From the NCBI GenBank assembly GCA_017650375.1, contig JAGCFA010000060.1:1-32977 (forward strand): DNA of 32,977 nucleotides, given 5' to 3'. The position numbers were made by a program, and so were the translations under genes. Origin of the DNA: Alphaproteobacteria bacterium (GTDB lineage: Bacteria; Pseudomonadota; Alphaproteobacteria; CAAHEQ01; UBA3637). Of this stretch, positions 1 to 32,977 are shown piece by piece. Under the pieces are notes generated by a model. The model was not told the DNA's origin. It saw nothing but the letters and a program-made list of their open reading frames with translations, and made no database searches. The number at the start of each line of letters is the position of its first letter. Positions within the stretch are counted from its first letter, which is position 1.

Positions 1-2
1 CA

Positions 3-791
3 TTAGCAATGACGCTTTATGGAGATATGGATATATCTATTTTGGATGAAAAGCCATCAGGACGAACCCCCGTTATAACACGTATGATGAGTAATAAAAA
101 AATTCCTGAAATCATCCAAAAATTAAAAAGCTGGCCCAATCAGGTTTATTGGGTTTGTCCTTTGGTAGAAGAATCTGAAAAATCAGATTTAGTGGCGGTA
201 AAAGAACGTTTCAACGAGCTTAAACAAGTTTTCGAAAAAGATGTGGCTTTGATTCATGGCAAAATGAAGCTTGATGAAAAAGAAAAAACAATGGCTGATT
301 TTATTTCTGGCAAAACAAAAATTTTAGTTTCTACCACCGTTATAGAAGTGGGCGTTGACGTTCCAAATGCCTCTTTGATGATTATTGAACAAGCAGAACG
401 TTTCGGATTAGCAACATTGCATCAACTGCGAGGACGTGTCGGACGCGGGATTTTGCATTCATCTTGTTTGCTTGTATATGGGAAACTATCAGAAAATGCA
501 CGGCAACGATTGGAATTATTACGCGAAACAGAAGATGGGTTTAAAATTGCTGAAGCTGATTTACAAATGCGAGGAGCCGGTGAAATTTTAGGCTGGCGTC
601 AAAGCGGATTGCAGGAATTTAAGTTAGCTCAATTACCAGAACACACTGAATTATTAAAGCAAGCAACCATAGACGCAAAAAACATTTTAAAAGCAGATCC
701 AATCTTAGCTACAAAGCGAGGGCAGGCTCTGAGAAGTCTTTTGTATTTATTTGAAAAAGATGCTTCCATCCATACACTGAAAGCGGGGTAA
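3..791 (+). CDS. recG: ATP-dependent DNA helicase RecG, C-terminal part (5' truncated by window edge)
   Basis: LAMTLYGDMDIS, VYWVCPLVEES, STTVIEVGVDVPNA, AERFGLATLHQLRGRVGRG, DGFKIAEADLQMRGAGEILG.RQSG (TRG motif); the frame is open to the window start. Confidence 0.97.
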   Translation, partial: LAMTLYGDMDISILDEKPSGRTPVITRMMSNKKIPEIIQKLKSWPNQVYWVCPLVEESEKSDLVAVKERFNELKQVFEKDVALIHGKMKLDEKEKTMADFISGKTKILVSTTVIEVGVDVPNASLMIIEQAERFGLATLHQLRGRVGRGILHSSCLLVYGKLSENARQRLELLRETEDGFKIAEADLQMRGAGEILGWRQSGLQEFKLAQLPEHTELLKQATIDAKNILKADPILATKRGQALRSLLYLFEKDASIHTLKAG

Positions 792-793
792 AT

Positions 794-1231
794 ATGCCAG
801 TACAATTCAAACTTCAACCAAGAACTTATACAAAACAAATGCGTAAAGAATTCGATCATAAAAGGTTGAATCGAGTCTTTGTTTTATGGCTTTATCGGTC
901 AGGACAACTGGATAAATATGTGCGAGAAATCAATTTGGCCAGAGCTGCTCGTGGTTTAATTCCGCATGGATTCGATATTCATCATATTGTGCCGTTATCT
1001 GGTGGCGGGACAAATCGGCTATCAAACCTTTGTTTAATCGAAAAAAGTCTGCATAAATTTATCAATAAAAATTGTTTTGATCCCGTTTTGAAGAATATTC
1101 AAGAAGGAGAAACTGTCATCATTCCTGTTCCGGATTTTGGTCGCATTGCCTTTCGCCAACAGTACGCTTCGTGGATTAACGAGATTTTGGAAAACAAAAA
1201 AACTTGTAAAAATAAAACTTTTGTGGTATAA
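794..1231 (+). CDS. HNH endonuclease-domain protein
   Basis: GFDIHHIVPLSGGGTNRLSNLCLIEKSLHKFIN is an HNH signature; starts 2 bp after the recG stop. Confidence 0.8.
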   Translation: MPVQFKLQPRTYTKQMRKEFDHKRLNRVFVLWLYRSGQLDKYVREINLARAARGLIPHGFDIHHIVPLSGGGTNRLSNLCLIEKSLHKFINKNCFDPVLKNIQEGETVIIPVPDFGRIAFRQQYASWINEILENKKTCKNKTFVV

Positions 1232-1232
1232 T
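1204..1232 (+). promoter_or_regulatory. Putative sigma70 promoter for the pilin-like gene, inside the 3' end of the HNH gene
   Basis: TTGTAA-17 bp-TATAAT with extended -10 TG; AGGAGG RBS at about 1252-1257 before ATG 1263. Confidence 0.6.
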
Positions 1233-1262
1233 AGTGGGAATTTTTCCATAAAGGAGGATTAT

Positions 1263-4200
1263 ATGAGCAAAAAACATTCTGAATCCGGTCGTAGCTTATT
1301 AGAAATTGTCGTTGTTTTAGGCATCGTTGCTTTATTGATGATTATCACTTCATTGGGATATAGTTTCATTTCATTAAAGTATCGTGAAAAAGAATCTGTC
1401 AAGCAGGTATCCGAATTGGCGGTGCGTTATAAATTGAATCCCGTTAAACCAAAAGAAGGTAAAAAAAGAATCCCCCTTAAAACAATCTATCCGGAAGCTG
1501 TTTTAACCGAAGCTAGTGAAGCTTTAGTAACACCAGATACAACATCAACACGCGTTTATTTGCAACCATATGAGGAAACATCTGCTTTCAGTATCGTTGT
1601 CAATCAAACTTTACCAGGGACATGTGAAGAGTTATTGGAAAGCGGCGAATACGATATGGTCGTGTTTAAAGAAGGAGTATCCATTGAAGAGGCTTTAACT
1701 ACCCAAGGCGAAACAGAAAAAAACGCTTTCAGTCGGGATTATTTAATGAGCCCTGAAGGCAAGGAATTAATTCAAAAAATATGTGCACAAGAAAAAGAAA
1801 CAAAAAAAGTTACCGGTTTAGGATTGGTCTTTGACAAGCGCTGTCCTGGATTAGGAAAGAGCTTTTGGTACAGAGGTCAATGTTGGAACTGCCCCATTAC
1901 ACAGGTACAAGATATTCATGGTGCTTGTTGTTCTTCCTTGAATGAATGTGGTGTCTGCCGTTGTCCTAATGGTGCTTGTAAAACAGAAACAAAAACTTGT
2001 GTGGAATGTGTTAACGATGCTAATTGTGCCAATAATTCAAAAGGACATAGGTGTGACACAACAACAAACAAATGTGTTTCCTGTCTTGCAGATAGCGATT
2101 GTGCGGAAGGATCTTATTGTACATCCGGTCATACCTGCGTCCAATGTGATACGTTGGACGAAAAAAAACATCTGCTTTGGAATTCCAAAACTGATGAATG
2201 TGAATGTGCTAAACCTTTGTTAGCTCTTGGGCAAGACTGTGAAGAGGAGACAAATTGTTGTGGCACGGGTTTAACATGCCATGAGGGTATTTGTAATGAA
2301 TGTTGGGAACACAAAGGCCCACAACCAAAAGTAGGCGCATGTAATAGTGCTGATTTCCCTATTTGTAAACCAACTGGAAATGGTGCAAATAAATGTGAAA
2401 GATGCCCTCAAACACCAACCGCTATTGGTGACGAATGCTACGAAGTATGTGGAGGTTGTTCTGCAGCTGTCAATTTGACTTGCGATACAACACGAAATCA
2501 ATGTGTTTGCAGTGACAATTTACATTGGAATGGTGTACGTTGCGTCGAATGTACTGAAAATAGCCATTGCCCCACTGGAACAACTTGTAGTGTCACTGGT
2601 TCCTGTGAAGGCTGTACAGCTAATTCTTCCTGCCCCAGTTGCCAGGCTTTAGATCCGACAAAGCCGTATTGGGATGGAACAAAGTGTATCGAATGTTTCG
2701 CAAATGGACCAGAAGGCGGATGTGTCGATCCAACAAAACCACGTTGTAATTTGACAACAAATGTTTGCGAACCTTGTCCGACTACTGCTCCAAATTGGGA
2801 TGGAACAAAGTGTGTTGAATGCGTCAACAACAGTCATTGTCCTGTAGGAAAAACATGTGATATAACAAATTCTTGCAAAGACTGCGCAATCAATTCTTCC
2901 TGCCCCAGTTGTCTGGCTTTAGATCCGACAAAGCCGTATTGGGATGGAACAAAGTGTATCGAATGTTTCGCAAATGGACCAGAAGGCGGATGTGTCGATC
3001 CAACAAAGCCACGTTGTAATTTGACAACAAATGTTTGTGAACCTTGTCCGACTACTGCTCCAAATTGGGATGGAACAAAGTGTGTTGAATGTTCAGAACC
3101 AAGCCATTGCCCTGCGGGTAAAACTTGTAATAGTTCAAATTCTTGTGAAGATTGCGCAATCAATTCTTCCTGCCCCAGTTGTCTGGCCCTGGATCCTGAA
3201 AAACCATATTGGGATGGAACCCAATGTATTGGGTGTTCTGCAAATGGACCAGCCGGTGGTTGTACTGAAGAAAAACCTGTATGTAATAAAGAGACAAAAG
3301 TTTGTGAACCTTGTCCAGCAGAAACACCTAACTGGAACGGATTGCGGTGTTTGGAATGTTTTTCTCACAGTCATTGTGCTGATCGAACAGATGGGCGCGT
3401 AACTTGTGATATCAACAGTCATATGTGTATTGAATGTCCGGATAATGCTTCCGGTGTACCGACAGATCAACGTATTGGTTTAACGGCATGTTATTGTCGT
3501 CCTGGTTATGTCGTCAACAGCATCGGTACAAAATGTGTTGAAAATTGCTTTTCCGATGTTGACTGCGCAGGCCGGACGGATGGAAGCACCTCATGCGATC
3601 TACAAACACATCGTTGTGTAAGCTGTCCAGAAGGATACTTCATGGAAAATGGTTCATGTAAGACCTGTGGAACAGACAGAAATTGCGTTTGTAACCGTTA
3701 TGGTTTATCCCCTTGGACAGCCGGAGCTAGTTGTGGAAAAGGGAAAAGCTTATATGTCACATTCGAAGGATATTTAATCTTGGATAAAGATGTAACAGAA
3801 ATCGGTCAAGGTCAAGGCTGTCGCACGGGAACATTGACTTTGACTTCTGAAGAAACAGGGGAAGTTTTCACAATTCCCGCGAAAGGGTATTCCGATGCAT
3901 ATAAACCATTCAAAGTTAACTTGAAAAAAGGTGTCTATAAAGCCGTCCTTCAGACAAATCATGCAAAAGGGATGGAATTTTGTTATCCATCTTATGATTC
4001 CAATTTGGGATATGCAGCAATGTGTACAGGAAAATACTATAAGGTCTGCCCTAAAGGAACTTTCTTAGATACCGGATCAAATATGTGTGTTAATTGCTTA
4101 AGTGACTATGGCACTGGAGAAGAAGGAGCTTGTGCTAATTTATCAAAACCATGGTGCAATCCGTCCAGCAATTCTTGCGAAGCTTGCTCGGCCAATAAAC

Positions 4201-5006
4201 CTTATTGGAACACAGCACGACGTGAATGCGTGGAATGTATGTCAGATGCTCATTGCGCTAATCGGACAGACGGAAAAACCATTTGCGATACATCTACAAA
4301 CCTTTGTTTCCCCAAAAATAATCCATATCATCTGGGGCAAACGATTTTTGAATCTGAAACACCAAACACATATTATGTGAACCTCTATCCAGGAATCTAT
4401 GACATAGTCATTGTTGGTGCCGGTGGTGGAAACCGTGGTATTCGTGAAAAGCATAATCATAACTCTGGTACGGGTGCTAGCGGTGGTTCTGGGGCTGGTT
4501 TTGTCGGAACAATTACTGTTACTAAAGCTAAAAATAACGTAGCCGTTCATGTTGGAAAAGGTGGAAAATATAAGTTCACTGACCAGTGTTGCGTTGGTGA
4601 AAAAGCAACAGATGGAGAAGCTTCAAGCATTTCTGGAATTATTTCTTGTCCTGGTGGAATGGCAGGAAGTGTTCAGAGCGACTATAATCAAGCTACTGCT
4701 GGTACGGGCGGATCTGCATGTACTATTTCAGGCAAGGTTGTTTCAAGCTTAATAAAAAAAGCAGGATCAACAGGTCATACTGGTTCTGCTAAGAAATCAG
4801 GTAATCTGACGGCTGTTCCTGGAACGACATCCGTTGTCAGCAACTTTGTTCCCAATAACAATGGGGGTACTCCAGGATTCTGTGCCGGATGGTGGATGAA
4901 TGGGATGTATGAAGCGGGTCAACACAGTTGTGGTAGTGGTTTAACGAATACTTCCATGACAGATAGTCCTTCTGGATACGTTAAGATTATCTATAAAGGT
5001 AATTAG
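1263..5006 (+). CDS. Giant Cys-rich type IV pilin-like (prepilin-type N-terminus) surface protein, 1247 aa, with C-terminal Gly-rich domain
   Basis: Start moved to ATG 1263 (strong RBS). MSKKHSESG|RSLLEIVVVLGIVALLMII is a class III-like signal with E5 and a hydrophobic helix; long CxxC/CxEC repeat stalk; C-terminal YDIVIVGAGGG...GGSGAG...SGYVKIIY. Confidence 0.85.
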   Translation: MSKKHSESGRSLLEIVVVLGIVALLMIITSLGYSFISLKYREKESVKQVSELAVRYKLNPVKPKEGKKRIPLKTIYPEAVLTEASEALVTPDTTSTRVYLQPYEETSAFSIVVNQTLPGTCEELLESGEYDMVVFKEGVSIEEALTTQGETEKNAFSRDYLMSPEGKELIQKICAQEKETKKVTGLGLVFDKRCPGLGKSFWYRGQCWNCPITQVQDIHGACCSSLNECGVCRCPNGACKTETKTCVECVNDANCANNSKGHRCDTTTNKCVSCLADSDCAEGSYCTSGHTCVQCDTLDEKKHLLWNSKTDECECAKPLLALGQDCEEETNCCGTGLTCHEGICNECWEHKGPQPKVGACNSADFPICKPTGNGANKCERCPQTPTAIGDECYEVCGGCSAAVNLTCDTTRNQCVCSDNLHWNGVRCVECTENSHCPTGTTCSVTGSCEGCTANSSCPSCQALDPTKPYWDGTKCIECFANGPEGGCVDPTKPRCNLTTNVCEPCPTTAPNWDGTKCVECVNNSHCPVGKTCDITNSCKDCAINSSCPSCLALDPTKPYWDGTKCIECFANGPEGGCVDPTKPRCNLTTNVCEPCPTTAPNWDGTKCVECSEPSHCPAGKTCNSSNSCEDCAINSSCPSCLALDPEKPYWDGTQCIGCSANGPAGGCTEEKPVCNKETKVCEPCPAETPNWNGLRCLECFSHSHCADRTDGRVTCDINSHMCIECPDNASGVPTDQRIGLTACYCRPGYVVNSIGTKCVENCFSDVDCAGRTDGSTSCDLQTHRCVSCPEGYFMENGSCKTCGTDRNCVCNRYGLSPWTAGASCGKGKSLYVTFEGYLILDKDVTEIGQGQGCRTGTLTLTSEETGEVFTIPAKGYSDAYKPFKVNLKKGVYKAVLQTNHAKGMEFCYPSYDSNLGYAAMCTGKYYKVCPKGTFLDTGSNMCVNCLSDYGTGEEGACANLSKPWCNPSSNSCEACSANKPYWNTARRECVECMSDAHCANRTDGKTICDTSTNLCFPKNNPYHLGQTIFESETPNTYYVNLYPGIYDIVIVGAGGGNRGIREKHNHNSGTGASGGSGAGFVGTITVTKAKNNVAVHVGKGGKYKFTDQCCVGEKATDGEASSISGIISCPGGMAGSVQSDYNQATAGTGGSACTISGKVVSSLIKKAGSTGHTGSAKKSGNLTAVPGTTSVVSNFVPNNNGGTPGFCAGWWMNGMYEAGQHSCGSGLTNTSMTDSPSGYVKIIYKGN
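2523..3380 (+). repeat. Intragenic tandem repeat, 270-bp (90-aa) period, about 3 copies
   Basis: aattcttcctgccccagtt recurs at 2622, 2892 and 3162; 2622-2821 and 2892-3091 differ at only 4 of 200 positions by manual comparison. Confidence 0.95.
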
Positions 5007-5023
5007 AATCCTTTTTAAGAAAG

Positions 5024-5051
5024 AAAACAGCCCCAATATTGGGGCTGTTTT
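5024..5051. terminator. Bidirectional intrinsic terminator
   Basis: Perfect 28-bp palindrome aaaacagccccaat|attggggctgtttt between convergent genes. Confidence 0.85.
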
Positions 5052-5488
5052 TAATAATTCATCCGAGGAGGAAGATGTCTTAAACGTACCAAATAAGGCT
5101 TGATAGGTTTATCTCGAGAAATGACGTGTCCCAGAAACCATACGCTTAAAAAAGCAATTGTTTTTTGAGCAATTTCAAATTTAGGACCACGGTCAACCAT
5201 TTTTTCATACTTTTGGCGAAATGAAGAGATATTTTTGATGAACAGTTGATGACTGACAATATGTTCTTCTAGTTCAGGATAGTTAATGCGTTCCATAATG
5301 TCTTCTTCGTGAGAAAAATGGTTGCGTACATAGTCATAGCAGGCTTCAAACATATGGTCTATTTTGGCAATATCCCGTTCCCGCAATCCTTCTGAGGCTT
5401 TGTTGATTTCTTCCAAAAACGCTTTGTGTTCATCATCCAAGGGCGGATAATTCAAGCTCATTTGTTCCCGCCAAGATAAAACTGCCAT
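5051..5488 (-). CDS. Bacteriohemerythrin (single domain)
   Basis: W..., DDEHK, HFSHEE, HxxxH (EEHIVSH) and WFLGHVISRD iron-ligand motifs; start at ATG 5488 after a G-rich RBS. Confidence 0.9.
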   Translation of the reverse strand: MAVLSWREQMSLNYPPLDDEHKAFLEEINKASEGLRERDIAKIDHMFEACYDYVRNHFSHEEDIMERINYPELEEHIVSHQLFIKNISSFRQKYEKMVDRGPKFEIAQKTIAFLSVWFLGHVISRDKPIKPYLVRLRHLPPRMNY

Positions 5489-5507
5489 TTTTCCCCCTTT
5501 CGTTTTT

Positions 5508-6608
5508 TTAGGTATTGAACAGAAAGTGTACAACATCTCCGTCTTGCATTATATAACTTTTTCCTTCCTGACGCAAGAGGCCTTTTTCACGTGCTCCAGA
5601 TTCACCCTGACACGCAATATAATCTTTGTAAGAAACCACTTCAGCCCGAATGAATCCGCGTTCAAAATCACTGTGGATAATGCCGGCGGCCTGAGGGGCC
5701 AAAATCCCCTTATGCATGGTCCAAGCATGTGATTCCTTGGGACCCGATGTAAAGAAAGTTTCCAGCCCTAATAACTGATAGCCCGCCTTAATAATGCGTG
5801 CTAAGCCCGTTTCCTTTAATCCTAAAGTTTCCAAGAATTCCCCTTGTTCAGATAAAGGCAATTGTGCAATTTCTTGTTCAATGCTGGCAGAAATGATAAC
5901 AGCGGAATTGCCTTGTTTTGTGGCCATTTCCTCAACTTGTTTTGAAAATTCATTTCCTGTAGCAGCAGATCCTTCGTCCACGTTGCACACATAAAGCACC
6001 GGTTTCCCTGTCAATAATCCCAGCTGATTGAATAATTTCAGGGCATCTGCATCTTCTGGTTTTGCCACACGCGCCGGCTTTCCATCCTGTAAAGCCTTTA
6101 ATACAGGTTCCATCACGGCAACCCAAGCTTTTGATTCTTTATCACCAGCCTGCGCTTTTTTCTGAATAGGAACGATCCGTTTTTCCATGGATTCCAAATC
6201 AGCTAACATCAATTCTGTTTCAACAGTTTCAGCATCTCGAATAGGATTGACAGACCCTTCCACATGTACCACATTGGGATCTTCGAAACAGCGCAAAACG
6301 TGGATAATAGCATCCACTTCGCGAATATTGGCTAAAAATTGATTACCCAGTCCTTCGCCCTTGCTGGCCCCGCGCACAAGCCCTGCAATATCCACAAACT
6401 CTAACTGAGTGGGAACAATCTTTTCAGCTTTATCAATTTTTTGCAATTCATCCAAACGACTATCCGGCACAGCAACACGCCCGACATTTGGTTCAATTGT
6501 ACAAAACGGATAGTTCGCCGCCTGTGCATTGACAGTAGCGGTTAGCGCATTAAACAAAGTTGATTTCCCGACGTTCGGTAATCCCACAATTCCACAATTA
6601 AATCCCAT
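5508..6608 (-). CDS. ychF: Redox-regulated ATPase YchF (Obg family)
   Basis: [55 protein letters not shown]-terminal TGS domain. Confidence 0.97.
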
Positions 6609-6686
6609 TTTATAAGCCTTTCTTTTATTGAGGTTATTATCGTACAAAATAATTTTTTTTTCAAGAAGTTTTTTTAATAAAGATTT

Positions 6687-6714
6687 AAAAAAGCCCCTTG
6701 ATTAAAGGGGCTTT
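6687..6714 (-). terminator. Intrinsic terminator after eno
   Basis: aaagcccctt-loop-aaggggcttt hairpin with a U-run on the minus strand. Confidence 0.75.
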
Positions 6715-6734
6715 CATTTTTCGGATTTAACCGA

Positions 6735-8045
<1,311 letters not shown>

Positions 8046-8056
8046 TTAAGCAAATG

Positions 8057-8437
8057 TTAATAGCGCTGATTTTGCACCATTTTTCTTGAAATTGCAAGAG
8101 ATTTTTGCGGATGCAAACAAACCATTTCTTCAAATTTTTGTCTTTCATTGTCTGATAAATACGTGTAAGCATTCAGAACCTTGATATACGGGATAAGAAG
8201 CTGCTTATTTTTAATTCTAGAATACGACATATATTCAGGGTAATAAGATAAATCTCCCGATAAAAAATTGCTTAAATTTTGAGCTATTTCCAAAGATAAA
8301 CTCCCAGCATCCGATGATTTTTCAGCTCTTTTTCGTGCATAGGAATTAAATTTATAAATAAAAAATGCTCTATCTCTAAAAGTTAACTTCTGCATTTTTT
8401 GAGCAAATTTTCTAAAACAAACAATTCTATTTTCCAT
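8057..8437 (-). CDS. Hypothetical protein (orphan, paralog of 8550-9083)
   Basis: 126-aa ORF with AAGGA RBS, co-oriented with neighbours; shares two motifs with the adjacent ORF. Confidence 0.65.
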   Translation of the reverse strand: MENRIVCFRKFAQKMQKLTFRDRAFFIYKFNSYARKRAEKSSDAGSLSLEIAQNLSNFLSGDLSYYPEYMSYSRIKNKQLLIPYIKVLNAYTYLSDNERQKFEEMVCLHPQKSLAISRKMVQNQRY

Positions 8438-8549
8438 TTTTCCTTTTCCTTATTAATTTTTTATCAACATTCTTTTTGAAAAAAACAAGTTTTCAAGTGC
8501 CTATGTACCATTTTAGTCAAAGCTTCTGATTTTTTTCACAATATTTTCT

Positions 8550-9083
8550 TTATCTTGACCTGTATGAAAGGGTCATCCTTTTCAGAGTTCCTTCATTGAA
8601 TAAAACAGCATCATTGAAAGCCTTTCTTTCATCCAAGGATGCATTATTATAACTTCCAATAACTGCGTAATAACGTCGATTTTGTTCCGGCGTAATCAGT
8701 TTAATCAGTTTGTGGTCTGTTGTTTCCTTTAAAATAGCCTTCGTTTCCACCAAATTTCTGCCCTCATCCAACAATAAAACAGCAGAAAGCAGAAATTGGC
8801 GTAAGGCAGAATTTGCCTTTCCTACAGTATCATCAACGTCTTCTCTTTTTCCCCCGCTTCCACAAAAGGACATCAGTCTTAATCCCCTGGCTTCGTGCAA
8901 TACATATTGCTTCATTTTATCCAATAAAAATATTTTAGATTCAACGGGCAGAGGGGAAAATTGTTTACGAAAAACATTTAGAATTTTTTTCCCTGCTTCC
9001 GATGCAGAGGGCGGAATTGAAATGTATTGTTCCGCAAAAGCATCCATTTGCTTTGGATTCATTCTTGGTTCTTGAGAAATCAT
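8550..9083 (-). CDS. Hypothetical protein (orphan, paralog of 8057-8437)
   Basis: 177-aa ORF starting 2 bp after the kdsA stop, with an RBS in the kdsA tail. Confidence 0.7.
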   Translation of the reverse strand: MISQEPRMNPKQMDAFAEQYISIPPSASEAGKKILNVFRKQFSPLPVESKIFLLDKMKQYVLHEARGLRLMSFCGSGGKREDVDDTVGKANSALRQFLLSAVLLLDEGRNLVETKAILKETTDHKLIKLITPEQNRRYYAVIGSYNNASLDERKAFNDAVLFNEGTLKRMTLSYRSR

Positions 9084-9085
9084 CT

Positions 9086-9907
9086 TTATCCTTTCTTAGT
9101 GAGGTTATCCAAGTCCCGTAAACGCACTAAAACAGATTCCATATCTTTTAAAGGAATCATATTTGGTCCGTCACTGGGCGCTTTATCAGGTGTTTCATGC
9201 GTTTCAATGAAAATCCCTGAAATACCAGTCGTAATAGCCGCATTAGCTAAAACAGGAGCAAACTCACGTTGCCCACCACTGGCTCCCCCTAATCCCCCCG
9301 GTTGTTGAACAGAATGAGTCGCATCAAAAATAACCGGATATCCCGTTTGTTTCATTTGCGGCAGCGAACGCATATCCACCACCAAAGTGTTATATCCAAA
9401 TGATGTCCCCCGTTCTGTCAGCATAATTTTATTATTTCCAGTACTTTCAATTTTAGCCACTACATTTTTCATATCCCATGGGGCCAAAAATTGACCTTTT
9501 TTTACATTAATGGCACGTCCCGTACGACCTGCTGCCAATAATAAATCTGTTTGGCGACAAAGAAAAGCCGGAATCTGTAAAATATCCAAAACCTCTCCTG
9601 CTACGGCACATTGATAAGGTTCGTGCACATCGGTCAAGCAGGCACACCCCACTTTTTCTTTAATATCAGCAAAGGCCTGAATCCCAGCGCTTAAGCCCAT
9701 CCCGCGAATACCGTTAACACTGGTGCGATTTGCCTTATCAAACGAGGCTTTGAATACGAAAGGAATACCCAATTTTTCTGTTAATTCCTTTAAAGCTAAA
9801 GCCATTTCCATCCCGTGCTGGGTCGATTCCATTTGACAAGGACCAGCAATCAAAACGAAGGGCGTATCGTTTGAAAAAACGATTTCTTTTACTTTCACAT
9901 CTGTCAT
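9086..9907 (-). CDS. kdsA: 3-deoxy-D-manno-octulosonate 8-phosphate synthase
   Basis: [55 protein letters not shown]. Confidence 0.98.
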
Positions 9908-9910
9908 AAT

Positions 9911-10210
9911 TTACTCCTCAACTGGCGCTGTGGCGGGTGTTTCTGTTGTCACCGGAATCAAGGAAACATCTTCTGGCTGAGAGGCATGTTTTGCCATAAT
10001 AACTAAAGACAAACTGGTGCAAACAAATGCCGTAAAAAAGTACTTGGTGAGTTTACTGAGTAAATTCCCTGTTTGTCGGCTGGTCAAAAAATTAGCGGCG
10101 CTATTATTTCCGCCCAGACCACCCAAACTCCCTTCGGAACGTTGCAATAACACCAATACCGTAATACCGGCGGCCAATAAAATATGAACAACTAAAATAA
10201 ATGAATACAT
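9911..10210 (-). CDS. secG: Preprotein translocase subunit SecG
   Basis: Two TM helices, LVLLQRSEG.LGGLGG; directly after tpiA. Confidence 0.93.
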   Translation of the reverse strand: MYSFILVVHILLAAGITVLVLLQRSEGSLGGLGGNNSAANFLTSRQTGNLLSKLTKYFFTAFVCTSLSLVIMAKHASQPEDVSLIPVTTETPATAPVEE

Positions 10211-10238
10211 GATCTTTTTCCTTTCATCTCGTTTATTT

Positions 10239-10997
10239 TTACATCAGTGTTTCAGCAATTGCCCAAAAGGAATCAGCTTTCAAGCTGGCGCCACCAATCA
10301 AAGCACCATCTACATTCTCAACATTTAAAAGCTCTTTAGCGTTTTCGGGTTTCACAGAACCGCCATATAAAATACGCATTTTATCAGCTTTTTCTTGTCC
10401 CAAAACTTTTGCCAGTTCATCACGCACTGCCGCATGAATTTCAGCCACATCAGCTGTGGTTGGGACTTTACCCGTTCCAATCGCCCAAACGGGTTCATAA
10501 GCAATCACACAATTTTCAGCTGTGGCCTGCATCGGCACACATTCGCGCGTTTGGCGACGGACAACATCCACCGCTTGACCTGCTTCACGTTCAGCTAAAG
10601 TTTCACCAATACAGATCACTGTTGTCAGACCGGCACCGATAGCATTCAAAGCCTTTTGTTTCACAACAGCATCTGTTTCATGATGATATTGACGGCGTTC
10701 AGAATGCCCAACCAAAGTCCATGTGGCCCCTAAATCAAGTACCATTTGCGCAGAAATATCACCGGTAAAAGCACCGTTTGGTTTTGTTGTTTCCGCCACA
10801 TCCTGTGCTCCAACAAAAGCCCCCGCATGTGGCAATTCAGCAACAAAGCCCAACACATTCATAGGCGGACAGACCAAAATATCAAAAGTCTTATCAGGGG
10901 TTGTGGCACATTTTTCAAAAACAGCTTTTGCCAAAGCAATTCCTTCAGCCTTTAAACCGTTCATTTTCCAATTTCCTGCAATCAATTTACGACGCAT
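10239..10997 (-). CDS. tpiA: Triosephosphate isomerase
   Basis: IAGNWKMN, VGHSERR, AYEPVWAIGTG, LYGGSVKP, LIGGASL; start at ATG 10997 with AAGGAG. Confidence 0.98.
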   Translation of the reverse strand: MRRKLIAGNWKMNGLKAEGIALAKAVFEKCATTPDKTFDILVCPPMNVLGFVAELPHAGAFVGAQDVAETTKPNGAFTGDISAQMVLDLGATWTLVGHSERRQYHHETDAVVKQKALNAIGAGLTTVICIGETLAEREAGQAVDVVRRQTRECVPMQATAENCVIAYEPVWAIGTGKVPTTADVAEIHAAVRDELAKVLGQEKADKMRILYGGSVKPENAKELLNVENVDGALIGGASLKADSFWAIAETLM

Positions 10998-11079
10998 TTT
11001 TTGCTCCTTTTTAAGCGTTTCATATAATAGTTGTTTTTTTAGCATAAAATAGGACAAAAAGCAAGTTTTTTGTTAAAAT

Positions 11080-12045
11080 TTAAAATTCTGCTTTGTTGTC
11101 GCGTTGAAAAAGTTTTGAAATCTGTGCGCGCGGTTCAGCACCTTCATAAACAACGTGGTAAAGCGCTGAACAGATGGGCAAATCCAACTGATCACGCAAT
11201 TCATAAACCGCTTTTAAAGTTGCTACACCTTCCGCTAATTTGGCAAATTTTTCACCTTTAACCAACCCTTCCCCATAAGCGCGGTTATGGCTGTGCGGGG
11301 AAAAGAGGGTTGCTTCATAGTCCCCCAAGTGAGCTAAACCATAGGCACTTTTGGGATTGCCACCAAAGTAACCGATTAAACGGCCAACTTCCACAGGAGA
11401 ACGCGCTATCAAAGCCCCTTTTAAGCCACCCCAACCTAAACCGTCCAACACGCCGGCTGCCACCCCAATCACATTTTTAAGGGCAGCACCAACTTCGTTA
11501 CCAGCCAAATCATTACCGTAATAGGTGCGAATTAAGGAACTATTGAAAAAATCCGCCAACGCATGTGTCAATTCAGGCTTTTCTGAATCAATCACAACAC
11601 AGCTGGGGATACTTTTCAAATAATCCTGAACATGACCGGGGCCCAATAAAACAGCAACATCAGCATCTTGAGTGATTTCTTGATGAAAGATTTGGGTCAT
11701 ACGCATGCTGGTCCCTTCTTCCAAACCCTTCATCGCCAACAAAAAGGTCTTACCCTTTAAATCATAGCTGTTTAATTGACGGCAAAGACCACGAAAGCCT
11801 TGGCAGCCAATTGACACAACAATAAAATCATTCTTCAAACATTCGTTCATATCTGTGGTGTATTTCACATGATCTGGCATTGTCAAATATCCGTTGTTGC
11901 CGGTCGCAATCAAAGATTGATAGGCTGGATCTTCCGGAACACCTAAAAACAGAACGTCTGCTTTTTTATAGGTCGCCAAATAATACCCCAAAAAACCACC
12001 CCAACGGCCACAGCCAATCACAGATACAGAATTAAAGTTTGTCAT
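11080..12045 (-). CDS. gpsA: NAD(P)H-dependent glycerol-3-phosphate dehydrogenase
   Basis: VIGCGRWG Rossmann motif, MKGLE, GAALKNVIG, GLAHLGD, AEGVAT; start at ATG 12045 with AGGAG. Confidence 0.92.
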   Translation of the reverse strand: MTNFNSVSVIGCGRWGGFLGYYLATYKKADVLFLGVPEDPAYQSLIATGNNGYLTMPDHVKYTTDMNECLKNDFIVVSIGCQGFRGLCRQLNSYDLKGKTFLLAMKGLEEGTSMRMTQIFHQEITQDADVAVLLGPGHVQDYLKSIPSCVVIDSEKPELTHALADFFNSSLIRTYYGNDLAGNEVGAALKNVIGVAAGVLDGLGWGGLKGALIARSPVEVGRLIGYFGGNPKSAYGLAHLGDYEATLFSPHSHNRAYGEGLVKGEKFAKLAEGVATLKAVYELRDQLDLPICSALYHVVYEGAEPRAQISKLFQRDNKAEF

Positions 12046-12189
12046 AATCTCTCCTTTGTTGAAATCGGATGCTAGCAAATTCTGAATTAAAAAGCAAGCC
12101 GAACAAATTTTTCTAAGTTTTTCCTTGACTTGGATATTTGGGTATGCTAAGGTTGGGATAAACTTATTTTTAACAGGAACGGAGATTAA

Positions 12190-12659
12190 ATGGAACAATT
12201 TGAATCCGGTCGGTCTATGCTGGAAGTATTGGCAATGTTGGCGATTGCCGGCATCATTGGTGCCGGTGGCGTTGGTGGATATACAGTGGCAATGAACAAA
12301 CATCGCGCCAATGAATTGATTCATGAATCCGCTGGACGGGCCTTGGCTGTGTCACAACAACTGGCGGTGGGCAGAAAATTGGATGAGATAGATTTCGGGG
12401 ATATCCGAACAATGATACAGGGCATGGGAAGTTTGCAGATAAGCCGATTCCTTTGACAGGGGGCGATTTCTTTAAAATCCCCATTACAGGAATGGATCAA
12501 GCTGGCTGTAACGCCCTTTATCCAGAAGGTTGGTTTAGGACTAATTATGGCGAGTGCTATTCGTGCTCTTACGAGAATGCTCCTTACACCAGCAAGGCCG
12601 AATGCGATAAGTGCGGTGCCTTACGCTACCAAGATGGCACTCATTGTTGGAAAAAATAA
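12190..12659 (+). pseudogene. Frameshifted small type IV pilin-like Cys-rich gene
   Basis: MEQFESG|RSMLEVLAMLAIAGII prepilin-like start. The 12453-12659 ORF extends upstream in its own frame to about 12387 (YPNNDTGHGKF...FFKIPITGMDQAGCNAL...CYSC...CDKC), so one extra base near GGGG 12397-12400 gives a single 156-aa protein. Confidence 0.7.
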
Positions 12660-12662
12660 AAT

Positions 12663-13997
12663 TTAAATCCTGCGTTTAGAGAAGTAATTTTCCCGAGCTT
12701 TTATATCTCGACCACAAAAACGAACACCTTCTTGGCAAAGGCCACGCGCCATACAAGGCGGGGCAAAACGCGCTAAAATATCAGGATTTTTTAATTTTTC
12801 CTTTAAGCCTGAACGCAACCCGCATGCCAAATGATAAATTTCTTCCTGCGCACACCAGCAAGTCCGTTTGGCCTGTTCGTGCACCAAGGCATTTAAATCA
12901 CCAACCTTTTGATACTTTACCATCGCACCATAGGGGGCGATTAAAGTTGCCACATCCCGCCCGTATTCCTTTGCCAAATCTAACCATTCTTGCATATAGG
13001 CTTGGGCGGTTTCGGAAAGCCCCGCTTCAGCAACCAAAGGCGGCACATAAAAAGCCCCTGTAAAGGCCGGAGCTGAACGTTTAAGGGAACGGTGGCGTTG
13101 ATCTTGTCCAAAGGTCGCACAAGAACACACCACTTCACTTTGAATTAAAAACTGGCTGTTAGTCATAGTCGTTGGCGCAAAAGGAAGCGTATCTAAACTG
13201 TCGGTCAAAGGTGTGGTGCTAACAGCATTTTCATCCCCTATCACATTCAAGACTTTAGCGGTGGGTTCCAAAACAACCGAAGCCTGTCCCGATAAAATTT
13301 CAGGTGCCCACTTCGTCGTTTGCTTTTCAGAATTAAACATATAGCTTAAATCGGGATTTTCAGTGATGACTAAATCCGCCATTTGTTTGGTAGCTAAACG
13401 CATTTCAGGGCTCCACGCCACACGATAAAGTGCCGTCAATGCCGACAGATTCACTGTAAAATCCAGAGCTGTCGGCGCAAGCTGAGAAATAAACACACGC
13501 AGTTGTTCTTGGGCAATTTTGGGCGCATTTTGAGTGATATATTTTCCATTCACAAAGGGGCGTTCTTGTTTGATTTTTTCCGTAGCTAATTCGGTTAAGC
13601 AAGAAATGTTTTCTTGATAAATTCTGACTCCCTTTTCCACCCAAGACATGATTTTATCAGCTGGGGCTGAGGGATAAAAAGAAAGCAGACTGCTACGTAG
13701 GGCGTTGAAATCCGGTTCGTTATACATTTTGGAATAGCGCCCTGACCGTTGGTCTGAGTTATAATGGGGGCTAGCTAAATGCAGGCCAAAAGCCACCGCC
13801 GATACAGGGATATCTTCCACAAAAAAGGTAAAATAATTGTGTTGTAAAGTCGTGTGATGGCCAGGATCAAACAGACGTGTCTTTACATCAATCGGTTGAT
13901 TAATTGTTTCTGGGTTGATAGAATAACATACGCGGGCGGCATGGCTGGCCAGTGCGGTGACCGATAAATCTGTTTTGGCTTTCAGGGCAACTTTCAT
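12663..13997 (-). CDS. thyX: FAD-dependent thymidylate synthase ThyX, tandem two-domain form
   Basis: AARVCYS, GHHTTLQH and QRSGRY in domain 1; QDQRHRS and RTCWCAQEEI in domain 2; 444 aa. Confidence 0.85.
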   Translation of the reverse strand: MKVALKAKTDLSVTALASHAARVCYSINPETINQPIDVKTRLFDPGHHTTLQHNYFTFFVEDIPVSAVAFGLHLASPHYNSDQRSGRYSKMYNEPDFNALRSSLLSFYPSAPADKIMSWVEKGVRIYQENISCLTELATEKIKQERPFVNGKYITQNAPKIAQEQLRVFISQLAPTALDFTVNLSALTALYRVAWSPEMRLATKQMADLVITENPDLSYMFNSEKQTTKWAPEILSGQASVVLEPTAKVLNVIGDENAVSTTPLTDSLDTLPFAPTTMTNSQFLIQSEVVCSCATFGQDQRHRSLKRSAPAFTGAFYVPPLVAEAGLSETAQAYMQEWLDLAKEYGRDVATLIAPYGAMVKYQKVGDLNALVHEQAKRTCWCAQEEIYHLACGLRSGLKEKLKNPDILARFAPPCMARGLCQEGVRFCGRDIKARENYFSKRRI

Positions 13998-14935
13998 AAT
14001 AACTCCTTTTTAATCTTTTGGGCAATTTCTTGAGCCGGATTTAAGCAATCTTTCGGCGGATGAGGCCATCCCCCAACCGGAACAGCATAACCTTGGCTGT
14101 ATAAGGCCTGATGAAAACGGGCGTGTTTTTCCCCTACCATTTCCTTAGGAGCAAAAATAACAACAGGTACCCCTACCCCCGCACATTCTGAACACATACT
14201 CATAGAATCCCCTGTTACAACCAACATATCTGCCATAGACAAAAGCCCAAAATAAGGATTCTCACTTTGATCGCCAAAGCAATAAAAAAACTTAGGCTCT
14301 GGAAGTTCTTTTTCCAAAAATGTCACAATTTCACTGGGTGTTCTGCGCGAAGTCGTTACCAATAAACTGGCCGGTTTTAAAGCCCGAATTGCATCAACTA
14401 ATTGTTGAGCATGTTTCAAAGTAAATGATTTATCCTTGGTGGCGCCTCCCACTAAAACACTGACACGCGGTGTGGGGTACTTCTTAAAAATTGGAGCCCA
14501 ATGTTTTTTTTCACGGGCTAATTTTTCAGGCGTCACACGATGCGGTGTTCCTAGAACTTGCATCACATTTGATGCTTTTCCAGAATAATTATCGTGGGTT
14601 GGTAAAATCAACAAATCAGCCTTTTTTTCTTCTAATTTCCCGGGGTTCATTAGTTGCACAATTTTTGTTTTTCCTCCTGATAATTTTTTGATGGCCAATG
14701 CTACAGGGAAACTGCGCCGGCCGGCACTTAAAACCACGTCAGGATAAGGGGCGGACAATCCAGCCTTTGATTCTTCTGTAATACCGATAAAGCTGGCCCC
14801 ACGCAAAAAGTTCGGCAAGCGCACCCAAGCATTATAGCGAATATCTTTGCGTTCATAGGGTTCCCCTAATGCTTCTACAATTCCAAGCAATTGATTGACA
14901 TTCCCTGCACGGTCATCTGCTAAGATCCAAATCAT
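13994..14935 (-). CDS. ELM1 (mitochondrial fission ELM1 / DUF1022)-family putative nucleoside-diphosphate sugar epimerase or glycosyltransferase
   Basis: IWILADDRAGNVNQ, SAGRRS, PTHD, VLVGG, VTTSRRTP, NPYFGLL, VTGDSMSMCSE. Confidence 0.88.
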   Translation of the reverse strand: MIWILADDRAGNVNQLLGIVEALGEPYERKDIRYNAWVRLPNFLRGASFIGITEESKAGLSAPYPDVVLSAGRRSFPVALAIKKLSGGKTKIVQLMNPGKLEEKKADLLILPTHDNYSGKASNVMQVLGTPHRVTPEKLAREKKHWAPIFKKYPTPRVSVLVGGATKDKSFTLKHAQQLVDAIRALKPASLLVTTSRRTPSEIVTFLEKELPEPKFFYCFGDQSENPYFGLLSMADMLVVTGDSMSMCSECAGVGVPVVIFAPKEMVGEKHARFHQALYSQGYAVPVGGWPHPPKDCLNPAQEIAQKIKKELL

Positions 14936-15318
14936 TTGATTCCTTTCACTGTTACTTCATTTGTCGCAGCTTTTTTCTTAAGTTGTTCAATCCCTTTTAA
15001 AACAATTCTATCTGATTCAATAGAGCTGATTTCTTTTGCACAAACAGACGTTTGAAAATACTGGCAAGGACGTGCAATATAAGCAACATTTCCCCCTTTA
15101 TCTTTTACAGCTTGTTCACGAACCGTTGCAGAGGGAGGAACCTCATATCCTTCCACATACACAGTTAAGGGTTCACCCTGCTTTGAAATACGATACCAAC
15201 CAGAAAGTACGTAAGGAGGCACTACCAATGTTTGAAAACGAAAATCAGCCTTTTCCAACGGATTACGATAGGTGCATCCGGATAAAAATAATATTAAAAA
15301 CAAAATCCCTTTTTTCAT
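14932..15318 (-). CDS. Lipoprotein resembling the N-terminal half of an alpha/beta-hydrolase family
   Basis: MKKGILFLILFLSGC lipobox; LTVYVEG and NVAYIARPCQY motifs; stop overlaps the ELM1 start (ATGA). Confidence 0.7.
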   Translation of the reverse strand: MKKGILFLILFLSGCTYRNPLEKADFRFQTLVVPPYVLSGWYRISKQGEPLTVYVEGYEVPPSATVREQAVKDKGGNVAYIARPCQYFQTSVCAKEISSIESDRIVLKGIEQLKKKAATNEVTVKGIK

Positions 15319-15324
15319 ATCTTC

Positions 15325-15353
15325 ACTATACCAAACGAAAGAAGAATTGACAA
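15325..15353 (-). promoter_or_regulatory. Putative sigma70 promoter giving a leaderless transcript for the lipoprotein-ELM1-thyX operon
   Basis: Minus strand reads TTGTCA-17 bp-TATAGT-6 bp-ATG, with no SD. Confidence 0.55.
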
Positions 15354-15399
15354 GTAAAAAATGAAATCCTTTTTTAAAAAAAGAAAGGGGGTGAGAAAT

Positions 15400-15471
15400 A
15401 TGGCTGGAAATAAAGATTGTGGGTGCGGTTGTGGCACCAAAAAAGGCGGTTCCAAAAAGGGAGCCAAATAA
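15400..15471 (+). CDS. Small 23-aa Cys/Gly/Lys-rich peptide MAGNKDCGCGCGTKKGGSKKGAK
   Basis: Strong SD (AAGGGGGTGA) just upstream, TTGACA at 15347, hairpin terminator 5 bp after TAA; fills an otherwise empty intergenic gap; below the ORF-track cutoff. Confidence 0.7.
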   Translation: MAGNKDCGCGCGTKKGGSKKGAK

Positions 15472-15476
15472 CTCAT

Positions 15477-15503
15477 ATGCCACCGTTTATTCGGTGGCAT
15501 TTT
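15477..15503 (+). terminator. Intrinsic terminator after the small peptide gene (may also serve convergent chpT)
   Basis: atgccaccg-tttatt-cggtggcat followed by ttt. Confidence 0.75.
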
Positions 15504-16038
15504 AAATAATTTCAAGTTGAGCAGAAGTGGCTTTCAATGCCATTTTTAATTTTTTATTCTGATTTTTCAACTGTTCCATCAACCAACCCGCTTCTACGAT
15601 TTCAGGTGTCATTTCTACTTTTTTATTTTCTAATAAAGCCATAAATTCAGGACGCGCTGTAATTTCCGGACCTTTTAAAGTCATTTTATTATCCTTAAAG
15701 CTCAGTGTTCCGCCTTGAGCCAGCAAAATAATGCCTACTGCCACCAAAGAAAGATGCAAGCGATTTTCAACACTTCCTTCAAGTGTAATTTTTTGTCCCC
15801 ATGTTTTCAAGTGTTCCGTAATAATTGAAGCATTAATTTCTTTTGTTTCTGCCCCAAACAGTGCCCGATAAAAACGCAAACGCGCCATCAGCATTAAACT
15901 GTTTTGTTTAAGCATAACTGCTGCTTCCCCTGAAAAAGACGGATCAATTTCCATCAGTTCCGCTGTTGAAGCTACTGCCCCTATTCCTCCGGCCAAATCA
16001 TGGCTGATTCTGCCTGTAATCGCTTCAGTTAGTGTCAT
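15502..16038 (-). CDS. chpT: Histidine phosphotransferase ChpT-like
   Basis: ITGRISHDLAGGIGAV...ELM and ARLRFYRALFGA match the ChpT SRxCHDLxxPVGA...ARLxFxRxAFGA pattern; short degenerate C-terminal domain. Confidence 0.78.
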   Translation of the reverse strand: MTLTEAITGRISHDLAGGIGAVASTAELMEIDPSFSGEAAVMLKQNSLMLMARLRFYRALFGAETKEINASIITEHLKTWGQKITLEGSVENRLHLSLVAVGIILLAQGGTLSFKDNKMTLKGPEITARPEFMALLENKKVEMTPEIVEAGWLMEQLKNQNKKLKMALKATSAQLEII

Positions 16039-16913
16039 TTCTTTTTCCTTTTATATTCTTTTAAAATTTGTTTCCCGATTTCATCTGGGGAATCAATCCA
16101 GCATGCGTTTGCTTTTTTAAACAAGGTCTTTTTTTCCTGAATAACATCCGAAAACAGAACGGACTTCATGCCTAACAACGGATGTTTATCAGAACGCGCC
16201 AATGTTTTTCCCGGAATATAAACAAACATTTTTTTAGGATGATTCTTTTGATAAAAAGAAGCTAATTCTTGTTCCAAAGTCCCATGAACTTGCCCTATCA
16301 CTAAAATAGCCTTTGTTGCTGTATCTGCATACAAGCATTCAATCACAGGAATAAAAGAGGCTCCGATCAAATGGTCTGCCCCTAATGAAACACATTGAGA
16401 GACCCCTAATCCTGCCTCGGAGAGTTGTTGTACAGCCTCAAACATTAAAGAAGAGGAACGTCCCACAATCGCAATAGAACCAGCAGAAAATAAGTGCGTC
16501 GGAATGGTTCCTGCAACAGCATGGCCAACATTTAAAATGCCAGCAGAAGACGGCCCCAATAAAGTTACACCAGCTTGATCAGCAGCCAATTTCATTTTCA
16601 AGGAATCATGCATCGGCACATGTTCTGTAGTACAAATAATTAATGGTATTTTAGCCTTAATTGCTTCTAAAACATCTGATAAGGCTTTTTGAGGTGTAGA
16701 AAAAACAACACTGACCTGTACTTTCTTTGCACGCATTGCCTTTGCAACAGAAGAATATAGCGGAATAGAGCCCAATTTTCCTGTTATTTCCTGACTGACT
16801 CCAGCCACCAAATTTGTCCCATAGCTGAGAGCCAGTTCCGTTTGATAACGCCCCATGGCAGAAGTAATTCCTTGAAAAAGAATTGGTGTTTTTTGATTTG
16901 GAAAGAAAAACAT
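16035..16913 (-). CDS. sucD: Succinyl-CoA synthetase alpha subunit-like, divergent active site
   Basis: QGIT, YGTNLVAGV, ICTTEHVP, LLGP..G, G.SQCVSLGAD; the GHAG and GEIGG motifs are altered; ATG 16913 overlaps the sucC stop (TGATG). Confidence 0.8.
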   Translation of the reverse strand: MFFFPNQKTPILFQGITSAMGRYQTELALSYGTNLVAGVSQEITGKLGSIPLYSSVAKAMRAKKVQVSVVFSTPQKALSDVLEAIKAKIPLIICTTEHVPMHDSLKMKLAADQAGVTLLGPSSAGILNVGHAVAGTIPTHLFSAGSIAIVGRSSSLMFEAVQQLSEAGLGVSQCVSLGADHLIGASFIPVIECLYADTATKAILVIGQVHGTLEQELASFYQKNHPKKMFVYIPGKTLARSDKHPLLGMKSVLFSDVIQEKKTLFKKANACWIDSPDEIGKQILKEYKRKKK

Positions 16914-18052
16914 CAAAGAACTCCTTTCACCTGTTTAACAATTTCAGATGTTGCATCCGAAATTTTATTCATAACAATAAAAGGAGAAATAGAGCGCGTC
17001 AACAAACGGACTCCCTCTGTCGAATCAAGACCCGCCATTCGTACAACAACCGGAATACCCGTTGCAATTTCAGGAGAAGCAGCTAAAGCACCTTCTGCCA
17101 CGGTCTTACAACTGGTTAATCCCCCAAAAATATTGACCAATATACCATCAACATTTGGTTCAGCCAAAGCCAACTTCATCGCTTTTGTAATAGCGTTCGC
17201 TGTGGGTTCTGTCCCTACATCCAACAGACAAGCAACTTGTCCCCCTTTTTGATGAATCAAATCAATCGTTGCCCAACCAAAACCTATACCATTGACCAGA
17301 CAAGCAATGTTACCACACATTTTTGTATACCTGAATGCATTTTTTTTAGCCAAAGCTTCTCTTTCATGGCCCCACTTTATTTCCTGACGCTTAACAATTT
17401 CCGGAAAGCGAAACAATGAATCAGGATCAAATACCAAACGCCCATCCACAACAACCAAGGTCTTATCATTTTGGACAATCGGGTTCAATTCAACAGCCAC
17501 AGCCCCGTAATGAATGAAAAGGCGATATGCTTTTTCTAGAACACTCTCCAAAAGTCGACCAATATGGCGATCATTGATTTTCATACATTTTAAAATTTCT
17601 TTTTTAATAGCAGATGTCAATTTTAATTCGGTCAAAAAGAAGGTGTTTTCCCCTTTATCAGAAACAATGGTCAATGTATAGGTTTGACGGTCAAAATCCA
17701 CCCTAAAAACAAAACGACATAAAGCTTTTTTTTGTACTGCTTGTTCAATATAGACACGCTGAATTGTGGCCGGCACATCCGCAGGAAAACCTTTAACATG
17801 CATTCCTAGAATCTGTTCAGTTAAAGCTAAAACTTCTTCTGAATTTTCAGCTAATCTTTTTTCCAACAACAAATTACGTTTTTTATCCGGTGTATATCCT
17901 AATAATACCTGAGGCTTGACCCAAAAAGGTCCTGACGTCATCTGACAAGCGATATTTTTTGCTTCTTCAGGCGTATAGGCAACACCCCCTAATAAAACGG
18001 GCAAGCCTGCTGTCTTAAAAATCTCTTTAACGTAATATTCATGCAGTTCCAT
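16913..18052 (-). CDS. sucC: Succinyl-CoA synthetase beta subunit-like, divergent active site
   Basis: MELHEY..K, ELNPI, D.R..FD...LFR, GNIACLVNG.G, LDVG, LVNIFGG; the GGRGKAGG loop is absent. Confidence 0.82.
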   Translation of the reverse strand: MELHEYYVKEIFKTAGLPVLLGGVAYTPEEAKNIACQMTSGPFWVKPQVLLGYTPDKKRNLLLEKRLAENSEEVLALTEQILGMHVKGFPADVPATIQRVYIEQAVQKKALCRFVFRVDFDRQTYTLTIVSDKGENTFFLTELKLTSAIKKEILKCMKINDRHIGRLLESVLEKAYRLFIHYGAVAVELNPIVQNDKTLVVVDGRLVFDPDSLFRFPEIVKRQEIKWGHEREALAKKNAFRYTKMCGNIACLVNGIGFGWATIDLIHQKGGQVACLLDVGTEPTANAITKAMKLALAEPNVDGILVNIFGGLTSCKTVAEGALAASPEIATGIPVVVRMAGLDSTEGVRLLTRSISPFIVMNKISDATSEIVKQVKGVL

Positions 18053-18065
18053 TGAATTCCCTTCT

Positions 18066-18968
18066 TTATTTTATTGTATTTGGTCTTTGCCAAGAAGTCA
18101 ATTTCTTTTTTAAATCCTGCCATTTTTCCTTCAAAGTCTTTTGATGTTCTTGATAAATAAGAGGCGTAAAAAAGTTGTTTAACTTTTTATCCAGTTCATC
18201 CATATTAGAAAAAGTATTTACCTTACCATTCTTCACCAATGAGACATCCCCAGTTTCTTCAGAAATTACCAAGCATAGAGCATCCGTATTTTCAGAAAGG
18301 CCAATAGCTGCACGATGTCGTGTCCCGTATCTCCAGCTGAGGTCCGGCGTAGTGGAAAGAGGCAAAATAACACCAGCAGAAACAATTCGTTTACCACGAA
18401 TCAAAACCGCCCCATCATGAAGTGGTGTATTGACAAAAAAGATATTGATTAAAAGTTCTGCTGATAAAACAGCATCTAAGCTGACTCCTCCGGCTAAAAC
18501 CGTATCCATGGGTTCTTGATTTTCAAAAACAATCAGAGCACCTGTTTTGTGAGTACGCCAATAGGAAATGCTTTGCATTAACAGGTTTACCAAATCTTTT
18601 CCTTCTTTCTTGCGTTTTTTATGCGACCAAGTATCCCAGCTGAGATTATTACCAAAACGCGCCATTAAACGACGAAGTTCAGGTTGAAAAATAACCACAA
18701 AGGAAAGCAAAAGCAATAAAATCAAATTCTTCAAAAGCCCACTGAGGATGCGCAAATGGAATAGGGAAAAAATTTCCCCAGTCATCCAAACAATAACCAA
18801 AAAAAACAAAACGCCTTTGACCGTCTTTTCTGCTGGAGAATTCTTAACCAGTTTCACATAAGCAAGCCATAGCAAAAAGACAATAATGCCTGTTTGTAGC
18901 AAAAAGCTGGCCCATGTCAAGCCAGAAACGCCCAATAAAGATTGCAAATATTCGCGTAAAGATTCCAT
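18066..18968 (-). CDS. cdaA: Membrane-bound diadenylate cyclase (CdaA/DacA type)
   Basis: Three N-terminal TM helices, VIFQPELRR, TGALIV, TPLHDGAV (DGA), GTRHRAAIGLSE (RHR), SEETG; start at ATG 18968 with GAGGGG. Confidence 0.93.
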   Translation of the reverse strand: MESLREYLQSLLGVSGLTWASFLLQTGIIVFLLWLAYVKLVKNSPAEKTVKGVLFFLVIVWMTGEIFSLFHLRILSGLLKNLILLLLLSFVVIFQPELRRLMARFGNNLSWDTWSHKKRKKEGKDLVNLLMQSISYWRTHKTGALIVFENQEPMDTVLAGGVSLDAVLSAELLINIFFVNTPLHDGAVLIRGKRIVSAGVILPLSTTPDLSWRYGTRHRAAIGLSENTDALCLVISEETGDVSLVKNGKVNTFSNMDELDKKLNNFFTPLIYQEHQKTLKEKWQDLKKKLTSWQRPNTIK

Positions 18969-18994
18969 CTTCCCCTCTTTCAATTTTCGAATAA

Positions 18995-19023
18995 AGGGTA
19001 GATGAAAGCGCGCTGTTTGTCAA
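18995..19023 (-). promoter_or_regulatory. Putative sigma70 promoter of the cdaA-sucC-sucD-chpT operon
   Basis: Minus strand TTGACA-17 bp-TACCCT. Confidence 0.5.
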
Positions 19024-19040
19024 GCTCTTTTTAAAGTTTT

Positions 19041-19265
19041 TTAAGCAGCTCTTTGCATTTTTTGCCGTTGCATCACAGCCAGCATTTTTTGTTTTGCTTG
19101 ATCGGCTTTTTGTTGGACTTCTTGTGTACGGCGTTGTTCTTCTTCAATTTGACGAGCGCGTTCTTCATAGTAAGCAGCGCGTCGTTCTTCCAACTGACGA
19201 CGTTTTGTGGCTTTTTCCAAAGCTTCACGAGATTGATCAGTTTCAGGTCTTTCATTTTCTTCCAT
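19041..19265 (-). CDS. Hypothetical small coiled-coil protein (E/Q/R/K-rich)
   Basis: 74 aa, AAGGAG RBS, charged helical composition. Confidence 0.7.
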   Translation of the reverse strand: MEENERPETDQSREALEKATKRRQLEERRAAYYEERARQIEEEQRRTQEVQQKADQAKQKMLAVMQRQKMQRAA

Positions 19266-19401
19266 TTGGGACTCCTTTCACTTCACACTTATATTATATC
19301 ACAGATTTAAAATCTGTCAAAAAAAACTTGCAATTTAATTTAAAAAGTGCTTATATAGTTGCCATCAAATAAAGTGTCAACAAAAAAAGAAAGGAAAAAA
19401 A

Positions 19402-20409
19402 ATGACATTAAAAGTAGCCATCAATGGCTTTGGCCGTATTGGTCGTTTGGTTTATCGTGCTTGGTTGGAATCCGGTCGTAAGGACTTGGACATCGTCGCC
19501 ATCAATGATTTGGGCGATGCTGCTGCCAATGCTTATTTATTAAAATATGACTCTGTCCATAAACGCTTGGACATGGACATTCGTGCCGAAGGCGAATATT
19601 TAATCGCTGGCGACAAAAAATCCAAAGTGATTGCTCAACGTGATCCCACACAATTGCCGTGGAAAGAATTAGGCATTGATATTGTGTTTGAATGCACTGG
19701 TATCTTTACCTCCAAAGAAAAAGCTTCCGTGCATTTGGCCGCCGGTGCAAAGCGCGTGTTGGTTTCTGCCCCAAGTGAAGGCGCCGACAAGACAATCGTC
19801 TATGGCGTGAACCAAAACACATTAACAAAAGAAGATTTGGTTGTATCCAATGCTTCCTGCACTACCAACTGCTTGGCCCCTGTGGTCTATGTGTTGCAAA
19901 AAGCTTTCGGCATTAAGCAAGGCTTTATGACAACCATCCACAGCTACACCAATGACCAAAAGATTTTGGATCAATTACATAAGGATTTGTATCGCGCTCG
20001 CGCTGCCGCTATGAGCATGATTCCCACAAAGACCGGTGCTGCTAAAGCTATCGGTTTAGTGATGCCTGAATTGGCTGGCAAATTAGACGGCGTGTCCATC
20101 CGTGTACCGACACCCGATGTTTCTTTGGTGGATGCCAACTTGATTATGGAAAAAGAAGTCACGGTGGATGAAGTGAATGCCGCTATGAAAGCCGCCGCTG
20201 AAGGTGAATTGAAAGGCGTGTTGGGCTACAATGCCGAAAAATTAGTCAGCATTGACTTTACACACGATTCACACTCTTCCACCTTTGATGCCAATGGCAC
20301 CAAGGTCATGGGTGGCACACAATTGCGCGTGATGAGCTGGTACGACAACGAATGGGGTTTCTCCAACCGTATGTTAGATACAGCCGTTGCGATGGGCAAA
20401 TTGTTGTAA
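19402..20409 (+). CDS. gap: Glyceraldehyde-3-phosphate dehydrogenase, type I
   Basis: VAINGFGRIGR, SNASCTTNCLAP, WYDNEWGFS. Confidence 0.99.
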   Translation: MTLKVAINGFGRIGRLVYRAWLESGRKDLDIVAINDLGDAAANAYLLKYDSVHKRLDMDIRAEGEYLIAGDKKSKVIAQRDPTQLPWKELGIDIVFECTGIFTSKEKASVHLAAGAKRVLVSAPSEGADKTIVYGVNQNTLTKEDLVVSNASCTTNCLAPVVYVLQKAFGIKQGFMTTIHSYTNDQKILDQLHKDLYRARAAAMSMIPTKTGAAKAIGLVMPELAGKLDGVSIRVPTPDVSLVDANLIMEKEVTVDEVNAAMKAAAEGELKGVLGYNAEKLVSIDFTHDSHSSTFDANGTKVMGGTQLRVMSWYDNEWGFSNRMLDTAVAMGKLL

Positions 20410-20421
20410 TAAAGACAAAAG

Positions 20422-20454
20422 AAAACACCCTCGGAATAACCGAGGGTGTTTTTT
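20422..20454. terminator. Bidirectional terminator between gap and tRNA-Leu
   Basis: aaaacaccctcgg-aataa-ccgagggtgtttt. Confidence 0.85.
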
Positions 20455-20456
20455 AT

Positions 20457-20540
20457 TGGTGCGGGCGAAAGGACTTGAACCTTCACGCTTGAAAGCATTG
20501 GCTTCTAAGACCAACGTGTCTACCATTCCACCACGCCCGC
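20457..20540 (-). tRNA. tRNA-Leu (anticodon TAG)
   Basis: Reverse complement GCGGGCGTGGTGGAATGGTAGACAC-GTTGGTCT TAG AAGCCAA-long variable arm-GGTTCAAGTCC-TTTCGCCCGCACCA. Confidence 0.96.
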
Positions 20541-20587
20541 TGGACAAGTTTATTATATCATAGCCTTAATCAAATTTCAAGAAAAAT

Positions 20588-20612
20588 AAAACCCGTTAAA
20601 AAAGCGGGTTTT
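20588..20612 (-). terminator. Intrinsic terminator after the rplU-rpmA-ORF unit
   Basis: aaaacccg(t/c)...cgggtttt hairpin just past the stop at 20617. Confidence 0.65.
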
Positions 20613-20616
20613 AGAT

Positions 20617-20823
20617 TTAATCTTTTATTTTAATTGGTGTTCTTACCGAATGAATCCCTAAATAAAAGAAGCTGTCGTGTTCATCGTAAACAAAATCTTT
20701 ATGTTTTGTAACAAGAACTGTTTTTTCCTTTGAGGATTCTGGAACATCGCGCCTTTCCCTAGAACCGCCCCCCCCAGAAGCTTCATGCGGGGAGACTGTA
20801 GCCAAAAGCTTAAAATAATCCAT
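20617..20823 (-). CDS. Hypothetical protein, 68 aa
   Basis: AAGGA RBS overlapping the rpmA stop region; followed by a terminator. Confidence 0.55.
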   Translation of the reverse strand: MDYFKLLATVSPHEASGGGGSRERRDVPESSKEKTVLVTKHKDFVYDEHDSFFYLGIHSVRTPIKIKD

Positions 20824-20830
20824 AAGTTCC

Positions 20831-21085
20831 TTACTTTGTCACAACAGAGACATAGGTACGATTTTTAACAGAATGTTTAAATTCCACGATACCATCAGCT
20901 GTTGCATAAATGGTATGGTCAGTCCCCATTCCAACATTTTCACCAGGATAGTATTGAGTCCCGCGTTGACGAATAATGATGTTACCGGCAACAACAGCTT
21001 GACCACCTGATTTTTTGAGCCCTAACCGACGACCGGCAGAGTCTTGTGAGTTTTTAACGGAACCGCCCGCTTTTTTATGAGCCAT
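20831..21085 (-). CDS. rpmA: 50S ribosomal protein L27
   Basis: [25 protein letters not shown]. Confidence 0.98.
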
Positions 21086-21097
21086 TTCAAATTCTCC

Positions 21098-21397
21098 TTA
21101 AGCTTTAATATCCACAATCTTAATCAAGGTCAATTGTTGACGATGACCATTCTTACGTTTGTAACCGTGACGACGTTTCTTTTTGAACACTAAAACTTTT
21201 TCATCACGTACTTGACGCACGATTTCAGCATCCACGGAAGCCCCCTTCACTGTTGGCGTTCCCACTTTGCCATCCACCATCAAAACTTCCTTGATAGCGA
21301 CCTTATCACCGGCTTTACCTTCTAACTTATCAACAGCCAAAACATCATCTTTTTGGACTTTGAATTGTTTTCCGCCTGTTTTAATAATTGCAAACAT
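21098..21397 (-). CDS. rplU: 50S ribosomal protein L21
   Basis: MFAIIKTGGKQFKV, FKKKRR..Y....GHRQ. Confidence 0.98.
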   Translation of the reverse strand: MFAIIKTGGKQFKVQKDDVLAVDKLEGKAGDKVAIKEVLMVDGKVGTPTVKGASVDAEIVRQVRDEKVLVFKKKRRHGYKRKNGHRQQLTLIKIVDIKA

Positions 21398-21504
21398 TTG
21401 TTATCCTTTTCTTTAAATAAAACTCTGGGGCATATTTATACCCGATTTTAAAGCATTTGTCAAGCAAAAAATAGAACTTTTTTCATATTTTTTAGAAAAA
21501 GTGC

Positions 21505-21533
21505 TTGCATTTTACAAAAAAGCTTGATATAAT
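21505..21533 (+). promoter_or_regulatory. Sigma70 promoter of tRNA-Arg
   Basis: TTGCAT-17 bp-TATAAT, 13 bp upstream of the tRNA. Confidence 0.7.
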
Positions 21534-21546
21534 AGTGCTCACTGAC

Positions 21547-21623
21547 GCGCTCGTAGCTCAACTGGATAGAGCATCTGACTACGGATCAGAAGGCTGTGAG
21601 TTCGAATCCCGCCGAGCGCACCA
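21547..21623 (+). tRNA. tRNA-Arg (anticodon ACG)
   Basis: GCGCTCGTAGCTCAACTGGATAGAGCA-TCTGACT ACG GATCAGA-...GTTCGAATC...CGAGCGCACCA. Confidence 0.96.
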
Positions 21624-21628
21624 TAAAA

Positions 21629-21655
21629 ACCACCCCAAAAGGGTGGATTTTTTTA
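21629..21655 (+). terminator. Intrinsic terminator after tRNA-Arg
   Basis: ccaccc-caaaa-gggtgg followed by a U-run. Confidence 0.75.
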
Positions 21656-21816
21656 TGTTTGAAGTGGTATCTACCATTAAGTTCAATTATTGGTCATCAA
21701 TAAAAAGGCCTTAAGAAAGTGAGAAAGAAAAATATTCAAACTCCTTATTAAAATTTTACTTTACAACAATATCAAAATATGTTAGGTATTTCCTAAGTTT
21801 AAAGAAGGAGTTTAAA

Positions 21817-22857
21817 ATGAGTCGTTGTTTTTCAATAAAAGGTCGTAAAGTCGGGTTAGATTATGCCCCATTAGTAGTCGCCGAAATAGGCATTAATCAT
21901 AATGGATCTTTGCAAGAAGCTTTTAAATTAGTTGATGCGGCAAAAGAGGCTGGGGCAGAAATTGTTAAACACCAAACCCATATTCCAGAAGCCGAAATGA
22001 GTTCTTTGGCAAAAACCACAATCCCAGGGAATTCCCCCTATTCTATTTGGGATATTATGGTCAGATGTGCCCTTTCCGAAAAAGACGAATTTGCATTGAA
22101 AGAATATACAGAAAGTAAAGGAATGATCTTTATTTCAACCCCGTTTTCTTTTGCTGCTATCGACAGATTAGAAAAGATGGATGTACCAGCTTATAAAATT
22201 GGCTCTGGAGAAATGAATAATTATGAATTTGTGCGGTGCATCGCTGAAAAACGGAAACCCATTATTTTATCAACAGGTATGAACAATATGGAGGCTGTTA
22301 AAAAAGCTGTGGCCTGCATTCAAGAATATCATAATGATTTCGCTATCTTACATACAACAAACCTGTATCCAACAAAACCAGAACAAATACGTTTAGGGGC
22401 TTTGGAAGAAATCCGACGTGAATTCCCAGAGGCGATTATCGGATTATCCGATCACAGTTTGAATAATTTAGCTTGCTTAGCTGCAACTGCATTAGGAGCT
22501 TCGATACTGGAGCGCCATTTTACAGACACAAAAGAACGTGTCGGAGAAGATATTATTTGTTCTATGACAACCCAAGAATGTCATGATTTAATTCGGGATT
22601 CAGCCGAAATTGCTAAAATGCGTGGAGGAACTAAGGAGGCTTTAAAAGAAGAAGAGGTCACTATTCAATTTGCTTTTGGAACCATTGTAGCAACAAAAGA
22701 AATTCCGGCAGGTAAAAAGTTGGAACGATCAGATTTAACAACAAAACGCCCAGGTATTAGAGGCATTCGTGCAGAAGAACTTCCTAATCTTATCGGGAAA
22801 AAAGTCAAACACACTATTGCAGCAGATGAGCATTTGATGCCGGAGGATTTAGCCTGA
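21817..22857 (+). CDS. neuB: N-acetylneuraminate synthase with C-terminal SAF/antifreeze-like domain
   Basis: AEIGINHNGSL, KHQTH, STPFS, KIGSGE, LSTGM, GLSDH, LERHFT, KRPG; resembles the Neisseria SiaC / Campylobacter NeuB1 type. Confidence 0.95.
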   Translation: MSRCFSIKGRKVGLDYAPLVVAEIGINHNGSLQEAFKLVDAAKEAGAEIVKHQTHIPEAEMSSLAKTTIPGNSPYSIWDIMVRCALSEKDEFALKEYTESKGMIFISTPFSFAAIDRLEKMDVPAYKIGSGEMNNYEFVRCIAEKRKPIILSTGMNNMEAVKKAVACIQEYHNDFAILHTTNLYPTKPEQIRLGALEEIRREFPEAIIGLSDHSLNNLACLAATALGASILERHFTDTKERVGEDIICSMTTQECHDLIRDSAEIAKMRGGTKEALKEEEVTIQFAFGTIVATKEIPAGKKLERSDLTTKRPGIRGIRAEELPNLIGKKVKHTIAADEHLMPEDLA

Positions 22858-25085
22858 TGAATATTTCTTTTTTATCCGGAACACGAGCTGATTACAGTAA
22901 AATTAAACCTTATATTAGTTATCTGTTAGAAAAGCAAAAGGATAAAAAGATTTACCTTTTTGTGACGGGGATGCACATGTTGAAAAAATATGGGCAAACT
23001 TGCCAAGAAGTGGAAAAAGATTTTAAAAGTACTTGCCAAATTATTTTAGACAAAGATTTTTCGGAACAAAACACATCTCAAGAAATGGCCCATATCATCG
23101 CCTGTTATGATCAATATTTACGGAAAGATCATATTGATTTTGTTTTTGTTCATGGAGATCGTCCGGAAGCTTTGGCTGGTGCTATCGCCGCCAGATTAAA
23201 TAATATCCCTGTTTGTCAAATTGAAGCTGGCGATTTGAGTGGAAGTATTGACGACAGCATCCGCCATTCTATTACAAAATTGGCTCACCGGTTTTTGGTT
23301 TCAGATGAACAAGCCAAACAAATTTTATTACAGATGGGAGAAAATAAAAAAGATATCTTTGTTATCGGGAACAGCAGTTTAGCCAATGATATTCCAGATA
23401 TGGAAGGTATTTTCCAAAAATATGATATTCCTTTCAATAAGTATGCCATTCTGATTTATCATCCGGTAACGACACTTCCTGCGGAAAAAATTCAAACAGA
23501 AATACACCTTTTGATGAAAAAGCTGGTAGAAAGTAATTTAAATTATATCGTTATTATGCCAAATAATGATTTAAATCACAAAATCATTTTAAATGAATAC
23601 CGTCAGCTTGAAGGAAACAAAAACTTTCGTTTCTTTACCTCTTTGCCTTTAGATGTTTTTATAAATCTATTAAAAAAAGCTCAGTTTTTAATAGGAAACA
23701 GTTCTTGTGGTATTAAAGAAGCTCCCTATTATCAAGTCCCCACAATTGACATTGGTGTAAGGCAACAAAATCGCTATCAAAATTTAAACACTAGGTATTT
23801 TACTCATCTTGGTTCTTTGAAAAAACTCAATAAATTAATTAATAAAATTTGTTCAAAAAAAGAAACTAAAAAAAAGACGGACTTTAAAAAGTTATTTGTA
23901 AAGAAATTAGATCGGTGTTTTTCCAACTCTTTTTGGCATCCAAATATTCAAAAGGGGTCTTCTTTTTTATTGAAAAAGCCCAGAATTAACAGAATCTTTC
24001 GTACATTGCTTTCTTTGGGTGGTTTTTTGGCATTTTTTGCCTTGTCATCCTATTTGTTTTTCAGGATAGTATATACCCCCCCAATTGCCCATATATATAT
24101 CGATTTAGCATCTGTTCCATCTTTATTCCAAATGACAGATGCTTTACAACAACCCTCTGAAGAACCAAAACTGTTCATTTGGAAAAGATTTCCCGCTTTA
24201 AAAGCTGATGATAGGATACTTCAATCTATGAACGCAATTATGGTTGATAGCAAATTTTTGGGTGAAAAGAATTATGAAAAATTTAATACATTGGTTGATA
24301 CAAATTTGATGGAATTTTACGCAAAAAATTTCAACCATCATTTCGTCATTCATCTAAATGCCTATCATGCCTTGAATAAGTCTGGCCATTTTTCCAATAT
24401 TATTCCTACTGAAAAAATCAAGGAAATTCACTTATATGATGATGCTATCGGCAGAAGCCTATGGGATAAAAAAACATATATTTCCTATGCAACTCTTTCC
24501 GGAAATTTAAAAACATATATGCACCTTGCTCAATACGATCCTAAAATATTACCTATAGAAAAAGAAAAGATTATTCCCCTTGATTTTTATCAAGCTGCAG
24601 CAACGTTGTCTGATGATAAAAAAACGATGTTGGCACACCTGACAGGGTTAGATTTGGAAAAAATGAACCAAGCATTCGAACACAGGCCTGTTGCTGTTTT
24701 TTTAGATGACCCTGACTTAAAATGGCAGGCAGCAGAAAAATTTATCAAAGAATTAATTAGAAAACATCCTGAGATAAAAAATTATACATGGCTTTATAAA
24801 AATCATCCACGCGTTTCCAAAAACGGAGAAACTTTAAAACTTCTTTCTAAATATTTTCCGAAAATAATCGTCATTTCAAATGGAATTCCTTTGGAAACAT
24901 TAATTATGGTTAAATTGGTTCCTGACTTCATTGCCGGATACGGATCAAGTGTTTTTTACTCTTTCCCAAAAGAAAAAATATTGGGATATATTCATCGAAT
25001 AAAAAATGAATATTACCAAACTTCATTAATAAATTTAGGCATTTTAACACCCGAATTAATTTTTGACGATCAAACAGGAGATTGA
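22857..25085 (+). CDS. neuC: Fusion: hydrolysing UDP-GlcNAc 2-epimerase (NeuC) + TM helix + GT80-like sialyltransferase
   Basis: aa 1-~366: GTRADY, VTGMH, HGDRPEALAGA, SGSIDDSIRHSITKLAH, YHPVT, GNSSCGIKEAP. TM at about 24003-24075. C-terminal YIDLASVPSLFQ, LYDDA, YKNHP, IPLE and AGYGSSVFYSFPKEKI resemble GT80 YxDxASLPxLxQ, YDDG, KGHP and GxxSS motifs. Confidence 0.85.
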   Translation: MNISFLSGTRADYSKIKPYISYLLEKQKDKKIYLFVTGMHMLKKYGQTCQEVEKDFKSTCQIILDKDFSEQNTSQEMAHIIACYDQYLRKDHIDFVFVHGDRPEALAGAIAARLNNIPVCQIEAGDLSGSIDDSIRHSITKLAHRFLVSDEQAKQILLQMGENKKDIFVIGNSSLANDIPDMEGIFQKYDIPFNKYAILIYHPVTTLPAEKIQTEIHLLMKKLVESNLNYIVIMPNNDLNHKIILNEYRQLEGNKNFRFFTSLPLDVFINLLKKAQFLIGNSSCGIKEAPYYQVPTIDIGVRQQNRYQNLNTRYFTHLGSLKKLNKLINKICSKKETKKKTDFKKLFVKKLDRCFSNSFWHPNIQKGSSFLLKKPRINRIFRTLLSLGGFLAFFALSSYLFFRIVYTPPIAHIYIDLASVPSLFQMTDALQQPSEEPKLFIWKRFPALKADDRILQSMNAIMVDSKFLGEKNYEKFNTLVDTNLMEFYAKNFNHHFVIHLNAYHALNKSGHFSNIIPTEKIKEIHLYDDAIGRSLWDKKTYISYATLSGNLKTYMHLAQYDPKILPIEKEKIIPLDFYQAAATLSDDKKTMLAHLTGLDLEKMNQAFEHRPVAVFLDDPDLKWQAAEKFIKELIRKHPEIKNYTWLYKNHPRVSKNGETLKLLSKYFPKIIVISNGIPLETLIMVKLVPDFIAGYGSSVFYSFPKEKILGYIHRIKNEYYQTSLINLGILTPELIFDDQTGD

Positions 25086-25089
25086 GATT

Positions 25090-26370
25090 ATGAATAATAG
25101 ATTAAAAAGATCTTTAGCATATGTTTTTTGGGGAGGTGTTTCTACTTCGGCGGTAGATACTTTGGTAGTCGGTCCCACTTTATTTGCTTATGCTGCTTTT
25201 TTCGGTGCTGGTGATATTGCTTTTGGTATATTAGGGGCTGTCCCTTATTTTGGAAATTTAGCCCATTTATTTTCTGCATGGTTAATTGAGCATGGTTTTT
25301 CCATTCGGAAAACAGCTTTTTATACGGCTTTTATTTCCAGATTTTTCCTATTAATTGCTGCTTTATTGGCTTTTAAACCTAATATGCCAGGCGCATTAGA
25401 AATTTTAATTTTGATTTTAACTCTTAATTATTTAATTGGTTGTATTTCTGGGGGTGTTTGGTTACCCTGGATGAAAACACTTATCCCTGCGCGGATTATG
25501 GGACGTTTCTTTTCTTTTCGTTTTAAATATATGATGGTGGCCAAAGTTATTTGTTTTTGGTTTAGCGCTCTTTTATTAAAATACGGTGTTTCCTTTGTTC
25601 CGCAAGATAAAGAAATTTATATCTATGCTTTCTTATTCATTATTGCTTTTATTATTGGTTTATTCAGTGCTTGGACTTTATCACAAGTGGAAGATAAAAA
25701 ACAAGTTTCCGTTTCCAATTCACTTTCCTTTATTCAAAAAGTGAAGACATGCTTGATGAACAAACCATTCAGAAATCTTTTGTTCACATTAAGTTTTACA
25801 AATTTCACTGTTGCCTTTATAACACCCTTTGTGACTGTTTTTATGTTAAAATATTTGGAAATTCCAATGTCCACCATTTTAATTTTCACTTTAATTATGC
25901 AGTTGACTTATACACTCGTCATTAAAAAGTTGGGGAAAATTGCAGATAAAGAAGATACTTTGAAAGTTTTAAAATTATCTGTTCCTTTGCTGTTATTATC
26001 TTTGTTAGGTTTTTTAATCATAAATCAATTCACCTTAGGACTTTATACAACATATGCTGTATTGATAATTGCTCATATTATTTTGGGTATAGCAACTGCC
26101 GGCATCGCTTTAGGAATTAACAATGCTTCCTTGATTTACGTTCCAAAGGAATCTTCAGCTATATATCTTTCTGTAAATTCCGTCGTAAAATCTTTTGCCG
26201 GTGTTGTTGCTTCTATTCTAGCGGGTGTGACTTTATCTTTATGTACACTTTTGGAAACCTCTTTTGCTAATCGTTGGACCGTTTTTTGGAGCATTTCTGT
26301 CTTCATTGCAGTTGTATCCTATTATACAATCATCGTATTTAAATCTTCATTAAAAAAAGGAACAAAATGA
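25090..26370 (+). CDS. MFS transporter
   Basis: About 12 hydrophobic segments in two halves, W.PWM..LIP....GRFFS.R, LGKIADK; start at ATG 25090 with AGGAG. Confidence 0.85.
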   Translation: MNNRLKRSLAYVFWGGVSTSAVDTLVVGPTLFAYAAFFGAGDIAFGILGAVPYFGNLAHLFSAWLIEHGFSIRKTAFYTAFISRFFLLIAALLAFKPNMPGALEILILILTLNYLIGCISGGVWLPWMKTLIPARIMGRFFSFRFKYMMVAKVICFWFSALLLKYGVSFVPQDKEIYIYAFLFIIAFIIGLFSAWTLSQVEDKKQVSVSNSLSFIQKVKTCLMNKPFRNLLFTLSFTNFTVAFITPFVTVFMLKYLEIPMSTILIFTLIMQLTYTLVIKKLGKIADKEDTLKVLKLSVPLLLLSLLGFLIINQFTLGLYTTYAVLIIAHIILGIATAGIALGINNASLIYVPKESSAIYLSVNSVVKSFAGVVASILAGVTLSLCTLLETSFANRWTVFWSISVFIAVVSYYTIIVFKSSLKKGTK

Positions 26371-27995
26371 CAAAATATATTTTTACTTTAGGTGGTGTGG
26401 TATCTAGTTTGGGCAAAGGAATTGCTTCTGCAACTTTGGGGGCATTATTACAAGCTCGTGGTTATAAAGTGCGCATGCGCAAAATGGACCCTTATTTGAA
26501 TCTGGATCCCGGTACCATGAGCCCCTATCAACATGGAGAGGTATTTGTTACCGAAGATGGTGCTGAAACGGATTTAGATTTAGGCCATTATGAACGCTTT
26601 GCTAATATTTCATGTCATAAAACTGATAGTATTTCCGGCGGACGTATTTATCACAACGTCTTGACAAAAGAAAGACGGGGCGATTATTTAGGTGGGACAG
26701 TTCAAATGATTCCTCATGTGACAAATGAAGTAAAAGCTTTCCTTGAATCTGATTTGACTGATGAAGATTTTGTTCTGTATGAAGTGGGCGGAACAGTTGG
26801 CGATATTGAAGGAACTATCTTTTTGGAAGCGGTTCGTCAATTTATGAATGAAAAGGGGCGTAAAAACTGTTGTGTCGTTTATTTGACTTTATTGCCCTTT
26901 ATTGAAACGGCCGGTGAATTAAAAACCAAACCCACTCAACAGGCGGTTAAACGTTTAATGGAAGCCGGCATTCAAGCCGATGTTTTATTGTGTCGCAGTA
27001 AAATTGCTTTAGGAGAAGATGAACGCAAAAAATTGGCTTTGTTTTGTAATGTGCCCAGTCAGAATGTAGTCGCTGCTTTGGATGTTGACAACGTCTATGG
27101 ATTGCCAATCTCTTATCACGAACAAGGTTTAGATACTTCTGTTTTAAGTTATTTTGATATGCCTTCCGATGTTGATTTAAGCAAATGGAAACAAATAGTC
27201 AACACGATGAATCATTTCCAAAAAAATGTTCAAATTGCTGTGGTCGGAAAATACTGTCATTTACCGGATACATATAAATCCTTAAAAGAAGCCTTAGTCC
27301 ACGCTGGAATTTCTGAAAACACAAAGGTTGATATTGATTGGATCGAAAGTGATCTGTTAGAGGGTAAAAGCACAAAAGAAGTAGCAAAAGCTTTGGAAAA
27401 ATATCAAGGCATTTTAGTCCCCGGCGGATTTGGAAATCGCGGTGTTGAAGGCAAAATTACAGCTGTCCAATACGCCAGAGAAAACAAAATTCCCTTCTTT
27501 GGAATTTGTTTGGGAATGCAGATGGCTGTTGTAGAATGTATGCGCCATTTATGCGGTGTAAAAGATGCTAACTCTACTGAATTTACATCAGATTGCACCC
27601 CTGTTATTACACGCATGAGTGTTTGGGAAAAAGATGGCATTAAAACAATCCGTCCAGAAAAAGGGGATATGGGCGGAACCATGCGCTTAGGAGCTTATCC
27701 TTGTGTATTAAAAAAAGGATCTTTAGCTGAAAAATTATATGGGACAAAACAAATCAGTGAACGCCATCGTCATCGTTATGAAATGGATATCAATTATGAA
27801 TCTGTTTTGGCAGAAAAAGGCGTTGTTATTTCTGGGAAATCTCCTGATGGTTTATTGCCGGAAATAATTGAAATCCCCGAACATCCATTTTTCTTTGCGG
27901 GACAGTTTCATCCGGAATTTAAATCTAAGCCTTTTGCTGCTCATCCTGTTTTCCAAGGATTTATTCGTGCTGCATTGAAAAAAGCTTCTGAATAA
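26367..27995 (+). CDS. pyrG: CTP synthase
   Basis: GGVVSSLGKG, DPGTMSPYQHGEVFV, GICLGMQ, ERHRHRYE, QFHPE. Confidence 0.99.
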   Translation: MTKYIFTLGGVVSSLGKGIASATLGALLQARGYKVRMRKMDPYLNLDPGTMSPYQHGEVFVTEDGAETDLDLGHYERFANISCHKTDSISGGRIYHNVLTKERRGDYLGGTVQMIPHVTNEVKAFLESDLTDEDFVLYEVGGTVGDIEGTIFLEAVRQFMNEKGRKNCCVVYLTLLPFIETAGELKTKPTQQAVKRLMEAGIQADVLLCRSKIALGEDERKKLALFCNVPSQNVVAALDVDNVYGLPISYHEQGLDTSVLSYFDMPSDVDLSKWKQIVNTMNHFQKNVQIAVVGKYCHLPDTYKSLKEALVHAGISENTKVDIDWIESDLLEGKSTKEVAKALEKYQGILVPGGFGNRGVEGKITAVQYARENKIPFFGICLGMQMAVVECMRHLCGVKDANSTEFTSDCTPVITRMSVWEKDGIKTIRPEKGDMGGTMRLGAYPCVLKKGSLAEKLYGTKQISERHRHRYEMDINYESVLAEKGVVISGKSPDGLLPEIIEIPEHPFFFAGQFHPEFKSKPFAAHPVFQGFIRAALKKASE

Positions 27996-28005
27996 GGAGA
28001 AAATA

Positions 28006-29400
28006 ATGATATTATTTTTAATTGCTTGTTTGACTTTAATTTTGGGATATTGTGTGTATGGCGTTTTTGTGGAAAAAGTATGGGGGATTTCGCATACGCC
28101 GACGCCTGCTGTGAAGCACCCTGACGGGGTGGACTATATTCCTTTTCCAACCTATAAAGCTTTTTTGATTCAATTTTTAAACATCGCCGGATTGGGACCT
28201 GTTTTTGGGGCAATTTTGGGCGCAGTTTATGGTCCAGTATGTTTGTTGTGGATTGTGTTCGGATGCATTTTTGCAGGCGCAGTACATGATTATTTGTCAG
28301 GAATGCTTTCATTAAAACATGACGGAAAATCATTGATTTACTTGATGGAAATTTATTTTGGCAAAAAAATTAAATATGTCGCCTTATTTTTGTTGGTGGC
28401 CATGCTGTTATTAGTGGGCGCCATTTTTGCTAAAAGCCCTGCACAAATGTTGGGACAATTGACGCATTCGTCTATGTGGATTTGGTTGGCTGTGGTTTTT
28501 GGATATTATTTTGTAGCAACACTACTTCCCATAGATAAACTCATCGGACGGTTTTACCCCATGTTTGCCCTGTGCTTATTGGGATCAAGCGTGTGCTTGA
28601 TTATCGCCTTGTTTATGCGGGATATTCCTCCCTTTTTAAATTTTACAACTGAAAATTTGCACCCCAAGGGATTGCCCTTATTCCCTCTACTGTTCGTAAC
28701 AATTGCGTGTGGTGCCATCAGCGGATTCCATGCAACTCAATCCCCCATGATTGCCAGGTGCTTAAAAGACGAAAAATATGGACGACCTGTGTTTTATGGG
28801 GCCATGATTGTAGAAGGGATTGTGGCACTCATTTGGGCAACCTTAGGGATTTGTTTTTATCCCACAACGCAACACTTATTGGCCACGATTACGCAAAGTG
28901 ATGCGGGGGGCGTCGTATCCGAAATTGCCAAGGGATTATTAGGAAATGTGGGTGGCGTTGCGACGATTGCTTCTGTGGTGATTTTAGCAATTACAACGGG
29001 CGATACCTGTTTCAGATCGGCACGTTTGACCTTGGCGGACTTTTTAAAACTCCCCCAAGAAAAAATCAGATTCAGATTGATTTTATCGTTGGTTGTGTTG
29101 GCGGGGGGTGTGTTTTTATCCGTCATCAATGTCGCCACGATTTGGCGCTATTTCGGGTGGTTTAATCAAACGCTGGCCATGTTCACTTTGTGGTTAACAA
29201 CTATGTATTTGAAAAAGGCGGGGAAGTGTTTTTGGATTTCGTTAGTGCCTGCCGTCTTTATGACCGCTGTTTCGGCAGCCTATGTTGCTTATGACCAGCT
29301 GTTTTTGGGATTAAGTGTTGATACTGCACAAATTATAGGCGCCATCGTTGGATTAGTGGCCTTGATGGGATTTTTGGGGTTCAGTGAAAAAAGAAAATAA
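28006..29400 (+). CDS. cstA: Carbon starvation protein A family transporter
   Basis: DGVDYIP, QFLNIAGLGPVFGAI, GAVHDY, IACGAISGFHATQSP, FYGAMIVEG. Confidence 0.93.
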   Translation: MILFLIACLTLILGYCVYGVFVEKVWGISHTPTPAVKHPDGVDYIPFPTYKAFLIQFLNIAGLGPVFGAILGAVYGPVCLLWIVFGCIFAGAVHDYLSGMLSLKHDGKSLIYLMEIYFGKKIKYVALFLLVAMLLLVGAIFAKSPAQMLGQLTHSSMWIWLAVVFGYYFVATLLPIDKLIGRFYPMFALCLLGSSVCLIIALFMRDIPPFLNFTTENLHPKGLPLFPLLFVTIACGAISGFHATQSPMIARCLKDEKYGRPVFYGAMIVEGIVALIWATLGICFYPTTQHLLATITQSDAGGVVSEIAKGLLGNVGGVATIASVVILAITTGDTCFRSARLTLADFLKLPQEKIRFRLILSLVVLAGGVFLSVINVATIWRYFGWFNQTLAMFTLWLTTMYLKKAGKCFWISLVPAVFMTAVSAAYVAYDQLFLGLSVDTAQIIGAIVGLVALMGFLGFSEKRK

Positions 29401-32400
29401 TTAGGATTTGGCAATTTCGGCGAGGCGGGAAATCATAGAGCGAACACCAGAAAGGCGCTTATCAATATCGACCCATGGGCGCATGACGACAACCTTTTGA
29501 TCTGGGCGAATTTTCATGGTGCCAACCTGAGATTGAATATAATCAATCAGGCCTGCTGGATTTGGGAACGTATTTTGATAAAAGCTTATCGTTGCGCCTT
29601 TATCGCCAGCGTCAATGCGATCAATATGCGCTTGCTTTGCCAATACCTTTAATTCCAATGTTAAAAAGAGGTTTTCTGTTTCCACTGGGTACAAACCAAA
29701 ACGGTCTTTCAGTTCATCCCGCATGGCATTAATTTCATCAAGGGTGGTGAGTTCACTCAAGCGACGGTATAAATCCATACGCACGCCCAAATCAGGGATA
29801 TATTTTTCAGAAATGAGGACAGGAAGTCCCACCGAAATTTGGGGCGACCAATCTTCCTCCACTGGTTTTTCGCCTGCTTTTTCTTGACGAAGTTGCCCCA
29901 CAGCTTCCTTTAACATTTTTTGATAAAGCGCGACACCCACTTCACGAATATGACCTGATTGTTCCTGACCCAGCAAGTTCCCTGCCCCACGGATATCCAA
30001 ATCATGACTGGCGAGCATAAAGCCAGCCCCTAAACTATCCAATTTTTGCATGACCTCCAAGCGTTTACGGGCATTATCAGAAAGAGTGCCCATCGTCGTT
30101 AAATAAGCGTAGGCCTTTTTCTTAGAACGCCCCACGCGCCCACGGAGTTGATAAAGGGCTGCGAGCCCAAACATATCGGCGCGGTAAATGACAATTGTAT
30201 TTACGTCTGGTAAATCCAACCCTGATTCCACAATGCTGGTAGCAAGCAAGATATCATATTCGTGTGCGGTAAAAGCGGACATGATTTTTTCAAGCTCAGA
30301 GGGTGCCATTTGACCATGAGCTTTCACAATTTTTAAATCAGGTAAAAGCGCGTGTAATTTTTCATAGACTTCGTCCATATCCGAAATGCGCGGAACAACG
30401 ACAAAGCTTTGGCCGGCGCGGAAATGTTCACGCAAAATCGCCTCTTTAATCACCACGGGATCAAAGGGCATGACGTAGGTTTTAACAGCAAGGCGATCCA
30501 CTGGGGGTGTGGCGATAATGGAAAGTTCACGAACACCCGAAAGGGAGAGCTGCAGAGTACGGGGGATGGGGGTGGCAGTCAAAGTAAGGACATGGACACC
30601 TGATTTTAATTCTTTCAAGCGTTCCTTATGCGCAACACCGAAATGTTGTTCTTCATCAATAATGACGAGTCCCAGATTTTTAAAGCGAATGTTTTTATTT
30701 AAAAGGGCGTGGGTACCGATCACAATATCAAGCCCGCCTTTTTCCAAGCCTTCTTTCGTGCGTTTGGTATCAGTAGATGTCACAAGACGTGAAAGAGAAG
30801 CAATGCGCACTGGGAAACCCTGAAAACGTTTGATAAAGTTTTCGGCGTGTTGGCGCGCCAAAAGGGTGGTGGGTGCAACCAAAGCCACTTGGGCGCCATT
30901 CATCACGGTTAAGAAAGCGGCGCGCATGGCAATTTCTGTTTTGCCAAAGCCCACATCCCCGCAAACCAGACGATCCATCGGTTGACCTTTCGCCAAATCT
31001 GTTTCAATTTCAGCCATAGTTTTTAGCTGATCTTCTGTTTCCACATAGGGAAAACGAGCACAGAATTCCTGATAAAGACCATGGGGTGCCAAGACTTTGG
31101 GCATTTTATTAACAGCGCGCTGAGAAGCAATACTGATAAGTTTATCTGCCATGACAAGTAGGTCTTTTTTGACCTTTTCTTTACGCGTCGCAAAAGCAGT
31201 TCCACCAAGTCTATCCAACGCAATTTCGCTTGAGCCATAGCGCGAGAGGACATCAGCGTTTTCAACGGGCACAAAAAGTTTGGCATTATCAGCGTATTCA
31301 AGGCACAAGCAATCGTGAGGGGCACCCGCCAAGGTAAGCGCCTCCAGCCCCAAAAACCGCCCTATCCCATGTGTTTGGTGGACCACTAAATCGCCAGCTG
31401 AAAGTGTGGAAATATCACCGATAAAATCTTGAGAACGGCGACGTTTGGGCGCGGACTGCATGCGTTCGCCAAACATATCTGTTTCAGTTAAAATCAGAAA
31501 ATCATCTGTTTGAAAACCGGATTCAAAGGGGGCAACAATCAGGCTGGGGGCACGTTTGATAGCCTCTGCCCAAGTGGTTGCCCATTTTAAAGTGGTTCCC
31601 TTTTCCTTTAAGAGTGCCAAGAGGCGTTCCCCTGCCCCTTCGGTAAAAACACTGACGATAATGGACTTTGGGGAGCCCGCGATAAAATCAGAAATCGCTT
31701 CAAAAATATCTTGCTTTTGCTGGATACGGATATCCATAAAATCGTGACCCGAACGCCCGCCTTGATCAGATGTTTTTTCCTGATGAAAGGGTGTCAGTTG
31801 AACGGTATCAAATTGAGACAATAAGTTTTCAGTTTCCTTCTGGGACAAAAACATAAGTTCTGGTTTGATGGGGTGGTAGACACCGTTTGGATCCAGTTTT
31901 TCCTTCAAGGCCTGCAGGCGCGCATCATAGTATTCTTGAATTTGTTCGGTGCGGGAAGTGATAGCTTCCCAAGCTGTGGGGGATAAGAAGAGGCGCGTGT
32001 CATCGGGCAAGTAATCTACCAAAGTGAACATTTTTTCATAAAAAAGTGGTAAAAAGTGTTCTAAGCCCTGTACATAATGCCCCGCTGAAACCGATTGATA
32101 AATGGGGTCTTCTTCCCCTGCCGAAAGCATTTCACGATAACGTGTACGGAAAAGCGTTTGGTTTTCGGGTGTGATCTGGATAAGGCGCACGGGCTTTAAT
32201 AAAAGGGTATCTAAAGTTCCCTGTGTGCGCTGAGTGGCCGGATTGAAAAACTTCATGGATTCCAATTCGTCATCAAAAAAATCAAGGCGAACGGGATTTT
32301 GAAAGCCTGCAGGATAAATGTCCACAATTTCACCACGAACAGCAAATTCGCCAGAAGTTGCCACCACATCTGTAGATTGATATCCATTTTGAGTTAAAAA

Positions 32401-32790
32401 ATGAGTGAGGCGTGTCAGCGAGACATTTTTACCTACCATCAAGGTAAGTGTATTACCATCAAAAGCTTCCTTGGGTGGAACACGTTGCATAAAAGCTGAA
32501 ACAGTTGTTAAAACAATTTGATTTTTAGAAAGGGTAGGCATCTGTGCCAACGCTTCAATTTGTTCGCCAATAATATCTGGAGAAGGTGAGATACGGTCAT
32601 AAGGCACTGTATCCCAGTTGGAATAAGAAATAATTTTTAGCTTGGGGGCAATTAAAGCCAGCGTCTTTTGGGCAAAATCCAATTGTTTTTCATTAGAGGC
32701 AATGTATACAATCCCCCCTTGTTTGGCTTCGCGCGCTAAAACAAAAGCTTCAAATCCAGCCGGAACTGAACTAAAAATCTTTTTTGTCAT
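29401..32790 (-). CDS. mfd: Transcription-repair coupling factor
   Basis: WDTVPYDRISP, CarD-like GDLVVHQTHGIGRF, CGDVGFGKTE, DEEQHFGV, QLRGRVGRS, DLDIRGAGNLLG, TRCF C-terminus. Confidence 0.98.
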   Translation of the reverse strand: MTKKIFSSVPAGFEAFVLAREAKQGGIVYIASNEKQLDFAQKTLALIAPKLKIISYSNWDTVPYDRISPSPDIIGEQIEALAQMPTLSKNQIVLTTVSAFMQRVPPKEAFDGNTLTLMVGKNVSLTRLTHFLTQNGYQSTDVVATSGEFAVRGEIVDIYPAGFQNPVRLDFFDDELESMKFFNPATQRTQGTLDTLLLKPVRLIQITPENQTLFRTRYREMLSAGEEDPIYQSVSAGHYVQGLEHFLPLFYEKMFTLVDYLPDDTRLFLSPTAWEAITSRTEQIQEYYDARLQALKEKLDPNGVYHPIKPELMFLSQKETENLLSQFDTVQLTPFHQEKTSDQGGRSGHDFMDIRIQQKQDIFEAISDFIAGSPKSIIVSVFTEGAGERLLALLKEKGTTLKWATTWAEAIKRAPSLIVAPFESGFQTDDFLILTETDMFGERMQSAPKRRRSQDFIGDISTLSAGDLVVHQTHGIGRFLGLEALTLAGAPHDCLCLEYADNAKLFVPVENADVLSRYGSSEIALDRLGGTAFATRKEKVKKDLLVMADKLISIASQRAVNKMPKVLAPHGLYQEFCARFPYVETEDQLKTMAEIETDLAKGQPMDRLVCGDVGFGKTEIAMRAAFLTVMNGAQVALVAPTTLLARQHAENFIKRFQGFPVRIASLSRLVTSTDTKRTKEGLEKGGLDIVIGTHALLNKNIRFKNLGLVIIDEEQHFGVAHKERLKELKSGVHVLTLTATPIPRTLQLSLSGVRELSIIATPPVDRLAVKTYVMPFDPVVIKEAILREHFRAGQSFVVVPRISDMDEVYEKLHALLPDLKIVKAHGQMAPSELEKIMSAFTAHEYDILLATSIVESGLDLPDVNTIVIYRADMFGLAALYQLRGRVGRSKKKAYAYLTTMGTLSDNARKRLEVMQKLDSLGAGFMLASHDLDIRGAGNLLGQEQSGHIREVGVALYQKMLKEAVGQLRQEKAGEKPVEEDWSPQISVGLPVLISEKYIPDLGVRMDLYRRLSELTTLDEINAMRDELKDRFGLYPVETENLFLTLELKVLAKQAHIDRIDAGDKGATISFYQNTFPNPAGLIDYIQSQVGTMKIRPDQKVVVMRPWVDIDKRLSGVRSMISRLAEIAKS

Positions 32791-32881
32791 AAGGATATTT
32801 TATGCTTTTTTGACAAAAAGCGCAAGATATAACCTTGAAAAAAAGAAGTCTTTGTGGTAATCTGAAAGAAAAGGAGAAGAA

Positions 32882-32977
32882 ATGACCTTAAAAAGTACAT
32901 TAGTCAACGGAAAAACAAAGACAGCAGATACACTTACTTTCTACCATGTAAGTACTGAAATCGATGCTTTCAGATCC
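32882..32977 (+). CDS. Hypothetical protein, 5' part (runs off window)
   Basis: AAGGAG RBS, then ATG and an open frame MTLKSTLVNGKTKTADTLTFYHVSTEIDAFRS. Confidence 0.55.
   Translation, partial: MTLKSTLVNGKTKTADTLTFYHVSTEIDAFRS

Follow-up and report, generated by a model that had tools for sequence, protein, structure and literature searches.

Succinyl-CoA synthetase (SCS) depends on a phosphorylatable histidine, His246, in the GHAGA loop of its alpha subunit (PMC10342173). A domain of the same superfamily in PatZ has no such histidine, and two reports describe it as binding acetyl-CoA, phosphate and ATP without catalysis and as acting in allosteric regulation (bioRxiv 10.1101/2024.11.12.623305, PMC8556138). 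Citrate synthase (CitA) of Caulobacter controls CtrA independently of catalysis, an effect shown experimentally (PMC7083601). We found no literature report of a natural His-less SCS or SCS pseudoenzyme in Alphaproteobacteria, in a search that left subscription journals mostly outside its coverage.

The DNA analysed here (the window, 32,977 nucleotides, contig JAGCFA010000060.1) comes from a group of small-genome, uncultured gut Alphaproteobacteria. It encodes an SCS-like pair, SucC*D*, between genes for a diadenylate cyclase and a histidine phosphotransferase. An initial annotation described four co-oriented genes, cdaA-sucC*-sucD*-chpT, and the genes and their junctions are as it described them. 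The features are:

18066 to 18968, minus strand: cdaA, diadenylate cyclase of 300 aa (TIGR00159, PF02457)
16913 to 18052, minus strand: sucC*, succinyl-CoA synthetase beta-like protein of 379 aa
16035 to 16913, minus strand: sucD*, succinyl-CoA synthetase alpha-like protein of 292 aa, its ATG lying within TGATG
15502 to 16038, minus strand: chpT, histidine phosphotransferase of 178 aa, H-box His13 intact
19041 to 19265, minus strand: charged, helical-looking 74-aa ORF without a family match
19293 to 19320, minus strand: sigma-70-type promoter TTGACA-16-TATAAT, 12/12 consensus positions, ahead of the 74-codon ORF
19018 to 19023, minus strand: second TTGACA, directly 5' of cdaA; its -10 (TACCCT) is weak
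15477 to 15500, no strand assigned: 9-bp hairpin, flanked by chpT and a small convergent ORF

cdaA and sucC* are 13 bp apart, a gap that includes a ribosome-binding site, and the next two junctions are the overlaps TGATG (sucC*-sucD*) and ATGA (sucD*-chpT). The hairpin 3' of the chpT stop (z -4.45, with equal or better folding in 0/200 shuffles) is likely a terminator; it does not appear in the output of the terminator scan. The single TTGACA promoter of the initial annotation is probably the site at 19018-19023, which does lie ahead of cdaA and is retained in 5/5 subclade genomes, but it is not the only one: the perfect TTGACA-16-TATAAT at 19320-19293 adjoins the gapA promoter region in back-to-back orientation, and a TTGAC site is kept in 12/12 aligned cdaA-clade genomes. 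The initial annotation also left out the 74-codon ORF. This ORF and its ribosome-binding site are conserved in four genomes (G006, G012, G013 and G018) and missing from the other 7 aligned cdaA-clade genomes, and in its subclade the unit probably begins with it. No CtrA box, which we take to be TTAA-N7-TTAA, occurs within positions 14801-19500 of the window.

For comparison, the order was sampled with 80 genomes; 77 sucD* copies were compared and 16 genera are represented. None of the conclusions depends on G119, an unpublished genome. In a metagenome scan just 2/80 loci belong to the clade. Both window proteins fall below the NCBIfam cut-offs for succinate-CoA ligase, SucD* with 211.6 bits against the alpha model (cut-off 353.2) and SucC* with 233.1 bits against the beta model (cut-off 370). 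Their AF2 models have the SCS-alpha fold (pLDDT 92.3, TM about 0.9) and the SCS-beta fold (pLDDT 89.7, TM 0.78-0.87), and the former His loop is the part of SucD* with the lowest confidence. The phospho-His role proposed for SucD* is not supported by the residue itself, which is Leu in the window and His in 0/77 copies in the order (4 of them gapped at this column), against 15/15 outgroup copies. The histidine is present in 25/26 further best-scoring class loci, and the lone exception comes from a sister order that likewise carries His-less copies. A replacement phospho-His was considered and rejected, since the window's His244 lacks conservation and, at alpha position 98, 50 of 76 copies have His and 20 have Arg. 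Glu208, which stabilises the histidine, is Gln in the window and Glu in 17/77 copies.

In SucC*, the two loops of the beta nucleotide site are lost: GGRG is replaced and the GGxEIE segment is deleted. GGxxIE is found in 24/26 class loci and is missing from G117 and G026. The latter has neighbours and indels in common with the dead clade, yet is grouped apart from it in our SucCD trees, which were built with FastTree and are open to long-branch attraction. As G026 falls outside the dead clade in these trees, we do not claim it as the ancestral state.

A decay of sucC* and sucD* into relics that operon structure keeps in place would fit the missing catalytic residues, the long branches and the missing substrate source, but we find this scarcely credible. 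Both frames are full-length and open across 16 genera, the predicted folds are confident, and SucC* and SucD* have acquired new lineage-specific invariant residues. Median dN/dS is 0.055 for sucC* and 0.070 for sucD*, below that of chpT (0.127; cdaA, 0.06), and these values largely refute decay, so that the earlier view of a ligase repurposed rather than decaying is supported at a dN/dS of about 0.06. Because the histidine and the nucleotide-site loops are lost yet purifying selection persists, a non-catalytic role is likely.

Erosion of the pair is uneven. Between-genus identity drops most in the His loop (0.28; outgroups, 0.79) and in the loops of the ATP-grasp part (0.24-0.26; outgroups, 0.50-0.61). 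The drop is far smaller in the Rossmann and CoA-ligase domains (0.49-0.60; outgroups, 0.73) and in the SucC N-terminus (0.53; outgroups, 0.59). The CoA/phosphate site is far better preserved than the phosphotransfer parts. Equivalents of alpha S153 and E159 are near-invariant (76/76 ungapped copies, both present in the window), and SucC* retains equivalents of K46, E99, E197, N199 and D213 together with the C-terminal CoA-ligase domain. Beta Glu197 corresponds to Glu188 of the window and is Glu in 65/77 copies, and G265 (75/75), N264 (74/75) and G321 (75/77) are near-invariant. From SCS structures, S153, Y158, N264, G265 and G321 presumably have ligand-site roles. The CoA site is itself eroded, as the equivalents of G17, Q19, P40, N122 and C123 are gone, and the invariant residues could have a structural rather than a ligand-binding role.

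We favour, as probable on balance, a SucC*D* that is a non-catalytic complex for CoA or acyl-CoA and phosphate, serving as a metabolic sensor or scaffold, with cdaA as a passenger and chpT as a dispensable neighbour. The pair is best read as a stand-alone pseudo-ligase that likely senses a ligand or serves as a scaffold, in the manner of the PatZ regulatory domain. SucC* and SucD* would still assemble, a ligand (CoA or acyl-CoA, phosphate) would sit in the old CoA/phosphate site, as suggested by which residues are conserved and by the example of PatZ, and binding would be relayed to a putative partner protein. We infer from sequence that SucCD* may bind acyl-CoA, phosphate and ATP, as the GNAT regulatory domains do. 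The stand-alone 292-aa and 379-aa ORFs give no match to a GNAT domain.

The preserved CoA/phosphate site, the best-kept part of the pair, would also suit an enzyme that still performs the first half-reaction, making acyl-phosphate from acyl-CoA and phosphate, or one that hydrolyses the thioester or transfers CoA. The new His or Arg at alpha position 98 in 70/76 copies points the same way, as do Pta and AckA, which were not found in 3/5 genomes tested, the window's among them. We nevertheless judge such an enzyme decidedly unlikely. Glu97, which we take to be the catalytic base, is retained in 54/76 copies but is Thr, Asn or Gln in 22/76. PDB 7msr is an E105Q mutant with bound succinyl-phosphate. 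A source of succinyl-CoA was not found, sucA being detected in 0/80 genomes, and tblastn detected none of mdh, sucA, sucB, lpd and sdhA/B in the window's genome. Pta and AckA are both present in the two basal genomes tested, and the acetate-CoA ligase step does not require SucCD*, as an ADP-forming acetate-CoA ligase-like protein with an intact His is encoded separately in the window's genome. NDK is present in 5/5 genomes tested, and an SCS-NDK complex is reported from mitochondria (PMC10342173); no genomic link between SucCD* and ndk was found.

The initial annotation combined CdaA, SucC*D* and ChpT into one c-di-AMP/phosphohistidine signalling module. CdaA passes TIGR00159 (206.5 bits, cut-off 188.8) and matches PF02457, and its catalytic DGA and RHR motifs are intact and invariant in 12/12; its putative N-terminal transmembrane domain gives a PF19293 match below the cut-off (20.4 bits against 23.8), with hydrophobic stretches visible in the sequence. 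The gene is under purifying selection and, because DAC genes were found in 0/16 same-class outgroup genomes, it is unusual in this class. All four genes are tightly co-oriented in 12/12 cdaA-bearing genomes of genus g1. Even so, a single module is very improbable. cdaA is found in 18/80 genomes and not in the other 62, most of which retain sucC*D*-chpT. It adjoins sucC* only in one subclade of g1, whose 12 genomes form one clade and therefore represent one event, and the closely related copies of genus g3 lie at unrelated locations in 5/5 cases checked. SucD* has no phospho-His to contribute. TrkA-type RCK_C proteins, a usual class of c-di-AMP target, occur in 4/5 genomes tested, with and without cdaA, and were not found in the window's genome. 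No c-di-AMP phosphodiesterase was found with PF01368, which returned one RecJ-sized protein of ~600 aa per genome in 5/5 tested. On one side of cdaA lies gapA or the 74-aa ORF and on the other sucC*; cdaR and glmM are not beside it. The cdaA-cdaR-glmM operon is typical of Firmicutes but not universal. A donor search for cdaA identified none, the next-closest proteins sharing 41-47% identity and carrying no names.

A c-di-AMP link of SucC*D* is thus unsupported, and cdaA probably joined the unit late. Gene neighbourhood, which the initial annotation had put forward as a check, bears out part of its proposal: sucC*-sucD*-chpT, kept in 14/16 genera, is neither unique nor scattered, but cdaA adjoins it in only one clade of 12 genomes. 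The four genes do not behave as one module, and the core is sucC*-sucD*. Operon accretion, the alternative offered at the time, fits cdaA well and chpT only partly.

ChpT matches the ChpT models weakly (E 2.7e-6; PDB ChpT 4qpj, E 2e-4) and reaches 27 bits against a cut-off of 225 in the Caulobacter and Brucella/Rhizobium equivalog models of NCBIfam; its H-box His is invariant in 61/61. CtrA-like and CckA-like proteins are encoded elsewhere in the window's genome, with best NCBIfam matches of 312 bits (cut-off 350) and, for a partial CckA, 381 bits (cut-off 1000). Neither divK nor further cell-cycle kinases were found in this genome, which is 91.6% complete, leaving CckA there with no known regulator. 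The absence of chpT elsewhere was assessed with a profile from 61 orthologs that recovers outgroup ChpT; PF10090 was dropped as too insensitive, as it missed the window's own ChpT. By this profile chpT is not detectable in g3, in g4 or in the sister order, nor is cckA in g3 and g4, although all of them retain SucCD*, so ChpT is not an obligatory partner. The CtrA receiver has decayed in g3 and g4 (Asp51 lost in 4/10, retained in 9/9 others), which backs these absences, and both genera seem to have lost cckA and chpT.

Several neighbourhoods suggest that SucCD* could be a dedicated cell-cycle regulator that binds ChpT or a receiver (CtrA, DivK) and tunes its phosphorylation or activity by the level of CoA, acyl-CoA or phosphate. 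chpT overlaps or abuts sucD* in 62/77 genomes. In g3, divK immediately precedes sucC*, at a distance of -4 to +19 bp, in 8/8 genomes with upstream sequence. In G053 and G069 the gene directly after chpT is ctrA, which in G026 is 3.5 kb away from sucD. This repeated nearness to cell-cycle genes may indicate a link tighter than that of an inherited neighbour, and CitA offers a precedent. We hold a dedicated regulator to be unlikely, though deserving of attention. Of the co-oriented gene pairs that abut in the window's genome, unrelated ones included, 58/94 and 38/72 remain neighbours in distant genera (53-62%). In basal genera (13 genomes) chpT heads a cheY-cheR remnant, as expected from a junction born of rearrangement; it has moved away in four g2 genomes, and in g4 and the sister order neither chpT nor divK lies beside sucC* or sucD*. 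The divK junction is a single event, spotted after the fact. It is similarly doubtful that these bacteria dropped the Krebs cycle and kept SCS only as a cell-cycle metabolite sensor, one whose route to the CtrA network would be ChpT in most genera and DivK in those that lost CckA-ChpT. chpT is likely an inherited, dispensable operon neighbour. For the sensor or scaffold that we favour, a cell-cycle target is plausible but unproven, and the CtrA/DivK network is the leading, if tentative, candidate partner.

Little that serves no purpose survives in a genome of ~1 Mb, and still both subunits of a catalytically broken SCS have been retained in at least two orders after loss of the substrate source. 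The pair thus probably isolates a non-canonical role of SucCD that active enzymes elsewhere would mask, and genera with and without ChpT, CckA and CdaA provide natural controls for biochemistry. Were the cell-cycle sensor reading true, the active SucCD of model Alphaproteobacteria might also perform a second, non-catalytic function that has gone unnoticed. The automatic label 'succinate-CoA ligase' (P0029, P0054, P0120) wrongly credits these gut bacteria with a step of substrate-level phosphorylation.

Among known systems, CdaA of the window resembles the TIGR00159 family in its score, its DGA and RHR motifs and apparently its hydrophobic N-terminus, and differs in its neighbours, its host class and its scattered, varied locations. 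The relay resembles CckA-ChpT-CtrA in its invariant H-box His and its CckA-like and CtrA-like proteins, but ChpT is short, at 178 aa, and far below the NCBIfam cut-offs, and divK was not found. SucCD* has its two subunits, gene order and length in common with active SCS (EC 6.2.1.5; PDB 1SCU, 2SCU, 1JKJ, 3UFX, 2FP4, 7MSR); it is also predicted to fold alike (TM 0.8-0.9) and retains beta E197 and the greater part of the CoA-ligase domains. Unlike active SCS, it has no alpha His246, has mostly lost Glu208 and has lost beta GGRG and GGxEIE; it scores below the NCBIfam cut-offs and has no mdh, sucA or sucB next to it. CitA (PMC7083601) is likewise a Krebs-cycle protein of an alphaproteobacterium that acts independently of its catalysis, but it is still an active enzyme in an intact cycle and its effect on CtrA was shown experimentally, whereas gene neighbourhood is what suggests a possible cell-cycle link of SucCD*. 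With the His-less regulatory domain of type I/II GNATs such as PatZ, SucCD* shares the absent catalytic histidine and the retained fold; the PatZ domain is ACD-like and fused to its output (GNAT) domain, whereas SucCD* is derived from SCS, stands alone and is encoded by two genes.

The degenerate succinyl-CoA synthetase (SCS) pair sucC*–sucD* is a conserved pseudoenzyme and an object of greater interest than the signalling module proposed around it in the initial annotation. Both subunits have lost the phosphotransfer apparatus; the pair retains the fold and much of the CoA/phosphate site and is under strong selection. His246, Glu208 and Glu197 are named as the catalytic set of SCS in PMC10342173. 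Across the order (80 genomes, 16 genera, one family), no copy of SucD* has His at position 246 (n = 77; Leu 38, Asn 15, Val 8, Phe 5; 4 rows are gapped in this column, one of them a fragment), a position that is His in 15/15 outgroup copies; with this residue missing, the phosphohistidine role suggested for SucD* is not supported. Glu208 of the alpha subunit is retained in 17/77 copies and Glu197 of the beta subunit in 65/77, the GGRG loop and GGxEIE segment are gone from SucC*, and both proteins score far under the succinate-CoA ligase cut-offs. The catalytic loss is order-wide, and the canonical His motif occurs in none of the best 120 database hits. A half-reaction enzyme is an unlikely reading of the pair.

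AlphaFold models of SucC* and SucD* (pLDDT 89.7 and 92.3) have SCS beta and alpha chains as their best structural matches, and the internal regions of lowest confidence are those where the GGRG and His loops used to be. Constraint along the two proteins is uneven. When identity between genera is set against that in the outgroup, the His loop scores 0.28 vs 0.79, the ATP-grasp loops 0.24–0.26 vs 0.50–0.61, the beta CoA-ligase domain 0.60 vs 0.73, the alpha domains 0.49–0.53 vs 0.73 and the first 48 beta residues 0.53 vs 0.59. Median Nei–Gojobori dN/dS, from 27 close pairs that are not independent and with only dS of 0.05–2 retained, is 0.055 for sucC* (21 pairs), 0.070 for sucD* (21), 0.127 for chpT (19) and 0.06 for cdaA (7); the single pair tried in genus g3 was saturated. 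We give almost no weight to the notion that sucC* and sucD* are relics. Alpha S153 and E159 and beta N264, G265 and G321 are near-invariant, residues which we take to line the phosphate and succinate site. The loss of several other residues from the CoA site, and the presence of Glu97 in only 54/76 copies, speak against ligand binding being intact. We lean slightly towards SucC*D* as a non-catalytic sensor or scaffold, which would bind phosphate and either CoA or acyl-CoA without turning them over.

Of the 26 new loci that scored next best in a search of 301 class genomes, 25 have kept the His. The one that has not, G117, comes from a second, sister order of three genomes, in which G117 and G378 carry the His-to-Asn loop of the basal genera, and G292 retains His with a shortened and eroded SucC. 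The 24 members sampled from the two orders group as a single clade with support 1.0 (FastTree, with a long-branch caveat). In a third order, G026 (L057:5193-8614) encodes a SucCD that has His but lacks the GGRG and GGxEIE segments of the beta subunit. It has in common with the basal genera an upstream DHH-like gene and the gene of a small lipoprotein; ctrA is 3.5 kb away, and no sucA was found in the assembly, which is 81% complete. This may be an intermediate state, although the tree gives it no support.

The layout of the unit was borne out in the window sequence, which has all four ORFs with their 13-bp gap and TGATG and ATGA overlaps, and a hairpin at the end. The single TTGACA promoter stood in part: this motif lies directly ahead of cdaA, but a further perfect promoter match lies upstream, and the transcription unit probably starts further upstream of cdaA than first annotated. 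Small features around the four genes are:

19320-19293, minus strand: perfect TTGACA-16-TATAAT match, ahead of a 74-codon ORF
19041-19265, minus strand: this charged 74-aa ORF, between two TTGACA sites of duplicated look
15400-15471, plus strand: 23-codon, Lys/Gly-rich ORF with a strong ribosome-binding site and CGCGCG, convergent with chpT and sharing its hairpin

The 74-codon ORF occurs in only 5/12 cdaA-clade genomes (G000, the window's genome, and G006, G012, G013 and G018), and the 23-codon pattern was not seen in the scanned loci of relatives.

Conservation of the four-gene neighbourhood divides in two: sucC*-sucD*-chpT recurs in 62/77 genomes, but cdaA is linked in one clade of 12. CdaA scores above the TIGR00159 cut-off and retains the DGA and RHR motifs. 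DAC domains occur in 18/80 genomes of the order (12 in g1, the window's genus, five in g3, one in g2) and in 0/16 outgroup genomes; Alphaproteobacteria do not appear where one review lists c-di-AMP producers (PMC10118264). The gene lies 11–54 bp upstream of sucC* in all 12 g1 copies and, since these genomes form one clade on the SucCD tree, the junction represents one event; dnaE, not cdaA, precedes sucC* in seven other g1 genomes. The g3 copies cluster with those of g1 (100/100 vs more distant proteins) and lie in five neighbourhoods unrelated to each other. With a GC3 of 0.349, inside the genome range (0.326, sd 0.059), cdaA is not a recent arrival, and it is likely a passenger in the unit. 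A c-di-AMP module of the four genes is highly improbable, and its combination with phosphohistidine signalling is not supported, given the clade-restricted linkage and the missing His246.

The tie to chpT is older. sucD* and chpT overlap or abut in 62/77 genomes and 14/16 genera, the ChpT H-box His is invariant in 61/61 aligned orthologs, and the window's genome codes for CtrA-like and CckA-like proteins at other loci. In 13 genomes of basal genera cheY and cheR trail chpT (sucC*-sucD*-chpT-cheY-cheR), so that chpT seems to lead what remains of a chemotaxis operon. Compared with ~380 kb of G095 and ~370 kb of G042 plus G041, 58/94 and 38/72 abutting co-oriented pairs of the window's genome are still adjacent, functionally unrelated pairs included and as lower bounds from partial genomes, and persistence of the sucD*-chpT junction is therefore unremarkable. 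A single-protein query found no chpT in 10/10 g3 genomes or in genus g4, and a profile that detected the distant G040 ChpT found none in the 9/9 g3/g4 genomes tested; a cckA ortholog was absent from 4/4 g3/g4 genomes tested (control G053 matched at E 5e-150), and a search without positive control found chpT in 0/3 sister-order genomes. Full-length sucC* and sucD* are retained in g3 and g4, and chpT is an old, dispensable neighbour of the pair. These genera also retain ctrA (L218-L227), with a conserved DNA-binding domain and a decaying receiver; Asp51 is Glu in three of ten (G022, G056, G059) and Ser in one (G023), and is Asp in 9/9 other genomes. In Caulobacter, D51E serves as an active CtrA allele (PMC5189948); judged from sequence, g3/g4 CtrA is possibly phosphorylation-independent.

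Directly upstream of sucC* in g3 is divK (match to PDB DivK, E 1e-39), at −4 to +19 bp in 8/8 genomes with upstream sequence. These loci (L052, L083, L084, L087, L088, L089, L093, L136) keep divK, and CckA/ChpT, its usual downstream relay, was not found. A role of SucC*D* as a dedicated cell-cycle regulator would accord with the arrival of divK, notably another cell-cycle gene, in the operon of a lineage that lost chpT, and with ctrA immediately following chpT in G053 and G069. However, the divK junction is a single event noticed post hoc, and no divK-type cell-cycle neighbour lies beside sucC*D* in g4 or the sister order, which makes this reading doubtful.

sucA (PF16870) was found in 0/80 genomes of the order and 0/3 of the sister order, with working controls, and outgroup queries for mdh, sucA, sucB, lpd and sdhA/B gave no tblastn match in the window's genome (906 kb, 91.6% complete). 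A separate protein of that genome, 691 aa long and similar to ADP-forming acetate-CoA ligase, has an intact His loop. Pta and AckA are present in both of the basal genomes tested (L162-L165) and missing from the three derived ones, where an ADP-forming acetate-CoA ligase-like gene occurs (L139:346-2421). The acetate pathway likely switched within the order. Gut samples are the stated origin of two related Alphaproteobacteria MAG records (L070, L071).

Near sucC*D* in four genera (L083, L090, L114, L116, L118, L124) lie genes that we take to be gatC, gatA and gatB, which may reflect ancestral synteny; the top fold match of SucD* is an integrative GatB-SucD crosslinking model (PDB 9a6e). Elsewhere in the genome, a phage-like block (G000:C65:2229-8967) of presumably capsid-, tail- and terminase-like genes keeps its order in orthologs of genus g22, between distant genera, and is possibly a domesticated gene-transfer-agent-like element. 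Other features of the window are:

21817-26370: sialic-acid-type surface sugar island in a low-GC block after tRNA-Arg, encoding NeuB, an MFS transporter and a fusion of epimerase and sialyltransferase
1137-5006: 1289-aa ORF with no Pfam match, related N-termini recurring in loci across the order
12663-13997: ThyX-like protein whose 444 aa are ~2x the usual length and include two Thy1 stretches

The literature searched, which covered few subscription journals, yielded no example of a natural, stand-alone SucCD without the His. By residue, loop and cut-off tests the SucC*D* pair is not an active SCS, nor is it a GNAT regulatory domain, being unfused. In PatZ, the His-less domain is described as binding acetyl-CoA, phosphate (at helix tips) and ATP (bioRxiv 10.1101/2024.11.12.623305, PMC8556138); as a non-catalytic sensor or scaffold, SucC*D* would, by analogy with that domain, relay its bound state to a partner.

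Follow-up and report, generated by a model that had tools for sequence, protein, structure and literature searches.

An in-frame fusion of NeuC to a GT80-like sialyltransferase domain across a predicted membrane helix, beside an orphan MFS transporter in a gut alphaproteobacterium

Results

A fused reading frame for two sialic acid enzymes

A single 742-aa open reading frame of an uncultured gut alphaproteobacterium (genome roughly 0.9 Mb) unites an intact NeuC with a GT80-like sialyltransferase domain across one hydrophobic helix, and comparison with related sequences identifies it as a true gene fusion that has been maintained in evolution. The window, by which we mean the whole 32,977-nt stretch of DNA analysed, carries the fusion in a tightly packed run of low G+C with the order neuB–neuC::GT80–MFS–pyrG. 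The features considered here are as follows.

21817..22857, + strand: neuB, N-acetylneuraminate synthase, 346 aa (PF03102, 225.9 bits, plus a SAF domain)
22857..25085, + strand: fusion ORF, NeuC–TM helix–GT80-like sialyltransferase, 742 aa (profile matches; frame backed by independent contigs)
22857..23954, + strand: NeuC domain, hydrolysing UDP-GlcNAc 2-epimerase, aa 1-366 (TIGR03568, PF02350)
23952..23972, + strand: AAGGGG (23952-23957) and in-frame TTG (23970-23972), possible internal start (from the sequence)
23955..24002, + strand: basic linker with KKPRINRIFR, aa 367-382 (K/R count)
24003..24062, + strand: hydrophobic helix, predicted TM, N-in/C-out, aa 383-402 (Kyte-Doolittle)
24072..25082, + strand: GT80-like GT-B sialyltransferase domain, aa 406-742 (PF11477, phmmer, AF2, Foldseek)
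24076..24082, + strand: C7 homopolymer, codons T-P-P, possible slippage site just 3' of the helix (local G+C 32%)
25090..26370, + strand: MFS transporter of a lineage-restricted family, 426 aa, about 12 TM helices (PF07690), overlapping pyrG by 4 nt
26367..27995, + strand: pyrG, CTP synthase (PF06418, 374 bits), end of the tightly packed run

The union of the two enzymes in one frame, proposed in a sequence-only reading, was borne out by matches above the cut-offs of both TIGR03568 and PF11477. The motifs named in that reading lie at aa 414-425 (YIDLASVPSLFQ), 526-530 (LYDDA), 648-651 (KNHP) and 694-698 (GYGSS), and KKPRINRIFR (aa 373-382) directly precedes the 20-residue hydrophobic stretch of aa 383-402, as it had stated.

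The N-terminal half matches the NeuC equivalog model TIGR03568 over its full length with 314.7 bits (cut-off 235.9), against 66.2 bits for the wecB model (cut-off 210.15), and the PF02350 match covers aa 25-312. NeuC uses cytoplasmic UDP-GlcNAc and catalyzes the first step of sialic acid synthesis. The stop codon of neuB and the ATG of the fusion overlap by 1 nt; NeuB itself scores 353.5 bits with TIGR03569, under the equivalog cut-off of 399.65. The equivalog match and the place directly after neuB are shared with the NeuC (SiaA) of classical neu clusters; the fusion differs in continuing C-terminally into a membrane helix and another enzyme.

The TGA stop of the fusion (25083-25085) is followed after a gap of 4 bp by the ATG of the MFS gene at 25090, which confirms the spacing claimed from the sequence alone. 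At the other end of the run, pyrG is unlinked to the MFS/neuA/GT80 module in relatives, and it has no shared neighbours in four loci of the same genus; at the two closest pyrG loci the contig stops about 1 kb upstream of pyrG in rRNA-like sequence with masked bases. A promoter and terminator scan of 21300-29500 returned fewer sites than were found in shuffled sequence.

The reading frame is independently supported. A 24.7-kb contig with a depth of 39 from another study spans 22800-26400 with 36 substitutions and no gaps, and a contig of a third sample covers 23911-24196 without a difference. No indel in the fusion region is listed in any of the four matching contig runs, and no length variant of the C7 tract occurs among the matching contigs, which cannot reveal rare variants. 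Because the 39x contig crosses the fusion without indels, we do not take the fusion for an assembly error; the possibility that a false frame merges two genes, suggested by T and A runs around the NeuC/GT80 junction, is negligible in view of the two indel-free contigs and of the same architecture in proteins independently assembled from ENA, NCBI and JGI.

The C-terminal half is GT80-like

The fusion matches PF11477 with 43.7 bits (gathering score 25). The same model gives 21.0 for the second-lineage fusion P0241 and 22.1 for P0004; as both fall below 25, the subfamily lies at the edge of the PF11477 model. In a phmmer search of the PDB the domain matched the Photobacterium structure 2zwi (1.7e-12). 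An AF2 model of the domain (pLDDT 93.9, pTM 0.91) was compared with the PDB by Foldseek, where the best 24 matches listed are all GT80 (E 7.7e-16 to 2e-13, TM 0.60-0.72) and a GT38 enzyme follows at 1e-7. The profile and structure searches thus place the domain closest to GT80. In a 34-row full-length alignment, NeuC homologues were placed on the GT80 half at an identity of down to 13-16%, since NeuC and GT80 share the GT-B fold. A metagenome scan with the GT80 alignment yielded two distant loci at 24-25% identity (L038 and L039).

Residues H650-P651, D529, K648, R652, E680 and S698 are invariant in all 20 aligned family members, and S697 is kept in at least 90% of them. The HP motif of the fusion (H650-P651) lies within K-N-H-P-R, and its I-P-L-E680 and G-Y-G-S697-S698 align with I-P-F-E and G-M-G-S-S of 2zwi. 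A passage of PMC2169525 describes the HP motif of sialyltransferases, whose histidine touches the CMP phosphate, and part of PMC4202792 deals with the catalytic and CMP-binding residues of GT80 enzymes. By alignment, the conserved HP, Asp, Glu and Ser-Ser of the family correspond to these residues as far as those passages set them out. The D/E-D/E-G motif reads D528-D529-Ala here, and its Gly position is S or A in 20 of 20 aligned members; in the GT38 enzyme treated in a section of PMC2169525, a Gly-to-Ala change in this motif was inactivating. Taken together, fold prediction and alignment identify the C-terminal half as a GT-B, GT80-like sialyltransferase with predicted transfer activity.

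The two-Rossmann GT-B fold, the HP motif, the catalytic Asp and the CMP-site Glu and Ser-Ser are shared with the solved GT80 enzymes, namely PmST1/PM0188 of Pasteurella multocida, the alpha-2,3 and alpha-2,6 enzymes of Photobacterium and PdST of Pasteurella dagmatis. The fusion domain differs from them in its identity of only ~20%, in D-D-A instead of D-D-G, in its position behind NeuC and in its host, as the solved enzymes come from Pasteurellaceae and Vibrionaceae and this one from gut Alphaproteobacteria with reduced genomes. At ~340 residues it is also without the additional Ig-like domain found at the N-terminus of some Photobacterium enzymes. A hydrophobic leader at the N-terminus is likewise a family trait; PmST1 as crystallised has no N-terminal hydrophobic stretch, and some Photobacterium GT80 enzymes are lipoproteins.

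The fusion is maintained in a second lineage

Conservation of the fusion in relatives, on which the earlier proposal depended, was found at two distances. The 742-aa variants P0002 and P0242 are 99% identical to the fusion (three 742-aa variants in all), and P0241, a protein of 739 aa from a diverged lineage, is collinear at 55% identity with the same NeuC–helix–GT80 architecture. The linker of P0241 has changed completely in sequence compared with that of the window's fusion, yet it has stayed open and hydrophobic. Among the 61 homologues listed, the architecture occurs only in the near-identical P0002. A literature search found no description of a NeuC–helix–GT80 fusion, in agreement with the novelty claimed for it.

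The fused state is not universal, as the ORF is split inside NeuC in one strain (P0243 and P0244) and broken at the junction in some contigs of the second lineage (P0003). These broken variants speak for a functionally neutral read-through of two adjacent genes, with NeuC carrying a tail and an exported transferase starting from the TTG at 23970 as the separate working products. The TTG is indeed in frame and lies 12 nt beyond the Shine–Dalgarno-like AAGGGG, as had been noted from the sequence; only five residues separate it from the end of NeuC homology (aa 366), and its product would possess a classic n-region and h-region. We regard this internal start and AAGGGG as probably the start and ribosome-binding site of an ancestral stand-alone transferase gene. 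As an account of the present gene, however, neutral read-through seems decidedly improbable, because the fused frame is open in three near-identical variants and in the 55%-identical lineage despite turnover of the linker, which is hard to account for without selection on the fused form. Separate and fused modes of expression are in any case not mutually exclusive.

Sialic acid pathway enzymes and GT80 domains do become fused elsewhere, as is evident from NeuB–NeuC (P0030 and P0043; 784 aa), helix–GT2–GT80 (P0123; 735 aa) and the N-terminal half of NeuC joined to a GT38-like domain (P0055; 602 aa). In none of these would a membrane helix between two catalytic domains set them on opposite sides. 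P0004, in which an MFS N-terminus is joined to GT80, was considered as an independent MFS–GT80 fusion and rejected; in its GT80 part it hardly differs from P0241, the join falls at a short R-F-F-x-F similarity, and its contigs measure 2.2 kb. We take it for a probable chimera or local rearrangement.

A probable location of the transferase outside the inner membrane

Residues 383-402 contain the strongest hydrophobic window of the protein, with a Kyte-Doolittle 19-mer maximum of 1.89; one further window exceeds the threshold of 1.6, at aa 670 (1.79), and lies within the GT80 fold. Four K/R stand in the 15 residues N-terminal to the helix and one in the 15 residues C-terminal to it. The helix occupies the same position as the N-terminal segments of the stand-alone enzymes, ending in R-x-x-x-x-P-P-x-A-H-I-Y-I-D, and all six genomic homologues have an N-terminal hydrophobic segment that ends, like the helix of the fusion, in P-P-x-A-H-I-Y. 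Among 128 family sequences, 80 could be evaluated, and a hydrophobic 11-mer precedes the first strand in 70 of these. Of the 10 nearest stand-alone homologues, 7 open with an n-region of positive charge and then a hydrophobic core, and several of them carry A-x-A-like sites. By this positional match, the helix of the fusion is derived from the ancestral N-terminal signal anchor or signal peptide of the transferase.

The arrangement most likely on these grounds is a cytoplasmic NeuC with the transferase held at the periplasmic face of the inner membrane, which we favor because the stand-alone relatives begin with segments resembling signal peptides. The inside/outside topology proposed from the charge bias thus gains support from these signal anchors and from the second-lineage fusion, while it stays a prediction.

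The strongest alternative, still somewhat unlikely, places both domains in the cytoplasm, where the hydrophobic segment would tether a bifunctional enzyme to the inner face or be re-entrant, sialylation would proceed as it does in other Gram-negative bacteria, and the MFS protein would import sialic acid. Under this arrangement the problem of donor export vanishes. It also fits the standard location of LOS glycosyltransferases and their donors; a passage of PMC8092323 gives the prevailing view, by which these enzymes, sialyltransferases among them, work in the cytoplasm. In P0123 one N-terminal helix is followed by GT2 and GT80 without an intervening helix, so that GT2, a domain normally cytoplasmic, would lie on the same side as GT80, which speaks against an outside topology. 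Against the cytoplasmic arrangement, 20 hydrophobic residues with a maximum of 1.89 suffice to cross a bilayer, and the charged n-regions and A-x-A-like sites of the stand-alone homologues are typical of Sec signal peptides. The distant family members P0168 and P0181 also bear lipobox-like L-x-x-C sequences, read by eye from their N-termini. Moreover, a catalytic domain held inside behind an N-terminal anchor needs an N-out orientation, contrary to the charge bias. We therefore retain the placement of NeuC inside and the transferase outside as the better-supported one.

An orphan MFS transporter is linked to the transferase

The MFS protein matches PF07690 only marginally, with 33.6 bits against a cut-off of 33.4, and shows 11 hydrophobic peaks by a simple scale. 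Its ESM Atlas model (pTM 0.82) reaches a TM-score of 0.91 to generic MFS clusters, and its neighbours there are all MFS. The NanT/NanX, NanZ and NanG families of sialic acid MFS transporters are named in a part of PMC10017367. The MFS protein matched none of the NCBIfam models, NanT included, at E <= 0.1, and it is therefore not NanT-like. NCBIfam, a PDB sequence search, the ESM Atlas and a homologue search showed no similarity to characterised transporters, and the homologues found are unnamed or labelled just 'MFS transporter'. Its conserved basic residues are K129, R144 and K152.

The linkage of the MFS gene to the transferase, predicted on the basis of one locus, holds in relatives. An MFS gene whose product is 50-58% identical lies within ~1.5 kb of the GT80 gene in six of six related loci, and neuA is directly upstream of GT80 in five of these six; one genome (G001) has the order neuA/GT80/MFS/GT2. 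Across the 24 genomes of the family, the three that have close MFS orthologues are also the three with GT80 genes; in G021 and G023 the MFS gene is on one contig and the GT80 gene on another. In the second lineage, the identical longest contig of 30,614 for P0241 and the MFS protein P0194 suggests that the two lie on one contig. By its conserved synteny the MFS protein is functionally tied to the transferase. Complex prediction for MFS and the GT80 domain returned no answer (scores 0.01 and 0.00) and counts neither way.

Import of sialic acid or export of the donor

Five relatives that carry the module, all represented by MAGs of unreported completeness, show neither neuB (0/5) nor a NeuC above the cut-off (0/5), whereas the positive control PF02348 was found in 5/5. 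In a search of the same five that covered the TRAP, NanT and SSS families of importers, TRAP and NanT were not found (0/5 each) and an SSS transporter occurs in one (1/5). In the genus of the window's species, neuB was found in 0/20; among the species sampled there, only the window's own carries neuB or a close neuC. The genome with the fusion has two or three sialyltransferases and two neuA, plus neuB and neuC. Lacking neuB, neuC and nearly all of the importers looked for, the relatives must import sialic acid. The MFS protein is the sole conserved candidate, and it is therefore more likely to be a new sialic acid importer than a CMP-sialic acid exporter, direction and substrate both being predicted from gene content. 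Of the carrier functions originally offered for the MFS protein, that of a sialic acid carrier has thus become the likelier, and that of donor export has lost ground.

The topology evidence set out above would equally accommodate a Golgi-like arrangement, in which NeuC is inside, GT80 is outside, and the MFS protein exports CMP-sialic acid or swaps it for CMP as a bacterial nucleotide-sugar transporter. NeuA has no signal peptide, hence is called cytoplasmic, and together with an exported transferase bearing CMP-binding residues it requires an outward route for the donor. No transporter other than the MFS protein is conserved next to neuA and GT80, and the K129, R144 and K152 of this protein would suit an anionic substrate. 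However, this arrangement is without precedent, the direction of transport cannot be read from a sequence, and the single conserved transporter is more simply explained by the importer that relatives lacking neuB and neuC need. The protein also shows no similarity to eukaryotic nucleotide-sugar transporters, as Pfam at E <= 1 gives only MFS_1. We consider the arrangement unlikely. The bolder proposal that this orphan MFS would be the first bacterial nucleotide-sugar transporter, moving CMP-sialic acid through the inner membrane, possibly against CMP or along with uptake of sialic acid, and feeding a periplasmic transferase, appears quite unlikely.

The likeness to Golgi sialylation exists only if the donor is exported, with the donor made on one side, the catalytic domain anchored on the other by one N-in helix, and a carrier dedicated to the donor. 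Even then the MFS fold is not that of eukaryotic nucleotide-sugar transporters, the transferase is GT80/GT-B instead of the GT29 of the Golgi, and neither the MFS protein nor the transferase belongs to the corresponding Golgi family.

Discussion

The explanation that we prefer as a whole, with somewhat better than an even chance of being right, combines a maintained fusion, NeuC inside and transferase outside, an importing MFS protein, and synthesis added to a scavenging module. In it, NeuC is fused in frame with a GT80-like, exported sialyltransferase whose former signal anchor now forms an internal membrane helix, and the inner membrane most likely separates a cytoplasmic NeuC from a periplasmic transferase domain. 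The conserved three-gene module of the relatives, MFS, neuA and exported GT80 without synthesis genes, would constitute a scavenging pathway. The MFS protein would import free sialic acid and NeuA would turn this into CMP-sialic acid, from which the GT80 enzyme would transfer sialic acid onto a surface glycan as the putative acceptor. The species of the window would have gained de novo synthesis on top of this module. The step that the scheme leaves without an explanation is the passage of cytoplasmic CMP-sialic acid to the exported transferase, and we know of no outward route for it.

Scavenging in Haemophilus influenzae employs a sialic acid importer, a CMP-sialic acid synthetase and an LOS sialyltransferase. 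The module of the relatives follows the same three-step logic without neuB and neuC, but it has an orphan MFS in place of TRAP, SSS or NanT, the importer families compared, and its transferase looks exported. The species of the window differs from Haemophilus also in that sialic acid is synthesised.

Bacterial sialylation is usually pictured as cytoplasmic. Here a membrane helix connects a cytoplasm-bound NeuC with a sialyltransferase that has signal-peptide-bearing relatives. Should this helix cross the bilayer, the transferase has to lie outside, and the supply of its donor becomes a concrete problem. The MFS gene co-occurs with neuA and GT80 in several uncultured gut Alphaproteobacteria and is therefore a defined, cloneable transporter candidate, either for a ninth family of sialic acid importers or for a CMP-sialic acid carrier. 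Should it prove to be the exporter, NeuC–helix–GT80 would be a natural topology reporter for an enzyme family that works outside the cytoplasm. That genomes of ~1 Mb put so much into the display of sialic acid bears on host mimicry in the gut.

Identification and conservation of the NeuC–GT80 fusion

The fusion open reading frame, called from the ORF listing and its translation, lies in a closely packed run of genes.

The fusion ORF and its neighbours
21817-22857, + strand: neuB, upstream, overlapping the start of the fusion by 1 base
22857..25085, + strand: fusion ORF, 742 aa
25090-26370, + strand: MFS gene, downstream, 4-bp gap after the fusion
26367-27995, + strand: pyrG, overlapping the end of the MFS gene by 4 bases

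In profile searches, residues 2–349 match the TIGR03568 equivalog of NeuC with 314.7 bits (cut-off 235.9), while the non-hydrolysing WecB model reaches just 66.2 (cut-off 210); the Pfam family Epimerase_2 covers aa 25–312. The N-terminal half is, as judged by these profiles, an intact hydrolysing UDP-GlcNAc 2-epimerase, and the TIGR03568 score upholds the intact NeuC of an earlier sequence-only reading. The C-terminal half scores 43.7 bits with PF11477 (sialyltransferase PM0188, CAZy family GT80), whose gathering score is 25. Between the halves lie the basic stretch KKPRINRIFR, a 20-residue hydrophobic segment (aa 383–402) and an in-frame TTG at 23970 behind AAGGGG. These junction features, the 4-bp gap and all four GT80-like motifs named in that reading are present in the sequence.

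A search of sequencing runs placed the stretch in animal gut metagenomes of several studies. A 24.7-kb contig of depth 39 from another study covers 22800–26400 with 36 substitutions and 0 gaps, and a contig of a further sample matches 23911–24196 with 0 differences. No inserted or deleted letters were found in the contigs of any of the four runs compared with the window, and the frame over 23940–23975 is borne out by independent contigs free of indels.

The full-length query gave 61 matches in the protein collection, of which P0002 (99% identical, 742 aa) alone spans the whole length. Its cluster includes a third 742-aa variant, P0242, and also P0243 and P0244, the 245- and 505-aa pieces of an ORF that is interrupted within NeuC in one strain. 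Of the 10 residues at which P0001 and P0002 differ, the GT80 domain accounts for 6, and NeuC and the 39-residue stretch of linker plus helix for 2 each. P0241 is 739 aa long and encoded on a 30.6-kb JGI contig; it belongs to the cluster of P0003, a 438-aa NeuC of 67% identity. P0241 is collinear with the fusion protein of the window from end to end at 55% identity; the linkers of the two proteins show no sequence relationship, yet that of P0241 is hydrophobic too. Two lineages that have diverged this far therefore retain the architecture. P0003 diverges from P0241 just past the end of NeuC homology and stops 70 residues on, the pattern expected of a frameshift at the junction. The fused state is thus conserved in P0002, P0242 and the diverged P0241 but not universal, since individual strains and contigs are broken.

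The neuC, GT80 and MFS parts have a G+C content of 31.6–32.4%; the window as a whole has 40.3%, neuB 38.9% and pyrG 38.7%. The low value over 22857–26370 would fit acquisition from a different lineage. A C7 homopolymer (24076–24082) directly follows the membrane helix in this 32% G+C region, with further runs, T6 and A5, near the junction (23960–24060). Slippage at these runs would uncouple the transferase half or turn it off; broken variants from other assemblies lie at the junction (P0003) or within NeuC (P0243/P0244). Separately, P0055 (602 aa) joins the N-terminal half of a NeuC-like protein to a GT38-like (PF07388) domain of the polysialyltransferase type. This lone sequence, from a contig of 10 kb, may have arisen through a deletion.

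The C-terminal domain

A phmmer search of PDB sequences with aa 395–742 returned significant matches exclusively to GT80 sialyltransferases (Photobacterium 2zwi, 1.7e-12; P. damselae 4r83, 9e-12; PmST1 entries, about 1e-7). An AlphaFold2 model built from an alignment of 20 family members shows two Rossmann-like halves with a mean pLDDT of 93.9 and a pTM of 0.91. In a Foldseek search of the PDB, the best 24 listed matches are all GT80 sialyltransferases (E 7.7e-16 to 1.8e-13, TM 0.60–0.72); a GT38 polysialyltransferase comes next at 1e-7, ahead of UDP-GlcNAc 2-epimerases and further GT-B enzymes. With PF11477 above its threshold and these structural matches, the GT80-like identity proposed for aa 405–742 holds.

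Residues H499, Y527, D529, K648, H650, P651, R652, E680, G694 and S698 are invariant in the alignment (20/20), and at least 90% of its members share S697. PmST1 residues Asp141, His311, Glu338, Ser355 and Ser356 are described as catalytic or CMP-binding (PMC4202792), and the HP and D/E-D/E-G motifs of bacterial sialyltransferases are defined in PMC2169525. The HP motif, acidic pair, I-P-x-E and G-x-G-S-S of the Photobacterium GT80 enzymes align with the fusion domain, whereas the Gly of D/E-D/E-G is Ala in the fusion and Ser or Ala in all 20 members. We class the domain as a predicted GT80-like sialyltransferase, divergent but with an intact donor site. The family is small, with just 120 representatives among 1.84 billion proteins at E <= 1e-3 and 17 at <= 1e-30.

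Membrane topology

The ten closest stand-alone homologues have 260–382 residues and are 39–58% identical. Seven of them carry a short positive segment and a hydrophobic core ahead of the first conserved strand, several with small residues at -3 and -1; the other three are one truncated protein and two, encoded on short contigs, whose N-termini are short. Across 128 family sequences, 80 were scored (first strand located by pattern with at least 11 residues ahead of it; the other 48 are fragments or motif variants), and a hydrophobic 11-mer precedes the first strand in 70. The N-termini of two distant members, P0168 and P0181, read as lipobox-like sequences. All six genomic homologues have leaders ending in R-x-x-x-x-P-P-x-A-H-I-Y-[IV]-D, as does the helix of the fusion, which is therefore the former signal anchor of the transferase.

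NeuC requires cytoplasmic UDP-GlcNAc. Together with the homologue leaders and the bias in basic residues (four K/R in the 15 residues before the helix, one in the 15 after), this favours NeuC inside and the transferase outside. Topology was judged from hydrophobicity, charge counts and homologue leaders, and on that footing the GT80 domain is probably exported. The rival arrangement, in which it stays in the cytoplasm, agrees with the standard view of lipooligosaccharide glycosyltransferases, sialyltransferases included, as presented in PMC8092323, a 2021 study that moved even Neisseria Lst to the cytoplasm. It also agrees with P0123, a 735-aa family member in which a GT2 and a GT80 domain come after a single N-terminal helix and share one side of the membrane. 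P0123 is a further natural fusion, with no helix between its two domains, and bears on the membrane side of these enzymes. The two-sided topology of the sequence-only reading thus gains from the leaders and the K/R bias and loses from the cytoplasmic view and P0123.

The MFS protein and its genomic company

The MFS protein barely passes PF07690 (33.6 against 33.4) and matched no NCBIfam model and no PDB sequence; its ESM Atlas neighbours are generic MFS proteins. About 45 homologue clusters at 43–73% identity, unnamed or named "MFS transporter [Alphaproteobacteria bacterium]", are followed by a fall to <=27%. By these comparisons it is an orphan.

A scan with the 20-member alignment, one genome per species, gave six GT80 loci, five in Alphaproteobacteria MAGs and one in a bin labelled Bacteroidaceae. 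By tblastn of the window's proteins, the GT80 gene has an MFS gene of 50–58% identity no more than about 1.5 kb away in 6/6. Directly upstream of GT80 is neuA in five of the six; a GT52 gene was found in one of the loci, and neuB, neuC and pyrG in none. The order in G001, of the same genus, is neuA, then GT80, MFS and GT2 on the opposite strand. Close MFS orthologues (47–50%) and GT80-like genes occur in the same 3 of 24 family genomes (G001, G021 and G023), which are non-independent samples; in G021 and G023 the two genes are on separate contigs. The functional link between MFS protein and transferase, part of the earlier proposal, is therefore well supported.

The Bacteroidaceae-labelled locus L037 is a 9.3-kb contig with an Alphaproteobacteria-type MFS/neuA/GT80 module, and its leader, almost the same as that of L033, suggests mis-binning or transfer. 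Gene order at pyrG varies within the genus. In the two closest relatives, at L048 (4100–4599, G006) and L049 (4100–4684, G001), rRNA-looking sequence with spurious ORFs and masked bases precedes pyrG, and then the contig ends.

Sialic acid genes elsewhere in the genome and genus

The assembly, in which the window is contig C4, comprises 94 contigs and 906 kb, with an estimated completeness of 91.6%; related records are uncultured gut or rumen Alphaproteobacteria.

Further sialic acid genes of the window's genome (G000)
G000:C85:613-2349 (L002 475-2211): GT52-type sialyltransferase (PF07922, 86.9 bits) and neuA (PF02348, 69.4 bits)
G000:C80:2-349 and G000:C26:2-355: second neuA-like gene in two pieces, N-terminal 116 aa on C80, C-terminal piece on C26
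G000:C23:6926-10194 (L013): second GT80-like paralogue, 405 aa, about 30% identical, N-terminal hydrophobic leader

On C85, neuA starts 10 bp past the GT52 gene; it is complete, and therefore the genome's only complete neuA lies outside the window. The second neuA is divided by contig ends, which is an assembly gap and not a broken gene. A kdsB is also present. The paralogue on C23 neighbours a GT2 gene and another glycosyltransferase-like ORF, and the locus looks like a surface-glycan locus.

Neither neuB nor a close NeuC was found in the 20 other species of the genus (0/20 each), so that de novo synthesis is peculiar to the window's species among those sampled. A GT80-like gene occurs in only one of these 20, G001.

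Direction of MFS transport

In the five genomes behind L032–L036, MAGs of unreported completeness, we found no NeuB (0/5) and no NeuC above the cut-off (0/5; one WecB-like match, 88 bits), while the cytidylyltransferase family, a positive control, was found in 5/5. With activation and transfer genes and no apparent synthesis genes, these relatives must take sialic acid up. Importer families named in PMC10017367 include TRAP, NanT-type MFS, SSS, ABC, NanZ and NanG. Our search covered the first three and found TRAP in 0/5, NanT-type MFS in 0/5 and SSS in 1/5. The MFS protein is the one transporter whose gene is conserved beside neuA and GT80, and the simplest reading is thus that it serves a scavenging pathway as importer. 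We put the chance that it imports sialic acid at about even. The protein would then bring in sialic acid for the scavenging module, onto which neuB and neuC would have been added in the window's species.

If the transferase lies outside, CMP-sialic acid has to get across the membrane, and an importer leaves it without a carrier. A CMP-sialic acid exporter would supply that route, as the sequence-only reading had it, but would leave the scavenging relatives without an importer, and we consider it unlikely; other roles take up the remaining probability. Of the earlier proposal, the transporter tied to the module stands, whereas donor export fares poorly because the relatives in which no NeuB or NeuC above the cut-off was found need an importer.

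Significance

Singly, NeuC, the GT80-like transferase and the MFS protein are of known kinds. Full-text literature searches gave no description of a NeuC–sialyltransferase fusion or of this MFS protein, which for the fusion agrees with the earlier statement that none is known to have been described. What appears new is the placing of two enzymes of one pathway on opposite sides of the membrane, as the inferred topology would have it, by the signal anchor of the second enzyme, in two diverged lineages. Also new is the conserved MFS–neuA–GT80 module of reduced-genome gut Alphaproteobacteria, whose MFS protein is of interest whether it would prove an importer or a carrier.
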